Part shown: piece by piece, positions 1-64,000 of the stretch | Position numbering within the stretch: the first letter of the stretch is position 1 | How the letters are laid out: every line of letters begins with the position of its first letter | From: an uncultured Staphylococcaceae bacterium | GTDB lineage: Bacteria > Bacillota_I > Bacilli_A > RFN20 > CAG-826 | Assembly (NCBI GenBank): GCA_964433025.1 | Contig: CAYSPV010000003.1 | Span: 1,194 to 65,193 of the forward strand | Reading direction: 5' to 3' | Length of the DNA: 64,000 bases | Notes under the pieces: model-generated | What the model was told of the DNA's origin: nothing | The model's database searches: none | Seen by the model: only the letters and a program-made list of their open reading frames with translations | Translations under genes and position numbers: made by a program

Positions 1-1696
1 GTTCATTTAAGGTTTTTTCCATTGATAGTGATAATCCCTCTTTTGTGGTTATACATACTGGAGAATCTACTAGATTAAGTGATATAGATACTTCATCTAC
101 AATCCCTTTTAAGCCATTAGATAAATTATCTAACATTCTTTTATTTTCAGCGATTAAAATATCTAATTTATCTTTATCTTCTTTAGATAATTCATCTTTA
201 CTTTCACTTGATATAGATTTTAATTCTAATTTGTCATATTCATGTAACATCATTAAAGCAAATTCATCTATTCTTTTATCACATAATAAGACATCTATAC
301 CTTCTTTTTTATATCTTTCTATTTGAGGTAGCATTTTAATTTGTTCAATAGTTTCTCCAGTCGCATAATAGATAAACTTTTGTTTATCTTTTATTTCTTC
401 TTTATATTGTTTTAAAGATATATATTCATCTTGATGATTTAAAGATTTAAAGATTAATAAATCTTCTAATAAATCTTTTTTAGCGCCATAAGTAGAATAA
501 ATACCATATTTTAAATGTTCTCCATATAGTTCATAAAATTTCTTATAAGTATCAAAATCATTATCTTTAACTTCTTTTAATTTATCGATGACTTTCTTTT
601 CAATATTATCTGCAATCTTTTTCATAATAGGAGATTGTTGTAACATCTCTCTAGAGATGTTTAAGTTAAAGTCATCAGAATCTACAAGGCCTTTAATAAA
701 CTTTAAATAGTCAGGCACGAGTTCTTTACATTTATCTTTGATATAAATCCCTTTAGCGTATAACATTAATCCTTTTTCATAGTTTTCGCTATATAAATCA
801 TAAGGAATATGATTAGGAATAAATATTAAAGCTTTATAAGATATTAGACCTTCTACAGAAATTAATTGATTAAGAAGTGGTGCTTCATAATCATTAAATT
901 TATCTTGATAAAAACTATTTAAATCTTCTTCTTTAATTTCTTTTTTATTTTTCTTCCATATAGGAATCATAGAATTAAGAATTTTATCTTCTTTAACTTC
1001 ATGATATTTATTTTCTATTGGTTTATCATTTTCATCTTTGTCTTGTTCTTGTCTAGTGATTTCCATTTTTATTGGATATCTAATATAATCTGAATATTTT
1101 TTAATTAATCTTTCAATAGTGTAACTTTCTAAATAAGTATCATAATCTTCCTCTTTCGTGGACTTTTTTACATATACATTAATAGTGGTTCCATTTTCTT
1201 CTCTAACATCATCTTCAATAGAATAACTATCTTGACCATCACTTATAAATTTATAAGCTTTATTTTCATTTATAGATTTAGTTATCACTTCTATTTTATC
1301 TGCGACCATAAAAGCACTATAAAAGCCCACACCAAATTGACCAATAATATCTAAATCTTTTTTAGATTTAACATTTTTAATTTTTTCTAAAAAGTCTTTA
1401 GATCCACTTCTTGCAATCGTACCTAAATTAGATATGATTTCATCTTTGCTCATACCTATTCCATTATCTGATATAGATAATATTCTATTATCTTTATCAA
1501 TAGATAATCTAATATAATGATCTAAAGTAGGAACTTCTCCTTTAGATGTAAGAGATAGATATCTATATTTATCTATAGCATCACTTGCATTAGATATTAA
1601 TTCTCTTAAAAAGATTTCTTTATTGGAATAAATAGAATTAATCATTAGATTTAATAGTTGTTTTGATTCGGCTTGGAATTGTTTTACTTCTTTCAT
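1..1696 (-). CDS. htpG: Molecular chaperone HtpG (Hsp90), 5' part only because the window edge truncates the C-terminus. Start codon at 1694-1696.
   Basis: The minus-strand translation contains the GHKL ATPase motif DNGIGM and the Hsp90 signature IGQFGVGFYSAFMVADK. A strong SD (GGAGGAG) precedes the ATG. The ORF track misses it because the frame runs off the window. Confidence 0.85.
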   Translation of the reverse strand, partial: MKEVKQFQAESKQLLNLMINSIYSNKEIFLRELISNASDAIDKYRYLSLTSKGEVPTLDHYIRLSIDKDNRILSISDNGIGMSKDEIISNLGTIARSGSKDFLEKIKNVKSKKDLDIIGQFGVGFYSAFMVADKIEVITKSINENKAYKFISDGQDSYSIEDDVREENGTTINVYVKKSTKEEDYDTYLESYTIERLIKKYSDYIRYPIKMEITRQEQDKDENDKPIENKYHEVKEDKILNSMIPIWKKNKKEIKEEDLNSFYQDKFNDYEAPLLNQLISVEGLISYKALIFIPNHIPYDLYSENYEKGLMLYAKGIYIKDKCKELVPDYLKFIKGLVDSDDFNLNISREMLQQSPIMKKIADNIEKKVIDKLKEVKDNDFDTYKKFYELYGEHLKYGIYSTYGAKKDLLEDLLIFKSLNHQDEYISLKQYKEEIKDKQKFIYYATGETIEQIKMLPQIERYKKEGIDVLLCDKRIDEFALMMLHEYDKLELKSISSESKDELSKEDKDKLDILIAENKRMLDNLSNGLKGIVDEVSISLNLVDSPVCITTKEGLSLSMEKTLNE

Positions 1697-1744
1697 AAAT
1701 TTCTCCTCCTTTTTATAAAACCAAAATATATTATAACCCTTAAA

Positions 1745-1771
1745 TTAGCAGTATCAAGTAAAGAGTGCTAA
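1745..1771. promoter_or_regulatory. CIRCE-like inverted repeat (HrcA operator): TTAGCAGTA-N9-GAGTGCTAA. It overlaps the htpG -35 (TTGATA on the minus strand, plus coordinates 1752-1757) and the -10 TATAAT (1730-1735).
   Basis: The right arm is a perfect match to the CIRCE consensus GAGTGCTAA. The left arm matches TTAGCACTC at 7 of 9 positions. The spacer is exactly 9 nt, and the element lies about 50 bp upstream of the htpG start. Confidence 0.6.
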
Positions 1772-1834
1772 AAGTGATACATTTTACTTAATTTTGTCTC
1801 TATTATCTTTTATAAATGTGTTAAAATGTAAGAC

Positions 1835-2320
1835 ATGGAATATAAATCTATTAAAGTAAGTAAAGCCGCCTATCCTAGTTATGTGGATGAAATGGAAATG
1901 TTTGGCTGGAAATTAGAAAAATCAATTGAAGATAAAGATGATAATACTTTAATAACTTTAAATTTTATACGTGATCCTAAAATAAATAATTATGAAGAGC
2001 TTAAACAATTAGAAGATAGTTGGTTTTCTTCATTTGATATTCCTAAATTTTTTCCAATAGTAATATTAATAGTAATTGCGTTTATATGTTATACCGCTTT
2101 ACTTGTTATATGCATGGTTTATAAATATAATTTTAATGATGAACCTTGGTTATTTGCTCTTCTTGGTGGTGGACTTTTATTTACCACTTTAGCGTTTATC
2201 TACTTCGTATTTAGAACAAAAACAATTAAAAGACTATATATTCAAGGTGAAGAAAAAAGAAATCAAATAAGAGAAAAGGTGAAAAGTTTAAAAGATGTTA
2301 AAAAAGAGTCTAACAGTTAA
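1835..2320 (+). CDS. Hypothetical membrane protein: about 70 aa soluble N-terminal domain followed by 2 TM helices.
   Basis: ORF with two hydrophobic helices. No recognisable family. Confidence 0.5.
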   Translation: MEYKSIKVSKAAYPSYVDEMEMFGWKLEKSIEDKDDNTLITLNFIRDPKINNYEELKQLEDSWFSSFDIPKFFPIVILIVIAFICYTALLVICMVYKYNFNDEPWLFALLGGGLLFTTLAFIYFVFRTKTIKRLYIQGEEKRNQIREKVKSLKDVKKESNS

Positions 2321-2756
2321 ATTAAAAGATGCTGAAGAAATAAAAAATGTTTATTATCATTTTGGCTATGAACTAGTAAATGAACTTCCTATAGGAAGTC
2401 ATGTTAAGCTTTCCTTTAGCAAGATGATTAATAATTCCAAATTAAATAAATTAGAAAAACAATACATTAAATTAAATAAGAAATTTCCTATCGCAGGAAC
2501 AATATTTTTAATACTTGGAATTATATTTTTAATTTTAGGATTAACTTTAAATATTGAAGGATTTTTATTTATTAATATTTCATTTTATAGTTTGTGTGGT
2601 TTTATGTTTGCTTTTGCTATATATCTATACATTGGATTTTTAATTATCATGTTAAGGAAAAAGAAATTATTAACTAAATTATTTTTAAAGGCTAATAAGA
2701 TTAATCCAATAACAGTAGCCCAAGTTCCTATTAACACAAACACAGTGGACAATTAA
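2295..2756 (+). CDS. Hypothetical membrane protein, a paralog-like neighbour of the previous ORF (soluble N-terminal domain plus 2 TM helices).
   Basis: Same architecture as the 1835..2320 ORF. The two ORFs overlap by 26 nt. Confidence 0.45.
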   Translation: MLKKSLTVKLKDAEEIKNVYYHFGYELVNELPIGSHVKLSFSKMINNSKLNKLEKQYIKLNKKFPIAGTIFLILGIIFLILGLTLNIEGFLFINISFYSLCGFMFAFAIYLYIGFLIIMLRKKKLLTKLFLKANKINPITVAQVPINTNTVDN

Positions 2757-2826
2757 TTAAAAAAAGAGACATTTTTAGATATTTTTGTGTTTTTATTTAT
2801 AATAAATTATTATAAAATCTTTTCAT

Positions 2827-4230
2827 ATGAGCAATAAAGGTATCTTGCTTCCTATATCTTCTTTAGCAGGCCATCATGGTATTGGTGATATGGGAGTAGA
2901 AGCATTTAAATTTATTAGATGGCTAAATACTAGAGGATTTAACTATTGGCAAATTTTACCTATTAATCCTTTAGGACCAGGATGGTCTCCTTATATGACA
3001 ACTTGTAGTGAGGCTATTGATTTTCGTTATATTGATTTAGATGATTTATATAAGAAAGGTTTATTAGATAAACCTGTAAGAAAATATCATCCAAACAGCA
3101 AAAAAGCTTTATATGTTGAAAGTGGTATTTATAAACAAAAAATCTTAAAAAAAGCTTTTAAAAACTTTAAAAAAGATAATTTAGACAAATTAGAAAAATT
3201 TAAAAAGAAAAATAAATGGGTTATTAAATACGCTTTATTTAATATTTTTTATGAAAAAAATAATAAACTTCCTTGGAATAAATGGCCAAAAGAAGAAATG
3301 TTTTATTTAGAAAATCATAAAGCTTTAGAATATCCCAAACAATATAAAAACCAAGTCTTATATTTAATATTTGAACAATATATTGCCTACTCACAATGGA
3401 ATAAGTTATTGAGGTACGCTCATAGATATAATATTAAAATCATTGGTGATTTACCTTTTTATGTTGGTTATTCTTCTAGTGATTGTTGGGCTAATAAAGA
3501 TGTCTTTAATTTAGATTTTGATACTTATGAACCTAACACTGTCGCAGGTTGTCCACCTGATGGTTTTAGTGAAGATGGACAATTATGGGGTAATCCTACC
3601 TTTAATTTTGAAAAGATGAAAAAAAATAATTATAAGTTCTATGTTAATAGATTAGGGGCAGTAGCAAAGCTATGTGACATAGTAAGATTAGATCATTTTA
3701 GAGCTTTTGATGCTTATTATGCGATACCTAATGGGGCGCCAAATGCAAAGATTGGAGAATGGGTTGAAGGTCCATCTTATGGCTTTTTTGATGCTTATTA
3801 TAAAAAATATCCTAATGCAGATATAATTGCCGAAGATCTAGGCTTTATGACTGATAGTGTCTACGCCTTAAGAGATCATTATAACCTACCTGGAATGATA
3901 ATCTTACAACATGCTTTATTTGATCCTAACACGAAAGATAATGGTCATATGATAGTGTATACTGGCACTCATGATAATTATACGATTAAGTATTGGTATG
4001 ATAATTTAGATGATAACGCAAGAGCTTATATATCTAATATCATAGGAGCAGATCCTAACAAAGATCTATTAAAACAATTTATGGAATATGTATTTAGACG
4101 ACCATCAAAAATAACCATTATTCCTATGCAAGATTATCTATTATTAGGTAATGAAGCTAGGCTGAACGCTCCAGGAACATTTGGAAGTCCTAACTGGGAA
4201 TGGAAATTAAATAAATTACCAAAAAAATAA
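2827..4230 (+). CDS. malQ: 4-alpha-glucanotransferase (amylomaltase, GH77).
   Basis: Carries the GH77 motifs GDLPFYVGYSSSDCWANKDVFNLD, LDHFRAF and WVYTGTHDN-like, and is of the expected length. Confidence 0.85.
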   Translation: MSNKGILLPISSLAGHHGIGDMGVEAFKFIRWLNTRGFNYWQILPINPLGPGWSPYMTTCSEAIDFRYIDLDDLYKKGLLDKPVRKYHPNSKKALYVESGIYKQKILKKAFKNFKKDNLDKLEKFKKKNKWVIKYALFNIFYEKNNKLPWNKWPKEEMFYLENHKALEYPKQYKNQVLYLIFEQYIAYSQWNKLLRYAHRYNIKIIGDLPFYVGYSSSDCWANKDVFNLDFDTYEPNTVAGCPPDGFSEDGQLWGNPTFNFEKMKKNNYKFYVNRLGAVAKLCDIVRLDHFRAFDAYYAIPNGAPNAKIGEWVEGPSYGFFDAYYKKYPNADIIAEDLGFMTDSVYALRDHYNLPGMIILQHALFDPNTKDNGHMIVYTGTHDNYTIKYWYDNLDDNARAYISNIIGADPNKDLLKQFMEYVFRRPSKITIIPMQDYLLLGNEARLNAPGTFGSPNWEWKLNKLPKK

Positions 4231-4248
4231 TAAGGAGGTAAATATATT

Positions 4249-6894
4249 ATGCTAAGTTTAGTTAATATTAAAAAAGACTACATCATGAGCGATGATACAG
4301 TTCATGCTTTAAAAGGAATAAATATTAATTTTAGACGATCTGAATTTGTCGCTATTTTGGGTCATTCTGGGTGTGGTAAAACTACTCTTTTAAATATTAT
4401 CGGTGGCTTAGATAAATATAGTGATGGTGAACTTATTATTGAAGGAAGATCTACAAAATCATATAAAGCTACAGATTGGGATACATATAGAAACCATTCT
4501 ATTGGTTTTGTATTTCAATCTTATAACCTCATAGGTCATATATCTATTTTAGCTAATGTAGAATTAGCTCTTACCATAAGTGGTGTTTCTAAATCAGAAA
4601 GAAAGAAAAGAGCTTTAAAAGTTTTAGAAGAAGTAGGTTTAAAAGGACAAGAAAAGAAAAAACCTAATCAATTAAGTGGTGGTCAATGTCAAAGAGTGGC
4701 CATAGCCCGTGCTTTAATTAATGATCCTGAAATATTACTCGCAGATGAACCAACAGGGGCACTAGATAGCAATACCTCTGTCCAAATCATGGAATTATTA
4801 AAAGAAATCGCTAAAGATAGATTAGTTATTATGGTTACCCATAATCCTGATTTAGCTAAGAGCTATGCGACAAGAATTGTAAAGATGTCTGATGGTTTAA
4901 TTACTAGTGATTCTAAACCATTTGATGGAAAAGAAGAACAAACTCATGTAAAACAAGAAGAAGCTAAAACTAAATATAGAAAAAATAAATCTGCGATGTC
5001 ATTTAAAACCGCATTAGGATTATCATTTACTAATTTATTATCTAAAAAAGGTAGAACAATATTAATCTCTTTTGCAGGCTCTATAGGCATTATCGGAATA
5101 GCGTTAATATTAAGTCTATCTTATGGATTTAATAATTATATTACTTCTGTCCAAACTAACGCTATGTCAACATATCCTTTAACTATATCAAAAACATCAT
5201 CTCCTAATTTAACTACTTTATTAAGTAGTATGTCATCTTCAAGTGGTGAACAATATCCTGATAGTGATGAAGTAGGAGAATCATCTACGATTACTGATTT
5301 AGTTACAGGATTAGGTAATAGTATCACTACAAGTGATACTCAATCTTTTAAAGCATTTTTAGAGCTTGAAGAAACACAAGAAAAATTAGAACCTTATATA
5401 AGTGGTATTCAATATGTTTATAGCCAATCATTAAACATATATGCTTTAAATGATTATGATGGTACTGAATTAGATACTTTAAGAAGATTATATCCTATTG
5501 ATGAAGATGATTCTTTCTTATATAGTGCGAACACCTACCATGGAGTGGATGGCTATACAATTACTGATCCGACAATGCAAGCAGCCTATAATTATGTCTA
5601 TGATGCAGTGTTAGAAGAAATAATGCCTTTACTTAATTTATATAATGGCTCTGCTTTTGGAGAATTATTAGATAATCAACCATTATTAGAAGAACAATTT
5701 GATGTATTAGAGGGAAGATTTCCAGAAGCGGTTAATGAAGTAGTTATTAAAGTAGATACTTATAATAATATAAGTGATTTATATTTATACTCTATGGGTT
5801 TAAAAGATATGTCCTATATTATGTCTGAATTTGTTTATACCTATGGTAGTTCTACTTTAGAGTCTTGGGGTTTTAGTTTACATGAGCCTGAAAGTGCACC
5901 TGCTTTTGAAGCGACATTTGATGATTTAATGAATCTAGAATTTGCTTTAACTATTAATAGTCAATATTATGAAAAGGTGGAAAATCCTAACTATAATGGC
6001 TCAAATTTAGAATATATTTATCAAGAAGTAGATGATGATACATTAATTGAAACAGTTAAAAATACTTTAAATTTAGAAGTAGTAGGTATTGTAAGACAAA
6101 AAGAAAGTGTAACCACGACATCTTTTAGTGGTGCGATTGGCTATAGTGCTGAATTATATGAATATTTAGTTGAACAAGGTGTTAATCCTAGCGATGAACC
6201 TTTCACTGAAAGTGAAGCTTTAAAATATCAAATGGAAAATCCTGATTATGATATTTTTACAGGCGAATTATTTGCAACAGATAATACCTATTCACAAAAC
6301 CTAACAACGTTAGGTTATGTAGATTTATCATCTCCTGACACTATTTATATTTATCCTGTTAGTTTTGAAGCTAAAGATGAAATATTAGCGATCGTAGAAG
6401 AATATAATAACAACAGTTTATATGATCATAAAGTCTATGTAGAAGATAGTGTAGGTACGATGCTTGATGCCGTACAGACTATTGTAGATGGGGTATCGTA
6501 TGTCTTAATTGCCTTTGTTTCTATATCACTAGTAGTGTCTTCTATTATGATAGGCATTATAACGTATGTATCAGTACTTGAAAGAACGAAAGAAATTGGT
6601 ATATTAAGAGCTATAGGAGCGCGTAAAAAAGACATATCTAGGGTGTTTAATGCTGAAACACTGATAATTGGTTTAACAGCAGGCTTACTTGGTATTGCTG
6701 TAGCAGCCTTACTAGACATTCCAATCATGTTAATTATTAACTCATTAGTTAATATTGGTCTAACAGTTATTATTCCTTGGTATGGAGCAGTTATACTTCC
6801 AATTATATCTATATGTCTAACTATGATTGCAGGGTTGATTCCCGCAAGACTTGCCGCTAAAAAGGACCCAGTAATTGCTTTAAGGAGTGAGTAG
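4249..6894 (+). CDS. MacB-like ABC transporter: a fused ATP-binding domain and FtsX-type permease with a large extracytoplasmic insertion of about 450 aa.
   Basis: Walker A GHSGCGKTT, ABC signature LSGGQCQRVAIARAL and Walker B ILLADEPTGALD are present. The C-terminal FtsX-like 4-TM region follows. RBS is AAGGAGGT. Confidence 0.85.
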   Translation: MLSLVNIKKDYIMSDDTVHALKGININFRRSEFVAILGHSGCGKTTLLNIIGGLDKYSDGELIIEGRSTKSYKATDWDTYRNHSIGFVFQSYNLIGHISILANVELALTISGVSKSERKKRALKVLEEVGLKGQEKKKPNQLSGGQCQRVAIARALINDPEILLADEPTGALDSNTSVQIMELLKEIAKDRLVIMVTHNPDLAKSYATRIVKMSDGLITSDSKPFDGKEEQTHVKQEEAKTKYRKNKSAMSFKTALGLSFTNLLSKKGRTILISFAGSIGIIGIALILSLSYGFNNYITSVQTNAMSTYPLTISKTSSPNLTTLLSSMSSSSGEQYPDSDEVGESSTITDLVTGLGNSITTSDTQSFKAFLELEETQEKLEPYISGIQYVYSQSLNIYALNDYDGTELDTLRRLYPIDEDDSFLYSANTYHGVDGYTITDPTMQAAYNYVYDAVLEEIMPLLNLYNGSAFGELLDNQPLLEEQFDVLEGRFPEAVNEVVIKVDTYNNISDLYLYSMGLKDMSYIMSEFVYTYGSSTLESWGFSLHEPESAPAFEATFDDLMNLEFALTINSQYYEKVENPNYNGSNLEYIYQEVDDDTLIETVKNTLNLEVVGIVRQKESVTTTSFSGAIGYSAELYEYLVEQGVNPSDEPFTESEALKYQMENPDYDIFTGELFATDNTYSQNLTTLGYVDLSSPDTIYIYPVSFEAKDEILAIVEEYNNNSLYDHKVYVEDSVGTMLDAVQTIVDGVSYVLIAFVSISLVVSSIMIGIITYVSVLERTKEIGILRAIGARKKDISRVFNAETLIIGLTAGLLGIAVAALLDIPIMLIINSLVNIGLTVIIPWYGAVILPIISICLTMIAGLIPARLAAKKDPVIALRSE

Positions 6895-7178
6895 TGGACA
6901 CTAGTAGTTTTGATTATCATTTATTATCTTTAATCTTCATAATCTTAGCGGTTATATGTTTTATAATTGCCTTGTTTTTAAGAATGTTTAGACTTAGATC
7001 TTTATCAAGATTATTTATTTTATTTGCTTCTGTTGGGTTACTAGTTTATTCTTGTTTATTTTTTATAAGTTTACCTGGAAGTGATTTAGCCTATGCTGAT
7101 GTTGCCCAGATATTTATATTTATATTTGCTTTACTTCTTACTTTATACAATTTCATTGTATTTATTAAAAAAAGATGA
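6894..7178 (+). CDS. Small hydrophobic membrane protein (94 aa). Its GTG start overlaps the ABC-gene stop (TAGTG), and its stop overlaps the rimO ATG (ATGA).
   Basis: AAGGAG lies 9 nt upstream of the GTG. About three predicted TM helices. Translationally coupled on both sides. Confidence 0.4.
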   Translation: MDTSSFDYHLLSLIFIILAVICFIIALFLRMFRLRSLSRLFILFASVGLLVYSCLFFISLPGSDLAYADVAQIFIFIFALLLTLYNFIVFIKKR

Positions 7179-8470
7179 ATACAGTGGGTTTAATATCTTT
7201 AGGTTGTTGTAAAAATTTAGTGGACTCTGAAATGCTTTTAGGCTACTTTTATGATGCTGGATATAAGATAGTTAATAAACCTGAAGAAGCAGATATTATA
7301 ATTATTAATACTTGTGGATTTATTTTAGATAGTAAAAAAGAATCATTAGCGGCAATCTTTGAAATGGCTAATTACCATAAAAAGATCATCGTAAGTGGAT
7401 GTTTAAGCCAAAGATATTATGATGAATTAAAATCATCTTTAAAAGAAGCTGATTTATTAATTAAAATAGATGATTATGATAATTTAAAAGATATCATAAA
7501 AGAAGTGGACGCTTCTTTTAAAAATGATAAAAACAATGGTTTATCATATTATAGTCGTATATTTGATGATAAAGCTTTTTCAGCTTATTTAAAAATTGGT
7601 GAAGGTTGTTCTAATCATTGTAGTTATTGTGCGATTCCTTTAATAAGAGGAGATTTAAAATCTAGATATAAGCAAGATATTATAAAAGAAGCAAAAATAC
7701 TTGCTAATAAGGGTATAAAAGAACTCGTGGTTATCGCACAAGACACTACTAAATATGGTTTAGATATATATGGAAAAGTAGAAATAGAAAATCTATTAAA
7801 AGAATTATTAAAAATAAAAGAATTTTCTTATATTAGATTATTATATTTATATCCTGATGAGATTAGTGATGAATTAATATCTTTATTTAAAAATGAAGAA
7901 AGATTAACTCCTTATTTTGATATACCTATTCAACATAGTGAAGATAAGATATTAAAGTCTATGAATAGAAGAGGCAATAAGAAGTTTTTATATAATCTTT
8001 TTAATAAAATTAAAAAGGAAGTACCTAACGCTATTCTTAGGACCACCCTTATGGTGGGCTTTCCAGGAGAAACAGAAGAAGATTTTAATAATCTATGTCA
8101 GTTTATTAAAGACATAGAGTTTGATCATTTAGGTGTTTTTACTTTTTCAAAAGAAGAAGATACGAAAGCTTATAATATGAAAAATCAAATAAGAAAAGAT
8201 ATTAAATTAAAAAGAAAAGATGAAATATTAAAAATACAAAGACATATTTCCTATTCAAAAAATAAAAAACATATTAATGAAATAATGAAAGGATTAGTAA
8301 TAGGTAAATCTAAGAATTATTATTTATTAAGAAGCTATTATAACGCTCCTGATGATATAGATGGAAATATATACTTTACAAGTGATGAAATATTAAATAA
8401 TGGTGATATAGTAAATGTTAAAATATCATCTGTATCTGTATATGATCTATATGGTATACACATCAAATAA
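7175..8470 (+). CDS. rimO: Ribosomal protein S12 methylthiotransferase RimO (radical SAM MTTase).
   Basis: N-terminal SLGCCKNLVDSE matches RimO. The radical SAM motif CSNHCSYCAIP and a C-terminal TRAM-like region are present. Confidence 0.8.
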   Translation: MNTVGLISLGCCKNLVDSEMLLGYFYDAGYKIVNKPEEADIIIINTCGFILDSKKESLAAIFEMANYHKKIIVSGCLSQRYYDELKSSLKEADLLIKIDDYDNLKDIIKEVDASFKNDKNNGLSYYSRIFDDKAFSAYLKIGEGCSNHCSYCAIPLIRGDLKSRYKQDIIKEAKILANKGIKELVVIAQDTTKYGLDIYGKVEIENLLKELLKIKEFSYIRLLYLYPDEISDELISLFKNEERLTPYFDIPIQHSEDKILKSMNRRGNKKFLYNLFNKIKKEVPNAILRTTLMVGFPGETEEDFNNLCQFIKDIEFDHLGVFTFSKEEDTKAYNMKNQIRKDIKLKRKDEILKIQRHISYSKNKKHINEIMKGLVIGKSKNYYLLRSYYNAPDDIDGNIYFTSDEILNNGDIVNVKISSVSVYDLYGIHIK

Positions 8471-8477
8471 AATCTTG

Positions 8478-8506
8478 TTGCATTAAGTTCTCAATTATAC
8501 TATATT
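8478..8506 (+). promoter_or_regulatory. Candidate sigma70 promoter for tRNA-Thr: TTGCAT-N17-TATATT.
   Basis: -35 TTGCAT at 8478-8483 and -10 TATATT at 8501-8506, with a 17-nt spacer. The tRNA 5' end is about 11 nt downstream. Confidence 0.45.
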
Positions 8507-8516
8507 TATACGAGAT

Positions 8517-8590
8517 GCCCCATTAGTTAAATGGCATAACGGATCCATGGTAAGGATCTATTCGTAGTTCGATTCTGCGATGGGGCACCA
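8517..8590 (+). tRNA. tRNA-Thr (anticodon GGT), 74 nt with an encoded CCA.
   Basis: Manual cloverleaf: acceptor GCCCCAT/ATGGGGC; D stem GTTA/TAAC; anticodon stem GATCC/GGATC with loop ATGGTAA; T arm CGTAG-TTCGATT-CTGCG; discriminator A plus CCA. Confidence 0.85.
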
Positions 8591-8597
8591 TAAATAA

Positions 8598-8619
8598 GGT
8601 CTTGTAAAAGACTTTTTTT
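8598..8619 (+). terminator. Rho-independent terminator after the tRNA (stem GTCTT / AAGAC, then T7).
   Basis: Hairpin GTCTTgtaaAAGAC followed by TTTTTTT. Confidence 0.55.
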
Positions 8620-8678
8620 GTTGTGTTATGAAGTTCGTTATGTTTCAAAAATAGTGCACCCACATAATAAGACCTTAT

Positions 8679-9653
8679 TTGTTTATAACTTCATGTTATA
8701 ATCAAAACATGAAAAGTAGTGCCACTAAAAGATTTAAAAGTAATCCGTATATTCCTAAATTCATCCTTAAAAATTTTTGTTTTGAAGGTAATAAGATTAA
8801 TTGTTATTCAAAAAAAGAAAATAAAGTCACTATTAAAGATATTGATGAAGCATTTAAAGATTATTTTTTAGAGGCGTTTGATGGATATGATTGGCCTTTG
8901 CTACTTAGTTTAGGGGACGGTATAAAAAAGTATGAAAAAGAGATGTATTCTTTATTTAAAAATAAAATATTAAATAAAAAGAAAAGAATAGTTTTAACAA
9001 AAGCAGAAATTGATAGTATAAAATATTTTTTCGCTTTAATATCGTTTAGAACAAAACTTAATGTAGGTGATTTTTTAGCTTTTTCTAAAGAATCAAAGTC
9101 ATGGTTTACGTGGTGGAGAGATAATGATTACGATGACTATACAGGAGGTTTTTGGCTAAGACATTTAAGTCGAATTTATCAGTGTAGATCGTTAAAAGAA
9201 ATGCTTAATAACGATAAAATTGCTGAACCTTTTAAAGTATATTTCAAATTAAAAACAGAAGGTTTGTTTGGAACTTATCTTTCTTTTATGACGAAATCTT
9301 TTCCAGAAAGTTGTTTTGAATTTTATATAGGTGAAAATTATCCAACTTTTATACCAAGTAAACTAAACCCAGATTTTGTAATATTGGGTATTATTCCTAT
9401 AAGTCCAGAACTTCTTATACTTTTAATTTCAAAAGGCGATGAAAAGAGTCGTGTTTTTGAAGAAGACATTATAAAAGATGCAAAAGATCTATTTATGGAA
9501 CCTACTTATGATGATGACAATGACACTTATATTCACATAATTAAAAATATAAAACATGCATATAATGATTTAATGGCTGAGATTGATATACGCAACGATT
9601 TTAATTATTTTAAAAATCGATATGAGCACATACTTTGGACAGTAAATGAATAA
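8679..9653 (+). CDS. DUF4238-like protein (a defense-island-associated family). The more likely start is the ATG at 8709 (MKSSATKRF...).
   Basis: The N-terminal motif NPYIPKFILKNF resembles the DUF4238 HxVPqFyLrnF signature. The track uses a TTG at 8679. An extended -10 TGTTATAAT (8693-8701) lies 7 nt upstream of ATG 8709, consistent with a leaderless mRNA. Confidence 0.55.
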   Translation: MFITSCYNQNMKSSATKRFKSNPYIPKFILKNFCFEGNKINCYSKKENKVTIKDIDEAFKDYFLEAFDGYDWPLLLSLGDGIKKYEKEMYSLFKNKILNKKKRIVLTKAEIDSIKYFFALISFRTKLNVGDFLAFSKESKSWFTWWRDNDYDDYTGGFWLRHLSRIYQCRSLKEMLNNDKIAEPFKVYFKLKTEGLFGTYLSFMTKSFPESCFEFYIGENYPTFIPSKLNPDFVILGIIPISPELLILLISKGDEKSRVFEEDIIKDAKDLFMEPTYDDDNDTYIHIIKNIKHAYNDLMAEIDIRNDFNYFKNRYEHILWTVNE

Positions 9654-9679
9654 TTATTTCAAATTAATAAATGGTGTTT

Positions 9680-9697
9680 AAAGTCTTATAAGACTTT
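9680..9697. terminator. Perfect 18-bp palindrome AAAGTCTTATAAGACTTT between the convergent DUF4238 and dinJ-like genes (bidirectional terminator).
   Basis: Perfect hairpin flanked by A/T runs, sitting exactly between two convergent stop codons. Confidence 0.55.
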
Positions 9698-9698
9698 C

Positions 9699-9959
9699 TT
9701 ATTTCTTTGCTAATTCTTTATATGCTTCTAGGTTTTCTTCAATTTTTTCTTTTGCAATCTTTTTAACAAGATTATCTGGAAGATATTCTACTGTAGACTT
9801 TTTACGTTTAATTTCAAATGGAACAGCTTGGTCTCTTATAGCTTGTCTAAAAAACATATTAACCGCAGCAGATAATGATAGTCCAAAATCTCCAAATAAT
9901 TCTTCAACTTCATTTTTTAAATCTTTATCTATACGTATTGTGATATTAACATTTCCCAT
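9699..9959 (-). CDS. RelB/DinJ-family (RHH) antitoxin-like protein, 87 aa, with no adjacent toxin gene.
   Basis: MGNVNITIRIDKDLKNEVEELFGDFGLSLSAAVNMFFRQAIRD matches the DinJ/RelB N-terminal RHH. The true start is the internal Met preceded by AAGGAGGG. The track's longer ORF (to 10046) has no RBS. Confidence 0.7.
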   Translation of the reverse strand: MGNVNITIRIDKDLKNEVEELFGDFGLSLSAAVNMFFRQAIRDQAVPFEIKRKKSTVEYLPDNLVKKIAKEKIEENLEAYKELAKK

Positions 9960-10139
9960 AAATTGCCCTCCTTTATACATACAATGTAATACAAATAGTG
10001 GACAAAATAAATATACATAATGTGTATTGTACATATTTTGACACATGGTATTTAAGGAATACCGCTGTGATGAAATATATGCTAATATTTATATAGAGAT
10101 TTATTCTATAAATCTATCTTAGAAAGAATATCATCTATC

Positions 10140-11000
10140 ATGACTAAACAACTAAATCAAAAACTACAAGATTATTTAAATAAAAATGGTTTTAATTTAA
10201 ATTTTGAATTTATCAATTCATATGAAAATGATTATTTTAAAAATACATCATTTACATCTAAATATAGATCATGGAATTTATTAATCTTAACAGGTATAAC
10301 TAAAAGTAATAAATCAGATAATAATAAAGATTATGATATAGATCTTATAAATAAAATAACGAAGTTATTATATGAATCTAATGATGAAGATCTAATTAAT
10401 ATAGCCTGGAATACATTTATTAATTATTGTCATGATGATAATAGATATATTTTATATGCCCCAATGAGTAGGGCATATAATCAATATCAATTAAATAAAG
10501 ATAATATATTTAATAATCACACGAATATATTAGAAACAGATAGATTAATATTAAGACCTAATAATGATAAAGATAATAAGATGTGTATAAACACATCTAA
10601 TCCATCATGTATAAGCTTTAATATCTTTAAAAAAGATAATGATGAATTAATAGGTATATATACATTATCTTATAATGATCTTAATGAAGATTATTTAGAT
10701 ATTAATTATTACTTTAAAGATAAAGAATATATAAAAGAATCTATAGATTTATTAGTGGCCGCTCTTAAAGATAAACAAGTTATATTTTATATAGAAAAAC
10801 ATAAAGACTATATATTTGAAGAATATATGCCTAATCCTATATATCTACGTATAGAAGTTCCTTTTGAAGACGAAGATAGAAATAACATAGCTAAAGCATT
10901 AGGCTTTGACTTAGTGGCCACTAAAACTAATGATAGATATTCTGATGAAGATACAAAATTAGAAACAATTAATACATATTTATTAAAGATAAGAGATTAG
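10140..11000 (+). CDS. Paralog 1 of a 4-member family: unknown N-terminal domain (conserved LLYESxDEDLxNIAWNTF) plus a degenerate GNAT (Acetyltransf_3/RimL-like) domain.
   Basis: LETDRLILRP is the classic Acetyltransf_3 N-terminal strand. C-terminal motifs IGxxxL, YYF and AKALGFDLV follow the GNAT fold. No RxxGxG/A acetyl-CoA motif. Confidence 0.6.
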   Translation: MTKQLNQKLQDYLNKNGFNLNFEFINSYENDYFKNTSFTSKYRSWNLLILTGITKSNKSDNNKDYDIDLINKITKLLYESNDEDLINIAWNTFINYCHDDNRYILYAPMSRAYNQYQLNKDNIFNNHTNILETDRLILRPNNDKDNKMCINTSNPSCISFNIFKKDNDELIGIYTLSYNDLNEDYLDINYYFKDKEYIKESIDLLVAALKDKQVIFYIEKHKDYIFEEYMPNPIYLRIEVPFEDEDRNNIAKALGFDLVATKTNDRYSDEDTKLETINTYLLKIRD

Positions 11001-11096
11001 ATTAAGTATTGAATTTATTTATATAAATATAAATGATTTATATGTTTTTATATTGCCCTTTAAATAGGAAAGGTATATGTAAGGGTCAATAAACCC

Positions 11097-11126
11097 TTGA
11101 AAAAAAAAAAAAAAAAAACGTAGAAT
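11097..11126 (+). promoter_or_regulatory. Promoter of the GmrSD-like gene: TTGAAA -N18- TAGAAT, with the spacer made almost entirely of a 19-nt poly(A) tract (11100-11118).
   Basis: -35 at 11097-11102, -10 at 11121-11126, and SD GTGAGGT before ATG 11158. Preceded by the hairpin AAGGGtcaataaaCCCTT (11081-11097). Confidence 0.5.
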
Positions 11127-11157
11127 TTTTTCTTGTAATATTTAGTGAGGTATAAGC

Positions 11158-12948
11158 ATGGGAAAATTTAGCATTATCAGTAACCCAGTTAGTTTTTTTA
11201 TAAGTAATATTGAAGCTGGAGCTTTAGGACTTCCTGAACTTCAACGTCCTTTTGTATGGGAAGATAAAAAAGCTAGAGATCTATTAAAATCTATGCTAAA
11301 TGGTTTTCCTATTGGCTTTATAATTTTATGGAAACAAGATAGTTCAGTACGAACTAAAAAAGTGAATTTAGAAAGTGGAGGTTATAAAGAACCTAATGAA
11401 GTAATTATTGATGGTCAACAAAGATTAACCTCTCTATATTCAATAATTAAAAATCGTGAAATATTTGATAAAAATTACAAAAAAAGAAAAATCATTATTT
11501 CATATAATCCTAATAATGATGAATTAGAAGTTGGCTCAGCGGCACATAAACAATCTCCAGATTGGATTTATAATATATCCGATATTTTTATAAATGATTC
11601 TTATGATGTATGGAATGCATATGTAAAAAGAAAAATAGAATCACTAGAAAGAAATGGTGAAATCATAACTGAAGAATATAAAGAACAATTAAAAAAGAAA
11701 ATATCCGCTAAGATAACTAATTTTAAAAAAACAATTCTTGATTATGATTTACCATATTTACAAATATATAATGATGTCGATGAAGAAGATGTGGCAAATA
11801 TATTTGTAAATATTAATTCTGGTGGCACTAAATTAAATCAATCAGATTTTATATTAACTCTTGTTTCTGTTCATTATCCTGACGGTAGAACACTAATTGA
11901 AAAATTTTGTAGTGATATGACTAAACATTTAGAAGATGAAAGAGAAGATATTTGTAATCCATTATTTAAATTTGAACCCGCTGATATTATAAGAATAGTG
12001 ATGGCGCTTGGATTTAAAAGAGGACGTTTAGTGTATGGCTATAAATTATTAAGAGGCGCGGATTTTGAAAAAAGAGGCGTTATTGATGAAGAATTAAGAA
12101 ATGAAAGATTTAAGGTTTTTGAACAAACATTAAACAAAGTATTAGATCGTAATAATTTTAAAGAATTTTTAAAATGTATTTATAAAAGCGGATTTGCTCA
12201 TAAAGATCTTCTTAGATCAAGAATAAATATTGTATATGCCTATGCTTTTTGGTTAATTGGAAAATATGATTTTAATATCGATATTTCTACTTTAAGTAAG
12301 ACTATAGCAAAATCATTTTATTTCTTTAATTTAACTTCTAGATATAGTGGTTCATTTGAAAGTTTATTTGAAAGTGAATTAAAAAAATTAGATATAGCAG
12401 ATAAAACAAGTGAATCATTTATAGAAATATTAGAAGAAGGACAAAAATTTAAATTAACTGATGATTTCTTTAATATTGAGCTAATTGGAATATTAAAAAA
12501 TACAGGTACATATTCTAGTGAATATAATACATATTACGCTGCTCAAAATATTTTAGAAGCTAAAGTATTATTTTCCAATCCTCAAATAAGTACACTAACA
12601 GCCTATACCCAACCTTTAAGTGGTAATAGAAAAGCAGTGGAATCACATCATTTATTTCCTAAAAATTATCTACATAATTTAGGATATAGAGAAGTTAATA
12701 TAAAAGATTTAGCAAATAGAGCTCTTGTTGAATGGTCAGATAATATGAAAGCCGAAGATAAAGCACCTAAAGATTATTATCCTGAATTTATTAAAAATAT
12801 GACTGAAGATGAAATAAAAAACATGCTTGATCTTAATGCATTACCTGATAATTGGTATGAAATGGAATATCTTGAATTTTTAGATGAAAGAAGAAAACTA
12901 ATAGCCCAAATAATTCGTAGAGGCTATGAAAAATTAAAAAAAGTTTAA
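11158..12948 (+). CDS. GmrSD-family type IV (modification-dependent) restriction endonuclease: N-terminal DUF262 (ParB-like NTPase) plus C-terminal DUF1524 (His-Me finger).
   Basis: DUF262 motifs LPELQRPFVWE and DGQQRLTSL are present. The C-terminal HHLFPKNYL...VEWSDN matches the DUF1524 HNH-like motif. Length is 596 aa. Confidence 0.8.
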   Translation: MGKFSIISNPVSFFISNIEAGALGLPELQRPFVWEDKKARDLLKSMLNGFPIGFIILWKQDSSVRTKKVNLESGGYKEPNEVIIDGQQRLTSLYSIIKNREIFDKNYKKRKIIISYNPNNDELEVGSAAHKQSPDWIYNISDIFINDSYDVWNAYVKRKIESLERNGEIITEEYKEQLKKKISAKITNFKKTILDYDLPYLQIYNDVDEEDVANIFVNINSGGTKLNQSDFILTLVSVHYPDGRTLIEKFCSDMTKHLEDEREDICNPLFKFEPADIIRIVMALGFKRGRLVYGYKLLRGADFEKRGVIDEELRNERFKVFEQTLNKVLDRNNFKEFLKCIYKSGFAHKDLLRSRINIVYAYAFWLIGKYDFNIDISTLSKTIAKSFYFFNLTSRYSGSFESLFESELKKLDIADKTSESFIEILEEGQKFKLTDDFFNIELIGILKNTGTYSSEYNTYYAAQNILEAKVLFSNPQISTLTAYTQPLSGNRKAVESHHLFPKNYLHNLGYREVNIKDLANRALVEWSDNMKAEDKAPKDYYPEFIKNMTEDEIKNMLDLNALPDNWYEMEYLEFLDERRKLIAQIIRRGYEKLKKV

Positions 12949-13062
12949 ATAATAATTATTTAAAGTAATAAACATATAAAGAAATAAAATCTACACAAAA
13001 TAGATCGTTTTAATAATGTCCAATAAACGGTACATGGTGGTTGAGGACCCCTAATAGTGGCG

Positions 13063-13092
13063 TTGACATAAAAAAAAAAAAAAAAGTATTAT
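13063..13092 (+). promoter_or_regulatory. Promoter of paralog 2: TTGACA -N18- TATTAT, with the spacer dominated by a 16-nt poly(A) tract (13070-13085).
   Basis: Perfect -35 at 13063-68 and -10 at 13087-92. The TAATAGTGG box lies immediately upstream. SD AAGGAGGT precedes ATG 13194. Confidence 0.5.
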
Positions 13093-13193
13093 AAACGCGA
13101 TGACATTTCTAGGTAGGAAATTTACATCTTAAGAAGAACAATTGATTTGTTTTTTGATTGAATAAATCAATAGACCAAGGAGGTACTCGGATT

Positions 13194-14153
13194 ATGTTAA
13201 CTGCTGATTTATTTTTAAAACTTAAGGAGTGCTTAAACGAAGAAAAAGTGGATTTTGGATTATATCCTTTTAATCTTCGTTTTGAGGATAATAAAAATCT
13301 TTCTTGGACTGGTAAATATGTATCATTAAACTTACTAGTGCTTACTGGTATTGCTAAATATAATCTATATCTTTTTAATGAGAAAAGTACAAAAATAGAA
13401 GACTATGATATAGATCTTATAAATCAAATCACTAAGTTATTATATGAATCTGGTGATGAAGATTTAAAAAATATAGCCTGGAATACCTTTTTTGAAGATT
13501 GTCAAGATGATGAAAGATTTATTCTTTATAAGGAAATAAATGCTGCTTTAGATGAAAAAGATGAACTATATGAAAAAGGAATAAATTTTAATCATACCAA
13601 AGAATTAGAAACTGAAAATTTGTTAATAAGACCTCAAAGAACTGAAGATAGTGAAATAATAGCAGATGATTTTATTGAATACGACCTTTTCAACATCCAC
13701 CATACAAGCATAGTTTCTACTTGTGATGAAACATGTTGTAGTTTTAATTTATTTTTAAAATCTAGCAATGATTTAATAGGTGCAATAGCGTTTGATTTCG
13801 GTGAAGATCAACTTGATGACAAAATGATGGATGTACATTACTACTTAATGGAAAAATATAAAAATAATATTGAGTATTTAAAAGAAGGATTGCAAGCAAT
13901 AATTAACGCTTTTAGGGAAAGAAAAGTAGTGTTATATTGTGAAAAACATAAAAAGGCAGTGTTTGAAGAATGGATACCAAACCCTGAATTTTTAGCTATA
14001 GAATGTAAAGATGATGACACTAATAGTAATGAAATAGCTAAATACTTAGGATTTGAATTTACTGGTGGTGATACTGAATTCGTATTTTGGGATGATAAAG
14101 ACGACCTAAGAACAAATAAAACAAACATATATCTATTAAAGGTAAATAAATAA
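13194..14153 (+). CDS. Paralog 2: unknown N-terminal domain plus degenerate GNAT domain. The track's ORF starts at 13158, but the RBS supports a start at 13194 (MLTADLFLKLKECL).
   Basis: Shares the N-terminal MLTxxLxxKLxxxL, the LLYESGDEDLKNIAWNTF block, LETENLLIRP and a C-terminal LGFEF with its paralogs. Confidence 0.6.
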   Translation: MLTADLFLKLKECLNEEKVDFGLYPFNLRFEDNKNLSWTGKYVSLNLLVLTGIAKYNLYLFNEKSTKIEDYDIDLINQITKLLYESGDEDLKNIAWNTFFEDCQDDERFILYKEINAALDEKDELYEKGINFNHTKELETENLLIRPQRTEDSEIIADDFIEYDLFNIHHTSIVSTCDETCCSFNLFLKSSNDLIGAIAFDFGEDQLDDKMMDVHYYLMEKYKNNIEYLKEGLQAIINAFRERKVVLYCEKHKKAVFEEWIPNPEFLAIECKDDDTNSNEIAKYLGFEFTGGDTEFVFWDDKDDLRTNKTNIYLLKVNK

Positions 14154-14237
14154 AAATCTTTAATAGTGCTTTAATTTATAAAGAAAGGAACTATACACTA
14201 TGCTAACATATGAATTACTTGAAAAACTTGAAAAATA
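14151..14237 (+). repeat. Direct repeat copy A. Covers the intergenic end and the first 38 nt of paralog 3. Copy B is 15121-15206.
   Basis: TAAAAA(T/A)CTTTAATAGTGC ... AGAAAGGAACTATACACTATGCTAACATATGAATTACTTGAAAAACTTGAAAA is near-identical in both copies. Repeat period is about 970 bp. Confidence 0.7.
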
Positions 14238-15123
14238 TTTAAGAAGGAAAAAAATAATAACAAATGCGTTTTTTAGTATTAATTATTCTACATCTGAAGG
14301 ATACTGGCTACATACATATGAGTCATGGGAATTATTAGCACTTACTGGGATGGCTAAGTATGCAGTTACACCCGATATTACTCCTAATGATGAAGATATT
14401 GAGTTAGCAAATAAAATCGTAAAATTATTATATGAATCTGGTGATGAAGATTTAAAAAATATTGCTTGGACTACATTTGCTCATTATGGAATTTGGGATG
14501 AAAGGTTTGTTCTTTGTAAGGAAATAACTACAGCTTGTCATAAAAAGGGTTATAAGAAAAATTGTAATCGCACTAAAGATATAGGAACAGATAATTTAAT
14601 AATAAGACGTCAAAATGCTAATGATGCTGAAAAAATTAAAGAAGATTCTGAAAATTGTGGTTCATTTATAGATTTCTTCAAATACTCTTCTGTGAGTGAT
14701 GAAACAGAGATTTGTTTTAGTTTATTTTTAAAAACTAATAATGAACTAATAGGTGCATTAGGATTTGACTTCGGTCCTTATCCAAGTGGTGATAAAGCAA
14801 CTATACATTACTATTTATTGGAAAAATATAAAGATAATGTCGAATATATAAAAGAAGCCTTACAAGCAATAATAAACACTATAAAAGAAAGAAAATTTAT
14901 AATCTATGTACAAAAACATAGATATTTTATCTATGAAGAATACGCACCAGATGTCCAATATTTATTAATTGAAAGTATAGGAGATTCTAGTATTGTTTAT
15001 GATAAATTAGCTAAATATTTAGGGTTTGAATTTGTTGGTGCTAGACTTGATGATTATCTTTTATATGGTCTAGATGAAAAAGATAAAACTAATGTATATG
15101 TATTAAAAATAAAAAATAAATAA
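14200..15123 (+). CDS. Paralog 3: unknown N-terminal domain plus degenerate GNAT domain.
   Basis: MLTYELLEKLEKYL; LLYESGDEDLKNIAWTTF; LIIRRQ; LGFEFVG. RBS is AAAGGAA. Confidence 0.6.
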   Translation: MLTYELLEKLEKYLRRKKIITNAFFSINYSTSEGYWLHTYESWELLALTGMAKYAVTPDITPNDEDIELANKIVKLLYESGDEDLKNIAWTTFAHYGIWDERFVLCKEITTACHKKGYKKNCNRTKDIGTDNLIIRRQNANDAEKIKEDSENCGSFIDFFKYSSVSDETEICFSLFLKTNNELIGALGFDFGPYPSGDKATIHYYLLEKYKDNVEYIKEALQAIINTIKERKFIIYVQKHRYFIYEEYAPDVQYLLIESIGDSSIVYDKLAKYLGFEFVGARLDDYLLYGLDEKDKTNVYVLKIKNK

Positions 15124-15206
15124 AAAACTTTAATAGTGCAAAAAATATTAAGAAAGGAACTATACACTATGCTAACATATGAATTACTTGAAAAACTTGA
15201 AAATTA
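15121..15206 (+). repeat. Direct repeat copy B (5' end of paralog 4 and its upstream region).
   Basis: See copy A. Identical stretches are 14181-14237 and 15150-15206. Confidence 0.7.
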
Positions 15207-16110
15207 TCTAAAAAGTAAAGGATTGAATTATGAATTTAATTCTTACAATTACGAGGATAAAAGTTTTTTCTCTGGGAGAACATGGACTGACAAATATGTG
15301 TCTTGGAATTTGTTGATACTTACTGATATTATTAAAAACAATATATTAAATTCTGATGGCTCACAATCTCCAATATATAATATTGAATTAATAAATAAAA
15401 TCACTAAGTTGTTGTATGAATCAGGCGATGAGGATTTAAAAAATATAGCCTGGAATACTTTTTTTGACCTGTCGGATGATGAAAGATTTATTCTCCATGA
15501 GGAAATGAACTCTGCTTTTAATAAATGGCTTTTCGAACCAAGGGTTACCAATCACACTGATAAATTAGAGACGCCTAATTTAATAATAAAAGCAAATAAT
15601 AAAGAAGATTCCAAAAAATTAAAAGCTTATATAGATAAATATGATTCTGAGAATAAAAGACCATACTATAGAATGATTCGTGACTATGATGCCAACACAA
15701 ATCTCTGTTTTAATTTATTTTTAAAATCTAGTAATAAAATAATCGGTTTTATTGTTTTATATTTTGAAAAATATCCTAATGAAGAAAAAGCATATTTAGA
15801 TTTTTATTTAAAGAAAAAATATCAAAACAAAATAGACTATTTAAAAGAGGCTTTGACAGAAATAATAAAAGCTTTAAATGAAAGAAAAGTCATGTTTTAT
15901 TGCTATAAACACAAACGATATGTACTTGAAGAATGGATTCCTAATATAAAGGTTTTGTTTATAGAAGATGTTAATAGTGCTTCTGGTGAAGTAGCTAAAG
16001 CGACAGGCTTTGAATTTATTGGGACAAACTCTATTTTTGTATTAGACGAAAAATATGACGGTTTTCTTCATGAAATATGTGATATATACGCTTTAAAACT
16101 AAAAGATTAA
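15169..16110 (+). CDS. Paralog 4: unknown N-terminal domain plus degenerate GNAT domain. The track ORF starts at 15136, but the real start is 15169 (its 5' end is identical to paralog 3).
   Basis: MLTYELLEKLENYL; LLYESGDEDLKNIAWNTF; LETPNLIIK; TGFEFIG. Confidence 0.6.
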   Translation: MLTYELLEKLENYLKSKGLNYEFNSYNYEDKSFFSGRTWTDKYVSWNLLILTDIIKNNILNSDGSQSPIYNIELINKITKLLYESGDEDLKNIAWNTFFDLSDDERFILHEEMNSAFNKWLFEPRVTNHTDKLETPNLIIKANNKEDSKKLKAYIDKYDSENKRPYYRMIRDYDANTNLCFNLFLKSSNKIIGFIVLYFEKYPNEEKAYLDFYLKKKYQNKIDYLKEALTEIIKALNERKVMFYCYKHKRYVLEEWIPNIKVLFIEDVNSASGEVAKATGFEFIGTNSIFVLDEKYDGFLHEICDIYALKLKD

Positions 16111-16177
16111 TAAATCTATTAAGAATAATAATATAAGCAGACCAAAAAAAATCATTTAAACAAAGGAGACTAATAAT

Positions 16178-17971
16178 ATGGAAGTAGATAATCAATACAT
16201 AGTTTCAGAATTACAAGCAAGGCAAACTGACACCGCAGCTATTAAAAGAAATGACGAAGCTAAAAAAATAAGAGATGAATTTAGATCTAAATTTGGCCCT
16301 GATGTTTTGAAAAACATTAAAGAAGATGAGGTTATTGCAAAGTTGTTTTCAAAAGAAACTGTAAACCGAGACAGCTTGTTTCATTATCTCGAATACAACA
16401 AAAACAACAATCAAGTATTTGGAGGAATAGCTGGCGGTAATGATAGAAAATGCATTTGTAAATATGATAGAAATAGCAAGACATGGGTTTTTTATGAAAG
16501 TAGTGGGCAAAAAGAAATATCTGAAGATGGCGCAATTAAATACAGCATGGAGATAATAGATACATTAATAAAATCTTGCGAAATAGTAGATAAACATTAC
16601 AGCAACAATGAAATTGATTATTCAAGTTTATATGAAGAATTTGAAAAAGAATTTGCTAATAATGATATTGGTAAAATCGTCATAAAACAACTATGGTTTA
16701 TGAAATATCTCAATATGCTATATCCTAATTTATTAGTTAGTTGGTATAACGAATATATGTTAGATCAACCTATTAAGTACTTGGAAATTTCAGATGGAAA
16801 TATCGATATAACTAGTGAATACAAAAGAAGATTTATTAAAAATGGATCTATCGCAAATTTTTGTAGAAATCATAGTATTTCAACTGATATTTTCTATTAC
16901 CTAATGCAGTGGGAACGAATCCCAGGCGTGAGAATAAAAACAAAAAAAGAAGGAAATAAAGAAATGGAGGATAATATTCAAAAAGCTACTACAAATAACA
17001 ACGAAACACCAATTAATAAAGAAAAAGCTAAAGGCGAAAACCTTATCGTCTATGGTGTCCCTGGTGTAGGTAAAAGCCATTATGTAGATGAAGAATACAA
17101 ATTAAAAGGTGTAAATAAAAATTTCTTTGAAAGAGTAGTGTTCCATCCTGACTACACCTATTCAGATTTTGTAGGACAAATTATGCCTAATGTGGATGAA
17201 AATGGCAAACTAACTTATAAATTTGAACCAGGACCATTTACACGTATTTTAGCAAGAGCAATAAATGATACAGAAAATAAGTATTATCTAGTTATTGAAG
17301 AAATCAACAGGGGTAATGCTGCGGCAATATTTGGTGATATATTCCAATTATTAGATAGAGAAAAAGATGGTACAGGTAGATATGATATAACAAATAAAGA
17401 TATCGCTAAAGAAGTTTATGGTTCTAGTGATAGTAATAAAAAAATACGTATACCATCTAATTTAAGTATTATTGCTACGATGAATACATCTGATCAAAAT
17501 GTATATACATTAGATACTGCATTTCAAAGAAGATGGAAAATGCATTTAATTCCTAATAAGTTTAAAGAAGATAAAACTGATAAAAATTATATCGGAAATG
17601 TCGAATTATTCGATAGTGGTATTACCTGGAGAGAATTCTGTGAAAAAGTTAATAAAAAAATATTAGATAATAATTCTTCATATATCTCTACAGAAGACAA
17701 ACGTTTAGGTATTCATTTTGTAAGTAGAGAAGAAATTGAAAAGACTGAAGCTAAACAAGCTTTTGCAGAAAAAGTCTTAAAATATCTATGGGATGACGCT
17801 TTTAAAAATAATAGAGAAGAATTATTTAATAAGAACTGCGAATCTTTAGAAGATGTCATAGATAAATTTAAAGATAGTAAAGATAATGGATTTGCTGCTG
17901 TATTAAATATTGAGTTTAATGACGTAAACAATGAAAGCAGTGATAATACCACAAATGAAGAATCAAATTAG
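16178..17971 (+). CDS. McrB-like AAA+ GTPase of a McrBC-type type IV restriction system, with an unrecognised N-terminal domain of about 290 aa.
   Basis: Walker A YGVPGVGKSH. McrB signatures IEEINRGNAAAIFGDIFQLLDRE and IIATMNTSDQNVYTLDTAFQRRW are present. RBS is AAAGGAG. Confidence 0.85.
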   Translation: MEVDNQYIVSELQARQTDTAAIKRNDEAKKIRDEFRSKFGPDVLKNIKEDEVIAKLFSKETVNRDSLFHYLEYNKNNNQVFGGIAGGNDRKCICKYDRNSKTWVFYESSGQKEISEDGAIKYSMEIIDTLIKSCEIVDKHYSNNEIDYSSLYEEFEKEFANNDIGKIVIKQLWFMKYLNMLYPNLLVSWYNEYMLDQPIKYLEISDGNIDITSEYKRRFIKNGSIANFCRNHSISTDIFYYLMQWERIPGVRIKTKKEGNKEMEDNIQKATTNNNETPINKEKAKGENLIVYGVPGVGKSHYVDEEYKLKGVNKNFFERVVFHPDYTYSDFVGQIMPNVDENGKLTYKFEPGPFTRILARAINDTENKYYLVIEEINRGNAAAIFGDIFQLLDREKDGTGRYDITNKDIAKEVYGSSDSNKKIRIPSNLSIIATMNTSDQNVYTLDTAFQRRWKMHLIPNKFKEDKTDKNYIGNVELFDSGITWREFCEKVNKKILDNNSSYISTEDKRLGIHFVSREEIEKTEAKQAFAEKVLKYLWDDAFKNNREELFNKNCESLEDVIDKFKDSKDNGFAAVLNIEFNDVNNESSDNTTNEESN

Positions 17972-19178
17972 AATAGAAAAAGATTTAGATTATGTTGGTT
18001 TAAAGAGTGACGATAAAGAATTTATCTTCGCTTTTCCTTATGGTTATAATTTTGGAAATAAAGAAGATCGTATACTAAATAAAGAAGATTATATATTAAG
18101 AAAAGATATTAAGAAGATAATGTCTGTTATTCGTAAATGTAAGAAGGCTAATCCTCTTAGTATAAACGGATCTGAAGATGATAATGATAATCTACCTTTT
18201 GAGGATTATATTTATTTAATTGAGTATTATTTACAGCATAATAGATGTTATTACATGGAAAAAGAAATATCTTATCGTAATGATACAAGAGGTAAGATAG
18301 ATTGGTCTAAAACTATTAAAAGAAATAAACCTTATATACAAGACGATGAAATCGTCTATTTAAAACAAACTATTAGAGAAAGTAAGTTATTAGATAATAC
18401 TTTAATTACAGAATTACATAAATACTGTACGATTGAATCTATTAATAAATTAGGTTTTTTATATGGTGTAGAAACCAAAGATAAAAGTAGTTTAAAAATA
18501 GATGAAAAGAACAAGAACATGTATATTCAAATCATACATAAATACATGTCTAAGACTCATGATAATAATAAGATTAGACTATTCAGTGCGATGATTAATG
18601 TTATAAACAACATCGATACTAAAGATAAATCAGTTAATTATTACACTGAAGAGTTTCGTACTGTATGGGAGTATATGATCGATAATGTCTATGGTATTAA
18701 GAATAAGAATGAGTATTATCCTCATGGTAAATATAAAGGTAAAGAAGAAAAAAAGATTGACGAAGATGAAAAAGAACAAAAAGAAAAACAAAAGACCGCT
18801 TTAAGACCTGATAGTATTATGAAATTAAATAATGAATATTATGTTTTAGATGCTAAATATTATAAAGAAGGTAATTTACCTAATTCATCTGATATAAACA
18901 AGCAAATTACTTATGCTGAAAAAGTAAAATATAAAGAAGAATTAGATGATCTTTATAATGCATTTATATTACCTTATGATGGCAAAGGTGTTGATAACAT
19001 TAAATTTGATACATACGGATATGGTGATTGGTATAAATTAAATAAAAACTATCATCGTGTAGCGGTCATCTATATGGACACTAAATATCTTTTGGATATT
19101 TATAATAAAACTAGTGAGAAGATAAAACATCAAAAAGATTTAGCTAAAGAAATTCAAAAAATACAAGAGGCAAAATGA
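17931..19178 (+). CDS. McrC-like nuclease subunit (PD-D/ExK). It overlaps the McrB gene by 41 nt.
   Basis: C-terminal LRPDSIMKLNNEYYVLDAKYYKEG matches the McrC PD...D-x-K core. Position and coupling to McrB fit. Confidence 0.7.
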   Translation: MKAVIIPQMKNQIRIEKDLDYVGLKSDDKEFIFAFPYGYNFGNKEDRILNKEDYILRKDIKKIMSVIRKCKKANPLSINGSEDDNDNLPFEDYIYLIEYYLQHNRCYYMEKEISYRNDTRGKIDWSKTIKRNKPYIQDDEIVYLKQTIRESKLLDNTLITELHKYCTIESINKLGFLYGVETKDKSSLKIDEKNKNMYIQIIHKYMSKTHDNNKIRLFSAMINVINNIDTKDKSVNYYTEEFRTVWEYMIDNVYGIKNKNEYYPHGKYKGKEEKKIDEDEKEQKEKQKTALRPDSIMKLNNEYYVLDAKYYKEGNLPNSSDINKQITYAEKVKYKEELDDLYNAFILPYDGKGVDNIKFDTYGYGDWYKLNKNYHRVAVIYMDTKYLLDIYNKTSEKIKHQKDLAKEIQKIQEAK

Positions 19179-19300
19179 TCCATATAATAGCTATTTTCAT
19201 TAAATTTTTAGGAAAATTGATACACTTTCTTGGCAAAATGAACACTATTTTTATAAAAATATAAAAAAATATGTTTTTATTATTAAAATAATTAAAATTC

Positions 19301-20503
19301 GTGTGTATAATAATTTCTATGAATTCAATTAAACGCGTAAACGGAATGAAAGTAATTAAGAAATGGAATTTAGGTCTATTCATTTCACTTATATTAATGA
19401 TACTTGCTGTTGGTGGTACAATAGCCCTTTTATATTTACTTCCAATTACAGTATTCTCATATCCTAATCAAGATAGTACTTATGAAGTATATGCTTCTGA
19501 TTTTATATTCTTCGCTGCTCAAGATTGGTTAGGTACAGATAATATTAATGATGCATTCTTTAGATTTAAAAATTATGGTTTAGATGTCTTAATACCTTCT
19601 GATTTAAATAGCATTGTATTTGTTATTATATACGCTATTGCGGGACTTTTAGCAGTAGTAGGTGTATTTGCTGTTATATGTGTAATCATATTCTTATGTG
19701 GTTTATTATTTGGGGTTATTAAAGGCAATTGGAAAGCTATGAAAGTAATGACATGGCTAGTATTTGCTTTTATGTTTATAGTAGCCTTAATATTTGCCGC
19801 TTTAAAGCTATGCTTTATGTATATGCTTACTGAATATGGTGTTGTTTATTATGATATGGATATTTGGAATCTTGTTTATATAGTAGCAGGTCTATTAGTG
19901 TTTGGTATTATCCAATCTATCGTGTACTCTATATGCTTTAAAGATCGTATTTATATTAAAGACGCTAAACGTATATTAGAAGCTCAAAAACAAAGACAAG
20001 AAATGATGCAACAACAAATGTATCCTCAAGGCTTTGCTATGCCAATGCCTATGGTTATGAATGCTCCTAATTATCAAATGGCGCCTACTCAAAATCAAGT
20101 AACACCAACCCAAACTCAACCAATTAAAACTAATCCTACTGTAGTTACTCAAGTTAAATATTCTGCAGGTAAAGGTTTACCTGAACAAATATCTTCTATT
20201 GGTGGACATGCGTTTAGTCAAAACGCTAATCTTGAAGTGGCTATTATTCCTTTAGGAATAAAAGAAATAGGACCATCAGCGTTTTCTAACTGTCCTAATT
20301 TAAAAGTTGTCTCTATTCCTACATCGGTAATTAAGATTGGTTATAATGCTTTCTTTGGCTGTAAGAAATTAGCTAGAATTAATTATGGTGGACGTAAAAA
20401 TGAATGGAAAAACATTACTAGAGGTTCAAATTGGCTCGCTAGTAGCGGTACTTCCGTAGTAGTGTGTGTTGATGGCGCAATCACTGTTAATCCTTATCAT
20501 TAA
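19301..20503 (+). CDS. Polytopic membrane protein with a P/Q/M-rich linker and C-terminal BspA-type leucine-rich repeats (LRR_5). The real start is probably 19346 (MKVIKK), because a TGTGTATAAT -10 ends at 19300.
   Basis: N-terminal TM helices are followed by repeated units such as IPLGIKEIGPSAFSNCPNLKVVSIPTSVIKIGYNAFFGCKKL. Confidence 0.6.
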   Translation: MCIIISMNSIKRVNGMKVIKKWNLGLFISLILMILAVGGTIALLYLLPITVFSYPNQDSTYEVYASDFIFFAAQDWLGTDNINDAFFRFKNYGLDVLIPSDLNSIVFVIIYAIAGLLAVVGVFAVICVIIFLCGLLFGVIKGNWKAMKVMTWLVFAFMFIVALIFAALKLCFMYMLTEYGVVYYDMDIWNLVYIVAGLLVFGIIQSIVYSICFKDRIYIKDAKRILEAQKQRQEMMQQQMYPQGFAMPMPMVMNAPNYQMAPTQNQVTPTQTQPIKTNPTVVTQVKYSAGKGLPEQISSIGGHAFSQNANLEVAIIPLGIKEIGPSAFSNCPNLKVVSIPTSVIKIGYNAFFGCKKLARINYGGRKNEWKNITRGSNWLASSGTSVVVCVDGAITVNPYH

Positions 20504-20508
20504 TAATA

Positions 20509-21198
20509 ATGAATATTGTTATATTACTATGTGCAGGTAGGGGAAATAGATTATCCCTAGATATTGATAAATGTTTTATAAAAGTAGACAAATTATATTT
20601 ATATGAATATAGTTTAAATACTTTTTTTTCTTTAAAAGAAATAGATAAGATAATTTTAGTGTCCTCTTTAGAATCCTTACATCTAATTAATCTAAAACCA
20701 TATAAAGATAAAGTAGAAGTAATAATAGGTGGTAATACTAGACAAGAAAGCATTTTTAATGCTTTAAATTATTTATATGAAAATAAATTAGTAAAAGATA
20801 ATGATAATATCTTAATTCATGATGGGGCTAGACCTTTAATATCTAAAGATATTATCATTAATAATATTAAAGCTTTAAATAATCATGATTTTAATATTAC
20901 CTATATAAGAAATATTGATACATCATTTTTTATTAAAGATGATAAATTAGATAATTTAATTAATAGAGATGAAGTAGTGTTTGAACAAACACCTACCTCA
21001 TCTAAATTTAAATTATTATATGACTTACATAAAAAAGCTTTAAAAGATAATTTATATGATATACATGATGATGCTACATTAGCTTTACTTTATAAAAAAG
21101 ATGTCTATTTAGTAGAAGGATCTAAATTAAATTTTAAGATTACTTATTTAAAAGATATAGATTTGCTTAAATATTATCTAACTTTGTTAGATAAATAA
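20509..21198 (+). CDS. IspD/TarI-family cytidylyltransferase.
   Basis: N-terminal IVILLCAGRGNRL nucleotidyltransferase glycine-rich loop; about 229 aa. Confidence 0.55.
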   Translation: MNIVILLCAGRGNRLSLDIDKCFIKVDKLYLYEYSLNTFFSLKEIDKIILVSSLESLHLINLKPYKDKVEVIIGGNTRQESIFNALNYLYENKLVKDNDNILIHDGARPLISKDIIINNIKALNNHDFNITYIRNIDTSFFIKDDKLDNLINRDEVVFEQTPTSSKFKLLYDLHKKALKDNLYDIHDDATLALLYKKDVYLVEGSKLNFKITYLKDIDLLKYYLTLLDK

Positions 21199-21237
21199 AA
21201 TATTTATTGCTAGAAATAACATTTTTGTTAAAATAAC

Positions 21238-22365
21238 TTGCATATGATTATACAAACCTTAACCGATCAAAGCATTGACCCTCTGTCTATTATGACCGCT
21301 GAGACAAGCGGTGCTTTTGGGATGCCAGATTGGCTTAGCTGGACAATAATAGCTATCTTATTATTAATAAGTGCACTTTTTAGTGCATCTGAAAATGCTT
21401 TTTCAAATTGTAATAAATATCATTTTAAAGTTTTAGCAGATCAAGGTAAGTTGACCGCTAAAATTATTGTTAGACTAACTGAAAAATTTGAAGACACTTT
21501 AGTCTCTGTACTTGTCGCTAATAACATCGTACAAACACTTATGTCTACTATAAGTGCGATTGTTTTTTATAACTTATGTGAATCATTAGGATTAAGTGGA
21601 GGTATTGACGCTATTTTATCTACTGTCGTTATGGCGGCCCTAGTATATATTATCTCTGATACTTGTCCTAAGATATTATCTAAAGCTATACCAAATAGAA
21701 TGGCCATACTTTTAGCCTGGCCCGACTTCATAATAGGAATAATATTATTCCCTATCATACTTATCTTTAGGGGTGTATTAAAATTAACACATAAAATCTT
21801 TAAAATTGAAGAACAAAATATCTTAACAAAAGAAGATTTATTAGAAAGTGTTGATGAGGCGATTAATGATGAAAATATCAATAATGAAACTGAACAACTC
21901 TTTGAACCTAATGAAAAGAAAATCTTCGATAGAGCCTTTAATTTTGACACAATTACTGTAAATCAAGTTTTAAGAAAAAAAGAAGATATGGTTTATATTG
22001 ATATAAATGATTTAAACACTAAAAGTGTGAATGATTTTATCATGAAACATGATTATTCTAGATATCCTGTTATTGATAAAGAAAATAACACGATCGTAGG
22101 TATATTATCTATTAATGCTTATTTTAAAGAATATGCTTTAGATAAACATTTAGATATAAGAAGTGTTTTAATGCCTGTTATATATGTATCTAGTGAAGAT
22201 AAAATAGATGATATTTTAGATACATTAAATAATAAAAAAACCCATATGGCGATAGTTAAAGATAAAGATGATAACTTTATTGGTATGGTAACTATGGAAG
22301 ATATATTAGATGAATTAGTAAATACTTCTGATATTATCTCTTCTTTAAAGGAGAATACAAAATGA
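21238..22365 (+). CDS. Hemolysin/CNNM-family (DUF21 plus CBS pair) transporter.
   Basis: N-terminal DUF21 TM region followed by CBS domains. Confidence 0.7.
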   Translation: MHMIIQTLTDQSIDPLSIMTAETSGAFGMPDWLSWTIIAILLLISALFSASENAFSNCNKYHFKVLADQGKLTAKIIVRLTEKFEDTLVSVLVANNIVQTLMSTISAIVFYNLCESLGLSGGIDAILSTVVMAALVYIISDTCPKILSKAIPNRMAILLAWPDFIIGIILFPIILIFRGVLKLTHKIFKIEEQNILTKEDLLESVDEAINDENINNETEQLFEPNEKKIFDRAFNFDTITVNQVLRKKEDMVYIDINDLNTKSVNDFIMKHDYSRYPVIDKENNTIVGILSINAYFKEYALDKHLDIRSVLMPVIYVSSEDKIDDILDTLNNKKTHMAIVKDKDDNFIGMVTMEDILDELVNTSDIISSLKENTK

Positions 22366-23678
22366 GTTCAATAACTTTAATTATTGTTTATGTTGTGGTC
22401 TTAGTTATCTTATTATTTGGTTCTATTTTCTTTTCTAGTGCGGATATGGCTTTTGGAAGTGTATCACTTAATAGAGTTAAAAAATCTTTAGATGAAAAAC
22501 CCACCAGTAATAAAAAAAGAGCCTATAAATTATCAAAAAACTATGATAAGACAATATCTACGATATTGTTATTTAATGATACGATTAATGCTGGTTTAGA
22601 TTCTATTTCTACTTTACTTGGTATTTTAATTGCTTATCAAATAATTGTTAATCCTAGCTCCGCTTTAGCGGATACCTTCGGTCTTATCGCATCTATGATT
22701 ATGCTTGTAATTAAAATTATCTTTGGTGAGATAATTGCAAAATCAATGGGTAAGATATTTAACTATAAAATAGTTAATTTCTATTCTATGGCTATTTCTG
22801 TTTGTTATTATATAACCCTTCCTATCACCTTCTTAGTAGGAGGATTTGGACAAATTGTAACCTATCCAATAACAGCGTCTATAAGTGATATTAAAATCAA
22901 AGATGATGAAATTCATGAAATGATTGATGAAGGTGAAGAAAGTGGTGCCCTAGATGAAGATAAAGCAGAACTTTTAAGAGGCACTTTAGATTTTACCACG
23001 ACTGAAACTTATGAAATCATGACTCCTAGAGCAAGGATATACGCGATTGATAAAAGTGATGAATTAGATGAAATATTAAAAGATGAAAGAACCTTTAGAC
23101 ATTCAAGAATTCCAGTATATGAAGATAATATTGATTCTATTATTGGATATGTCAGAACTAAAGATTTAATCAAATTAAAATTAGATAGTAAAACTCAAGA
23201 TATATCTAATATTATTATTCCGATTAAATTTTTCCCAAGAACAACAGAAATTAACGATGTATATCGTTACTTTAAATTAAATAAAACCCATATCGCAGTG
23301 GTTTTAGATGAATATGGGGGTTGTGAAGGTTTAATTACTTTAGAAGATATTATTGAAGAAATAGTAGGAGAAATTTGGGATGAAACAGATGATCCTAACG
23401 AACCATATTCTGAAAGAAGTGATGGAAGCTACATAGTCGATGGGGGTATGAATCTTGAAGATTTTTGTGAATTATTTGATTTAGATTATGATTCAATAGA
23501 AACAGAATATGTCACTATTGGAGGCTTTATTATTGAATTATTAGATGATAATTTTGCTAAGTTAAATGATGTTATAACTTATAAAAATGTTAAATTAACA
23601 GTAATAGCCTTAGGTAAACATCACACAGTTAAAAAGATCTTAGCAGAGCCCATAATTGAAGAAGAAGAGGAAGATTAA
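22362..23678 (+). CDS. Hemolysin/CorC-family protein (DUF21 plus CBS pair plus CorC_HlyC transporter-associated domain).
   Basis: DUF21 TM domain; CBS region HSRIPVY; C-terminal CorC_HlyC-like ITLEDIIEEIVGEIWDE. Confidence 0.75.
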   Translation: MSSITLIIVYVVVLVILLFGSIFFSSADMAFGSVSLNRVKKSLDEKPTSNKKRAYKLSKNYDKTISTILLFNDTINAGLDSISTLLGILIAYQIIVNPSSALADTFGLIASMIMLVIKIIFGEIIAKSMGKIFNYKIVNFYSMAISVCYYITLPITFLVGGFGQIVTYPITASISDIKIKDDEIHEMIDEGEESGALDEDKAELLRGTLDFTTTETYEIMTPRARIYAIDKSDELDEILKDERTFRHSRIPVYEDNIDSIIGYVRTKDLIKLKLDSKTQDISNIIIPIKFFPRTTEINDVYRYFKLNKTHIAVVLDEYGGCEGLITLEDIIEEIVGEIWDETDDPNEPYSERSDGSYIVDGGMNLEDFCELFDLDYDSIETEYVTIGGFIIELLDDNFAKLNDVITYKNVKLTVIALGKHHTVKKILAEPIIEEEEED

Positions 23679-23766
23679 TTTTTTAAATTAATAGTTGAAA
23701 CAAATATATTTATTTGCTAAATTAATGACGTGATTTAAATCACAACTCTTAATCTTACAAGATATG

Positions 23767-23794
23767 GAGTGGCCCTTGGGTCACTCTTTGTTTT
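23767..23794 (+). promoter_or_regulatory. Leader hairpin plus U-tract (GAGTGGCCC-tt-GGGTCACTC TTTGTTTT) immediately upstream of the rimP RBS. Candidate intrinsic terminator/attenuator.
   Basis: 9-bp stem with one mismatch, a 2-nt loop and a T-rich tail. It lies between a candidate promoter and rimP. Confidence 0.45.
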
Positions 23795-23807
23795 AAAGGG
23801 AGGTTAG

Positions 23808-24272
23808 ATGGATCTTGAATTATTAAAAACAAAAAGTGATGAATTATTAAAAAATTATGGTTATTATCTTTATTCTTTAAATACTAGTAAAGATAAAAAT
23901 GGATTAACCGTAAGTATCATCATAGATGATATTAATGATAATGATATCTCTATGGATGATATCGTTAAAATATCTAATCTATTAAATGATCTATTTGATG
24001 AATTAGATATTATACAATCTGCGTATACTCTAGATATATCATCTATAGGAGCGGAAAAACCCATCAACATAGACAATATTGATAAATACATCAATAAATA
24101 TGTCTGTATTCATCTAAACCATCCTTATGAAGGAGAAAATATCTTATATGGTACAATAATAAGTGTAGATAATGATGAAATAACATTAACCTATAAGATA
24201 AAAACAAGAACTAAAGAAGTCAAAATTAGAAAGGATAATATTTTAAAAGCTAGAAAAGCGATTAAATTTTAA
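23808..24272 (+). CDS. rimP: Ribosome maturation factor RimP.
   Basis: Conserved position before nusA; matching length and N-terminal pattern. Confidence 0.8.
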   Translation: MDLELLKTKSDELLKNYGYYLYSLNTSKDKNGLTVSIIIDDINDNDISMDDIVKISNLLNDLFDELDIIQSAYTLDISSIGAEKPINIDNIDKYINKYVCIHLNHPYEGENILYGTIISVDNDEITLTYKIKTRTKEVKIRKDNILKARKAIKF

Positions 24273-24287
24273 AAGGAGTTAAATATT

Positions 24288-25949
24288 ATGGAAAATGCAA
24301 AAGCCTTTATCAGCGCATTTAATGAATTAGAAATTAAAACTGGTGTATCTAAAGATGCAATTTTATCTGCCTTAAAAGAAGCTTTAGACAAAGGTCTAAA
24401 AAAACAATTAGGAGGAGATGATGCTTATACTTTAGTTAACATCGATATGGAAAATGGATTCGTAGAACTTGCTCAACTAAAAAAAGTCGTGGAAGTTGAA
24501 GAAGATGATTTTTTAGAAATATCATTAGAAGAAGCAAGACAAACTTATCCAGACATTCAAATTGGAGATTTTTATAAAATTGATATTCCTTTATCTTCAA
24601 TTTTAAAAACATATGCGATTACCATTAAAAATGTTTTCCAACAAAAACTAACAGAAGCTGAAAAAGCCGCTTTATATGAAACATATAAAGATAAAATTGG
24701 AGAAATGATTACAGGTACAGTAGATAAAGTAGAAGAAAAAGGTTTACAAGTTACAATTGCAAAAACTTCTATATTTGTTCCAAGAAGAGAATTAATTAAA
24801 GATGAAAGATTTTATCCAAAAGATCCAATTAAATTATATGTATCTAGTGTTTCTGATAATGGAGGAAAAGGTACTAAGATCTCTGTAAGTAGAGCAAATG
24901 AAGGATTTTTAAAAAGAGTTTTTGAAGAAGAAATTCATGAAATTTATGATGGTACAATCATCATAAAAGGAATAGCTAGAAAAGCAGGAGAAAGAAGTAA
25001 AGTAGCGGTATATTCTAACGACCCTAACGTTGATCCTGCTGGGGCTTGTATTGGACCTAATGGTGTTCGTATTCAAAAAGTAGTGGCCCAATTAGGTAAT
25101 TCTTCAAATAAAGAAAAAGTAGATGTTATTGGTTATAGCGATAACGCTGGTTTATTTGTTATGGAATCTCTTAAACCTGCAGTGGTCCTAGGCATTGTTA
25201 TTGATAAAGAAAATAAAAAAGCTACTGCGATTATCGCTGATGGTTCTTCATCTGTAGCCTACGGAAAACGTTTTGTTAATTTAAATTTAGCAAAAGAATT
25301 AACAGGTTATGATATTTCTTTAATTGAAGAAAGTGTGGCTAAAGAAGAAAATTTAGAATATCAAACCTATGAAGAATTAGAAAGATTAGATATTGAATTA
25401 AGACAAAAAGCGGCTCAAGAATTACTTGATAAACAATATTTAGAAAAACAACAAGAACAATCTATTTCAAATGTTTATGTTGCTCCTGATCAAAGACATT
25501 ATGAAGAAGAAATGTCTGAAGAAGAAAGAGAGACTCTAGAAGAAGAAGTAGAAAAAGAAGAATTAGAAGTTTCATCCACTCCAGAGGTGGAAAAGACCAC
25601 TCCTGAAGTAGAAGAAGTAGAAGAACCTACTATTGAAGTAGTTAAAGAAGAAGTTATTAAAACTGATGTTAAAACTACAACAACACTTGCGGATCTTGAA
25701 AAAGAATTAGAAAGTGAAGCTAAAAAAGCTAAAGCTACAACTTCTAAAGCTAAAAAGAAAGTTAAAAAAGAAGAAGCAGAAGATAACATCATTACTCATA
25801 AAGTTGATCCATCTCAACGTATGTCTATTTATACTGAAGAAGAATTAAAAGCTATTGAAGAAGAAGAGCAAGAATTGTATGAAGATGAATACGATGATGA
25901 TGAAATAGACTATAATGATTATGATGAATATTATGATGATGAAAACTAA
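24288..25949 (+). CDS. nusA: Transcription termination/antitermination factor NusA with a long acidic low-complexity C-terminal extension.
   Basis: S1/KH region (GACIGPNGVRIQ). The tail is rich in E/D/Y. Confidence 0.9.
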   Translation: MENAKAFISAFNELEIKTGVSKDAILSALKEALDKGLKKQLGGDDAYTLVNIDMENGFVELAQLKKVVEVEEDDFLEISLEEARQTYPDIQIGDFYKIDIPLSSILKTYAITIKNVFQQKLTEAEKAALYETYKDKIGEMITGTVDKVEEKGLQVTIAKTSIFVPRRELIKDERFYPKDPIKLYVSSVSDNGGKGTKISVSRANEGFLKRVFEEEIHEIYDGTIIIKGIARKAGERSKVAVYSNDPNVDPAGACIGPNGVRIQKVVAQLGNSSNKEKVDVIGYSDNAGLFVMESLKPAVVLGIVIDKENKKATAIIADGSSSVAYGKRFVNLNLAKELTGYDISLIEESVAKEENLEYQTYEELERLDIELRQKAAQELLDKQYLEKQQEQSISNVYVAPDQRHYEEEMSEEERETLEEEVEKEELEVSSTPEVEKTTPEVEEVEEPTIEVVKEEVIKTDVKTTTTLADLEKELESEAKKAKATTSKAKKKVKKEEAEDNIITHKVDPSQRMSIYTEEELKAIEEEEQELYEDEYDDDEIDYNDYDEYYDDEN

Positions 25950-26208
25950 TAATGTTGTCTTGCGTCGTAATATTGTAGATCATATCTCTTATCCAAAAGA
26001 TAAACTTATTAGAATTGTCTTAACTAAAGATAAACAAGTTATCTTAGATAAGAATCAAAGCATTTTAGGAAGAGGGGCCTATATCTATCCTAGTATAGAA
26101 AGTGTTACTCTAGCTAAAAATAAAAGATTATTAAATAAGATATTTCATCTAAGTATAGATGAAAACATCTATGATGAAATGATAAATTTTATAAAAGAAA
26201 GTAGGTGA
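25915..26208 (+). CDS. ylxR: YlxR/RnpM (DUF448) RNA-binding protein. Its start lies within the nusA 3' end, and the true start may be a downstream Met.
   Basis: Synteny between nusA and infB; motif GRGAYI. Confidence 0.75.
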   Translation: MIMMNIMMMKTNNVVLRRNIVDHISYPKDKLIRIVLTKDKQVILDKNQSILGRGAYIYPSIESVTLAKNKRLLNKIFHLSIDENIYDEMINFIKESR

Positions 26209-26212
26209 TAAT

Positions 26213-28054
26213 ATGGCTAAAAAAAATCTAGAAAACAATAATCGTAAAGTTAATGTTTCTACCAAAGTAAGTGCATCTAAATCACTTGGTAAAGTTAATG
26301 ATGGTGTATTTGTTTATACAGGCAATATTTCGGTAAATGAACTTGCTAAACAATTAGATGTACTGGCTAGCGATATTATTAAATATTTCTTTATGAAGGG
26401 TCAAATTATTAATATCAACTCTATCTTAGATGATGAGATGATAGGTACGATATGTTTAGAATACGGTTATGATTTCCAAAAAAAGGAAATCGTAGACGCT
26501 GAAGATTTTGAAAATTTACAAATTCAAGATGAAGAAAAAGATCTTCAACCTAGACCTCCAGTAGTCACTATTATGGGTCATGTTGACCATGGTAAGACTA
26601 CTTTAATTGATGCGATTAGAAATTCTAATCTAGTGGATAAAGAAATTGGAGGTATTTCTCAATCTATTGGTGCTTATCAAGTTGAATTAAACAATAAAAA
26701 GATTACATTTATTGACACTCCTGGACATGAAGCCTTTACGGCGATGAGAAGTAGAGGAGCTTCAGTTACTGATATTGTTATATTAGTGGTGGCCGCAGAT
26801 GATGGAGTAATGCCTCAAACAGTTGAGGCTATTGATCATGCAAAAGCAGCCCATGTTCCAATAATTGTCGCTATTAATAAAATAGATAAACCAGGAGCAG
26901 ATCCTTCTAAAGTTAAAAATGATTTATTAGCCCATGATATTGTTTTAGAAGAATATGGTGGAGATGTAATAGCGGTAGAAATTTCTGCTAAACAAAAAAT
27001 AAATATAGATAAATTATTAGAAACTGTCTTACTTGTCGCAGAAATGCAACAACTAACTGCAAATCCTAATAGATACGCAATTGGGGTAGTATTAGAAGCA
27101 GAATTAGATAAACAAGAAGGTCCTAAAGCGACTTTATTAATTCAAAATGGAACATTAAAAAGCGGTGATTATTTAGTAGTGGGTAGTTGTTTTGGTAAAG
27201 TAAGAAGAATGACTAATGAATATAAAAAAGTTTTAAATGTGGCTTTACCTGCTACACCAGTCGCAGTTATCGGTTTAAGTGAAGTTCCTCACGCTGGTGA
27301 TCATTTTATGGCTTTTGAATCTGAAAAAGAAGCCAAAGAAATTACTACCAGAAGAAAATTAATAAAAGAACAAAAAGAAAAGAAATTTAGTTCTGCTGCT
27401 ACTTTAGAAGATTTATTTAATATGAAAAAAGAAGGAGAAATCCAAAACATTAATATCATATTAAAAGCCGATTCTACAGGTAGTGCGGAAGCGGTTAAAT
27501 CTTCTTTAGAAAAAATAAATGTTGAAGATGTAAAAATTAATGTAATACGGGCTACAAGTGGGGCCATTACTGAATCTGATGTTTTACTTGCATCGGCATC
27601 TAAAGCTATTATTTATGGTTTTAATGTTAGACCTGATGCAAAAACTAGAGCTAAAGCTTTAGAAGAAAAAGTAGAAATTAGACTTCAAAGAATTATTTAT
27701 GCTTTAATTGAAGAAATTGAAGCTGCTGCTAAAGGTTTATTAAAACCCAAACTAGTGGAAAAAATAATTGGTCAAGCTGAGATTAGACAACTATTTAAAG
27801 TCTCTAAATTAGGCACAATTGCAGGTTGTATGGTTATCGATGGACAAATTAAAGCATCTAGTCCTATTAGAGTTATTAGAGATGGTGTAGTTATTTATGA
27901 AGGTAAAATAGCGTCTTTAAGAAGAGGAAAAGACCAAGTAAAAGAAGTAAATAAAGGTTTTGAATGTGGTATTTTAATTGAAAACTTTAATGATATTAAA
28001 GAATTAGATATCATTGAACAATATGAAATGATTGAGGTTAAAGATGAAAAATAA
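26213..28054 (+). CDS. infB: Translation initiation factor IF-2.
   Basis: GTPase motifs [17 protein letters not shown] and NKID. Confidence 0.95.
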
Positions 28055-28379
28055 ATCTTTACACATTCAAGCTTTACTAGCTAGAAATATTTCTAAGATT
28101 ATTCAAACGGATTTAAATGATCCAAATTTAGCTTTTGTTTCTATTCCTGAAGTTAAAGTATCTCCTGATAGAAGTTATGCTAAAGTTTATGTTTCTATTC
28201 TTGATGAAAAACAAATAAATAAAACGATGAAAATCTTAGAAAAATCTAAAGGATATATAAGATCTCAATTAGCGAAAATGATGGACACTAGACGTGTACC
28301 TCAAATTAGTTTTGTTATTGATGATTCATTTAAAAAAGCTCAAGAATTAGATAAATTAATAAGTGATATTAATAAATAA
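28032..28379 (+). CDS. rbfA: Ribosome-binding factor A.
   Basis: RbfA-like sequence and synteny after infB. Confidence 0.85.
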   Translation: MRLKMKNKSLHIQALLARNISKIIQTDLNDPNLAFVSIPEVKVSPDRSYAKVYVSILDEKQINKTMKILEKSKGYIRSQLAKMMDTRRVPQISFVIDDSFKKAQELDKLISDINK

Positions 28380-28386
28380 ATATTTA

Positions 28387-29580
28387 TTAAACTTTTAAAA
28401 TCATCTTAATGTGTTTTATATTAACTTCTTTAAATGGTTTTCCTACACATTTAAAATTATATTTTTCATATAGGTATTTATATTGATATTGAGCATTAAC
28501 TTCAATAGTGATAGGGGTATACATCTTTTTAATATGTTTAATTAAAAATTTAATTAACTGTGATGCATATCCTTTATTTCTATATTTAGGAAGTATAGCT
28601 AGTCTTTGTATATAAATAACATCATCTTCTTTTAATAATCTAAATGTACCAATACATTTTTCTTTTAATAAGATTAAATAAGAATCAGAATTAATTTCTT
28701 CATCTTTAACAAATTCTTTGTTATAGGGAATATTTTCTTCTTTTATAAATACTTGTAATCTGATATTTAATTCATCTATATAGTCTTGTTTATCATATAC
28801 AGGTTTAATAGTTAAACCTTTTTGATTTATTTGAATAGCAGAGTGCATGTCCCAAAGATTATATTGTTTTTTATTATCTAATAAAGTTAAAAAATTCTTC
28901 TTTGATGGTGAAAACTCTTTATAGATTTGGTTCACTAATGTTTTTATATCTTCTCTAGTAGTATGTTTATCAGCAGGACAAGATGAACCAATAACATTTA
29001 TTTTTTCTTCTTTAATTAGTTTTTTAATATCTTCTTCATAAACAAATATAAATGGTCTAATAAATGTTACATCATCTTTTGATAGATGCATTTTAGGAGA
29101 GAATGTCGCTACTTTTCCTGAATAAAACATATTCATAAATAAAGTCTCAATTGCGTCATCTAGGTGGTGGGCAAAGGCGACTTTATTAAACTTTAATCTT
29201 TTAGCCACTTTATCTATACAAGCTTTTTTCATTTTAGAACATATAGAACAAGGTAAATGGTTTAATTTTTGTAAGACTTGTTGTTTAGCTAAAATAGGAT
29301 ATACAGTCTTACAATCTTCAATAATTAATTCATACCCTAAATTTTTACAAAAATTAATGACATTATCAAAATTAGAATTAGGAAATCCTAAATCTAAAAG
29401 CACTGGTTGTAATTTAAATTTAGTATGCTCAAATTTGCTATAAATATCTAAAGCATAAAATAACGCTAGGGAGTCTTTACCTCCAGATATTCCTACAACA
29501 ACTTTATCATTAATTTCAAATAGATTATATTTTTGATCGGCTTGACGAATACAGGCTAGTAGGGTTCTAATTGCTTTCAT
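28387..29580 (-). CDS. Fusion protein: N-terminal PP-loop ATPase (TtcA/TilS-like tRNA-modification fold) plus C-terminal GNAT acetyltransferase domain.
   Basis: PP-loop SGGKDS; cysteine motifs CSICSK and SSCP; C-terminal GNAT motif A IQRLAILPKYRNKGYASQLI. Confidence 0.7.
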   Translation of the reverse strand: MKAIRTLLACIRQADQKYNLFEINDKVVVGISGGKDSLALFYALDIYSKFEHTKFKLQPVLLDLGFPNSNFDNVINFCKNLGYELIIEDCKTVYPILAKQQVLQKLNHLPCSICSKMKKACIDKVAKRLKFNKVAFAHHLDDAIETLFMNMFYSGKVATFSPKMHLSKDDVTFIRPFIFVYEEDIKKLIKEEKINVIGSSCPADKHTTREDIKTLVNQIYKEFSPSKKNFLTLLDNKKQYNLWDMHSAIQINQKGLTIKPVYDKQDYIDELNIRLQVFIKEENIPYNKEFVKDEEINSDSYLILLKEKCIGTFRLLKEDDVIYIQRLAILPKYRNKGYASQLIKFLIKHIKKMYTPITIEVNAQYQYKYLYEKYNFKCVGKPFKEVNIKHIKMILKV

Positions 29581-29617
29581 ATAAAAATAATTATATTATT
29601 TTAAGTGGTAAAAATAA

Positions 29618-30484
29618 ATGATTAATGGAATGTTATTAATAGATAAACCTATAGGTTATACATCACAAGATATCTGTAATAAAATCAAACATATTTTACA
29701 TGTAAAAAAGGTCGGTCATTGTGGCACCTTAGACCCTTTTGCAAGCGGTTTAATGATCATCTTAATTAATAACGCCACTAAGCTTCTTCCTTTTATTATG
29801 GAAGAAAGAAAACACTACATTGCAAACATTAAATTAGGTAAAGAAACTGATACCCTTGATAGTGATGGCAATATCATTAAAAACTCTGCAGTTCCTGATT
29901 TAAATAAAGAAAAAATTAACGCCGTTTTACATAGTTTTTTAGGAAAAAGTCTGCAAAAACCGCCTATTTATTCAGCGATTAAAATAAAAGGAAAACCTGC
30001 TTATGATTACGCAAGGAAGGGTATAGATATAGAGTTAAAAGAAAGAGAAATAGAAGTATTTGATATTGAATTATTAGTGTTTAAAAATAATGAAATTTGT
30101 TTTTATTCACATGTAAGTAAAGGTACTTATATTAGGTCTTTAGCAAGTGATATTGCAAATAGATTAGACACTGTTGGGCATCTAAATTCTTTAAGACGAA
30201 TTAGAGTGGGTAACTATGATATAAGTAACGCACTTAAAATTGAGGAAGTAGATGAATCTAAAGTTATTTCTATTAATGAGTGTTTAATAGATTTTCCTAG
30301 TTATATAATTGATGATAAAGATCTATTTAAAGTTAAAAATGGACAACCTTTATTTATTGATAATATGAGTGATGAAAGGATCGCTATTTATTCTAAAAAC
30401 AAAATCTTATTAGCCATTTATCAAAAAGAAAATCAAAATAAATATGTATGTTTAAGAGGTATTAATAACAGTGGAGATAATTAA
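29618..30484 (+). CDS. truB: tRNA pseudouridine(55) synthase TruB.
   Basis: GHCGTLDP catalytic motif. Confidence 0.9.
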   Translation: MINGMLLIDKPIGYTSQDICNKIKHILHVKKVGHCGTLDPFASGLMIILINNATKLLPFIMEERKHYIANIKLGKETDTLDSDGNIIKNSAVPDLNKEKINAVLHSFLGKSLQKPPIYSAIKIKGKPAYDYARKGIDIELKEREIEVFDIELLVFKNNEICFYSHVSKGTYIRSLASDIANRLDTVGHLNSLRRIRVGNYDISNALKIEEVDESKVISINECLIDFPSYIIDDKDLFKVKNGQPLFIDNMSDERIAIYSKNKILLAIYQKENQNKYVCLRGINNSGDN

Positions 30485-31367
30485 ATTTAATAAAGATACT
30501 TATTTAGATTTAAAAGAGGAATGTTTATTATGTATAGGCTTTTTTGATGGAATGCATTTAGGACATCAACAGTTATTTAAAAAAGCCTTAACATATCCTT
30601 ATAAAAGATATGCTTTAACTTTTAATTCATCTTTTAAAAATGATAAGTTAATTACTCCATTTAAAGAAAAGATATCTTTAATAAAAAAATATCAAATAGA
30701 AAAAGTATTTGTTATTGATTTAAATGAAAAATTAATTAAAACATCTCCTATTGATTTTATTAATTTATATCTAAAAAAGATAAATCCTAAACTTATTATA
30801 TGTGGTGAAGATTTTAGATTTGGATTTAATAATGAAGGGGATGCTGATTTATTAAAACAACATTTTAATGTTGATGTTATTAAATTATTAACATTAGATG
30901 ATCAAAAAGTATCATCTACATTAATAAGACAATATTTAGTCAATGGTGATATTAAAAGGGCTAATAAGTATCTAGGATATAATTATTTTTATTATGGAAT
31001 AATTAAAAAAGGTTTAGGTAATGGGGCTAAACTAGGTTATAAAACTGCAAACATTGATATAGATAAAAATTTAGTTAATCTAAGAAATGGTGTTTATATT
31101 TGTGATATTAAAATTAATGATAGTATCTATCATGGTATTTCTAATATAGGTATTCATCCTTCTATATCTAAATTAGACACTCCAATATTAGAGGCTCATA
31201 TTTTTGATATAGATGATGTAGAAGTAGGAGAACAAATAACCATCATTTTTTATGATTTTATAAGAGATGAAATTAAATTTGATGATATAGAAATGTTAAA
31301 ATCACAAATAAATAAAGACATTGATATAGCTAAATCATATTTTATAAATAAAAATGATTGCAATTAA
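30471..31367 (+). CDS. ribF: Bifunctional riboflavin kinase / FMN adenylyltransferase.
   Basis: FAD synthetase N-terminal domain (GFFDGMHLGHQ) plus a riboflavin kinase C-terminal domain. Confidence 0.85.
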   Translation: MEIIKFNKDTYLDLKEECLLCIGFFDGMHLGHQQLFKKALTYPYKRYALTFNSSFKNDKLITPFKEKISLIKKYQIEKVFVIDLNEKLIKTSPIDFINLYLKKINPKLIICGEDFRFGFNNEGDADLLKQHFNVDVIKLLTLDDQKVSSTLIRQYLVNGDIKRANKYLGYNYFYYGIIKKGLGNGAKLGYKTANIDIDKNLVNLRNGVYICDIKINDSIYHGISNIGIHPSISKLDTPILEAHIFDIDDVEVGEQITIIFYDFIRDEIKFDDIEMLKSQINKDIDIAKSYFINKNDCN

Positions 31368-31470
31368 TCTATGATTAAGGTAAATTAATAGTCGCGACTT
31401 ATTCGCTGATTGATGAATCTCCAACGTCATTCGATGAATAAGCTAAGAAATTAAAATAGGAGGAAAGAAA

Positions 31471-31740
31471 ATGGCACTTAGTAAAGCTGAAAAACAAGCT
31501 ATTATTAATGAATTTGGCAAAAACCCCAATGACAGCGGTTCTACCGAGGTCCAAATTGCCTTATTAACTAATCAAATTTCTCAACTTACTGCCCATTTAA
31601 AACAACACAAAAAAGATCACTCATCTCATAGATCTTTACTTGTCTTAGTAGGTCAAAGAAGAGCCTTATTAGATTATTTAGCTAAAAATGATCGTGAAGC
31701 TTATCTAAAATTAATTGCTAGATTAGGTTTACGTAAATAA
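31471..31740 (+). CDS. rpsO: 30S ribosomal protein S15.
   Basis: 89 aa with conserved S15 sequence. RBS is AGGAGG. Confidence 0.95.
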
Positions 31741-31762
31741 TAATCTATAAAACTAGTAAATT

Positions 31763-31787
31763 AACTCGCAAATCGCGAGTTTTTTTA
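31763..31787 (+). terminator. Rho-independent terminator after rpsO (ACTCGC-aaat-GCGAGT, then T7).
   Basis: GC-containing 6-bp stem plus a U-tract. Confidence 0.7.
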
Positions 31788-31886
31788 TTGATTTTGATCT
31801 AATTAATTTTAATTAATTAATATGTTTATTTTTGCTTATAAGTGGTATATAATTTTGACGTATATTTAAGAAAGAGAGAAAAAGAT

Positions 31887-34079
31887 ATGAAGAAAGTATT
31901 CGAATTAGAATTCGAAGGAAAGACATTTAAAGTTGAGACAAATGAAATTGCTAAACAAGCCGATGGAGCTTGCCTAATCCGTTATAATGATACCGTTGTT
32001 CTTTCCACAGTATGTGCCTCAGATTTACCTAAAGAAGGAGACTTTTTTCCTTTAACTGTTCAATATGAAGAAAAACAATATGCAGTAGGTAAAATCCCTG
32101 GTTCATTTTTAAGAAGAGAAGGTAGAGCAGGCGAACACGCTACCTTGACTGCAAGACTAATAGATAGACCTATTAGACCTATGTTTGCCGATGGTTTTAG
32201 AAATGAAGTTCAAATTGTAAACACTGTTATGAGTGTTGATGTAGATGCTTCTAGTGAAATGGCGGCTATGCTTGGTTCTTCACTAGCGTTATGCATTTCT
32301 GACATTCCATTTGATGGACCTATTGCAGGTGTTCAAGTTGGTAGAGTTAATGGTCAATTTGTAATTAATCCTACTGTAGAACAAAAAGAATTATCTGATA
32401 TTAATTTAACTGTTGCTGGTACAAAAGATGCTATTAATATGGTGGAAGCAGGGGCTGATCAAGTCAGTGAAGACGATATGTTAGATGCTTTAATGTTTGG
32501 ACATGATGCCATTAAAAGACTATGTGATTGGCAAATAGAAATTGCAAAAGAAATAGGAAAACCAAAAAGAGAAATTGAACTTTATAAAATTGATGAAGAA
32601 ATTGAAAATGATGTTATATCAAGAAGCAAAGATAGATTGTGCAAAGCTATTTCTATTTTTGATAAGTTAGAAAGACAAGACGCAATTGATGCCATACAAA
32701 AAGAAATCTTAGATGATTATGATTTAAGAAAATATGAAGATGAAAAAACGCATCAAAAAACTATGTCTATGGTAAGACAAGTTTTAGAAGAAATTGTCGC
32801 TAATGAAGTTAGAAGATTAATCACAGAAGAAAAAATTAGACCTGATGGTAGAAAAGTAGATGAAATTAGACCTTTAGATGCTCAAGTTGATATACTTCCT
32901 AGAGTCCATGGATCTGCGATGTTTACAAGAGGTCAAACTCAAGTTATTTCTATTACTACATTAGGGGCTAAATCTGATGAACAAATATTAGATAGTTTAG
33001 ATGGTGAAGATTCTAAACGCTGGATGCATCATTATAACTTCCCTCCATTTTCTGTTGGTGAAGTTGGAAGAATGGGCTCTCCAGGTAGAAGAGAAATAGG
33101 TCATGGTGCATTAGGAGAAAGAGCCTTATCTTATGTTTTACCTAGTGAAGAAGAATTTCCTTACACTATTAGAACTGTAGCGGAAGTTTTAGAAAGTAAT
33201 GGTTCATCATCTCAAGCTAGTATATGCGCTAGCTGTATGTCTTTAATGGCAGCAGGTGTACCAATTAAAGAAATGGTATCTGGTATTGCTATGGGTTTAA
33301 TTTCAAGTGGACCTTTAGATGGAAAACATCCCTATACCATCTTAACTGATATTCAAGGTTTAGAAGACCATTTTGGCGATATGGATTTTAAAGTCGCAGG
33401 TACTAAAAATGGTATTACAGCTTTACAAATGGATATCAAAATTAAAGGTGTTACTAGAGAAGTCTTAAAAGAAGCTTTAGCGCAAGCTCATGTGGCTAGA
33501 GCTAAAATTAGAGAAGTAATGGCATCTGCTATATCTAAGCCAAGAGATGATGTTTCTAAATATGCACCTAAGATGGAAACATTTAAAATTGATCCATCTA
33601 AAATTAAAGATGTTATTGGTACAGGTGGAAAAATTATTAATGAGATTATAGCTAACTGTGATAATTGTAAAATTGATATTGAAGATGATGGTCAAGTTAC
33701 TATCTATCATATGGATAGAGACACCATTAGAAAAGCAAGACAAATCATCGATGATATTGTAAGAGAAGCCCAAGTTGGTGAAATTTATGAAGGTGTTGTC
33801 ACTAGAGTGGAAGATTTTGGTGCTTTTGTAAAATTATTTGGAAATTGTGAAGGTTTATGTCATGTTTCTAGACTAGGTTGGGGCTATATTGAAAAAGCTA
33901 GTGATATCGTAAAAGTTGGTGACACTTTAAAAGTTAAAGTCATTGAAATTGATGATCATGGTAAAATTAAAGTTTCTCATAAAGAATTTTTAGAAAAACC
34001 TGCTTTTGAAGAGACGAATAATAAAAAAGAAAGCTTTAAAAATAAAAAGCTAGGTAATTTTATTAATCGTAAAAAATAA
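31887..34079 (+). CDS. pnp: Polyribonucleotide nucleotidyltransferase (PNPase). The track ORF starts at 31842, but the start at 31887 (MKKVFELEF) is more likely.
   Basis: Two RNase PH domains, KH and S1. Confidence 0.9.
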
Positions 34080-34098
34080 AAAAATAATTAATTAAGAT

Positions 34099-34136
34099 AA
34101 ATCCTATCTTTTTTAAGGTAGGATTTATTTTTATTT
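34099..34136 (+). terminator. Rho-independent terminator after pnp (AAATCCTATC...GGTAGGATTT plus a T-rich tail).
   Basis: 9-10 bp stem with one mismatch, followed by ATTTTTATTT. Confidence 0.6.
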
Positions 34137-34174
34137 ATACATTTAATATAATGATATTTAAGGATGTTTAAGAT

Positions 34175-35062
34175 ATGGAAAAAATAATTAAAAAAGCCGT
34201 TATTCCTGCTGCAGGACTTGGAACTAGATTTTTACCTGCTACAAAAGCTATGGCCAAAGAAATGCTTCCTATAGTGGATATTCCCACATTACAATATCAA
34301 ATAAAAGAAGCAATTGAGGCTGGATGTGAAGAAATTATATTAATAATTAATGACGCTAAAAAACAAATCGTAGACCATTTTAAAAGAGATATTGAATATG
34401 AAAATTATTTAATATCTAAAGGTAAAGAAAATGATGCAGAAGTAATTAAAGACTTAACTACAATGGCTAAAATTACTTATGTATATCAACAAGAAGCTAA
34501 AGGTTTAGGACATGCTATTTTATGTTGTAAAGAAGCAATAAATAATGAACCTTTTATTGTTATTTTAGGTGATGATTTAATCGTTAATGAAAATGGTGAT
34601 AATGTTTCTAGACAACTAGTAAATATCTATAATCAATATCACTGTGCGATTATTGGTTGTCAAAATGTTAAAGATAGTGAAGTTTCAAAATATGGAATCA
34701 TGTCTTTAAAAGGAGAATTAGTTAATAGAATTGGTTATTTAAAAGATATGGTGGAAAAACCTAAATTAGAAGATGCACCCTCAAGATTAGCGTGTCTCGG
34801 TAGATATTTATTAACTAGTGATATTTTTGAAATATTAGAAAACACTAAACCTGCTAAAAATGGAGAAATTCAATTAACTGATGCAATTCAGACTTTATGT
34901 AATAAAAAAGATGTTATTGTCTATGATTTTATTGGTAGAAGATATGATGTAGGCGATAAATATGGCTATGTAGAAGCAGTTATTGATTTTGCTTTAAAAA
35001 GAGATGATTTAAAAGATAAAGTTTTAGATCATATTAAAGAAATAATTAAAAATAAGGATTAA
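34175..35062 (+). CDS. galU: UTP--glucose-1-phosphate uridylyltransferase.
   Basis: AVIPAAGLGTRFLPATKAMAKEMLPIV nucleotidyltransferase motif. Confidence 0.9.
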   Translation: MEKIIKKAVIPAAGLGTRFLPATKAMAKEMLPIVDIPTLQYQIKEAIEAGCEEIILIINDAKKQIVDHFKRDIEYENYLISKGKENDAEVIKDLTTMAKITYVYQQEAKGLGHAILCCKEAINNEPFIVILGDDLIVNENGDNVSRQLVNIYNQYHCAIIGCQNVKDSEVSKYGIMSLKGELVNRIGYLKDMVEKPKLEDAPSRLACLGRYLLTSDIFEILENTKPAKNGEIQLTDAIQTLCNKKDVIVYDFIGRRYDVGDKYGYVEAVIDFALKRDDLKDKVLDHIKEIIKNKD

Positions 35063-35064
35063 AG

Positions 35065-36507
35065 ATGTTTGATATTATTATTGTTGGCGCTGGTATTGTT
35101 GGTTCAATGATAGCAAGAAAATTATCTAAATATGATTTAGATATTTTAGTCATTGAAAAAGAAAATGATGTAGGAAATGTTACTACAACGGCCAATAGCG
35201 CTATCATTCATAGTGGTTATGACCCCTTACCAGGTACATTAAAAGCTAAATTAAATGTTTTAGGTAATAAACAATTTGATCAATTAGCTAAAGAATTAGA
35301 TGTTAAATTTATAAGAAATGGTTCTATTACTTTATGTTTAGATAAAGAAGATTTACCAATTCTTGATGAACTTTATAAAAGAAGTCAAATAAATGGAGTG
35401 GAATCTCACATACTAGAAAAAGAAGAACTATTAAAATTAGAACCTAATATTTCAGATAATGTTATTAAAGGTTTATATTTTCCAAGCGCAGGTATTATTG
35501 ATCCATTTAATTTATGTATACATGCGATGGAAAATGCTTGTGAAAATGGTGTTAAACTTCATTTAAATGAAAAGGTCATTAATATTAAAAAAGAAGGTGA
35601 TTATTTTAATCTAATTACTTCTAGAAGTAATTATAATAGTAAAATCATCATCAACTGTGCAGGTTATTTTAGCGATGAAATCGCTTCTTTTATTGAAGAT
35701 ATTGATTTTAAAATTATTCCAAGAAAAGGCGAATATTTTGTTTTAGATCATTTTGATGATAATTATTTAAAACATACTTTATTTACTTTACCTACAAGTA
35801 AGGGTAAAGGTGTATTAATATCTCCAACTTCATCAAATAATTATATAGTGGGTCCTTCTAGTGAAGAATCTTTAAAAGATGATTTTTCCTGCGATAAATA
35901 TACTTTAGATAAAGTAAAAGAAGATGCTTTAAAAATGGTTAAATATATACCTTTTAATCAACAAATTAGAACTTTTTCAGGAATAAGAGCTACACCTTCT
36001 AGTCATGATTTTATTATTCAATCTTCTAAAATTGATAAATATTTTATTAATGTCTGTGGAATAGAATCTCCAGGATTAGCAGCTTCTCCTGCAATTGCAG
36101 ATTATGTAATAGAAAATCTAATTTCTCCTCTTATTAATTTAAAAGAAAAATCTAATTATAATCCTTATGTTAGACCTTATATTAGATTTAATGAATTATC
36201 ATTAGAAGAACAAGATAAATTAATCAAACAAGATAAAGATTTTGCCTGTATGGTTTGTTATTGTGAAAAAGTAACACTTGGTGAAATAAAAGATAATTTA
36301 AATAGATATGTTAAACCATTAACTATTAAAGCTATTAAAAAAAGAACTAGAGCGGGTTTTGGTAAGTGTCAAGGTGGATTTTGTCAAGGTAGTGTTATTG
36401 AAATATTAGCCAGTTATTTTAATAAATCAGTGTTTGATATTTTATATGATAAAGATGGATCTAATTTACTTTATTATGAGACCAAAGTAGGTGATAAAAA
36501 TGAATAG
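35065..36507 (+). CDS. GlpA/GlpO-like FAD-dependent glycerol-3-phosphate dehydrogenase/oxidase with a C-terminal BFD-like [2Fe-2S] domain.
   Basis: FAD fold IIIVGAGIVGSMIA; C-terminal CMVCYCEKVT...C...C. Confidence 0.75.
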   Translation: MFDIIIVGAGIVGSMIARKLSKYDLDILVIEKENDVGNVTTTANSAIIHSGYDPLPGTLKAKLNVLGNKQFDQLAKELDVKFIRNGSITLCLDKEDLPILDELYKRSQINGVESHILEKEELLKLEPNISDNVIKGLYFPSAGIIDPFNLCIHAMENACENGVKLHLNEKVINIKKEGDYFNLITSRSNYNSKIIINCAGYFSDEIASFIEDIDFKIIPRKGEYFVLDHFDDNYLKHTLFTLPTSKGKGVLISPTSSNNYIVGPSSEESLKDDFSCDKYTLDKVKEDALKMVKYIPFNQQIRTFSGIRATPSSHDFIIQSSKIDKYFINVCGIESPGLAASPAIADYVIENLISPLINLKEKSNYNPYVRPYIRFNELSLEEQDKLIKQDKDFACMVCYCEKVTLGEIKDNLNRYVKPLTIKAIKKRTRAGFGKCQGGFCQGSVIEILASYFNKSVFDILYDKDGSNLLYYETKVGDKNE

Positions 36508-37747
36508 TGTTGATTTATTAATTATTGGTGGTGGCTCGGCTGGCTTAGGCGCGGCAATTAAAGCTTATCAAGAAGGCATAAAAGATATTTTAATTATTGA
36601 AAAAGATGAACAATTAGGTGGTATTTTAAATCAATGCATTCATGATGGTTTTGGTTTAGATGTTTTTAAAGAAGAATTAAGTGGACCTGAATATGCTTAT
36701 AGATTCTATAAGCAAATCGATAAGCTAGGTATTAAGTATTTACTAAATACTTCAATTTTATCTATTAGTGATGATTTTGAAGTTAGATATATTAATGATG
36801 AGGGTGCAAATGTTATAAGAGCTAAAGCGATCGTGTTTGCTACTGGCTGTTATGAAAGAAATGCAGGGGCCATCTCATTAATGGGAGATAGACCAGCGGG
36901 GGTATACACTGCAGGTGCCGCTCAGAAATTTTTAAATATTAAAGGCTATATGCCTGCTAAAAAGGTCGTTATTTTAGGAAGTGGTGATATTGGTTTGATT
37001 ACCGCACGTAGAATGACTTTAGAAGGAGCAAAAGTTTTAGCAGTTTTAGAAATTATGCCTTATTCAAATGGTTTAGTTAGAAACATTAAACAATGTTTAG
37101 AAGATTATGATATTCCTTTATATTTATCTACGACAGTTAAAGAAGTTAAAGGTAAGTCTAGATTAGAAAAAGTAATAGCCGCAAAAGTGGATGAAAACTT
37201 TAATTTTATTGAAGGTAGTGAGATAGAATTTGAGGCTGATACTTTGCTTTTAAGTGTTGGTTTAGTGCCTAATGTTAACTTATTAAATCCTTTAAATGTA
37301 GAGATATCATCCACTAAAGGACCAGTTGTAGATGAATTTATGCAGACATCTAAAGATGGTTTATTTGCTTGTGGTAATTGTTTACATGTTCATGATTTAG
37401 TGGATTATGTTACTAGTGAAGGCTATTTAGCGGGCTACGGCGCCTCCCTATACTTAAAAAACCAAATCAAAAAGACTAGAAATATAAAGGTTATACCTTT
37501 AAATAATGTTAGTTATGTTGTCCCACAACACATTATTAGTGATTCTTTAAATGAAATTGAATTTAAATTTAGAGTTAAAAAGCCTTGTAAAAATGTTGAT
37601 ATTGTTATTAAAAGTGATGATAAGGTAATTAGAAGAATTCCAAAATTAGCTTTACTTCCTTCTGAAATGCAAAATATTAAGATTAATATAATGAATTTAG
37701 AAGATATTAATGATAATATATATGTAGATGTCGAGATTAAACAATGA
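36491..37747 (+). CDS. NAD(P)/FAD-dependent oxidoreductase (pyridine nucleotide-disulfide family).
   Basis: LLIIGGGSAGLGAAI FAD motif and a second GSGDIGL Rossmann. Confidence 0.75.
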   Translation: MIKMNSVDLLIIGGGSAGLGAAIKAYQEGIKDILIIEKDEQLGGILNQCIHDGFGLDVFKEELSGPEYAYRFYKQIDKLGIKYLLNTSILSISDDFEVRYINDEGANVIRAKAIVFATGCYERNAGAISLMGDRPAGVYTAGAAQKFLNIKGYMPAKKVVILGSGDIGLITARRMTLEGAKVLAVLEIMPYSNGLVRNIKQCLEDYDIPLYLSTTVKEVKGKSRLEKVIAAKVDENFNFIEGSEIEFEADTLLLSVGLVPNVNLLNPLNVEISSTKGPVVDEFMQTSKDGLFACGNCLHVHDLVDYVTSEGYLAGYGASLYLKNQIKKTRNIKVIPLNNVSYVVPQHIISDSLNEIEFKFRVKKPCKNVDIVIKSDDKVIRRIPKLALLPSEMQNIKINIMNLEDINDNIYVDVEIKQ

Positions 37748-38085
37748 AGCAATTAACTTGCATTATTTGTCCAAGAGGCTGTATTTTAAATATCGATGAT
37801 AGTCTATCTGTCAGCGGTAATTTTTGTAAGAGGGGTGTAGAGTATGCTATTAATGAAATTACAAACCCTATGCGCACTCTTACGACTACGATAAGAGTAA
37901 AAAATAGAAATCACTGCGTCGTCTCTGTTAAAACATCAAATAAAATACCCAAAGATAAAATCTTTGATGTTATGGATGTTATTAATAAAACATTAGTGAA
38001 TGCACCTTGTTATATTAATGATATCGCGATTAAAAATGTATTAGATCTAGGTGTAGATATAATTTACACTAGTGAAATAAAATAA
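37744..38085 (+). CDS. DUF1667 domain protein (Cys-rich), the third member of a conserved triad with the two preceding oxidoreductases.
   Basis: CIICPRGC...CKRG motif; conserved gene neighbourhood. Confidence 0.65.
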   Translation: MKQLTCIICPRGCILNIDDSLSVSGNFCKRGVEYAINEITNPMRTLTTTIRVKNRNHCVVSVKTSNKIPKDKIFDVMDVINKTLVNAPCYINDIAIKNVLDLGVDIIYTSEIK

Positions 38086-38145
38086 ATATTTATTTTAAAT
38101 AAAATCTTTTAAAAAGAAATTATTTAAAAAGAAAGGATTGTAGAT

Positions 38146-39840
38146 ATGAACGATTCTATTAAAGTGTTTGCCTTAGGCGGACTAGATGAATTAGGTAAAA
38201 ACATGATCGTTGTAGAAGTTAACGATGATATATTTATTTTAGACTGCGGTCTAAAATTTCCCAATAAAACCACACCTGGCATTGATTTTATCATTTCTTC
38301 TTTAGATTATATAAAAGCTAATGCTAGTAGAGTAAAAGCTTATTTTATAAGCCACGCTCATGATGAACAAATCGGGGGTTTACCATTTTTTTATGAATAT
38401 GCTCCTGCTCCTGTTTATGTAACTGAATATACTAAACTTATCATTGAACATAGAGACATATTTGCTAATAAAAGAATAAATTATCAATTTATAGTAGTTA
38501 AACCTACTTCAAGATTACTTGTTTCTGGTCATGAAGTACAATTATTTCAAACTTTCCATAATGCTTATGATTCTTATGGTGTGGCTATTCAAACTAGTAG
38601 GGGTTATATAGTCTATGCTGGTGAATTTATAGTGGATTATGATACTAAATTTAAATCATTTAGTTTTGATTTACCTGCTTTATCAAAGATCGCCGAAAAA
38701 CCAACATTATTATTAATGTCTGAATCTTTAGGCGCAACTTCTTCTGGATATTGTTCTCCAGATCATAGATTTACCGAACACATCGCTAATTATTTTAATA
38801 AAGAAGAAGGAAGATTATTTGTAGCAGCTTTTTGGCAAAATAGTTATAACTTACAAGAAATTATTAATCTATGTTTAGAAAATAATAAAAAGATTGTTTA
38901 TTTTAATAAACAAACAAAAGATATTATGGAACATTTAATTAATACTGGTTTAGTTAATATTCCAAAAGATAATTTAGCTAATTATGAAAATGTTTTAAGA
39001 TATAGAAGCCAAGATGAAGTATTTTTAATTTTAGGACATGGTGATTATTTATTTTATGAAGTGCAAAAACTATGTCATAGAGAAAATGATGATAAACGTA
39101 TTTATTTAAATGAAAAAGATACTTTCTTATTGTGTGCTCCTCCAAGTGATAACTTAGAAGATTTATTTACTCATACCACAGATGAATTATTTAAAACACA
39201 TGCAGAAGTAGTGTATTTAAAACGTAAAGAAGTGGCAAGTATGCATGCAAAAGCTAATGATTTAAAGATGATGTTATCTTTATTAAAACCAAAATATTAT
39301 TTACCAGTTAGAGGTACTTTTGTGCAACTATTAGCCAATGCTAAACTTGCCTTATCTATGGGTATTGGTTTAAATCATACCAACGTTTTTGTTTTAGAAA
39401 ATGGAAGTGTGATTAATTTTAAACCTGATTCTCCTAGACCTGTTATAGATATAAAAGACAGTGTTGATGCTAGAGAAGTAATTATTGATGGATTAGGTGT
39501 TGGTGATGTTAGTGAAGAAGTTTTAATTGAAAGAAATAAATTAGGTTATGGCGGTGTTGTAGTCATAGCCAGTTCTGTAAGCTTAAAACAAAGAAAAATC
39601 ATTACTAAACCTGATTGTCAGATGAGAGGATTTGTTTTTGTAAAAGATGCTGAACCAATATTAAAATCAGTGACTAATATTTATATAGAAGAAGTTAATA
39701 ATGCACTTTCAACTTTTAAAGAGGGTGAATTTGATCGTAAAGTGGTTTATGAAATCATTAAAGAAAAAGTTTCTAAAGCCATTAGACATCATCTAAGAAG
39801 AGATCCCGTAATAGTGCCTATTATTATTGAGATGGAATAA
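38146..39840 (+). CDS. rnj: Ribonuclease J.
   Basis: Metallo-beta-lactamase HAHDEQIGGLPF (HxHxDH), beta-CASP and C-terminal domain; about 560 aa. Confidence 0.9.
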   Translation: MNDSIKVFALGGLDELGKNMIVVEVNDDIFILDCGLKFPNKTTPGIDFIISSLDYIKANASRVKAYFISHAHDEQIGGLPFFYEYAPAPVYVTEYTKLIIEHRDIFANKRINYQFIVVKPTSRLLVSGHEVQLFQTFHNAYDSYGVAIQTSRGYIVYAGEFIVDYDTKFKSFSFDLPALSKIAEKPTLLLMSESLGATSSGYCSPDHRFTEHIANYFNKEEGRLFVAAFWQNSYNLQEIINLCLENNKKIVYFNKQTKDIMEHLINTGLVNIPKDNLANYENVLRYRSQDEVFLILGHGDYLFYEVQKLCHRENDDKRIYLNEKDTFLLCAPPSDNLEDLFTHTTDELFKTHAEVVYLKRKEVASMHAKANDLKMMLSLLKPKYYLPVRGTFVQLLANAKLALSMGIGLNHTNVFVLENGSVINFKPDSPRPVIDIKDSVDAREVIIDGLGVGDVSEEVLIERNKLGYGGVVVIASSVSLKQRKIITKPDCQMRGFVFVKDAEPILKSVTNIYIEEVNNALSTFKEGEFDRKVVYEIIKEKVSKAIRHHLRRDPVIVPIIIEME

Positions 39841-39924
39841 TCTAAAATTACTATTTTAGACATTGTCTAAATTAATGTTATTAAATATTTAATAAAGACC
39901 TTATTTAATGTATAATTTTTACGT

Positions 39925-42723
39925 ATGAGCGAAAAGATTAAAAAACCTATTAAAGATATACCTATAAAGACAATTGAAATACTCGCAGGCTGTGTAATAT
40001 GTTTATTATCAATTAGTCTAATAATTGATGTTAGATATGTAGCTAGAACTTTTAATTATTTATTTTTCTTTTTCTTCGGTTATGGTAGCTATTTTATTTA
40101 TGCTTTGTTATTAATGTTTGGTATCTATTTAATATTAAATAGAAAAGTTAAATTTAAACATAAATTTTTATTAACAATTTCTATTATTTTAGCCTTAATT
40201 GGTGTATTAAGCATATTAACATTATCATTATCATCATACGATGTTACTTTTCCTAATTTCAGTGTTAATTTTTTAGATGTTTTACACGATGGTCTTTTTT
40301 ATCACGAAGATTATATTGATATACCATTTTTATTTAATCCCGATCATTTAAGTTTAGGTGGTGGCGCGATAGGTTATTTATTTGCTTCTACATTTAATCT
40401 TTTTGATAACATCGTATTTTCTTATTTTGTACCTTCATTATTAATTTTTATGTCTATTTTAATTATTTGCTTACCTTATATTATTTCTGCTATTAAAAAA
40501 GCAACAGCAAAATCTAAATCTAAAAAAGAACAAATTAAACAAGAAATATTAAATAATCCTCAAATCCAAGAAGAAATTAATAATGAAAATTTAGTTACTA
40601 CTTTATCAAGAAATAATCAAAATAAAATCTATACTAAAAAAGAAATTAAAAATAGTTCAATGGATGTTATTAGACAAGCAAGTGTTATTTATCATCCAGA
40701 AGAAAATAAAGAAGATATTTATAAAGATGATATCGCTACGAGTAATGTAAACACTGAATCTTTATATTTTAATAATTCTAATTATCAAAAAGTGGGAGGT
40801 TTATCAAAAGCCCATTATTATAGACCAAATGAAATGGTCTCTAATAATCAAGTAAATAATAATAACGATTTATATTTTAAAGAGCAAAATCAAATACCTG
40901 AAGAACCTCAAAACATCGAACAAATGACTTTTGATTTACCAGAACCAGAGCCTGAACCAAAAGTAGAACCTGCCTTTAATAATTATTCAAATCAAAATAT
41001 TATGCCTCAACCTCAAGTAGTGCCCACACCAGTGGTTAATCAAGTTCCTCAGCCTGAGCCTCAAATTCAGCAACCAGTTAATAATAAATATAGTCATAAC
41101 GTAGTGTTTCAAGAAAAAGCAGAAGATAATTCTATTAAAGATGTCCATACCATTTCTTTTGAAAGACAAACTTATACCTATCCTAGCTTAGATTTATTAA
41201 TGGAATATGATAATAGTCAAACTAATTCTATTAATAATGAAGCAGCTTTAGATTATTTAGGTAAAATTAATGAAACATTTGATACTTTTAAAGTAAGAGC
41301 ACAAGCTACAGAATATATTATTGGACCTTCTGTTACTCAATTTGCTATTACTTATGATACAGGTGTTTCTTATAGAAACGTTGATAAGATTGTTGATGAT
41401 ATATCAATTAGATTAGGTGGTGTTTCCGCTAGGTTTGAACCAATTGTTGCAGGTAAGACTTATTCTGGTTTACAAATACCTAACGCTAAGATGTGTACAG
41501 TTGGTTTTAAAGAAGTATTAGAACAATTACCTGATCCAGCTAAAAAACCTTTATCTTTAGCTTTTGGAAAAAACATTCAAGGTGAAATCGTTTATGCTGA
41601 TTTAGATGATTTTCCTCATATGCTTGTAGCAGGTACTACTGGTAGTGGTAAATCTATTTTTATTCATAGTGTTGTTATGACTTTAATTATGAGAAATAAT
41701 CCTGCTGATTTAAGAATTATATTAGTAGATCCTAAACAAGTAGAAATGCGTCTATATGAAAATATGCCACATCTATTATGTCCAATTATTACTAAACCTG
41801 AAGAAGTGGCAGTGTGTTTATCAAAACTAGTGGATGAAATGGAAAATAGATATACGGCTTTTGGAAATTATAAAGTTACAAATATTAAACAATATAATGC
41901 CGCTAGAAAAGCTGAAGGTAATGATACAATGCCTTATATATTAGTAGTCTTAGATGAATATTCTGATTTAGTAGATAGAGCTAAAGATGTCTCAAGATAT
42001 GTAATATCTTTAACGCAAAAATCTAGAGCATGTGGTATTCATTTAATGGTCGCTACTCAAAGACCATCTACTAAAGTTATTGATGGTGTTATTAAAGCTA
42101 ATTTACCTACCCATGTAGCATTGATGACTTCTAGTGCTGTTGATTCTATTACTATTATTGGTGAAGGTGGAGCAGAAAAATTATTAGGTAAAGGTGATTT
42201 ACTTGTTCAATCTCCTTTAGTTAGTCGTACTGGTTGTGTTAGACTTCAAAGTGCTTTTGTTCAAAACTCTGAAATCAATAGTGTTGTCCAATATTTAAAA
42301 TCTAAACATCAAACTGTTTATGATTCTGATTATTTAGATTTACAAGACCATAGTAATGATGTAAGTGATAATCCATTTATTAATTTTGCCTCAATGGAAC
42401 AAGGAAGTAGTGCTTCAAATATTGATCCTAAATATGAAGAAGTTAAAAAAGCCGCGATGGCGGAAGAATATTTCTCTATTAGTAAAATTACTCGTATTTT
42501 TGGTTTTGGCTTTACTAGAGCAGGTAAAGTATTTAACCAACTACAAAACGATGGAATTGTGGCTAAAAATAAAGACGCAAAAAGTAATTCTAAAGGCTGT
42601 AAGGTCTTAATTCATGATGATAGTTATGGTATAGATGTAGAAAATACTTCTGATGAAGTATCATCTACAGAAACTATTGATGAATATATTAAAAATAGCG
42701 AATATAATGATGGAGCTTATTAA
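39925..42723 (+). CDS. ftsK: DNA translocase FtsK/SpoIIIE.
   Basis: N-terminal TM helices, P/Q-rich linker, motor domain with Walker A AGTTGSGKS, and gamma domain. Confidence 0.9.
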   Translation: MSEKIKKPIKDIPIKTIEILAGCVICLLSISLIIDVRYVARTFNYLFFFFFGYGSYFIYALLLMFGIYLILNRKVKFKHKFLLTISIILALIGVLSILTLSLSSYDVTFPNFSVNFLDVLHDGLFYHEDYIDIPFLFNPDHLSLGGGAIGYLFASTFNLFDNIVFSYFVPSLLIFMSILIICLPYIISAIKKATAKSKSKKEQIKQEILNNPQIQEEINNENLVTTLSRNNQNKIYTKKEIKNSSMDVIRQASVIYHPEENKEDIYKDDIATSNVNTESLYFNNSNYQKVGGLSKAHYYRPNEMVSNNQVNNNNDLYFKEQNQIPEEPQNIEQMTFDLPEPEPEPKVEPAFNNYSNQNIMPQPQVVPTPVVNQVPQPEPQIQQPVNNKYSHNVVFQEKAEDNSIKDVHTISFERQTYTYPSLDLLMEYDNSQTNSINNEAALDYLGKINETFDTFKVRAQATEYIIGPSVTQFAITYDTGVSYRNVDKIVDDISIRLGGVSARFEPIVAGKTYSGLQIPNAKMCTVGFKEVLEQLPDPAKKPLSLAFGKNIQGEIVYADLDDFPHMLVAGTTGSGKSIFIHSVVMTLIMRNNPADLRIILVDPKQVEMRLYENMPHLLCPIITKPEEVAVCLSKLVDEMENRYTAFGNYKVTNIKQYNAARKAEGNDTMPYILVVLDEYSDLVDRAKDVSRYVISLTQKSRACGIHLMVATQRPSTKVIDGVIKANLPTHVALMTSSAVDSITIIGEGGAEKLLGKGDLLVQSPLVSRTGCVRLQSAFVQNSEINSVVQYLKSKHQTVYDSDYLDLQDHSNDVSDNPFINFASMEQGSSASNIDPKYEEVKKAAMAEEYFSISKITRIFGFGFTRAGKVFNQLQNDGIVAKNKDAKSNSKGCKVLIHDDSYGIDVENTSDEVSSTETIDEYIKNSEYNDGAY

Positions 42724-42725
42724 AT

Positions 42726-43049
42726 ATGTCTGTAGGTATAGATATAGTTAAAATTTCTCGTCTAGATATTAATAATGAGCATTTTATAAATAAAATTTTA
42801 TCTAAAAAAGAATTAGATATAATGCAAAAAAAAGCGGATAAACTTTCATTTTTAGCGGGTAGGTACGCCGCAAAAGAGGCATTTTTAAAAGCTAATAAAT
42901 GTGGTTTATTTGAAATGGATTTAAATAAAATAGAAGTTTTATATGAAGATGGAAATACAAATCCTATCATATATTATGAAAATAAAGTTTATGAAAATGT
43001 TTCTATTTCTCATGAAAAGGAGTATGCGATCGCAATCGTAATTATTTAA
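42726..43049 (+). CDS. acpS: Holo-[acyl-carrier-protein] synthase.
   Basis: 107 aa; GIDIVKISR N-terminus typical of AcpS. Confidence 0.8.
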   Translation: MSVGIDIVKISRLDINNEHFINKILSKKELDIMQKKADKLSFLAGRYAAKEAFLKANKCGLFEMDLNKIEVLYEDGNTNPIIYYENKVYENVSISHEKEYAIAIVII

Positions 43050-43054
43050 AATAT

Positions 43055-45184
43055 ATGGAACAATCTTATTTTGTCGCTAAATTAACTAGCTCTAATACTA
43101 TAAATGTAATGATATTTAGCCAACTATCTAGAAATAGTGATGAGTTTTATTTTTTACTTATTAAAGATTATCAAATAATTGATAAATTAAAGCCTTCTAA
43201 AATTATTTCATTAAATAATGTTTATTTATTTGAAATCAAATTAAAAGATGAATTTGATTATGGTCATTATTATGAATTATTTATTCCACATTTTGGCGCG
43301 GTATCAGTAGATGTAAGTGATGCCATTTATTTTGATGATTTTGATGATAAATTTTATTATGAAGGCGATGATTTAGGGGCAATTTATTCAAAAGATGAAA
43401 CAAGTTTTGCTATATGGGCCCCATTAGCAAACCAAGTATCATTACTAGTCTATTATAAAACTGGTCTATTAACTTATGAGATGAATAGATGTGAAAAAGG
43501 TGTATATAAGATCGCTATTAAGGGTGATTTAAATAATGTCGAATATCAATATGTAGTCACTAATTCTGGTATTTCTAGAAGAGTTAATGATCCTTATGGA
43601 AAAGGTATGTCATTAAATTCAAAAAGAAGTGCAGTGGTAGATATAGAATCAATTTATAAAGCTTATCCTAATATTAATTCTAATTTAAATAAAACTATGA
43701 CTGAATCTACAATTTATGAATTAAATATTCGAGATTTTACTATTGATAGTCACACTAATATTGTTAATAAAGGTAAATATTTAGGTTTAATAGAAGAAAA
43801 TAGAAAAACAACAGCAGGTAATCCTGCTGGATTAGATTATTTAAAATATCTAAATGTTTCTCATGTTCAACTTTTACCAGTATTAGATTTTGCAAATGTT
43901 AAAGATGACGATCCTTTATCTTCATATAACTGGGGATATGATGTAACTCATTATTTTGCTTTAGAAGGTTCTTATTCTAATAAGCCAGAAGATCCATCTG
44001 AAAGAATAAAAGAATTAAAACAAGTAGTAAATGGTCTTCATAAAAACAATATCGGAGTTATTTTAGATGTTGTTTATAACCATATTTATTCTTATGAAGC
44101 TTCTGATTTAGAAAAAATATTACCTGGTTATTATTTTAGAAAAAATAATCAAGGTCGTATTTATAATGGAAGTGGATGTGGAAATGATATTGCCTCTGAA
44201 CGTCCAATGGTAAGTAAACTTATCGTTGATTCTTTATATTATCTAGTCAAAATGTTTGATGTAGATGGTTTTAGATTTGATTTAATGGGGCTACTAGATA
44301 TAAACACTATTAATAAAGCAAAAGAAAAAATAGCGACTATAAAAGACAATGTCTTTTATTATGGTGAAGGATGGGATATTTTAAGTGGTATAAAAAAAGA
44401 TGATAAAGCGGCGATTCCTAATGCTTTTAAAATGAAAGGTGTTGGTTTCTTTAATGATTCATATAGAGATATATTAAAAGGTTCAACCTTTGATATAGGG
44501 GCTAAAGGATATGTTAACGGTGATTATTCTTATGTAGATGGAATGTATTTTGCTTTACTAGGAAGTGTGGTTAATCATACTTTTCCTCCTAGATTTTTAG
44601 ATGCATCTCAATCTATTAATTATGTTGAATGTCATGATAATGGTACTTTATATGATAAATTAATGGTCACCAATGAATATGAAGAAGAAAATGTTAGATT
44701 AGATCGTATTAAATTTGCTAATAGTCTAATTATGTTTTCTTTTGGTGTTCCTTTTATTCATATGGGACAAGAAATAGGCTTATCTAAACATATGCAAGAT
44801 AATACCTATAATATGGGTGATGAATTTAATAAATTTGATTATCAAATCTTAGATAAAAGATTTGAAATGGCTCAATATTTAAAAGAATTAATTTCTTTTA
44901 GAAAACAAATTCCTTATTTAAAAGAAATAGATCCAAATAAAATATCTAAAATTTATAGATATGAAAAAATGGATCTAGGAGGGATAAAATTAAGTCTTAA
45001 TGATATTGATGGCTTAAATCATAAAGGCGTAATTTTATTTAATCCTAGCCCTGAAACTAAATATGTCGAATTAGATGATTATTATTATATTTTATTTTCT
45101 AAAAATGGTGGAATGGATAAAAAAGTTTATGTTAAAAACTTAATCCAATCTCCATTTTCCATAGTGTGGTTGGTTAAAAAATAA
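43055..45184 (+). CDS. pulA: Type I pullulanase (GH13).
   Basis: GH13 catalytic regions YNWGYD, GFRFDLMG, EGWD and YVECHDN. Confidence 0.85.
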   Translation: MEQSYFVAKLTSSNTINVMIFSQLSRNSDEFYFLLIKDYQIIDKLKPSKIISLNNVYLFEIKLKDEFDYGHYYELFIPHFGAVSVDVSDAIYFDDFDDKFYYEGDDLGAIYSKDETSFAIWAPLANQVSLLVYYKTGLLTYEMNRCEKGVYKIAIKGDLNNVEYQYVVTNSGISRRVNDPYGKGMSLNSKRSAVVDIESIYKAYPNINSNLNKTMTESTIYELNIRDFTIDSHTNIVNKGKYLGLIEENRKTTAGNPAGLDYLKYLNVSHVQLLPVLDFANVKDDDPLSSYNWGYDVTHYFALEGSYSNKPEDPSERIKELKQVVNGLHKNNIGVILDVVYNHIYSYEASDLEKILPGYYFRKNNQGRIYNGSGCGNDIASERPMVSKLIVDSLYYLVKMFDVDGFRFDLMGLLDINTINKAKEKIATIKDNVFYYGEGWDILSGIKKDDKAAIPNAFKMKGVGFFNDSYRDILKGSTFDIGAKGYVNGDYSYVDGMYFALLGSVVNHTFPPRFLDASQSINYVECHDNGTLYDKLMVTNEYEEENVRLDRIKFANSLIMFSFGVPFIHMGQEIGLSKHMQDNTYNMGDEFNKFDYQILDKRFEMAQYLKELISFRKQIPYLKEIDPNKISKIYRYEKMDLGGIKLSLNDIDGLNHKGVILFNPSPETKYVELDDYYYILFSKNGGMDKKVYVKNLIQSPFSIVWLVKK

Positions 45185-45185
45185 T

Positions 45186-45974
45186 ATGGGTGTTATTAGA
45201 AGATATGCAAAACCTTTAGTTACGGCTGCGCCATCAATTGTTTTTGCTTATTTTAATTGGATATTAAAATATTCAATTAATCCTAATAAGACTCCAATAG
45301 AAAAACGCTACGCTAAAATACATAAATTAGTTAAAAAATTAACTAATTATTTAAACGGTGAGATAATCGTCGAAGGTTTAGAAAATCTAAAAGATATTGA
45401 AACTAATTATTGTTTAATTGGAAATCATGTATCTGATTTTGATCCATTAGCGATCTTAGCTATATCAAATAAACCTATTACCTTTGTAAGTAAAATAGAA
45501 ACATTAAAATATCCTTTTATAGGAAAAGCCCTAAAAGCTATATCAGGAGCCTTTATTAAACGTGATGATTTAAAATCTACTTTAAAAGTGATGAAACGCG
45601 TTGAAAAAGAAATGATTGAAGAAAAAAAGAATTGGTGTATATTTGCCGAAGGCACTAGATTAAAAGATTCTACTCAAAAAGTAGCGTCTATGCATTCAGG
45701 CACCTTTAGAACTCCTAAAAAAGCTAAAATTCCAATCATACCTTTTGCTATCGTGGGCTCTGATAGAATATTTAAATCTTCACCTATTTATAAGAAATAT
45801 CCTATTCATATAAAAATCTTAAAACCTTTATATTATGAAGATTATAAAGATATGTCTACCGAAGAAGTGGCTAGATATGTCCAATATCAAATTCAAAAAA
45901 CAATTAGCTTTGAATTAAGAAAAAAAGACTTACTAGCCATGCAAAAATATAATTCAAATTATAAACCTTTATAG
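45186..45974 (+). CDS. plsC: 1-acyl-sn-glycerol-3-phosphate acyltransferase.
   Basis: HxxxxD motif (NHVSDFD); FAEGTR. Confidence 0.8.
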   Translation: MGVIRRYAKPLVTAAPSIVFAYFNWILKYSINPNKTPIEKRYAKIHKLVKKLTNYLNGEIIVEGLENLKDIETNYCLIGNHVSDFDPLAILAISNKPITFVSKIETLKYPFIGKALKAISGAFIKRDDLKSTLKVMKRVEKEMIEEKKNWCIFAEGTRLKDSTQKVASMHSGTFRTPKKAKIPIIPFAIVGSDRIFKSSPIYKKYPIHIKILKPLYYEDYKDMSTEEVARYVQYQIQKTISFELRKKDLLAMQKYNSNYKPL

Positions 45975-45996
45975 TTTAGATATAAAAAAAGTGCAT

Positions 45997-46031
45997 TAAA
46001 AAAGGCGATTAGAATTAACCGCCTTTTATTT
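45997..46031. terminator. Bidirectional terminator between plsC (+) and the lipoprotein gene (-): AAAAAGGCG...CGCCTTTT.
   Basis: GGCG/CGCC core stem extended by A/T runs on both sides. Confidence 0.5.
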
Positions 46032-46048
46032 TTAATTAATTATATTAA

Positions 46049-47797
46049 TTAATAAGAAGTAAAGAAGATGTTATCCCAGGCTGCTTCATCAACGACCCAT
46101 ACTTCAATCATAAGAGCCATGATGCCAGTACCATAACGACCGCTGACGACATCTGTCATAACGACTTCGTTAGTAGTGGAATTACCATAAGCGGTGTAAT
46201 AAGCACCTGTAGTAGTACTATAATAAACACCAGTATAGCCTTGTTCCCAACCTTCTGCTTCATCTAAGACATCTGCTAATTCATAGAATGCACTACGTAA
46301 GGTAGTTAATGTAGCATCACTAGTAGTATCATCGGTGTAATACCAAATAGTGAATGTTTCAAGTAATGAACTATAGCTTACGCCTCCATTTTCATAACCT
46401 AAATAGGTGGTTTCATCAGTACGATCTAAATAAGTTAAACCATATGGATAAGCATTATCATCAACAGTGATTTCATTTTCAAAATCAGGTAAGGCAGTTT
46501 GCCAGTCACTATCACCAGTATAACCATCAATAGTTAATCTACCAGAGGCAATATAACTATTAACTGCACTTTCATAATTACTAAATAATGAATCAAATGA
46601 GCCACCAGCAATAATAGAAGGATTACCAGTGATAATTACGATTTCAATATAACACATAGTTTCTTCAATACCGATAGCAATATCACCTGCGCTACCTTCT
46701 ACTGGATAATATTCAGCATAAGTACCATCATTAGTGTATTCTTCTAAACCATCAATGTTTTGGAAATAACTCACTAATTCAGAGAAGGCAGTACTAGTAG
46801 TAGAGCCAGTAATTAAAGAAGTGTTATAGGTATAAGCCATAATAGAGAATTGACCATAATCTTCATAGTAATAATCATCTAAATAATAAGAATAGATGGT
46901 ATCAACTGCGATAGATTCTGGCATAAATGCAGCTTCATCACCAATAACATAAGATTCTACTGCACTCATAATAGCAGTACCTCTATCATCATCAGTAAAG
47001 ACGGATACACTTGTTTCGCCAGCATAAGCAAGAGCTATATCAGAAAATAAGAATCCAGATTCACCATTGATATAGTGGTAATTAAAATAACCAGAAATAG
47101 CATCGCCAGCTTGTAAGCTTGCAAAGTATTGGTTAAAGGTTAAAACTTCAGTTCTAGTTAATGTTGCAGGAACATAAACTGGCATTAAGAAGTAGTTATA
47201 TACATTATCAGTGTCAGTATCTTCACCAGGGAATGTGACATAAAATGTTTTACTTTCACCATAAGTTAAAATGCCAACATCTTCCGCTAATTGGAGAGTA
47301 ACACCTAAAACGGTACCAGATAATGTTCTAGAAACTAGACTATCAAAATAAGAACGATAAGTTGCATAATAATAGAAAGAAAAATCACCTTCATCTACCA
47401 ATTCTGCAACTGCGTCTAATAATACGATACGTCCTTCGACTGTACCAATAGTGCCAGTAACATTAATTTCATTTCCAACTGTATAAGAATTATCATAACC
47501 TTCAATAAACACTTGGATAGAGTAAATGGCACTGTCAACTTGCATGACATAAACGCTTTCTTCTAAATTACCAATAACGGTAACATTTTGGAAGGTAACA
47601 TAAGCGCCTATAGCATCAGGTTGATTATTGTCAGAGTCCCACACTAAAACATCTGAAATAGTAGTAACTGTTGGACCAGTTTCAGTAGAGGTACTAGTTA
47701 CATCAACTGAACTGCTATCCGCATTAGTGGTACAACCCGCTAATGCAACGACTGCTAAGACAGATACGGCAAGACTTTTCAATATGTTTTTCTTCAT
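46049..47797 (-). CDS. Lipoprotein (signal peptide plus lipobox LAGC). The mature part is extremely acidic and Tyr/Thr/Gly/Asp-rich, and it is essentially lysine-free.
   Basis: MKKNILKSLAVSVLAVVALAGC lipobox. Only one Lys in about 560 mature residues. Local GC is about 40% versus about 27% for neighbouring genes. Confidence 0.75.
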   Translation of the reverse strand: MKKNILKSLAVSVLAVVALAGCTTNADSSSVDVTSTSTETGPTVTTISDVLVWDSDNNQPDAIGAYVTFQNVTVIGNLEESVYVMQVDSAIYSIQVFIEGYDNSYTVGNEINVTGTIGTVEGRIVLLDAVAELVDEGDFSFYYYATYRSYFDSLVSRTLSGTVLGVTLQLAEDVGILTYGESKTFYVTFPGEDTDTDNVYNYFLMPVYVPATLTRTEVLTFNQYFASLQAGDAISGYFNYHYINGESGFLFSDIALAYAGETSVSVFTDDDRGTAIMSAVESYVIGDEAAFMPESIAVDTIYSYYLDDYYYEDYGQFSIMAYTYNTSLITGSTTSTAFSELVSYFQNIDGLEEYTNDGTYAEYYPVEGSAGDIAIGIEETMCYIEIVIITGNPSIIAGGSFDSLFSNYESAVNSYIASGRLTIDGYTGDSDWQTALPDFENEITVDDNAYPYGLTYLDRTDETTYLGYENGGVSYSSLLETFTIWYYTDDTTSDATLTTLRSAFYELADVLDEAEGWEQGYTGVYYSTTTGAYYTAYGNSTTNEVVMTDVVSGRYGTGIMALMIEVWVVDEAAWDNIFFTSY

Positions 47798-47879
47798 CTT
47801 GTTTATTTCTCCTTTCGATGTAAAGAATGCTAGTATTTTATAATTTATAATAAATTATTACAAGCAAAAAAAGAGAAAT

Positions 47880-49175
47880 TTAAAACTTGAAACGTTTGTT
47901 TTTAAGATATTTAGGTATAAGGTTTTTTAATTTGTTTTGTTCTAATTTGGTAAACGCTAATGCAACATTTTTATAAGTTAGTAAGATGTAGTCTTTATTT
48001 TTTATGTTATTGTTATCTATTTTTATAGATAATCCTTGCATATAATCTTTAGCCTCATCACTAGTTAATTCTATGATTTGAAATGGGCAGTTTTTAAAGT
48101 TATTAACATTAAAAGAATGACTATAATGATAAAAATATGTAGTAGATTTATCTTTTTGATAGATCTTTTTATATTTAACACCATACCGCAAGATGTTTAG
48201 GTTATCTATTTTGATTTTATGATTAAGATAATAATAAATATCATCTTTGATGATTTCATTTTCATCAGTGGTTAAATATTTATTTTCATCTCCATCTTTT
48301 TTAAGTAAACAAATATAATGACCTTCACCTGAAAATAAGTAGGGGAAAATATGAAAACCTAGGTTAGTATTTTTATCGATATAAAAGTCTTTTGCTATGT
48401 CTAAATTTATTGGTTTTATATCATCATATTTATTTAATAAATCTAAGATTACTTCTTCATTTTCTTCATATGAATACGAACAAGTTGAATATATTAATCT
48501 CCCATTAGGAGATAACATTTTATAAGCGATATCTATTAATTCTTTTTGAATGTTAGAGTATTTAATAACTTTATTAAATGACCAATCATCAATCATTTTT
48601 TGATCTTTTCTAAACATTCCGCTTCCTGAACATGGAGCGTCCAATATTATCACATCAAAATAATTTAAATATTTATGATAAATGTTTTTAAAATCATTAT
48701 TAATGACTATAACATTTTCTAGACCCATTCTTTCAATATTTTCTATTAAAGCTTGCAGGCGATTAAAGTTTATATCATTTCCAATAATCGTAGAATTTTT
48801 ATTATTTAAGGCAAATTGTATTAATTTACCTCCAGGAGCGGAGCACATATCTAAAACCTTTAATGGTTTATCTGATTTATTTAGTAAAGATGAGACAATC
48901 ATCGCAGATGGTTCTTGTAAATAATAAACACCTAATTCTAAAAAGATATGATGTCCATAATCTGTATTATCATCTTCATCAATAATAAATCCATTTTCTA
49001 AATATGGATGTATTTTTAATTTTGGAAAATAAGATAAAAATGTATTTTTATCCATCTTATCTATATTTAAAAGTAAAGCTTTTCTAGACTTATGTTTTAA
49101 TGATTCATCTAATTTATTAATTTCATCAATAGATAAATAATTAGTTAGACTTTTTAAAAATTCCATATTATACAA
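47880..49175 (-). CDS. NOL1/NOP2/Sun-family RNA (cytosine-C5) methyltransferase (RsmF/RsmB-like).
   Basis: SAM motif LDMCSAPGGK; catalytic DAPCSGSG. Confidence 0.8.
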   Translation of the reverse strand: MYNMEFLKSLTNYLSIDEINKLDESLKHKSRKALLLNIDKMDKNTFLSYFPKLKIHPYLENGFIIDEDDNTDYGHHIFLELGVYYLQEPSAMIVSSLLNKSDKPLKVLDMCSAPGGKLIQFALNNKNSTIIGNDINFNRLQALIENIERMGLENVIVINNDFKNIYHKYLNYFDVIILDAPCSGSGMFRKDQKMIDDWSFNKVIKYSNIQKELIDIAYKMLSPNGRLIYSTCSYSYEENEEVILDLLNKYDDIKPINLDIAKDFYIDKNTNLGFHIFPYLFSGEGHYICLLKKDGDENKYLTTDENEIIKDDIYYYLNHKIKIDNLNILRYGVKYKKIYQKDKSTTYFYHYSHSFNVNNFKNCPFQIIELTSDEAKDYMQGLSIKIDNNNIKNKDYILLTYKNVALAFTKLEQNKLKNLIPKYLKNKRFKF

Positions 49176-49230
49176 TTTTACTATTTTTTTTATTTAAAAA
49201 AATATAAAATAATACCTGAGGTATTTTTTT

Positions 49231-50532
49231 ATGAGAATGGTAGATATTATTATTAAAAAAAGAGATGGTTTAAGACTTTCTAAAGAAGAAATTGAATTTG
49301 TAATTAATGGTTATACAAAAGGCCAAATACCTGATTATCAAATGTCAGCATTAGCGATGGCTATTGTTTTTAAAGGCATGGAAAAAGATGAAATAGTTAA
49401 TCTAACATCAACGATGTTACACAGCGGTGATATTATCGATTTATCTAAAATTGATGGTGTTAAAGTTGATAAACACTCCACAGGTGGAGTGGGTGATAAA
49501 ACTTCATTAGTATTAGGACCTTTAGTAGCCTCTTGTGGTGTTAAACTTGCTAAAATGTCAGGAAGAGGTTTAGGACATACTGGTGGAACATTAGATAAAT
49601 TAGAATCTATTCCAAATTTTCAAATAGCTTTAGATGAAAAAGATTTTATTAAACAAGTTAATGATATAGGGATCGCAATTGTTGGACAAACCGCAAATTT
49701 AGTGCCTGCAGATAAAAAGATGTATGCTTTAAGAGATGTAACAGGAACAGTAGAATCTATTCCTTTAATAGCGTCCTCTATTATGTCTAAAAAGTTAGCA
49801 TCAGGTAGTGACACTATTTTGTTAGATGTTAAATTTGGTAGCGGCGCTTTTATGAAAAATGTTGAATCTGCAAAAACTCTTGCTAAAACTATGGTGGAAA
49901 TCGGTAATTCTTTAAATAAAGATACAAGAGCGATCATTACAGATATGACTCAACCTTTAGGTTTAGCAATTGGTAATGCTTTAGAAGTTAAAGAGGCTAT
50001 TGATACTTTACATGGTAAAGGTCCTAAAGATTTCGTGGAATTATGTTTAAGTGCAGGTTCTATTATGTTAGAACAAGCAAAAGTTTGTAAAGATGAAAAA
50101 CAAGCAAGAAAACTATTATTAGAAAAACTAAATAATGGTGAAGCATTTAATAAATTTGTAGAATTTGTTAAAGCTCAACATGGTGATATTAGTTATGTAT
50201 TAGATCCATCTAAATTTGAGCTAGCTAAAAATATTATCCAAATTAAAGCCCAAAAAAGTGGTTATGTTGATGAAATTAATTGTTTAGAAATCGGTGAAAG
50301 TGCGATGAGACTAGGCGCTGGAAGAAAAACAATTAATGATAAAATTGATATGGCTGCAGGTATAATTTTAAATAAAAAAGTCGGAGATTATGTTAGTGTT
50401 AATGAGACTTTATGCTATGCTCATACAAATATTGATGATTATGAAAAAATCCTACAAGACATTCATGATTCATTTAAGATTTTAGATAATAAAGTTAATG
50501 TTAATCCTATTGTCCATGACTATATTAAATAA
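49231..50532 (+). CDS. pdp: Pyrimidine-nucleoside phosphorylase.
   Basis: KHSTGGVGD and the full-length family match. Confidence 0.9.
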   Translation: MRMVDIIIKKRDGLRLSKEEIEFVINGYTKGQIPDYQMSALAMAIVFKGMEKDEIVNLTSTMLHSGDIIDLSKIDGVKVDKHSTGGVGDKTSLVLGPLVASCGVKLAKMSGRGLGHTGGTLDKLESIPNFQIALDEKDFIKQVNDIGIAIVGQTANLVPADKKMYALRDVTGTVESIPLIASSIMSKKLASGSDTILLDVKFGSGAFMKNVESAKTLAKTMVEIGNSLNKDTRAIITDMTQPLGLAIGNALEVKEAIDTLHGKGPKDFVELCLSAGSIMLEQAKVCKDEKQARKLLLEKLNNGEAFNKFVEFVKAQHGDISYVLDPSKFELAKNIIQIKAQKSGYVDEINCLEIGESAMRLGAGRKTINDKIDMAAGIILNKKVGDYVSVNETLCYAHTNIDDYEKILQDIHDSFKILDNKVNVNPIVHDYIK

Positions 50533-50534
50533 TT

Positions 50535-50993
50535 ATGAAAGTAGTGCTTCAAACTGTAAAAAATGCTTCAGTAAAAATAAATGGTAACCTTGTTAGCTCT
50601 ATTAATAAAGGTTATCTTTTACTCGTTGGTTTTTGTGATGGTGATAGCAAAGAAATATGTGACCTTATGGCGGATAAAATCCTAAAACTAAGGGTGTTTC
50701 CAGACGAATCAGGTCAAATTAATTTATCTTTAGATGATGTTAAAGGTGATATTTTATCGGTTAGTCAATTTACTTTATATGCAGATACAAGAAAAGGTCG
50801 AAGACCTTCATTTATTAATGCTTTAAGACCTGCTGAAGCTCAAAATTTATATGATTATTTTAATCAAAGATTAGAGATTTTATCTAATAAACATATATCT
50901 ACAGGAGTATTTGGAGCTTATATGGATGTAGAGTCTATTAATGATGGACCTTTTACATTAATATTAGATTCATTTGATTTATGGCAAAATTAA
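50535..50993 (+). CDS. dtd: D-aminoacyl-tRNA deacylase.
   Basis: SQFTLYAD and GRRPSF motifs. Confidence 0.9.
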   Translation: MKVVLQTVKNASVKINGNLVSSINKGYLLLVGFCDGDSKEICDLMADKILKLRVFPDESGQINLSLDDVKGDILSVSQFTLYADTRKGRRPSFINALRPAEAQNLYDYFNQRLEILSNKHISTGVFGAYMDVESINDGPFTLILDSFDLWQN

Positions 50994-52123
50994 AAGTATT
51001 AGTCGGTCTTTCTGGTGGTGTTGATAGCGCAGTAGCAGCCTATCTTTTAATAAAAGAAGGCTATGATGTAAGCGCCTGTTTTATGCGTAATTGGGATGCA
51101 TTAGCTAATAATGATTATTTAGGTAATCCAAATATTAATAATGAACAATGTCCTCAAGAAAAAGATTATGAAGACGCAAAAAGGGTGGCAGAAATTTTAA
51201 ATATTAAACTCTTACGAGTGGATTTTATAAAAGAATATTGGGATTATGTATTTTCATCTTTTTTAGATGAATATAAAAAAGGTAGAACTCCTAATCCTGA
51301 TATATTTTGTAATAAATATATCAAATTTGATGCTTTTTTAAAGTTTGCTAAAGATAATGGTTTTGATCTAATCGCGATGGGGCATTACGCTAAAAGAGTT
51401 AAAAAAGATGATATTTATTATTTAGTTAAACCATTTGATAAAAATAAAGATCAGACTTATTTTTTAAGTCAAATAAGTCAAGCACAATTATCAAATTGCC
51501 TATTCCCTCTAGCGGACATCGACAAACATCAAGTAAGAGAAATCGCTCATAAATTAAATTTATATTCTGTCATGGATAAAAAAGATTCAACAGGTATTTG
51601 TTTTATTGGTGAAAGACATTTTAAACAATTTTTAAACAATTATTTACCCGCTAAAAAAGGAGATATCGTAGATATTGAAACAAATGAAGTAATTGGTCAT
51701 CATGATGGTGTTTTATATTATACGATTGGTCAACATAAAGGTCTTGGTATAGGGGGTATAAAAGACCATGATAATGTTGGCTGGTTTGTGATTAAAAAAG
51801 ATGTAGTGAAGAATATTTTATATGTCGCCAGTGGTGAAAATAACCCCTTACTTTATTCCAATTATTGTTATATTCGTAATCTAAACTTTATTTCTAGAGA
51901 AATAAAAGATGGTGAAGAGTTAACCGCTAAATTTAGATATAGACAAAAAGATTTACCAGTAAAAGTAAGCTATATTAATAAAGAAACACTATGTATTAAA
52001 TTTAAACAACCTTATAAGGCTATTACCCCAGGTCAAGGATGTGTTTTATATGATAATGATATTTGTTTGGGTGGGGGTATTATTGATGAAGTTTACTTTA
52101 ATGAAATACGTAGAGATAAATAA
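50981..52123 (+). CDS. mnmA: tRNA-specific 2-thiouridylase MnmA.
   Basis: PP-loop GLSGGVDSAV. Confidence 0.9.
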   Translation: MAKLKVLVGLSGGVDSAVAAYLLIKEGYDVSACFMRNWDALANNDYLGNPNINNEQCPQEKDYEDAKRVAEILNIKLLRVDFIKEYWDYVFSSFLDEYKKGRTPNPDIFCNKYIKFDAFLKFAKDNGFDLIAMGHYAKRVKKDDIYYLVKPFDKNKDQTYFLSQISQAQLSNCLFPLADIDKHQVREIAHKLNLYSVMDKKDSTGICFIGERHFKQFLNNYLPAKKGDIVDIETNEVIGHHDGVLYYTIGQHKGLGIGGIKDHDNVGWFVIKKDVVKNILYVASGENNPLLYSNYCYIRNLNFISREIKDGEELTAKFRYRQKDLPVKVSYINKETLCIKFKQPYKAITPGQGCVLYDNDICLGGGIIDEVYFNEIRRDK

Positions 52124-52149
52124 ATAAATAAAAACTATTTATGTAATAA

Positions 52150-52385
52150 ATATTTTTTGATATGATTATTAAGTCAAAAAGGAAAAGAAGAGATTAACTT
52201 TCTAATATAGGAAACGCGATTTACTGGAAAAGCGAATTAGAAATAATCTATAGCCACTTCCTTGACTTTCACTAATTATGAACGTTAACTGCGTTAAAGT
52301 TATAAAATTAAGTGCATCATAACATGTTATGATGAAAAAGGATGGTACCGCGATAATTTCGTTCCTTATTAACTTTTTTATCTTG
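52150..52385 (+). promoter_or_regulatory. T-box riboswitch leader of alaS. Candidate specifier GCC at 52253-52255; T-box core AGGATGGTACCGCG at 52339-52352; a terminator with a T-run at about 52372-52380.
   Basis: Near-consensus T-box sequence GGUGGUACCGCG. A Stem I-like AAGGAA...TTCCTT with GCC-A in the specifier position. Located upstream of an aminoacyl-tRNA synthetase gene. Confidence 0.7.
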
Positions 52386-52400
52386 TGGAGGTCAAAATAA

Positions 52401-55022
52401 ATGAAAAAATTAACATCTAATCAAATACGTAATATATGGCTAGATTTTTTTAAGGAAAGAGGTCATAAAATAGAAAAAGGAGCATCCCTAATTCCTCATA
52501 ATGATCCTTCTTTACTTTGGATTAATTCAGGTGTTGCTGCTTTAAAAAAATATTTTGATGGATCTCAAATTCCTCCTTCAAGAAGAATAGTTAATGTACA
52601 AAAATCAATTAGAACTAATGATATAGAAAATGTTGGCCACACAGCTAGACATCATACCTTTTTTGAAATGTTAGGTAATTTTTCTATAGGTGATTATTTT
52701 AGAAATGAAATTATTCCTTGGGCTTTTGAAATATTAACTAGTGATAAATATTTTGCTCTAGATAAAGATAAATTATATGTGACTTATTATATTTCTGATT
52801 TAGAAACTAAAAATTTATGGATTAAACAAGGATTAGATGAATCTCATCTAATACCTTTAGAATCTAATTTTTGGCAAATAGGAGAAGGTCCTTGTGGTCC
52901 TAATACAGAAGTATTTTATGATCGAGGTATAAAATATGATCCTGATAATATCGGTGTTAAATTATTATCTGATGAAATAGAAAATGATCGCTATATTGAA
53001 ATATGGGGTATTGTTTTTAGTCAATATAATGCAGTAAGTGGTGTTAAAAAAGAAGATTATAAAGAATTACCTTCTAAAAATATTGATACAGGTGCGGGTC
53101 TTGAAAGAATTTGTTGTATTATTCAAGATGTAGAAACAAATTTTGATACAGACTTATTTTTACCAATTATAAAAGAAGTAGAAAAAATCGCTAAATATCC
53201 TTATAAAGATGAATATAAAACTCCTTATAGAGTTATTTCAGATCATATTAGAGCCTGTACTTTTGCTTTAAGTGATGGAGAAGTATTTTCAAATGAAGGT
53301 AGAGGCTATGTTTTAAGAAGATTAATAAGAAGAGCGATGCGATATGGACAAAAAATTGGTATTGATAAACCATTTATGTATACCTTAGTAAATGTAGTTA
53401 TTGATAATATGTCTTCTTTTTATCCTGAATTAAAAATAAATCAAAATAAAATTGAAAAAATGATTAAAGCCGAAGAAGAAAAATTCTTATTAACTTTAAA
53501 AAATGGTGAAGCTATTTTAAATAAATTATTAACGACATCTAAAGAAAAAATATTAAGTGGTGAAGATGCTTTTAAATTATATGACACTTATGGTTTTCCT
53601 TTAGATTTAACCAAAGAAATTTGTTTAGAAAAAGGCTTTAGTGTGGACCAAGATACATTTATAAAATGTATGGAAAAACAAAAACAATTAGCTAGAAGCG
53701 CTAGAAGTAGTGATGAAAGTATGAATAAACAAAGCAAAGACTTACTTGCTTTTAAAGATTCTAGTGAATTTTTATATGGTAGTTTAGATAATATCAATGC
53801 CAAAGTTATTGGTGTATTTAAAGATGGTGTTAAAGTTGATGAGATAAGTGATGAAGGCGATATTATCTTTGATAAGACTATTTTTTATGCTGAAAGTGGA
53901 GGTCAAGTGGCAGATATAGGCGCTATTGAAAATAAAAACAGCCATGGATATGTTAAAGATGTTAAAAAAGCTCCTAATCAACAAAATTTACACCATGTCG
54001 TGTTAAATTATGGATCTATAAAAGTTGGTGATACTCTAACTTTAGAAATAGATAAAAATAGGAGATTACAAATACAAAAAAATCACTCCGCTACACATTT
54101 ACTACAAGCAGCCTTAGATGAAATATTATCTGATGATATAGCCCAAGCTGGTAGTTATGTTTGTGATGAATATGTCCATTTTGACTTTAACTATAATGAA
54201 AAGATTACTTCTGATCAATTAGGTCTAATCGAACAAAAAGTAAATAAGTGGATATCTGATGCAATTAAATGTCAAACAAAGATTTTAAATATTGAAGAGG
54301 CTAAAAAAGAAGGGGCAAAAGCTTTATTTGATGAAAAATATGGTGATATCGTAAGAGTGGTTTGTTTTGATGACATAAGTAAAGAATTTTGTGGTGGTAC
54401 ACATGTAAAAAATACTTCTGATATTGGAATTTTCTATATCTTATTTGAACAATCTGTGGCAGCAGGTATTAGAAGAATTCAATTTACTACCTCCTATAGT
54501 GCTTATCAACAAATCAAAGCTAAAGAAAATATTTTAAATAGTTTAACTAATAAGTTAAACGCTAAATCGGTTAAAGAAAGTAATGATAGATTAAATGCTT
54601 TAATTTTAGAAAAAGATAATTTAAAAACCTTAAATAATTCTTTAAATCAAAAATTAGCAAATAATATATCTTCAACTTTAAAAGATGAATTTTCTTTAAT
54701 AAATGGTCATCATGTCTTAATTAAATATTTAGATAATGTATCTAGTCAATTATTAGGACAGATCATAGATAATTTAAAAACAGTATATGAGGATTATATT
54801 TTATTTATGATTAGCAAAGATGAAAAAATAACTTTAATGTCAGCGTTAGGAAAAGAAGCTATTAGTGATGGATTAAGTGCAGGTCAATTAATTAGTAAAG
54901 TTTCTAAGTCATTTAATGGCTCAGGAGGCGGTAGAAGTGATTTTGCCCAAGGTTCAATAAAAAGTAGCGATGATATATCAAACGCGCTTAAAATGGCTAA
55001 GGAATTAATTATTAATGGATAA
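52401..55022 (+). CDS. alaS: Alanine--tRNA ligase.
   Basis: 873 aa; class II core plus editing domain (HSATHLL) plus C-terminal DHHA1. Confidence 0.95.
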   Translation: MKKLTSNQIRNIWLDFFKERGHKIEKGASLIPHNDPSLLWINSGVAALKKYFDGSQIPPSRRIVNVQKSIRTNDIENVGHTARHHTFFEMLGNFSIGDYFRNEIIPWAFEILTSDKYFALDKDKLYVTYYISDLETKNLWIKQGLDESHLIPLESNFWQIGEGPCGPNTEVFYDRGIKYDPDNIGVKLLSDEIENDRYIEIWGIVFSQYNAVSGVKKEDYKELPSKNIDTGAGLERICCIIQDVETNFDTDLFLPIIKEVEKIAKYPYKDEYKTPYRVISDHIRACTFALSDGEVFSNEGRGYVLRRLIRRAMRYGQKIGIDKPFMYTLVNVVIDNMSSFYPELKINQNKIEKMIKAEEEKFLLTLKNGEAILNKLLTTSKEKILSGEDAFKLYDTYGFPLDLTKEICLEKGFSVDQDTFIKCMEKQKQLARSARSSDESMNKQSKDLLAFKDSSEFLYGSLDNINAKVIGVFKDGVKVDEISDEGDIIFDKTIFYAESGGQVADIGAIENKNSHGYVKDVKKAPNQQNLHHVVLNYGSIKVGDTLTLEIDKNRRLQIQKNHSATHLLQAALDEILSDDIAQAGSYVCDEYVHFDFNYNEKITSDQLGLIEQKVNKWISDAIKCQTKILNIEEAKKEGAKALFDEKYGDIVRVVCFDDISKEFCGGTHVKNTSDIGIFYILFEQSVAAGIRRIQFTTSYSAYQQIKAKENILNSLTNKLNAKSVKESNDRLNALILEKDNLKTLNNSLNQKLANNISSTLKDEFSLINGHHVLIKYLDNVSSQLLGQIIDNLKTVYEDYILFMISKDEKITLMSALGKEAISDGLSAGQLISKVSKSFNGSGGGRSDFAQGSIKSSDDISNALKMAKELIING

Positions 55023-55443
55023 AGTTTTAGGACTTGATTTAGGAAGAAAGACCTTAGGTATTGCAAAAAGTGATATCTTAGGAATAGTCCATCCCTATAA
55101 ATTAATAAGGTTTGAAAAAGATGATTATGAATCATTATTAGAACCAATAAAAGAAATTCTAAAAGAATTTCAAATCAAAGAAGTAGTGTTAGGTCTTCCA
55201 TTACATTTAGATGGGAGTCAATCAAAAATGTCTGAAACATGTTTAAAATTTAAAAAGATGTTAGAAAATTATATTGATGATATTAATGTAATTATGATTG
55301 ATGAAAGACTAACAACAGTGGAATCACATGAATTATTAAAAGAAATGAATGTAGATTTAAAAAAACATAAAGATTATGTTGATATGCTAGCAGCTTGTCA
55401 AATATTAAAATCTTATTTATATAGAAAGGAAGTTAACAAATGA
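55015..55443 (+). CDS. ruvX: Putative pre-16S rRNA nuclease / Holliday-junction resolvase-like protein YqgF.
   Basis: LGLDLGRKTLGIAKSD N-terminus; overlaps the alaS stop. Confidence 0.85.
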   Translation: MDKVLGLDLGRKTLGIAKSDILGIVHPYKLIRFEKDDYESLLEPIKEILKEFQIKEVVLGLPLHLDGSQSKMSETCLKFKKMLENYIDDINVIMIDERLTTVESHELLKEMNVDLKKHKDYVDMLAACQILKSYLYRKEVNK

Positions 55444-55679
55444 TTGATGATGATATAATCCAACTCGTGGATGAAAATGGTAATATTACTGAAGTTTGTA
55501 TCTTATTTTCTTATGAAGATGAAGAAAAAAATGAAGAATATTTATTTTTATATGAAAAAGATGATCCAGATAGTATTATTGTAAGAAAATTAACATCTGA
55601 TGATGAATTAGTGGAATTAACTGACGAAGAATTTGAACAAGCTAGTGAAGTATTTAATGCTTTTAATGAAGGAGAATAA
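55440..55679 (+). CDS. DUF1292 (YrzB-like) small acidic protein.
   Basis: Conserved downstream of ruvX in Firmicutes; sequence IQLVDENGN...YLFLYE. Confidence 0.75.
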   Translation: MIDDDIIQLVDENGNITEVCILFSYEDEEKNEEYLFLYEKDDPDSIIVRKLTSDDELVELTDEEFEQASEVFNAFNEGE

Positions 55680-55682
55680 AGT

Positions 55683-57470
55683 ATGTGTGGAATTATCGGT
55701 GTTATTTCTAAAAGTGAAAATGGCTATGAAATAATTAGATATGGTCTTAAAAAATTAGAGTATCGTGGTTATGATAGTGCAGGTTTTTCTTATTTATTAA
55801 ATAAAGAAATCATCGTTAATAAATGCAAAGGCGATGTTGATACTTTATTTAGCAAATATAATAAAGAAATACCCTTTAATTTAGGTATTGGTCATGTTAG
55901 ATGGGCAACGATAGGCGCGACAAATGATATAAACGCTCATCCTCATCTTTCCTATCATAAAAAAGTATGTTTAGTTCATAACGGTATAATTGAAAATTAT
56001 AAAGAATTAAAAGATGAATTAATAAATGCTGGATATGAATTTAAAAGCGAGACTGATAGTGAGATAATCGCTAATTATTTGGAATATTATTATATGAAAG
56101 GATATTCCTTTTTAGATACTTTAAAACTTACATCTGAAAAGATTAAAGGCAATTATGCAATAGCGGTCATCCTAAATGATGAAAGTGATCGTTTATATTT
56201 TTATAAACGAAGATCTCCATTGCTAATTGGCACTAGTGATAAAGAAAACCTATTAGCTAGTGATGTTTCATCAATTAATAAATATTGTAATGATTTTATT
56301 AATTTAGAAGATGATAGATTTGGTTATATTACCAATAATGAAATTAAAGTATATAACTTTAATGGTGAAGAGAAAATCGAAGTATACACTAAAGAATATG
56401 AAGAAAGTGAAGACACTTTAGGTAGTTATGAAAATCATATGCTTAAAGAGATAGAAGAAACACCTTTAAAGCTTAAAATTCTCTTAGAAAAGTATTACAC
56501 AAAAAATAACTATAATTTTACTAAAAATCTACTAGATACATTTAAAAATACTGATTATATCACATTTATTGGATGTGGTACTTCTTATAATGCTGAAACC
56601 GTAATGTCTTATCTAACAAATGAAAAAAATATCCCTAATAGTGTTCATATAGCATCAGAATGGGCATATTATCCTATTTATCATGGTAAGAATCCATTAT
56701 TTGTTTTCTTAAGTCAATCTGGTGAAACCATGGATTTAATAAAATGTTTAGATATAGTCAAAGAAAAAGGCTATAAGACTTTGTTAATCACTAATAGTGA
56801 AAACTCTACATTAGCTCATAAAAGTGATTTTGTAATTCCACTTTATAGTGGAAAAGAAATCGCAGTCGCGTCCACCAAAGTATATGTAACAATGATTGCT
56901 GCTTATCTATTATTATTAGGTGCAGTCTATGAAAATAATGATGTAGTTAAAGAAATAGAAACCGCAATTGATGTGATTAATGATTTAATATCTAAAAAAG
57001 AACAAATAAAAGATATAGCCTTACAAATTAAAGATAAAGAACATGTATTTTTCTTAGGTAGAGGCTATGATTATGCAACATGTATGGAAGCTTCATTAAA
57101 ATTAAAAGAAATATCCTACATTCATAGCGAAGCTATTCCTGCTGGTGAATTAAAACATGGCCCAATCGCCTTAATTGAAAAAGGCACTCCTGTATTTTGT
57201 TTTTTAACTGATAAACTTGTTTATGATATTTTATTAAGCAATGTTAATGAAGTTGTTTCTAGAGGTGCAGAAGTATATCTAATTACTAATCACTATGTGA
57301 TAAGTAAAGATAAACAATATCATGAATTTATAATAAAAGATGCATCTGTTATTGCATCTTGTTTAATTAAACCTATGTTTGGCTTTTATTTAGCTTATTA
57401 TACTTCTTATGTTAGAGGTTTAAATATTGATAAGCCTAGAAACTTAGCAAAATCAGTTACAGTCGAATAA
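55683..57470 (+). CDS. glmS: Glutamine--fructose-6-phosphate aminotransferase.
   Basis: MCGIIG N-terminal nucleophile; two SIS domains. Confidence 0.9.
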   Translation: MCGIIGVISKSENGYEIIRYGLKKLEYRGYDSAGFSYLLNKEIIVNKCKGDVDTLFSKYNKEIPFNLGIGHVRWATIGATNDINAHPHLSYHKKVCLVHNGIIENYKELKDELINAGYEFKSETDSEIIANYLEYYYMKGYSFLDTLKLTSEKIKGNYAIAVILNDESDRLYFYKRRSPLLIGTSDKENLLASDVSSINKYCNDFINLEDDRFGYITNNEIKVYNFNGEEKIEVYTKEYEESEDTLGSYENHMLKEIEETPLKLKILLEKYYTKNNYNFTKNLLDTFKNTDYITFIGCGTSYNAETVMSYLTNEKNIPNSVHIASEWAYYPIYHGKNPLFVFLSQSGETMDLIKCLDIVKEKGYKTLLITNSENSTLAHKSDFVIPLYSGKEIAVASTKVYVTMIAAYLLLLGAVYENNDVVKEIETAIDVINDLISKKEQIKDIALQIKDKEHVFFLGRGYDYATCMEASLKLKEISYIHSEAIPAGELKHGPIALIEKGTPVFCFLTDKLVYDILLSNVNEVVSRGAEVYLITNHYVISKDKQYHEFIIKDASVIASCLIKPMFGFYLAYYTSYVRGLNIDKPRNLAKSVTVE

Positions 57471-57471
57471 A

Positions 57472-58068
57472 TTAAAACACTATTATTCCAAATATCGCAC
57501 TTATAACTAACATCAATATAGTATTGAATTCTTTTTTAAACACTCTTTTATAAATAAGTGTAAATCCAAAGCCAATTATAAATAAAGCTATTGTGGCTCT
57601 ATCAATTACAAATGGAGAAGAAAGAGAAGATCCTCCAAAGAAAAATGTTTTAACCATAAGCATAATAACAGTGGAACTAATTAAAGAAATTACAATTGGT
57701 TTAACTCCATCAATAGCGCCCGCTAAATACTTACTCTTAGATACTTTATTTAAAATCGTAGCAAGCAAAATAATCACAATAAAGCTAGGTAATACGACTC
57801 CAAATGTCGCACATAAGGCTCCTAAAAATCCTCCAAAGGCTCCTAATTCAGTTGCACTTCCCTGACTAGATCCAATAAATGTTGCTATATTTATAGCAAA
57901 AGGTCCAGGAGTAACTTCACTTACTGCGATAAAATCATATAAAGTATCAACAGAAATCCAGCCTCTAGAAACAACTTGTCCTTCTATTAGAGGAATCATG
58001 GCATAGCCTCCTCCAAAAGTAAAAAGGCCAATTAAAAAGAAAATACCGAATAATTCTAAAAATATCAT
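57472..58068 (-). CDS. chrA: Chromate transporter ChrA family, half-size (C-terminal partner).
   Basis: FGGGYAMIPLI motif. Confidence 0.75.
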   Translation of the reverse strand: MIFLELFGIFFLIGLFTFGGGYAMIPLIEGQVVSRGWISVDTLYDFIAVSEVTPGPFAINIATFIGSSQGSATELGAFGGFLGALCATFGVVLPSFIVIILLATILNKVSKSKYLAGAIDGVKPIVISLISSTVIMLMVKTFFFGGSSLSSPFVIDRATIALFIIGFGFTLIYKRVFKKEFNTILMLVISAIFGIIVF

Positions 58069-58649
58069 AAATTATTTGCCTTCTTTGAAGTTAGTGCAGT
58101 ATTTATAATACCAAGCATTAATCCTATCACTATTAGAATTAGTGATATCCATGAAAAATCACTTAAGAATATACTAAATAAAATCATTACCGATAATGAA
58201 ATACAAAATGCGATATAAAAATAAGTATCTTTTTTAATTTTAGAAGCTAATTTCATAACAGTGGTCAATAGTAAAACCATAACTCCACATTTAATACCTG
58301 AAAAAGCTTTCATAACTATTTCATTACTAATAAATTGATCATAGAATAGTGAGATTATATAAATGATTATAAAACTAGGAATAATTAGTCCTAGTGTTGC
58401 AAAAACTGAACCAATAATTCCTCCAACTTTATATCCTACATAAGTAGCCACATTTACTGATATTGGACCAGGAGTGGACTCAGCGATTACTATTATTTCA
58501 AAAAAGTCATTTTGACTAATCCATTTTCTTTTATCGACAACTTCCGATTGGATAAATCCAATCATGGCATATCCTCCTCCAAAAGAAAAGGCTCCTATTT
58601 TGATAAATACAAGCATTAATTTTAGCCAATTTAAGACTTTCTGTCTCAT
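58065..58649 (-). CDS. chrA: Chromate transporter ChrA family, half-size (N-terminal partner).
   Basis: FSFGGGYAMIGFI motif; overlaps its partner by 4 nt. Confidence 0.75.
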   Translation of the reverse strand: MRQKVLNWLKLMLVFIKIGAFSFGGGYAMIGFIQSEVVDKRKWISQNDFFEIIVIAESTPGPISVNVATYVGYKVGGIIGSVFATLGLIIPSFIIIYIISLFYDQFISNEIVMKAFSGIKCGVMVLLLTTVMKLASKIKKDTYFYIAFCISLSVMILFSIFLSDFSWISLILIVIGLMLGIINTALTSKKANNL

Positions 58650-58664
58650 GTTTAGTAATTATAT

Positions 58665-58714
58665 ACATTAATATTAAAAAAATATAGCATTAATTTATAT
58701 TAATGTGCTACAAT
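58665..58714 (+). promoter_or_regulatory. greA promoter region: extended -10 TGcTACAAT (58706-58714), overlapped by a perfect 10-bp inverted repeat ACATTAATAT (58665-58674) / ATATTAATGT (58697-58706).
   Basis: Sequence inspection; the IR arms are 22 nt apart. Confidence 0.4.
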
Positions 58715-58742
58715 ATTTTGGCTAAAAAGAGGTGTAAAAACG

Positions 58743-59210
58743 ATGGAAAAAATTCAATTAACAAAAGAAGGTTATGATAAGCTTACATTAGAATTAAGAG
58801 ACTTAATTGACAATCAACGTGAAGATAATAAAAGACAATTAGTGGAAGCTAGAAGTCAAGGCGACTTATCTGAAAACGCTGATTATGATGCCGCTAGAGC
58901 TAGACAAGCTGAAATTGAAGGTCGTATCAATGAAATTGAACATATTTTAAATAACTGTGTAATCATTGAAAATGGTAAAAGAACCACACGTGTAGGTTTA
59001 GGCTCTAAAGTTAGAATTAGAAGATTAGATAATAATGTAGAAGAAACATATACAATTACAGGTACAACTGAAGCTAATCCATTTGAAAATAAGATTTCAA
59101 ATATCTCTCCATTAGGGGAAGCTTTAATGGGTCATAAGATTGGTGAAATAGTTACTGTTAATTGTAAAAATGAATATCAAGTTGAAATTTTAGAACCTGT
59201 TAAAAAATAA
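58743..59210 (+). CDS. greA: Transcription elongation factor GreA.
   Basis: The N-terminal stretch LTKEGYDKLTLELRDLIDNQREDNKRQLVEARSQGDLSENADYDAARARQAEIEGRINEIEHIL matches the GreA coiled-coil, and it is followed by an FKBP-like C-terminal domain. Confidence 0.9.
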   Translation: MEKIQLTKEGYDKLTLELRDLIDNQREDNKRQLVEARSQGDLSENADYDAARARQAEIEGRINEIEHILNNCVIIENGKRTTRVGLGSKVRIRRLDNNVEETYTITGTTEANPFENKISNISPLGEALMGHKIGEIVTVNCKNEYQVEILEPVKK

Positions 59211-59270
59211 ATATAATAAAAATTAGTAAATTTTTAAAATCCCTCCTTATAGATAGTAAGGAGGTTTTTT

Positions 59271-59807
59271 ATGATAAAGTTACTTATTGGTGTTATTGTT
59301 GCCACATTTGTGGTTATCATTGGATTTTTAATTATTGATCCATATGTAAGCATAAATTCGGCAAGTACAGCTGTTAATGTCTCTTCGACGACTATGTATT
59401 CTATTTCTATTGAAGGCGAAGTAGAAAAGCCAGGAACATATGTATTAGAAGACGGTGTAAGTATGCAAGATTTAATCGATGCAGCGGGTGGATTAACTTC
59501 TAACGCTGATGAAAGATCTTTCTTTTCAACTGCAGTTCTTACACAAGGCATGACCTATTATATTGCACCTTTATATGACGCTAGTGATATTTGTAATACA
59601 TTAGAAATTGAAAAAGTTAATGTAAACACTGATGATGCTGATACTTTAATGACTATTAATGGTTTTAGCTCATCTGTTAGCAACGCAATTGTTAGCCATA
59701 GAACTGAAAATGGTAATTTTGAAACAATTGAAGCACTAGAAGATGTTTATGGTATAGGTCCTGCTACTTACAAAAAAGTGCGTAATTATGTGATTTTACA
59801 CACATGA
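59271..59807 (+). CDS. comEA: ComEA-like competence protein (TM anchor, SLBB and tandem helix-hairpin-helix).
   Basis: HhH motifs in NTDDADTLMTINGF...LEDVYGIGPATYKKV. Confidence 0.75.
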   Translation: MIKLLIGVIVATFVVIIGFLIIDPYVSINSASTAVNVSSTTMYSISIEGEVEKPGTYVLEDGVSMQDLIDAAGGLTSNADERSFFSTAVLTQGMTYYIAPLYDASDICNTLEIEKVNVNTDDADTLMTINGFSSSVSNAIVSHRTENGNFETIEALEDVYGIGPATYKKVRNYVILHT

Positions 59808-61816
59808 TCGCTCTTATTTGTTTTATTGGAATATGGTTAGGCCTATGTCTAATTAGGTCGCCTATCTTATTTCTTTCTCTCGGCGGTATTATCTCTTTAT
59901 TTGTCTTAAAAAGGTTTAAATATAAAGTTTTTCTTCTCTTTTTATCTCTATTTGTAATCTTTGCTTTATTAAGAATCGCTATAAGTTATATACCGCCGAG
60001 TATTTCTAATAATTTTGGAATTGTTACTTATTCAAAAACTAATTATTTGATCTATTGGAGCAATTTTCAAAAATATTATGTCTACATTAAGGATAATCCT
60101 TATCAAGTAGGAGATGTGATAGTTATAAATGGTGATATTTCTAATTATCAATTTTCTTATTTAGAAAGCGGATTTAACTTTAATACCTATTTAGAAAATA
60201 AAGGTGTTTTTTATCAATTAGAAAATATCAGTGTCTCTGAAATATTTATATTTCCGATTAGATTAAATGATATTAAAAATAATTTTTTAAGCAATTTTAG
60301 TAGTGATAATCAAGCTTTTATTGAATCATTAATATTTGCTTCATCAACTTATGATGATCCATTTTTATCAACGATGTCGAGTATGCATTTATATCGATTA
60401 ATGTCGACATCTGGTTTATTTGTTAACGCTATTTTAAATGGATTTGTTTGGATATTAGCCTTAAAAATTAAAAAGAAATACGCTAAAGTAATTGCTTTTA
60501 GTTTTCTTTCTTTTTATCTAGTATTTACTTTATTTAAGTTTTCTATTTTAAGACTGACTTATTTATTTATCTTAAGATGGATAAATCAATATGTTTTAAA
60601 AAATAAATATTCATATTTAAGCATATTATCTTTTTCTGGTATTAGTTTTTTAAGTGCAAATCCTTATTTAGCTTATCAAGATAGCTTCATATTAGGTTAT
60701 TGTATTTCATTATTTGTTTATTTTGTTAGAAACTCATTTAGCTTTCTTTCTAAAAATAAATTAAACATATTAATTGTTTTTAGTGTTTTCTTATTTTTTA
60801 TCCCATTTGAAGCATCTTATTATAATGAAATATCCATCTTCTCCTTTTTAATAGTGGCCTTACTTTCTCCATTTGTGATCATTATAAGTGTAGTTTTATT
60901 ATTATCTTTTTATAAAATTCCTATTTACAGTGCGGGTGATTTTTTAATAGATGGTTTTAAAAATGTCGTTAATTTTATAAATCCCTATATGGTTAATATT
61001 CATGTAAGTGAGATGAATATATATTTAATGCTGATATATTTTGCTATTTTGATTTTGATTTTATATATCTTTAGTCTTAGATTTAGACCTTTATATTGTT
61101 CTTCATTATTATTTATAGGATTTTTAATCCTATATTGTGTTCCTTTTAAAACATATGTCTATGATCAAGTTACATTTATTAATGTTGGACAAGGTGATTC
61201 AACATATATTCGATATAACAATAACAATATCCTAATTGATACAGGTGGAAGTTTATATCAAGATGTCGCAACTGAATCTATAATTCCTTTTTTAAAGAAA
61301 AATCAGATTTATTCTTTAGATTATGTAATTATTACCCATTATGATTATGACCATTATGGTGCACTTTCAAGTTTACAAGAAAACTTTAAAGTCAATAATG
61401 TCATAGATTCATATACTAGTTTTCCTTTAAATATTGATGGATTAGTTATTAATAATTTAAATAACCATATCGCAGAAGAAACAGATGAAAATAATAAATC
61501 ACTCGTGCTCTCATTTACTCTAGATGATGCATCTTTTCTAATAATGGGGGACGCTCCTAGTAAAATTGAAAATTATATTATTAATGAATACCCTGATTTA
61601 GAATGTGATGTTTTAAGAGTAGGACATCATGGATCATCTACATCAACATCGCAAGCTTTTATTGAATTTTTAAAGCCAAAAGAAGCTATTATTTCTTGTG
61701 GATTAAATAATTCATATGGCCATCCAACTGATTATGTTTTATCAATTTTAAAATATTATGATGTCGAAATTCATAGAACAGATTTACAATCTTCGAAAAG
61801 TTATTATTTTAGATAA
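59804..61816 (+). CDS. comEC: DNA internalization competence protein ComEC/Rec2.
   Basis: Polytopic membrane domain plus C-terminal metallo-beta-lactamase (INVGQGDS...HHGS). Confidence 0.8.
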   Translation: MIALICFIGIWLGLCLIRSPILFLSLGGIISLFVLKRFKYKVFLLFLSLFVIFALLRIAISYIPPSISNNFGIVTYSKTNYLIYWSNFQKYYVYIKDNPYQVGDVIVINGDISNYQFSYLESGFNFNTYLENKGVFYQLENISVSEIFIFPIRLNDIKNNFLSNFSSDNQAFIESLIFASSTYDDPFLSTMSSMHLYRLMSTSGLFVNAILNGFVWILALKIKKKYAKVIAFSFLSFYLVFTLFKFSILRLTYLFILRWINQYVLKNKYSYLSILSFSGISFLSANPYLAYQDSFILGYCISLFVYFVRNSFSFLSKNKLNILIVFSVFLFFIPFEASYYNEISIFSFLIVALLSPFVIIISVVLLLSFYKIPIYSAGDFLIDGFKNVVNFINPYMVNIHVSEMNIYLMLIYFAILILILYIFSLRFRPLYCSSLLFIGFLILYCVPFKTYVYDQVTFINVGQGDSTYIRYNNNNILIDTGGSLYQDVATESIIPFLKKNQIYSLDYVIITHYDYDHYGALSSLQENFKVNNVIDSYTSFPLNIDGLVINNLNNHIAEETDENNKSLVLSFTLDDASFLIMGDAPSKIENYIINEYPDLECDVLRVGHHGSSTSTSQAFIEFLKPKEAIISCGLNNSYGHPTDYVLSILKYYDVEIHRTDLQSSKSYYFR

Positions 61817-61903
61817 TTGATTATTTTATTTAAGTGTAATTTTTTTACATTAAAATTGTAATTATTTTCCTATATTGTATAATATAAGTGCAGGAGGACA
61901 TAC

Positions 61904-63007
61904 ATGCTTAAAAAATTTAAAGTTAATAATTTTAAAAATTTCAAAGATGATTTGATTATCGATTTTAGTAACACCAGAGACTATGATTTTAATAAAAATT
62001 TAATTAAAGACGGTCTAATAAATAAAGCCATTGTATTTGGCTATAACAATTCAGGTAAATCTAATTTAGGTTTTGCTATTATGGATATAACAACCCATTT
62101 AACTGATAATTTAAAAGGTGATATACACTACAAATATCCTTTAAATTTAGAGACTAATAAAAGTGTTTCTACTTTTGAATATATATTTTCCTTTAAAAAG
62201 GGTGAGGATATCACTTATAGATATGAAAAAGATTTACAGAGAAATTTAAAATCTGAAGAAATATTAATTAATGGTAAAAGTGTTTTTTATTATAACTACG
62301 ATACTAACCTATTTAATAATTCTTTGCCTGATATTGATCAAATCAATCTTTTCAATAGAACAGAAAAAATATCAGCCTTAAAATTCATTAGGAATCTAGC
62401 CTTTAAATTTGATGATGATAATCCTATAAAATTAATAGTAGATTTTGCTAATGATATGCTTTGGTTTAGAAGTTTAAGAAGTAATGAATTTGTTGGTGCT
62501 CTTGCAAATGGTGATGATATATCAGATTTTATAATTAAAAATAACTTAATAGATGATTTTCAAAACTTTTTATATAGTCTAAAAATAGATGAAAAAGTAG
62601 AAGTAGCGCAGACCTCATTAGGACCATATCTTTTTATTAAAAAAGGTAATCTAGCAGCACCTTTTTTTGAAATATGTTCTACAGGTACAGGATGTGTAGC
62701 CTTATTTTATTATTGGAAAAAATCATCTTTTAATAAGATAAGATTCTTATTTTTAGATGAATTTGATGCCTTTTATCATGAAGAATTATCATATCTACTA
62801 TATGAAATCTTAGTTAAATGCGATAATTTTCAAACTATAATTACTACACATAACTCATCACTAGCGACAAACAAATTAACAAGGCCTGATTGTGTAATGA
62901 TATTAAAAAATAACAAATTAAAACCTCTATGTGATCTAACCAATAAGGTATTAAGAGAAGGTCACAACTTAAGAAAACTCATGGAAGCGGGAGAATTTGA
63001 TGCCTAA
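61904..63007 (+). CDS. AAA_21/ABC-type ATPase (RloA-like / AriA-like abortive-infection family).
   Basis: N-terminal KVNNFKNFKD; Walker A GYNNSGKSN; Walker B/D-loop FLFLDEFDAFYHEE. Confidence 0.65.
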   Translation: MLKKFKVNNFKNFKDDLIIDFSNTRDYDFNKNLIKDGLINKAIVFGYNNSGKSNLGFAIMDITTHLTDNLKGDIHYKYPLNLETNKSVSTFEYIFSFKKGEDITYRYEKDLQRNLKSEEILINGKSVFYYNYDTNLFNNSLPDIDQINLFNRTEKISALKFIRNLAFKFDDDNPIKLIVDFANDMLWFRSLRSNEFVGALANGDDISDFIIKNNLIDDFQNFLYSLKIDEKVEVAQTSLGPYLFIKKGNLAAPFFEICSTGTGCVALFYYWKKSSFNKIRFLFLDEFDAFYHEELSYLLYEILVKCDNFQTIITTHNSSLATNKLTRPDCVMILKNNKLKPLCDLTNKVLREGHNLRKLMEAGEFDA

Positions 63008-63713
63008 TAGTAAAATATTATTTATTGTAGAGGGTAAAAGTGAACAAAATTTTATAAACAAAACATTAAACAAATTTCTAAATTTAAATAAATATTATGA
63101 AATCATAGAATATAAGACTTCAATATATGAACTATATGATTTGATAATAAAAAATGATGATTTATCATTAACATCAATATTATTGATAAACAATAAAATA
63201 GATCCTAACTTATCAAATAAATATCAATTAGATTCAACATTTTCATATATTTATTTAGTGTTTGATTTAGACATCCAATACCATAAATTTAGTAAAGAAA
63301 AACTTGCCTATATGGTGAAAAGATTTTCAGATCCAACCGAAGAAGGACAATTGCTGATTAATTTTCCGAAGTTTGAATCTTTGTATGACATTACTAAAGA
63401 TTTTAAAGATGAAGAAATTAACAAATTAGTGGATAAAACAACTAGTAAACAATACAAGACATATGTTAAAGAAATATCATATGCTAATATCAATAATCAG
63501 TTTTATAAATTCTTATTAGATTTTGATTTATTTATAAAAGTTAGTGATTTTAACAAAAAGCGATATTTATCTTTAAACAAACTCGATAACTATTATGGTA
63601 TTGATACAATCAAAACATTTAAATCTGTAATGGATATATTTATCCAAACTAAAAAGATATTTGTTTTAAATATGATGATTCTTTTATATTTTGAGTTTCA
63701 TAATCAAATCTAA
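62997..63713 (+). CDS. RloB-like / Toprim-like (DUF4435-like) protein. It overlaps the ATPase gene by 11 nt.
   Basis: N-terminal ILFIVEGKSEQNF matches the RloB/OLD-Toprim ilvEGktE motif. The later VFDLD...NFPKFESL matches the RloB FDrD...cFElW region. Confidence 0.55.
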   Translation: MMPNSKILFIVEGKSEQNFINKTLNKFLNLNKYYEIIEYKTSIYELYDLIIKNDDLSLTSILLINNKIDPNLSNKYQLDSTFSYIYLVFDLDIQYHKFSKEKLAYMVKRFSDPTEEGQLLINFPKFESLYDITKDFKDEEINKLVDKTTSKQYKTYVKEISYANINNQFYKFLLDFDLFIKVSDFNKKRYLSLNKLDNYYGIDTIKTFKSVMDIFIQTKKIFVLNMMILLYFEFHNQI

Positions 63714-63807
63714 GTTCTTTTTTGTTATGTCTTAAAACCTAGATAGTGGCTACATAATTTAAAAACTTACCAAATTTAGTAAAAATATATTTACAATATA
63801 TAATTTA

Positions 63808-63841
63808 ATCGATATAATGTTATCGATAAAAAAATATCGAT
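63808..63841 (+). promoter_or_regulatory. Three ATCGAT-containing boxes (ATCGATA / TATCGAT / TATCGAT). The first two form an inverted repeat, separated from the third by A7. They lie between a TATAAT -10 (63799-63804) and the rex RBS.
   Basis: Direct sequence inspection. Confidence 0.35.
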
Positions 63842-63857
63842 TACTAAAGGAGGTAAT

Positions 63858-64000
63858 ATGGCAAAACAAGAAATAGTCTCATATCCAATAGCTACATTAC
63901 AAAGATTACCTTCATATTTAAGGGTCTTATATGAGTATAGGAGTAGAGATGAAAAATATATTACATCAGTCGCTATAGGAAAGGTATTAAATATCAATGC
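63858..64000 (+). CDS. rex: Redox-sensing transcriptional repressor Rex, N-terminal fragment (runs off the window).
   Basis: IATLQRLPSYLRVL...YITSVAIGKVLNIN aligns to the Rex winged-helix N-terminus. RBS is AAAGGAGGT. Confidence 0.55.
   Translation, partial: MAKQEIVSYPIATLQRLPSYLRVLYEYRSRDEKYITSVAIGKVLNIN

Follow-up and report, generated by a model that had tools for sequence, protein, structure and literature searches.

The founding members of the LlaJI lineage are type II enzymes that carry two m5C methyltransferases, and in the canonical loci (Lactococcus lactis pNP40, with gene order M1-M2-R1-R2, and Treponema) both methyltransferase genes lie immediately upstream of R1. Target specificity in McrB proteins is set by their N-terminal domains, and LlaJI.R1 binds DNA site-specifically through a B3-type domain (PMC7680126). 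Other relatives of the genes described here are the BrxU/GmrSD type IV enzymes (PDB 7p9k) and the DUF4238 single-gene defence system of a P2 hotspot, a DUF4238 family member having guarded E. coli against T7 (Rousset et al. 2022, PMC9122126). We analysed a 64,000-nt stretch (64 kb; the window) of an AT-rich gut bacterium, in which the segment from 8.6 to 19.2 kb encodes, in order, a DUF4238 protein, an orphan antitoxin, the first of four paralogs with a degenerate GNAT domain, a GmrSD/BrxU-like protein, paralogs 2-4, and an McrBC-superfamily GTPase (R1) and nuclease (R2). Our preferred reading, to which we assign a probability of about 0.6, is that the segment forms a mosaic defence island, subject to recombination between strains and built of independently acting modules, rather than one mobile element. 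Its gene content agrees with an earlier note that called it a defence island. The type of island is ordinary and its nuclease families are mostly known; several components are unusual.

The island begins at a tRNA-Thr gene (anticodon GGU; 8517..8590, + strand; ARAGORN, Rfam tRNA 55.2 bits). MalQ, an ABC/FtsX fusion and a RimO/MiaB-like radical-SAM enzyme are encoded on the upstream side of the tRNA, while a BspA-type LRR protein, IspD, two CNNM/CorC proteins, RimP and NusA follow the island; IF-2, TruB, RibF, PNPase, RNase J, FtsK and ComEC make up the remaining housekeeping content of the window. Gene positions and the housekeeping nature of the flanks were as previously described. The scanned ORFs include no integrase or transposase, and no second copy of the tRNA-Thr 3' end was present in the 64-kb window, as the earlier note had judged by eye; the adjacent tRNA is accompanied by neither integrase nor att repeat, and nothing points to tRNA-targeted integration. 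Base composition and GC3 do not differ between island and flanks. The organism is very rarely sampled (RimO and IspD each form a singleton cluster at 90% identity). No relative without the island was found, so its edges were placed by gene function only.

Comparison with related contigs revealed variation at this locus. At the DNA level, the closest relative available, L005, is 96% identical across paralog 1 and the GmrSD-like gene (10083-12256). Upstream of paralog 1 it is wholly unrelated to the window and encodes HsdM-like and HsdS-like proteins, a second GmrSD, a DUF4177 protein and another DUF4238 protein, which bears out the accessory status of this region. In a second variant, from SRR7039263 (L001), paralog 2 is joined straight to paralog 4 and paralog 3 is missing; this contig is 100% identical to the window from 15215 on, and the gene upstream of the join has a C-terminus protein-identical to that of paralog 2. 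The two paralog junctions in the window are marked by a repeat (families D5 and D16) whose copies are 93-96% identical, one running from the end of paralog 2 to the start of paralog 3 (14144..14250, + strand) and the other from the end of paralog 3 to the start of paralog 4 (15114..15219, + strand). These repeats are the likely substrate for loss of paralog 3 in L001. Gene content and the number of paralogs thus vary among the three strain-level variants, indicating that the island is turning over, and the earlier description of it as old and fixed does not hold. A caveat is that the Logan contig lacking paralog 3 could in principle be an artefact of assembly through a 53-nt repeat.

The first module of the island would be a divergent single-gene DUF4238 protein (8679..9653, + strand; Pfam PF14022, 37.7 bits against a cut-off of 27, E 2e-9). 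Its ORF opens at a TTG, and the likely true start is the ATG at 8709. PADLOC and PHROG searches gave no match to this protein, and its likeness to the P2-hotspot family is weak at 37.7 bits; the different DUF4238 protein encoded by L005 scores higher (105 bits, Pfam). The N-terminal HY(I/V)P-like motif of the family reads PYIP in the window protein and HYIP in that of L005. On the opposite strand lies an 86-aa RelB/DinJ ribbon-helix-helix antitoxin (9699..9959, - strand; TIGR02384, 59.6 bits against 45.65; Pfam RelB, 1.4e-9). There is no toxin-sized ORF on either side of it, and dinJ is absent from L005; the protein is probably a remnant, or an anti-addiction or regulatory protein. Both genes had been named in the earlier note, the antitoxin as partnerless, and both score above their family cut-offs.

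The GmrSD/BrxU-like protein (11158..12948, + strand; Pfam GmrSD_N 1.2e-30, PADLOC HEC-05 1e-28) was previously described as a DUF262-DUF1524 enzyme. The DUF262 half of this assignment is solid by sequence comparison: the QR and DGQQR motifs are present, and the 596-aa protein aligns collinearly with BrxU 7p9k (587 aa) over its full length (E 1.5e-8). The DUF1524 half is suggested by an ESHHLFP...N...N motif read by eye at the C-terminus; Pfam finds no DUF1524 or GmrSD_C domain, even when the isolated C-terminus is searched at E<=1. Identity to BrxU/GmrSD enzymes is low, the top PADLOC model is the candidate HEC-05 rather than a named GmrSD model, and unlike BrxU the protein has no surrounding BREX locus. 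The protein would thus be a nuclease that cleaves modified phage DNA, its NTPase domain (DUF262) being ParB-like and its C-terminus a probable His-Me finger.

What had been labelled a type IV McrBC pair belongs to the McrBC superfamily, as a GTPase and its nuclease, but by sequence comparison it is a module of the LlaJI R1/R2 lineage. R1 is an McrB-type AAA+ GTPase (AAA_5; 16178..17971, + strand; PADLOC REase_II PDLC03547, 2.8e-91) whose motor (aa ~248-570) is 49-53% identical to those of the three LlaJI.R1 proteins compared (49% to pNP40) and matches the McrB motors 6ut3 and 6hz4 in the PDB (E 1e-18 to 1e-21). R2 is a LlaJI-family McrC-like PD-(D/E)xK nuclease with a PD...DAK motif (17931..19178, + strand; Pfam RE_LlaJI 4.9e-26, PADLOC PDLC03549 1.6e-55) and shares 34% identity with pNP40 LlaJI.R2 across 94% of its length. 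The two genes are adjacent, overlap by 41 nt and keep the LlaJI order. Resemblance to McrBC of E. coli and Thermococcus gammatolerans lies in superfamily and predicted mechanics, an McrB-type GTPase motor with a PD-(D/E)xK partner, and in the lack of a linked methyltransferase. In contrast to those systems, no DUF3578 or YTH reader domain is present, R2 does not match the Pfam McrBC family model, and the NCBIfam McrB equivalog scores R1 at 66.6 bits, far below its cut-off of 637.

The pair departs from LlaJI in two respects. Both m5C methyltransferase genes are gone, and three GNAT-like paralogs occupy their place; no DNA methyltransferase motif was found in ORFs of at least 100 aa across the 64-kb window, and RsmF is its only SAM methyltransferase. 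A cognate methyltransferase for R1R2 could sit beyond the 64-kb window. In addition, the N-terminal domain of R1 (aa 1-245) is unrelated to those of the three LlaJI.R1 proteins and had no match in Pfam or PDB searches. Its sole detected homolog is the N-terminus of an Azospirillum McrB, a single distant match (E 4e-6, 23% identity) to a protein partnered by a Pfam-McrBC protein. From the missing methyltransferases, and a recognition domain swapped for one seen on a classical McrB, we infer that R1R2 most likely operates as a type IV-like, modification-dependent enzyme, with no protective methylation of host DNA. The earlier count of two type IV nucleases is, for R1R2, to be read with that qualification.

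The four paralogs (10140..11000, 13194..14153, 14200..15123 and 15172..16110, all + strand) share 37-43% identity between paralog 1 and paralogs 2-4 in alignment. An AF2 model of paralog 4 (pLDDT 91.2, pTM 0.87) shows an N-terminal helical domain of ~125 aa followed by a RimL-like GNAT fold, and paralog 4 is the only one of the four to reach the Pfam cut-off (Acetyltransf_3, 26-28 bits against 25.4). Foldseek searches of the PDB matched RimL, RimJ and MccE at 3e-9 to 1e-6, in the C-terminal half only (~185 residues); no relative of the ~125-residue helical domain could be detected. Unlike these acetyltransferases, the paralogs also carry a ~20-residue insertion after helix alpha3. On the evidence of the model, they are a rare, nearly unknown family that combines a new helical N-domain with a RimL-like GNAT domain. 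About 94 representatives were found among 1.8 billion (E<=1e-3), none in the viral contigs searched, and no PADLOC or PHROGs model covers them. Acetyltransf_3 matches 54 of 57 relatives, and the wider family retains motif A of RimL-type GNATs (YRxxGYxKEA). The R-x-x-G acetyl-CoA loop is kept in 50 of the 57 and replaced or deleted in all four window copies, by a 5-residue deletion in paralog 1 and by KNNIEY in paralog 2. The earlier label of GNAT paralogs thus stands for the fold and not for the acetyl-CoA-binding motif, while the description of an uncharacterised, diversifying family agrees with the copy-number difference between strains. Purifying selection acts on paralog 1, whose dN/dS against its L005 ortholog is 0.16. 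The window copies would derive from rare, defence-island-associated RimL-like acyltransferases that lost the CoA-binding loop, and are most likely non-catalytic binding proteins.

The similarity to RimL, RimJ and the microcin C immunity acetyltransferase MccE raises the alternative that the paralogs are passengers unrelated to phage defence, detoxifying or modifying proteins (e.g., against aminoacyl-nucleotide antibiotics) whose genes gather in the same recombination hotspot. The catalytic-looking motif A of most wider-family members would fit such a role, as would the absence of the family from PADLOC, PHROGs and the viral contigs, the metabolic surroundings of the member in L017, and the short L008 contig, where a flavodoxin-like gene is the only neighbour seen. 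Classical acetyl transfer is nevertheless improbable for four copies that all lack the CoA loop, and defence genes adjoin family members in L006, L007, L010-15, L016 and L023, making up six of about seven informative contexts (the L008/L009 and L024 contigs are too short to judge). We consider the passenger explanation unlikely.

Under our preferred reading of separate modules, paralogs 2-4, R1 and R2 would form a fourth module, a predicted operon whose effector would be a GTP-driven LlaJI-type McrB/McrC-like translocase-nuclease. A bolder proposal is that paralogs 2-4 are partners of R1R2 in a new LlaJI-derived system, with the pseudo-GNATs holding the operon position of the methyltransferases and serving as self-protection, sensor or specificity subunits whose copy-number variation diversifies the response. 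The paralogs are placed exactly as M1 and M2 are in pNP40 and Treponema; they run in the same direction as R1, at intergenic distances of 46-67 nt, and one predicted poly-A promoter precedes the whole unit, in which no terminator-like site comes before R1; and the array is still joined to R1 in the SRR7039263 variant. Loss of all four CoA loops in intact ORFs, together with purifying selection on paralog 1, also suggests a new function. However, the other family members examined never stand beside a LlaJI-type pair, no partner gene is conserved across contexts, and GmrSD stands between paralog 1 and R1R2. We regard a dedicated partnership as quite improbable.

The two highest-scoring + strand promoter-like sites of the island each contain a long poly-A tract between their hexamers. 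One, TTGAAA-N18-TAGAAT (11097..11126, + strand), lies upstream of GmrSD with an A19 tract as its spacer (11100-11118); the other and best, TTGACA-N18-TATTAT (13063..13092, + strand), agrees with the consensus at 11 of 12 positions and precedes paralog 2; its spacer includes an A16 tract (13070-13085). From this second site to 19406, the search gave no terminator-like site on the + strand. Apart from these two tracts, no A/T run in the 64 kb exceeds 8 nt; the chance expectation for runs of at least 16 is ~0.01-0.02. At the corresponding place in L005, between almost unchanged flanks, the A19 tract is replaced by C+A16, a 2-nt difference that leaves a spacer of 16 nt as compared to 18 nt at both window sites and an optimum of 17. 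One further alternative is that R1R2 is a decaying orphan of a LlaJI-type type II system, silent or inactive, and the tracts mutational debris. The window indeed lacks a methyltransferase, both of its promoter spacers are non-optimal, and many genes of such neighbourhoods decay in related metagenomes. Against this, both proteins are of full length and, as judged by eye, have kept the Walker A, Walker B, McrB-signature and PD-DxK motifs; the motor shares 49-53% identity with LlaJI.R1, which is functional; and tracts of 16-19 nt exactly in promoter spacers are hard to explain as debris in a genome that otherwise avoids A/T runs above 8 nt. We judge decay to be very unlikely.

The placement of the tracts and the length difference between strains instead suggest phase variation of the nucleases. 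In Mycoplasma hyorhinis, the vlp promoters are phase-variable through a homopolymeric poly-A spacer. The island sites share with them a long poly-A between -35-like and -10-like hexamers, an AT-rich organism and length polymorphism between strains; they differ in preceding nuclease and defence genes rather than surface lipoproteins. GmrSD and the paralog-R1R2 operon would each be under such a predicted promoter, where tract slippage would alter spacer length and turn expression on or off in subpopulations, curbing the autoimmunity cost of the nucleases. Poly-G tracts of varying length are found at promoter-like sites in related gut loci.

Nine genes lie between housekeeping flanks at ~8.6–19.2 kb: a DUF4238 gene, a DinJ antitoxin gene, the first of four paralogs, a GmrSD-like gene, paralogs 2–4, and the pair R1 and R2. 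The earlier note, which read this segment as an island of defense genes, had placed all nine correctly, and its gene identities (DUF4238, DinJ, DUF262 and a McrB-type GTPase) stand, but its McrBC label and its description of the island as fixed do not, and its DUF1524 domain is a candidate only. The architecture of the island as a whole is familiar, and its parts mostly add new members to known families. Beyond the routine are a LlaJI variant that lacks methyltransferases and bears a foreign N-domain, a near-unknown two-domain family present as a degenerate tandem array, and predicted homopolymer promoters. The best explanation, to which we assign a probability of roughly 0.6, is a mosaic in which independent defense modules would be kept together in a recombination hotspot. 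The effectors would be GmrSD and a domain-swapped GTPase-nuclease of LlaJI type that has no methyltransferase, each probably controlled by a phase-variable promoter; the degenerate GNAT paralogs would be non-catalytic proteins. Defense islands are where new immune systems are chiefly sought, and this one comes from a barely sampled, AT-rich gut lineage.

The window is AT-rich throughout (GC ~27%) and reads cleanly with genetic code 11. Its sole tRNA, as called by ARAGORN and Rfam, is tRNA-Thr(GGU) (8517–8590), and no other structured RNA was found in the island. Upstream lie MalQ, an ABC/FtsX fusion and a RimO/MiaB-type radical-SAM enzyme; the right flank, from 19.3 kb, encodes a BspA-type LRR membrane protein, IspD, two CNNM/CorC proteins, RimP and NusA, and the rest of the window is devoted to housekeeping genes of translation and RNA processing. 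The LRR protein (19301–20503), with several predicted transmembrane segments, a Q/P/M-rich linker and one BspA-type LRR_5 region, is probably a surface protein outside the defense set. Farther along, the minus strand encodes a 397-aa protein in which a PP-loop ATPase domain (ATP_bind_3, TilS-like) is fused to a C-terminal GNAT (28387–29580, between infB and truB), as well as a 582-aa ORF (46049–47797) that has no Pfam match at 1e-6 in otherwise well-annotated housekeeping surroundings.

A tRNA-targeted integrative element was ruled out. No direct repeat of the tRNA 3′ end was present in the window at up to three mismatches and no integrase or transposase was found among the ORFs scanned, bearing out what had previously been judged by eye. 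Foreign base composition was likewise ruled out, as island genes do not depart in GC, GC3 or codon usage from the spread of values in the core genes on either side. A RimO scan of genome contigs returned distant relatives only (57%, 39% and 31% identity), the best of them on a 2.6 kb contig without a tRNA, and no island-free relative. Exact look-ups of the RimO and paralog 2 sequences gave no record, and at 90% identity even RimO and IspD form singleton clusters. With so few sequences available from this organism, the edges of the island are drawn by gene function, and the lack of methyltransferases is stated for the 64 kb window.

R1 (16178–17971) has a McrB-type AAA+ motor (AAA_5, 7e-13; PDB McrB motors, 1e-18 to 1e-21) but scores far below the cut-off of the McrB equivalog NF008457 (66.6 bits against 637). 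Both R1 (REase_II, 2.8e-91) and R2 (17931–19178; 1.6e-55) match PADLOC type II restriction-enzyme models. R2 belongs to the Pfam family RE_LlaJI (PF09563, 92.2 bits against 23.6, 4.9e-26), is 34% identical at 94% coverage to LlaJI.R2 of the Lactococcus lactis plasmid pNP40, and gave no match to Pfam McrBC (PF10117) at E ≤ 0.01. The R1 motor (residues ~248–570) is 49–53% identical to LlaJI.R1 from Lactococcus, Lactiplantibacillus and Treponema, and approximately residues 1–245 could not be aligned to those three proteins, to Pfam or to PDB chains. What had been called a McrBC pair is thus a McrB-type GTPase with a McrC-like nuclease, but of LlaJI lineage rather than classical McrBC. With the LlaJI type II restriction-modification (R-M) system the pair shares the R2 family and the R1 motor lineage, but it lacks the site-specific N-domain of R1 and the two m5C methyltransferases, whose genes lie immediately 5′ of R1 in canonical loci (pNP40, Treponema). 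With type IV McrBC it shares the GTPase motor and an adjacent McrC-like PD-(D/E)xK nuclease (R2, via the RE_LlaJI family), but neither equivalog-level McrB similarity nor a McrC of the Pfam McrBC family was seen in the window pair. No DNA-methyltransferase motif was detected in any window ORF of at least 100 aa, and RsmF is the sole SAM methyltransferase in the 64 kb.

The R1 N-domain has no characterized relative. A single homologue was detectable, at 23% identity (E 4e-6), in the N-terminus of a 788-aa McrB-like protein from Azospirillum. A search of the 5.8-billion-protein set yielded no match to this domain and missed the parent protein too, making that negative unreliable. The homologue is encoded in Azospirillum brasilense NZ_CP059450.1 (in the region 5878–9553 of L022, for which PLSDB lists no annotation). 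It has an additional segment in its middle; next to it is the gene of a protein matching the Pfam McrBC (McrC) model, and after that comes a type III-like Mod gene. N-terminal domains set target specificity in the McrB superfamily (PMC7680126). Together with the LlaJI-type motor, the foreign N-domain and the lack of a methyltransferase in the window, this leads us to infer an enzyme of LlaJI descent whose reader domain has been exchanged for another, and which would act without protective methylation and for which type IV-like cleavage is putative. The pair would provide a natural experiment in the interconversion of type II-like and type IV-like McrBC relatives.

The other candidate effector, encoded at 11158–12948, carries an N-terminal GmrSD_N/DUF262 domain (ParB-like, DGQQR; PF03235, 107.5 bits against 33.2, 1.2e-30) and is collinear with, and similar in length to, the solved GmrSD-family protein BrxU (7p9k, E 1.5e-8). 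It had been described as a DUF262-DUF1524 enzyme; the DUF262 part holds, but GmrSD_C/DUF1524 (PF07510) went undetected by Pfam on the isolated C-terminus (residues 470–596), even at E ≤ 1. By eye the C-terminus contains an ESHHLFP...N...N motif, and its collinear alignment to the BrxU C-terminus is weak. The nuclease half is a candidate His-Me finger, with the by-eye motif as its main support.

Next to the tRNA, the product of 8679–9653 matches Pfam DUF4238 weakly but above the gathering score (37.7 bits, cut-off 27), over profile positions 4–244 of 281. A DUF4238 single-gene system from the E. coli P2 hotspot protects against T7 (PMC9122126); anti-phage activity is known for that member only, and the window gene shares its domain. 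The convergent gene at 9699–9959 (minus strand) encodes a RelB/DinJ RHH antitoxin (TIGR02384, 59.6 bits against 45.65). The 45 nt between the two genes leave no room for a toxin, and no plausibly placed ORF of at least 30 aa lies beside dinJ. Unlike in RelBE and DinJ-YafQ type II toxin-antitoxin systems, the antitoxin is present but an adjacent co-transcribed toxin is absent, consistent with its first description as an orphan. A GNAT-RHH toxin-antitoxin pair formed by DinJ and paralog 1 is unlikely, as the genes are divergent, a close relative (contig L005) keeps paralog 1 without dinJ, and the CoA loop is missing. In related islands, small DUF4177 genes (~60 aa) sit directly beside DUF4238 or the paralog family (L005 4669–4851, L010 9779–9964 and L011 5437–5610); the window has none.

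Paralogs 2–4 (13194–14153, 14200–15123 and 15172–16110) are 37–43% identical to paralog 1 (10140–11000). While a word-indexed search of 5.8 billion proteins matched only the window paralogs themselves, a HMMER profile run against 1.84 billion representatives brought up 94 relatives (E ≤ 1e-3); these are mostly ~300 aa long and share the two-part layout. A first AlphaFold2 model, built from four sequences only, was discarded (pLDDT 62). With a 57-sequence alignment, paralog 4 was predicted at pLDDT 91.2 and pTM 0.87 as a helical N-domain of ~125 residues packed against a GNAT fold. Foldseek hits were confined to the C-terminal half (RimL, RimJ and the microcin C immunity acetyltransferase MccE, 3e-9 to 1e-6), and no relative of the helical N-domain was found in Pfam, PDB sequences or viral models. 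Pfam Acetyltransf_3 (PF13302) matches 54 of the 57 family members, and the R-x-x-G core of motif A is kept in 50 of them. The proteins had been labeled GNAT paralogs, which the AlphaFold2, Foldseek and PF13302 results uphold for the fold, but the acetyl-CoA pyrophosphate-binding loop (motif A, R/Q-x-x-G-x-G/A) is absent from all four window copies, being deleted in paralog 1 and replaced elsewhere by KNNIEY, KDNVEY and QNKIDY (with a one-residue insertion). Its loss from every copy makes classical acetyl-CoA binding unlikely, and the window paralogs are probably pseudo-enzymes. The genes are judged not to be decaying because dN/dS among paralog 1 orthologues is 0.16 (0.03 for the neighboring GmrSD gene); paralog-to-paralog values are 0.35–0.84, with dS near saturation.

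Elsewhere, this tiny two-domain family recurs among restriction, Abi and candidate defense genes, and defense neighborhoods were found in 6 of the 7 informative contexts, the window counted. Member P0005 belongs to a conserved block, consisting of T5orf172 (PADLOC candidate PDC-S57), PDDEXK_4 (PDC-S26), DUF4177, the family member and a further PDDEXK_4, that has a type I R-M system beside it in one setting and a MazG-like gene with a Schlafen-type helicase in another. P0006 lies 3′ of a type I R-M locus with spare hsdS genes and a resolvase, P0095 shares a short gene cluster with AbiTii two genes downstream, and P0008 is flanked by an AAA_21 ATPase on one side and by AbiEii and a STAND NTPase on the other. 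On a human gut contig (L006, 9888–10480) a frameshifted, fragmented copy is found directly 3′ of a type III R-M system and a T5orf172/GIY-YIG gene; other metagenome representatives (P0011, P0015, P0018, P0019 and P0022) are likewise truncated. The neighbors of P0007 are metabolic genes and a transposase, and the contigs of P0030 and P0009 are too short to judge context. Tandem duplication recurs outside the window genome: on L024 (3–1902), P0009 is accompanied by a 60% identical tandem paralog, with the RRKGY motif kept. A phage origin of the family was rejected, with no relative found in viral contigs (IMG/VR), no PHROG match and no plasmid match.

By guilt by association, in a small sample of seven contexts, the family appears linked to defense. 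That the paralogs are instead unrelated passengers of MccE/RimL-like ancestry would fit the Foldseek hits and the surroundings of P0007, and is unlikely given the other six neighborhoods. The contexts reveal no conserved partner gene, the unknown proteins encoded 5′ of the family in L007 and L016 being unrelated. The paralogs stand directly upstream of R1 where canonical LlaJI loci carry methyltransferase genes, and they might be true R1R2 partners standing in for those enzymes; with no partner shared across the family, we regard this as quite improbable.

Evidence for the regulatory part of the mosaic reading comes from two poly-A tracts, A19 (11100–11118) and A16 (13070–13085), which are the only long homopolymers in the 64 kb. 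Chance alone would give ~0.01–0.02 runs of at least 16 nt, and the window has no A or T runs of 9–15 nt, the longest ordinary run being 8. The two tracts occupy the two best plus-strand promoter-like sites. A19 falls in the spacer of a predicted promoter, TTGAAA-N18-TAGAAT, 32 nt 5′ of GmrSD, and A16 in that of TTGACA-N18-TATTAT, ~100 nt 5′ of paralog 2, which matches at 11 of 12 positions and is the top site in the 12 kb scanned. No plus-strand terminator-like site was found between the latter and the end of R2, and paralogs 2–4 and R1R2 plausibly form one transcription unit. That R1R2 is a silent orphan remnant would fit its lack of methyltransferases in the window, but is very unlikely.

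Mycoplasma hyorhinis vlp promoters undergo slipped-strand phase variation of promoter strength. The poly-A sites resemble such promoters, sharing a homopolymer in the −35/−10 spacer and length polymorphism between strains, and ON/OFF switching is predicted. In L005 the GmrSD tract is C+A16 where the window has A19, giving a spacer 2 nt shorter between near-identical flanks. In related gut contigs, poly-G tracts of variable length occupy promoter-like positions: one site 5′ of a collagen-like gene has G9 in L010 (269–277) and G11 in L011 (5195–5205), and L016 has a G10 (11678–11687) within TTGACT-N17-TATAAT, suggesting that phase variation by homopolymers is a recurrent trait of the lineage. 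The position of the poly-A spacers 5′ of the nuclease genes suggests that phase variation may be how the lineage limits the cost of nucleases that have no methyltransferase.

The segment had been considered old and fixed, which two relatives contradict. L001, a contig from SRR7039263, is 100% identical to window 15215–16266, which takes in paralog 4 and the beginning of R1, and the gene 5′ of its paralog 4 has, at the protein level, the C-terminus of paralog 2, which means that paralog 3 is missing. The repeats at the paralog 2/3 and 3/4 junctions (14144–14250 and 15114–15219) are 93–96% identical over ~100 nt and would be an obvious substrate for unequal crossing-over. These data indicate that the array varies in copy number, although an assembler jump across the 53-nt identical core could mimic the loss of paralog 3. 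Paralogs 2–4, R1 and R2 might even constitute a phase-variable operon encoding a new restriction system, in which a LlaJI-derived GTP-dependent nuclease without methyltransferases is joined by copy-number-variable pseudo-GNATs serving as sensor, specificity or self-protection factors. We consider this a long shot; if true, the helical-domain and GNAT family would be an unrecognized defense gene family of gut Bacillota.

The second relative, L005 (a 7,956-nt contig of MAG GCA_964416045.1), is 96% identical to window 10083–12256, which covers paralog 1 and the 5′ part of GmrSD. On the upstream side its relatedness to the window stops 57 nt short of paralog 1; beyond this breakpoint it encodes HsdM-like and HsdS-like proteins, another GmrSD (641 aa), DUF4177 and a DUF4238 different from that of the window, without dinJ. 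The stretch 185–2484 of L005 encodes a 488-aa protein without a Pfam match in which NPPY and GxG motifs can be seen by eye, followed by an HsdS-like ORF broken by an assembly gap; the 488-aa protein may be a diverged methyltransferase of type I or IIG in the relative's island. Homologous recombination with relatives of similarly high AT content is the best explanation for turnover of the island.

Follow-up and report, generated by a model that had tools for sequence, protein, structure and literature searches.

Poly(A) tracts as spacers of two promoter-like elements in a bacterial defence island: a candidate repeat-spaced promoter switch ahead of restriction genes

Genes of the defence island

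In the window (the whole stretch of DNA that we analysed, 64 kb in length), a defence island adjoins a gene for tRNA-Thr (GGU; 8517-8590). After this tRNA gene, a DUF4238 gene and a RelB/RHH-like gene on the minus strand mark the start of the island (8517-10046). They are followed on the plus strand by a gene for a 286-aa protein without a Pfam family, which belongs to an orphan family of ~300-aa proteins (paralog 0; 10140-11000); by a gene for a 596-aa homologue of the GmrSD-family (BrxU-like) Type IV restriction enzymes (11158-12948); by three tandem genes for further members of the orphan family with a weakly GNAT-like C-terminus (paralogs 1-3; 13194-14153, 14200-15123, and 15169-16110); and by genes for a McrB-like AAA_5 ATPase (16178-17971; McrB at 1.7e-18 in addition to AAA_5) and a LlaJI-type endonuclease (17931-19178; RE_LlaJI at 4.9e-26). 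PADLOC assigned the last two genes (16178-19178) to REase_II (2.8e-91 and 1.6e-55), and there is no methyltransferase gene near this pair. Two promoter-like elements, which we refer to as P1 (11097-11126) and P2 (13063-13092), contain long poly(A) tracts, and both precede restriction-type genes of this one island.

The 596-aa protein had been named GmrSD in the original prediction, and this identity is borne out by its Pfam match, its motifs, and a structural match. Type IV enzymes of the GmrSD family combine an N-terminal DUF262 domain (a ParB/Srx-like NTPase) with a C-terminal DUF1524 domain (a His-Me finger nuclease), and their cleavage of modified DNA, for example DNA with glucosyl-hmC, is stimulated by NTP. 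In the window protein, residues 15-233 match Pfam GmrSD_N (PF03235) at 1.2e-30, and the DGQQR motif (D85 G86 Q87 Q88 R89) is invariant in an alignment of 23 homologues. In the C-terminal part, the same alignment contains the invariant pattern E495-x-H497-H498..P501-K502..N520..N529, which is typical of a His-Me finger; Pfam GmrSD_C did not match the window protein and matched only one of the 23 homologues (E 0.061). BrxU (PDB 7p9k) was the only PDB sequence match below an E of 0.001 and, when an AlphaFold2 model of the protein (pLDDT 81.7) was searched with Foldseek, the sole structural match, with full-length coverage (E 2e-11, TM-score 0.37). The window protein thus has the N-terminal DUF262 with DGQQR and the C-terminal His-Me-finger-like motif of BrxU/GmrSD (PDB 7P9K; PMC8565348, PMC4619093), and with 596 aa compared to 587 aa it is similar in length to its sole structural neighbour; it differs from BrxU in that the identity is 14-16%, the TM-score is 0.37, and GmrSD_C is undetected. 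Based on these sequence comparisons and the predicted structure, we accept the protein as GmrSD-family, with a C-terminal nuclease domain that is putative and supported indirectly.

The GmrSD gene interrupts the array of orphan-family genes, lying between paralog 0 and paralogs 1-3. The proteins encoded by paralog 0 and by 13194-14153 share 40% aa identity (E 6e-67), all four paralogs are 40-46% identical to one another, and the sole homologue outside this genome is 39% identical. Just past the GmrSD stop codon, the stretch 12950-13005 resembles the junctions between one paralog and the next (…TTTAAAGTAA…ATATAAAGAAATAAAATCTACAC…). This arrangement of the sequence suggests that the GmrSD gene and the block containing P2 may have been inserted into a pre-existing paralog array. 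A separate observation comes from a Logan contig (L016, from run SRR7039263 of study SRP141132), in which positions 1-1546 correspond to window positions 13752-16266: the 3' end of paralog 1, which is 99% identical to that in the window, is joined directly to paralog 3, and paralog 2 is skipped. The contig may come from a closely related strain with a different copy number in the array, or the assembly may have collapsed here.

Two promoter-like elements framing poly(A) tracts

On the plus strand, positions 11097-11126 read TTGAAAAAAAAAAAAAAAAAAACGTAGAAT. A -35-like hexamer TTGAAA (11097-11102) and a -10-like hexamer TAGAAT (11121-11126) had been predicted here, 18 nt apart, and the sequence confirms these positions and this spacing. 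The run of A's that had been proposed to fill 11100-11118 is pure and exactly 19 nt long; its first three A's are the last three of the -35 hexamer, and its other 16 make up the 18-nt spacer of P1 together with the CG that follows them. In a consensus scan, P1 was the sole plus-strand promoter-like match in the 157-nt intergenic region 11001-11157, with 10 of 12 consensus positions and a spacer of 18. The end of the -10 hexamer lies 31 nt from the ATG of the GmrSD-family gene (11158), and a ribosome binding site (RBS), GTGAGG (11145-11150), is read from the sequence 7 nt before this ATG. The order of -10 hexamer, RBS, and ATG gives P1 a coherent layout. We also considered TAATAT (11136-11141) as an alternative -10 hexamer and rejected it: there are only A's where a -35 hexamer would be due 17 nt upstream, and transcription would start inside the RBS. 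A scan found no terminator after the upstream gene (10140-11000) and before the GmrSD gene; the GmrSD gene could therefore also be transcribed by read-through from upstream. A search for known RNA families between 10000 and 14000 found none.

P2 lies 2 kb downstream of P1, and the next gene cluster begins ~100 nt after it. It reads TTGACA-T-A16-G-TATTAT, that is, a consensus -35 hexamer (13063-13068), a poly(A) tract of 16 nt (13070-13085) that makes up 16 of the 18 nucleotides of the spacer, and a -10-like hexamer (13087-13092), all on the plus strand. P2 matches 11 of 12 consensus positions and ranks first among the promoter-like sites of the 5-kb scan (9500-14500). Because a scan of 14153-19178 found no terminator and no strong plus-strand promoter, P2 is likely the promoter of the whole cluster 13194-19178, and the McrB/LlaJI pair are probably the distal genes of its transcription unit. 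The leader of ~95 nt on the 3' side of P2 (13093-13193) contains a 12-bp stem at about 13141-13171 (CAAUUGAUUUGU…AUAAAUCAAU); this stem had no match in Rfam, and the overall fold of the leader was not significant (z -1.5). Both tracts are intergenic, are poly(A) on the coding strand, and lie at sensible distances from an RBS and a start codon.

To place the tracts against their background, we counted the homopolymers in the window. There are 303, 120, 40, and 4 runs of A of 5, 6, 7, and 8 nt, respectively, and then only those of 16 and 19 nt, which also are the only homopolymers longer than 8 nt in the 64 kb. The four runs of 8 nt lie at 3619, 16144, 26219, and 42826. The two pure runs therefore lie 8-11 nt past the end of the window's own A-run length distribution, and Tandem Repeats Finder reported no other notable simple repeats in the 64 kb. 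The window is 27% GC, and pairs of promoter-like hexamers as such are not enriched (40 found compared to 43.5 expected from shuffled sequences, not significant). What is significant is that the hexamers coincide with an outlier tract, not the hexamers alone. We quantified this coincidence by placing a tract of the same length at each eligible position in the window, with the bases actually present there as its neighbours. A tract of the length of A19 was framed by hexamers with at least 10 of 12 consensus positions at 0.31% of positions, and a tract of the length of A16 by hexamers with at least 11 of 12 at 0.028% of positions. The joint chance that both tracts are framed is about 1e-6, arguing that the link between tracts and hexamers is not accidental. 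Two of the features that mark a phase-variable promoter-spacer repeat, a position between the -35 and -10 hexamers and a length far above background, are found here.

These numbers bear on the idea that the tracts arose incidentally, through cassette insertion or slippage expansion in AT-rich intergenic DNA, in which case the hexamers would be fortuitous and transcription would come from elsewhere. Such an origin would agree with the position of the GmrSD gene between paralog 0 and paralogs 1-3, with the junction-like stretch after its stop codon, with the two tracts flanking it as direct poly(A) runs, and with the lack of a terminator between it and the upstream gene. It is hard to reconcile with the low joint chance of promoter framing, with the rank of P2 among the sites scanned, and with the sequences flanking A19 and A16, which are unrelated to each other. 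Moreover, homology to the only related copy of the locus (see below) is uninterrupted across A19, for which reason we also rejected A19 as an insertion boundary. Altogether, we regard an origin of the tracts as by-products as quite improbable.

Comparison with related genomes

The protein encoded by paralog 0 has a single twin, on contig CAYQCM010000053.1 (here, L001) of the MAG GCA_964416045.1. L001 is a SPAdes-style NODE contig of a short-read MAG, and long homopolymers in assemblies can be off by a base. L001 5797-7956 and window 10091-12256 are 96.3% identical over 2166 aligned bp with two gap openings; the homology begins only at 10091, and L001 ends inside the GmrSD gene. Paralog 0, the A-tract promoter, and the GmrSD gene are, thus, a module that is conserved in a second genome. 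Upstream of this module L001 differs from the window and carries a second GmrSD_N gene (encoding 641 aa), a DUF4177 gene, and another DUF4238 gene.

One of the two gaps falls in the tract: the window has CCCTTG-A19-CGTAGAAT and L001 has CCCTTG-C-A16-CGTAGAAT. In this one comparison of two assemblies, the L001 tract is a net 2 nt shorter than that of the window, the flanks are 96-97% identical, and the two sequences agree throughout the 60 nt that follow the tract. As a consequence, the P1 orthologue in L001 has TTGCAA as its -35 hexamer and a spacer of 16 nt compared to 18 nt in the window. The difference between A19 and C plus A16 is the pattern that would be expected of a slippage-prone tract, as judged from this single pair of assembled sequences.

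Homopolymers are error-prone and the sequence comes from a metagenome assembly; we therefore considered that the tract might be an artefact, such as a poly(A) read-through or a chimeric join, that arose in sequencing or assembly. Two independent assemblies, however, have a tract at this position with flanks conserved on both sides, and the ORFs on both sides of it are intact; we therefore give an artefact very little credence.

A different explanation accepts P1 and P2 as promoters and takes each tract as a static element, a rigid AT-rich spacer that gives fixed expression, so that length differences between strains would be neutral drift. There is a cautionary precedent in the variable vpma locus of M. 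agalactiae, in which experiments showed that a poly(T) tract, a homopolymer immediately upstream of the -10 hexamer, does not bring about ON/OFF variation and has no switching role (PMC2268961). In addition, the three assembled spacers (18 nt in P1, 16 nt in L001, and 18 nt in P2) are all different from the optimal 17 nt, which an ON/OFF model does not predict. A fixed spacer, however, needs no homopolymer purity, and runs that reach so far past the length distribution of the window are intrinsically unstable. Moreover, the sole available comparison already shows a change in length. On balance, we consider static spacers rather unlikely, and we continue with the reading in which the length of the tracts varies.

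We also searched for other relatives of the locus. At 90% identity, the GmrSD protein is a singleton, with the next relatives at only 56%; searches for further copies of the locus returned only the L001 MAG among genome contigs and only homologues at 31-32% identity among JGI metagenomes, and the locus was not found among viral contigs searched by protein and by DNA pattern. As far as these sequence searches indicate, the lineage is poorly represented in public data. The upstream regions of the GmrSD homologues from other hosts, at 54-56% (L005-L015) and at 31-32% identity (L003-L004), and of the paralog-family homologue at 39% (L017), also from another host, contain no homopolymers of at least 8-9 nt. 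We therefore rejected the tract as a feature of the gene family and conclude that it is a property of the regulatory DNA of this lineage.

The comparison with L001 also informs on potential RNA structures near P1. A hairpin with a 7-bp stem and a 6-nt loop is present on the plus strand at 11080-11099 (UAAGGGU-CAAUAA-ACCCUUG; -7.9 kcal/mol, z -2.27). The original prediction had a hairpin abutting the -35 hexamer; the hairpin with its seven pairs is real, but its 3' arm overlaps the TTG of this hexamer and does not merely abut it. The hairpin is kept in L001, where one change in the loop results in a longer stem. We rejected the hairpin together with the A-run as a terminator: on the plus strand no T-run follows the hairpin, which therefore does not have the form of a canonical terminator; the T-run on the minus strand comes before the hairpin; and the scan found no terminator there. 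A second hairpin further upstream (TGTCCT-TTAAAT-AGGACA) is perfect in L001 (6756-6773), the intergenic region of which has a fold with a z of -4.4. In the window, the corresponding stem (11055-11072) is broken by two changes relative to L001. Because both changes break pairs and neither compensates the other, we did not retain this stem as a conserved structure.

As for the host, ORFs in the window are long and intact under genetic code table 11, with TGA as the stop codon in 6 of 50. Relatives of the PNPase encoded in the window, at 81-89% identity and one of them on a 1.25-Mb contig, are labelled 'Bacilli bacterium' or 'Erysipelotrichaceae bacterium'. The analogy to Mollicutes drawn in the original prediction would imply a host that reads UGA as Trp, and this does not hold: because the code is standard and the PNPase relatives are Bacilli/Erysipelotrichaceae, the host is not such a mycoplasma. 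Rather, the labels of these relatives point to a low-GC Bacilli-type MAG, allied to lineages once called Mollicutes. We note a mismatch of labels in that the sister MAG GCA_964416045.1 was deposited as 'uncultured Eubacteriales bacterium' while the PNPase relatives carry Bacilli/Erysipelotrichaceae labels.

The proposed switch and its relation to known systems

Our working hypothesis, to which we give roughly even credence, is that P1 and P2 are sigma-70/sigmaA-type promoters whose spacers are set by hypermutable poly(A) tracts, and that slippage in these tracts modulates two defence systems. Homopolymers of 16-19 nt have high slippage rates and are intrinsically unstable, and the optimal -35/-10 spacer is 17 bp. 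From such established knowledge we infer that the two tracts slip at a high rate, that the 17-bp optimum applies here, and that RNA polymerase uses the hexamers. In the proposed mechanism, P1 and P2 would be read by the housekeeping sigma factor and the length of each poly(A) tract would set the -35/-10 distance. Strand slippage during replication would add or remove A's; because the -35 hexamer of P1 is partly made of tract and that of P2 directly flanks it, each slip would shift the spacer by one (16, 17, 18, 19, and so on). The altered spacer would, in turn, alter the contact of RNA polymerase with both hexamers, heritably and reversibly. Clonal cells would then express differing amounts of the GmrSD-family enzyme from P1 and, independently, of the cluster that ends in McrB/LlaJI from P2, and the range of expression could lie anywhere from graded to ON/OFF. 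The population would thereby hedge its bets, with phage defence balanced against openness to modified foreign DNA. Because no methyltransferase is paired with a Type IV enzyme, switching would not be self-toxic.

As a whole, the interpretation of the tracts as poly(A) switches is partly supported, and our analysis makes the locus a credible candidate for a repeat-spaced promoter switch in an unusual host and with an unusual target. More tentatively, and with less confidence than in the switch itself, we suggest that one island could hold two independent modification-dependent restriction systems, one GmrSD/BrxU-like and one McrB/LlaJI-like, under separate vlp-type promoters with at least four combinatorial immunity states. 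If so, these would be the first Type IV enzymes under a promoter repeat, and this kind of switch would be older and wider than pathogenic mycoplasmas and would here serve phage defence and not antigenic variation.

If the tracts switch, modified phage or plasmid DNA would be cut in some cells of this commensal-type bacterium while others would be permissive, without the self-toxicity problem of classical restriction-modification (R-M) systems. Contingency loci, known from surface antigens of pathogens, would then also occur in the defence islands of gut MAGs, and the defence content predicted from MAGs would overstate the immunity that is actually expressed. A review of phase variation leaves open whether multi-locus variation of this kind is truly restricted to pathogens or whether the restriction reflects a database bias (PMC11868660).

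Phase variation is widespread among R-M systems of Types I and III (PMC12707154; PMC11868660), in which it acts via repeats inside coding sequences (PMC12707154; PMC11868660; PMC9465063). They resemble what we propose here in that a simple-sequence repeat would lead to stochastic switching of restriction and to heterogeneous barriers to DNA entry. They differ in that the repeat lies in mod, hsdS, or hsdM and acts by frameshift with a change in the methylome, whereas here it lies in a promoter and the enzyme is Type IV-like. Because Type IV-like enzymes are methyltransferase-free, no epigenetic regulon is expected in our case. In Bacteroides, phase variation is reported to bring about heterogeneous expression of defence systems. 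Among the top-ranked literature matches, there was no phase-variable GmrSD and no promoter repeat of a Type IV system.

Repeats in promoter spacers are known from the poly(G) tract of N. meningitidis porA, the poly(C) tracts of opc and fetA, and the (TA)n repeat of H. influenzae hifA/B. As proposed for P1 and P2, the length of the repeat sets the -35/-10 spacing in these systems, and expression there is graded (high, intermediate, or none). Unlike the tracts in the window, these are G/C or TA repeats, they are found in Proteobacteria, and they control surface antigens.

The closest architecture is that of mycoplasma surface antigens. In the vlp promoters of M. hyorhinis, the ON state has a tract of 17 A's. 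Indels in the spacer switch the transcription of vlp, maa2, and vmm in mycoplasmas (PMC2268961), and in M. hyorhinis vlp the -35 and -10 hexamers enclose a poly(A) tract (Citti & Wise 1995, as cited in PMC2268961). The original prediction had likened P1 to vlp, and the likeness stands: the layout is the same. M. hyorhinis vlp, M. arthritidis maa2, and M. mycoides vmm share with the window a pure poly(A) of about 16-20 nt on the coding strand as the spacer. In vlp, moreover, the tract recurs at more than one promoter of a single cluster, which allows combinatorial states as P1 and P2 would, and the host here is a low-GC relative within the Bacilli/Mollicutes radiation. In contrast to vlp, in which the products are surface lipoproteins, the genes in the window encode cytoplasmic restriction and defence proteins, the genetic code is standard, the host is an uncultured gut-type MAG, and switching is a proposal.

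Follow-up and report, generated by a model that had tools for sequence, protein, structure and literature searches.

A poly(A) promoter spacer as a candidate phase-variation switch ahead of GNAT-fusion genes in a chromosomal defence island

The stretch of DNA analysed here (the window, 64,000 nt in total) has a GC content of 27.2% and is chromosomal; it carries NusA, IF-2, IspD and a MiaB-like gene. A tRNA-Thr gene is directly followed by a ~10.5 kb block of defence-type genes, which we refer to as the island. The features of this region are as follows.

8517-8590: tRNA-Thr gene, directly before the defence-type block
8679-9653: DUF4238 protein
9699-10046, minus strand: RelB/RHH protein, with the open reading frame listed at 115 aa
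10140-11000, plus strand: paralog 1 of the GNAT-fusion family, 286 aa, upstream of tract 1
11097-11126, plus strand: predicted sister promoter TTGAAA-N18-TAGAAT with A19 (tract 1) at 11100-11118, ahead of the GmrSD-family gene, 10/12 to consensus
11158-12948, plus strand: GmrSD-family (DUF262 N-domain) type IV restriction-like gene, between the two tracts
13063-13068, plus strand: -35 hexamer TTGACA, 6/6 to consensus
13070-13085, plus strand: poly(A)16 tract (tract 2), which together with T13069 and G13086 makes up the entire 18-bp spacer
13087-13092, plus strand: -10 hexamer TATTAT, 5/6 to consensus, without a TG extension
13099-13193, plus strand: predicted 5' untranslated leader of ~95 nt, its start site placed from the hexamers
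13177-13184, plus strand: Shine-Dalgarno sequence AAGGAGGT, 9 nt ahead of ATG 13194
13194-14153, plus strand: paralog 2, 319 aa, N-terminal helical domain and C-terminal GNAT fold
14177-14250, plus strand: 74-nt junction repeat, 93% identical to 15146-15219, taking in the start region (ribosome-binding site plus initial codons) of paralogs 3 and 4
14200-15123, plus strand: paralog 3, 307 aa, missing from a related allele
15169-16110, plus strand: paralog 4, 313 aa, above the cut-off for Pfam Acetyltransf_3
16178-17971, plus strand: McrB-like AAA_5 GTPase/ATPase
17931-19178, plus strand: LlaJI-type restriction endonuclease subunit, overlapping the McrB-like gene

The RelB/RHH open reading frame is probably shorter than listed, i.e. 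~87 aa, as a good ribosome-binding site (AAGGAGGG) precedes ATG 9960; no obvious partner toxin gene adjoins it.

The gene between the two tracts had originally been labelled GmrSD. The GmrSD type IV class is defined by an N-terminal DUF262 domain together with a C-terminal DUF1524 His-Me nuclease domain, and the label rests on the N-terminal part, which matches GmrSD_N (DUF262) in Pfam with an E-value of 1.2e-30; for the C-terminal part, Pfam gave no GmrSD_C (DUF1524) match even at E-values up to 5. An ESHHLFPKN...N motif is visible in this C-terminal part, and the best match of the protein in PADLOC is HEC-05.

The four GNAT-fusion paralogs are 41-48% identical to each other, and their N-terminal region is very conserved. 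Against Pfam PF13302 (Acetyltransf_3), paralog 4 scored 26.2 bits (cut-off 25.4) while paralog 2 remained below the threshold with 17.4 bits. An AlphaFold2 model of paralog 2 (pLDDT 83.5, pTM 0.81) has a helical N-terminal domain of ~130 residues, for which no Pfam match was obtained, followed by ~190 C-terminal residues that Foldseek aligned to RimL/RimJ/SpeG-type GNATs (3fbu, 1s7l and others) with a probability of 1.0 and an E-value of 3e-9. As judged from this model, the genes predicted to be under the control of tract 2 encode GNAT-fold proteins. Of 22 homologues, 21 carry HR-x-x-[G/R]Y-x-KEA at the acetyl-CoA loop. Each of the four window paralogs departs from this, with YKNNIEY, YKDNVEY, YQNKIDY or a deletion in its place (residues ~218-232 of paralog 2), and GNAT motif A, i.e. 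the R/Q-x-x-G-x-G/A pyrophosphate-binding loop, was not recovered in them. Because motif A is altered in all four, the catalytic competence of the window paralogs is uncertain; judging by these motifs, they may not be ordinary acetyltransferases and may be catalytically changed or inactive. Thus, the window family resembles the RimL/RimJ/SpeG GNATs (PF13302) in the C-terminal fold of paralog 2 and in the Pfam score of paralog 4, but differs from them by the extra conserved N-terminal helical domain, by the altered R-x-x-G-x-A loop and by its setting in defence islands.

The GNAT-fusion family is rare: a word-indexed search returned 29 proteins, and a full HMM scan of 1.84 billion sequences returned 23 representative clusters at E-values of at most 1e-30. 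Its members are consistently found within defence islands (window 10140-16110 as well as the related loci L009-L016 and L003) and elsewhere adjoin genes for type I restriction-modification (RM), T5orf172/MUG113, PDDEXK_4, a Schlafen-like helicase, MazG-like proteins and LEM-3 GIY-YIG proteins. None of the PADLOC models matches the GNAT-fusion paralogs. We propose the family as a candidate undescribed defence gene.

Upstream of paralog 2, tract 2 accounts for 16 of the 18 bases between the two hexamers of a predicted promoter, and its length lies well above the ~8 nt that served as the threshold for a slippage-prone homopolymer. The original prediction had placed TTGACA at 13063-13068 and TATTAT at 13087-13092 with a spacing of N18, all of which was borne out on reading the sequence. 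It had also given the spacer as TA plus A16 plus G; this part did not hold, the true spacer being T plus A16 plus G, with one A having been counted twice. In a consensus scan (promoter calls here being consensus matches only), this site scored 11/12 and was the top promoter-like match in 8400-20600, i.e. in the 12-kb island; in the full window, four sites on both strands (128 kb of scanned strand), this one included, reached at least 11/12 to the sigma-70 consensus. Between tract 2 and ATG 13194, the plus strand offered no better match. The mechanically called open reading frame of paralog 2 begins at TTG 13158, upstream of ATG 13194. Translation from ATG 13194 gives an N terminus (MLTADLFLKLKE) that can be aligned with the MLTYELLEKLE at the start of paralogs 3 and 4; we therefore take ATG 13194 as the real start. 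A strong Shine-Dalgarno sequence precedes this codon at 13177-13184. Finally, the predicted leader (~13099-13193) had no Rfam match and its fold was no better than those of shuffled sequences; for these reasons, a riboswitch or leader RNA was dropped as a candidate.

On the plus strand, no terminator-like site was predicted from the stop codon of the GmrSD-family gene to 19406. An operon of paralogs 2, 3 and 4 is plausible from this arrangement and, as no terminator precedes 19406, the McrB-like and LlaJI-like genes may share its transcript. Moreover, because no terminator follows the GmrSD-family gene, read-through from the A19 promoter may enter the paralog operon and could blunt any switch.

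Both tracts are bracketed by good hexamers and both precede a gene with a good ribosome-binding site, while the sequences around tract 1 and tract 2 are unrelated. This recurrence bears on the possibility that A16 is an UP-like or curvature element for a weaker promoter further downstream, consisting of ATGACA (13100-13105), a 17-bp spacer and TACATC. ATGACA matches the -35 consensus at 5/6 positions, and A-tracts that lie ahead of a -35 element are able to raise transcription. However, the candidate -10 hexamer (TACATC/TTACAT) matches at only 3/6 positions and is absent among the listed scan matches, and the tract would sit at ~-50 to -65, i.e. mostly beyond the usual UP position. Moreover, an UP-like role leaves the exact bracketing by TTGACA and TATTAT, which is repeated at tract 1, unexplained. 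We consider such a role very improbable.

Homopolymers of at least 9 nt, of any base, occur only twice in the 64 kb, i.e. as A19 at 11100-11118 and A16 at 13070-13085. The counts of A/T runs drop by a factor of x0.31 per extra base, and extrapolation gives ~5 runs of at least 9 nt and ~0.0015 runs of at least 16 nt. The window contains no A/T run of 9-15 nt and two of at least 16 nt, so that the distribution leaps from 8 to 16 and 19. Because no other run exceeds 8 nt although ~5 of at least 9 nt are expected, long runs seem to be avoided except at the two promoters. Tandem Repeats Finder detected no other notable simple repeat in the window. In the consensus scan, promoter-like sites were overall fewer than in shuffled sequences (75 vs 97.5), which counts against the promoter reading. 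In a placement test, A16 was inserted into the actual window sequence in steps of three positions, and a promoter of at least 11/12 with the tract as spacer arose at 2.3e-4 of the sites; for A19, the same test gave a promoter of at least 10/12 with the tract as spacer at 3.7e-3 of the sites. Similarly, in ~150 kb of related loci, many of which have a GC content of 25-30%, the orthologue of tract 1 is the sole A/T run of at least 9 nt and, thus, long A-runs are no compositional habit of these genomes. In total, we conclude that the two bracketed outlier tracts are not a compositional accident. This agrees with the original prediction, in which the two longest homopolymers of the window were said to lie in the island and to form -35/-10 spacers, as the run count upholds, and in which a compositional accident was deemed unlikely, as the run-length expectation, the promoter scan and the placement test all support.

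A related allele of tract 1 is present in a contig of a metagenome-assembled genome labelled 'uncultured Eubacteriales bacterium' (L002, 26.1% GC), which is 96.2% identical to window 10083-12256. Over the 2,174 aligned positions, the two sequences differ by 77 substitutions and by only two indel events, one of which lies in tract 1. Where the window has TTG-A19-CG, L002 has TTG-C-A16-CG, giving a spacer of 16 bp in L002 vs 18 bp in the window (net 2 nt), both as read from metagenome assemblies, in which the length of a 16-19-nt homopolymer, when called from short reads, can be wrong by one or two bases. The flanking promoter sequence with its -10 hexamer, the leader and the start codon are identical. 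As assembled, tract 1 is length-polymorphic between the two alleles, as a slippage-prone tract should look, and this lends indirect support to phase variation at tract 2.

The same comparison bears on whether the poly(A) tracts are low-complexity joins or errors in a metagenome-assembled contig. The source appears to be a metagenome-type contig and short-read homopolymer lengths are error-prone; however, tract 1 recurs at the same place in the independent assembly L002, and the coding sequence on either side is intact and syntenic. Moreover, the 16- and 19-nt tracts are shorter than the usual assembler k-mers, so that unique flanks should anchor them, and an artefact would not fall between perfect promoter hexamers. 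We regard an assembly or sequencing artefact as scarcely credible.

Alternatively, the promoter could be weak and constitutive, and the A-tract in it an unusually AT-rich and rigid spacer or a low-complexity run subject to drift, whose length would change over evolutionary time and would not act as a switch. In line with this, the homologous genes elsewhere lack tracts, and the spacers known here are all off-optimal (18 bp for both promoters of the window and 16 bp in L002), a 17-bp allele not being seen among them. Off-optimum spacers fit the 'off' or 'low' state of a switch and, equally, a weak static promoter. Against a static promoter, slippage makes any homopolymer as long as 16-19 nt inherently hypermutable, the window has no other run above 8 nt despite the expectation given above, and the tract 1 indel is one of only two in 2.2 kb between alleles. 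We therefore consider a static promoter unlikely.

The homology between L002 and the window sets in sharply at window 10083, a short way ahead of paralog 1. In the part of L002 that corresponds to window 8600-10082 (L002 1-5788), an HsdS fragment is present along with another GmrSD-family gene and a DUF4238 gene that differs from that of the window, and the RelB-like gene is missing. As far as these sequences tell, the island is mosaic between relatives.

A small hairpin abuts the 5' side of each tract, with its 3' arm overlapping the -35 hexamer (window 11082-11099 and 13016-13069); it reads AAGGGT-CAATAA-ACCCTT before A19 and ATGTC...GACAT before A16. The folds do not go beyond those of shuffled sequences (z -1.4 and -1.6). 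A terminator reading of the hairpins was rejected since, on the plus strand, A's rather than U's follow, on the minus strand, T's precede, and the folds are insignificant. Similarly, a poly-lysine leader peptide was rejected since no convincing ribosome-binding site precedes the small frames that cross the tracts (...DIKKKKKVL* and LKKKKKKT*) and since the L002 allele, with its 2-nt difference, would be read in another frame.

These hairpins are, together with the mosaic structure of the island and the position of the tracts on either side of the GmrSD-family gene, which breaks the paralog array, in line with a different origin, i.e. that the tracts are scars at cassette junctions, either the ends of inserted cassettes, such as a GmrSD cassette that entered an array of GNAT paralogs, or RNA-copied 3' ends consisting of a hairpin plus poly(A), and that the hexamers are incidental. 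However, the hairpins fold no better than shuffles and have no U-runs after them, the flanks of the two tracts are unrelated, and the island encodes no reverse transcriptase, integrase or transposase. Moreover, the L002 homology is colinear through tract 1, and chance bracketing by hexamers has a frequency of ~2e-4 for A16 and 4e-3 for A19. Cassette scars are, in our view, quite improbable.

The L002 contig stops within the GmrSD gene, before tract 2, and a search of other assemblies for orthologous sequence or reads over 13070-13085 returned none. Exact-protein look-ups of paralog 2, the GmrSD gene, the MiaB-like flank gene, P0001 and paralog 1 gave no record; searches of plasmid and phage DNA gave no matches; and family scans of genome, metagenome and viral collections gave, besides L002, only distant GNAT homologues without tracts. 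The closest GmrSD homologues are just 56% identical (30% GC) and have no tract upstream, and the distant homologues of the GNAT family similarly have no upstream tract. Because these distant GmrSD and GNAT homologues lack tracts, the tract architecture is young or lineage-restricted.

Other simple repeats were observed at the related loci. A gene with a SEFIR/TIR domain that adjoins a GmrSD homologue is full-length in L008 (482 aa; A7, ~5069-5075) but is split into 206 + 284 aa in L007 by a 1-nt longer run (A8, 5066-5073), so that either this defence gene carries a homopolymer frameshift or the sequence contains an error. L010, a contig of 27% GC, carries a G11 run (2195-2205) that precedes a minus-strand collagen-like gene by ~65 nt, in an island that also holds a GNAT-family homologue; this G11 run is another candidate simple-repeat switch.

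A second related allele, in a Logan contig (L005, SRR7039263; positions 1-1546), aligns to window 13752-14153 plus 15124-16266, i.e. the C-terminal part of paralog 2 is joined straight to paralog 4, and paralog 3 is gone. Paralog 4 is matched in full and paralog 2 over its C-terminal part, both at 100% identity. The junction in L005 lies within the 74-nt repeat, which is likely the recombination substrate for the deletion of paralog 3. Given this allele, the paralog array appears recombinationally plastic, and the alignment suggests that its copy number varies by homologous recombination.

We favour, as moderately probable, that tract 2 is a contingency promoter, i.e. a slipped-strand promoter-spacer phase or rheostat switch. 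The activity of this promoter, its start site, the instability of tract 2 itself, the effect of tract length on expression and the extent of the operon are all predicted from the DNA sequence. A16 would be the spacer of a housekeeping-sigma (sigma-70/SigA-type) promoter from which paralogs 2 to 4 of the GNAT-fusion family, and possibly also the McrB-like and LlaJI-like genes, would be transcribed. Slipped-strand mispairing at replication would cause daughter cells to gain or lose A's, and each A would alter how far apart the two hexamers lie and turn them relative to each other by ~35 degrees. An A15 tract would give the optimal 17-bp spacer and high expression, the present A16 tract with its 18-bp spacer would give reduced expression, and tracts of A17 or longer, or of A13 or shorter, would be essentially off. 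A population would, as a consequence, always be mixed in the expression of the defence-island genes, and this mixture would be a form of bet-hedging, weighing protection against what the genes cost the cell or how toxic they are. The GmrSD-family gene would be switched in like manner by the A19 promoter, which lies 2 kb upstream.

Simple-repeat phase variation is known mostly from pathogens, and there mostly for surface antigens and methylase-containing RM systems. A close likeness to the proposed switch is found in the vlp genes of Mycoplasma hyorhinis, for which PMC10502178, in its account of the work of Citti & Wise 1995, describes a poly(A) tract in the promoter region, in which single-A slippage indels toggle each gene, and several such promoters that adjoin in one locus and switch separately. 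The TA repeats of Vmm (same source) are a further example of the promoter-spacer class of simple-repeat phase variation. The window shares with vlp the long A-run within a predicted promoter and the presence of several such predicted promoters in one locus. However, the products of the vlp genes are surface lipoproteins, and their host is a Mollicute that has no cell wall and reads genetic code 4, whereas code 11 applies to the window, the label of its closest relative is Eubacteriales, its genes encode cytoplasmic defence-island enzymes with no sequence relationship to vlp, and its switch is predicted from sequence.

In Neisseria meningitidis, porA, opc and fetA have poly-G or poly-C runs between -35 and -10, and tract length sets promoter strength stepwise, as a rheostat, via the geometry of sigma-factor binding (PMC2791445 and references 10, 11, 14 and 15 therein). 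There, as in the predicted promoter of the window, a homopolymer is part of the -35/-10 spacer; the Neisseria tracts are, however, G/C runs of ~9-14 nt ahead of outer-membrane protein genes in a Gram-negative pathogen, whereas A16 makes up nearly the whole spacer and its predicted targets are restriction or defence genes.

Phase-variable RM is known for type I and type III systems and for phasevarions (PMC11868660) as well as for a type IIG system of Campylobacter jejuni (PMC8713573). Because loci of this kind are a class in which phase variation is known (PMC11868660), the position of the tracts in a defence island supports the switch reading. In these RM systems, simple repeats make a DNA-targeting defence stochastic in a clonal population, as they would in the window. 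In phase-variable RM, the repeat usually lies in the coding sequence, where it acts as an on/off frameshift, and a methyltransferase is involved; by contrast, the repeat of the window lies in the predicted promoter, no methylase is encoded, and the gene products are GNAT-fold proteins and nucleases of a modification-dependent (type IV-like) kind. We found no case of a phase-variable GmrSD in the literature, and did not find promoter simple-repeat control of modification-dependent restriction described there. In Bacteroides, defence genes are known to be controlled by promoter inversion. Promoter-spacer poly(A) switching is itself already known, and, as read from the sequence, its setting in an island of anti-virus genes would be new.

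More tentatively, and as a possibility that we hold with clear reservation, the island as a whole could be a combinatorial phase-variable defence module of a low-GC gut Firmicute, in which two independent poly(A) switches would gate a GmrSD-family type IV enzyme and a rare GNAT-fusion array, perhaps together with the McrBC/LlaJI-like system, and in which the GNAT-fusion family would be an undescribed anti-phage or anti-MGE family with recombination-driven copy number.

If tract 2 is a switch, phase variation would extend to an uncultured, very AT-rich commensal-type Firmicute, and to type IV-like nucleases and a rare uncharacterised GNAT-fusion family of defence islands, which is flagged here as a candidate defence gene. 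It would also support that costly or self-toxic defence genes are held as a stochastic on/off mixture. Moreover, a long A-run that exactly fills the -35/-10 spacer would provide a signature for searches of metagenomes.
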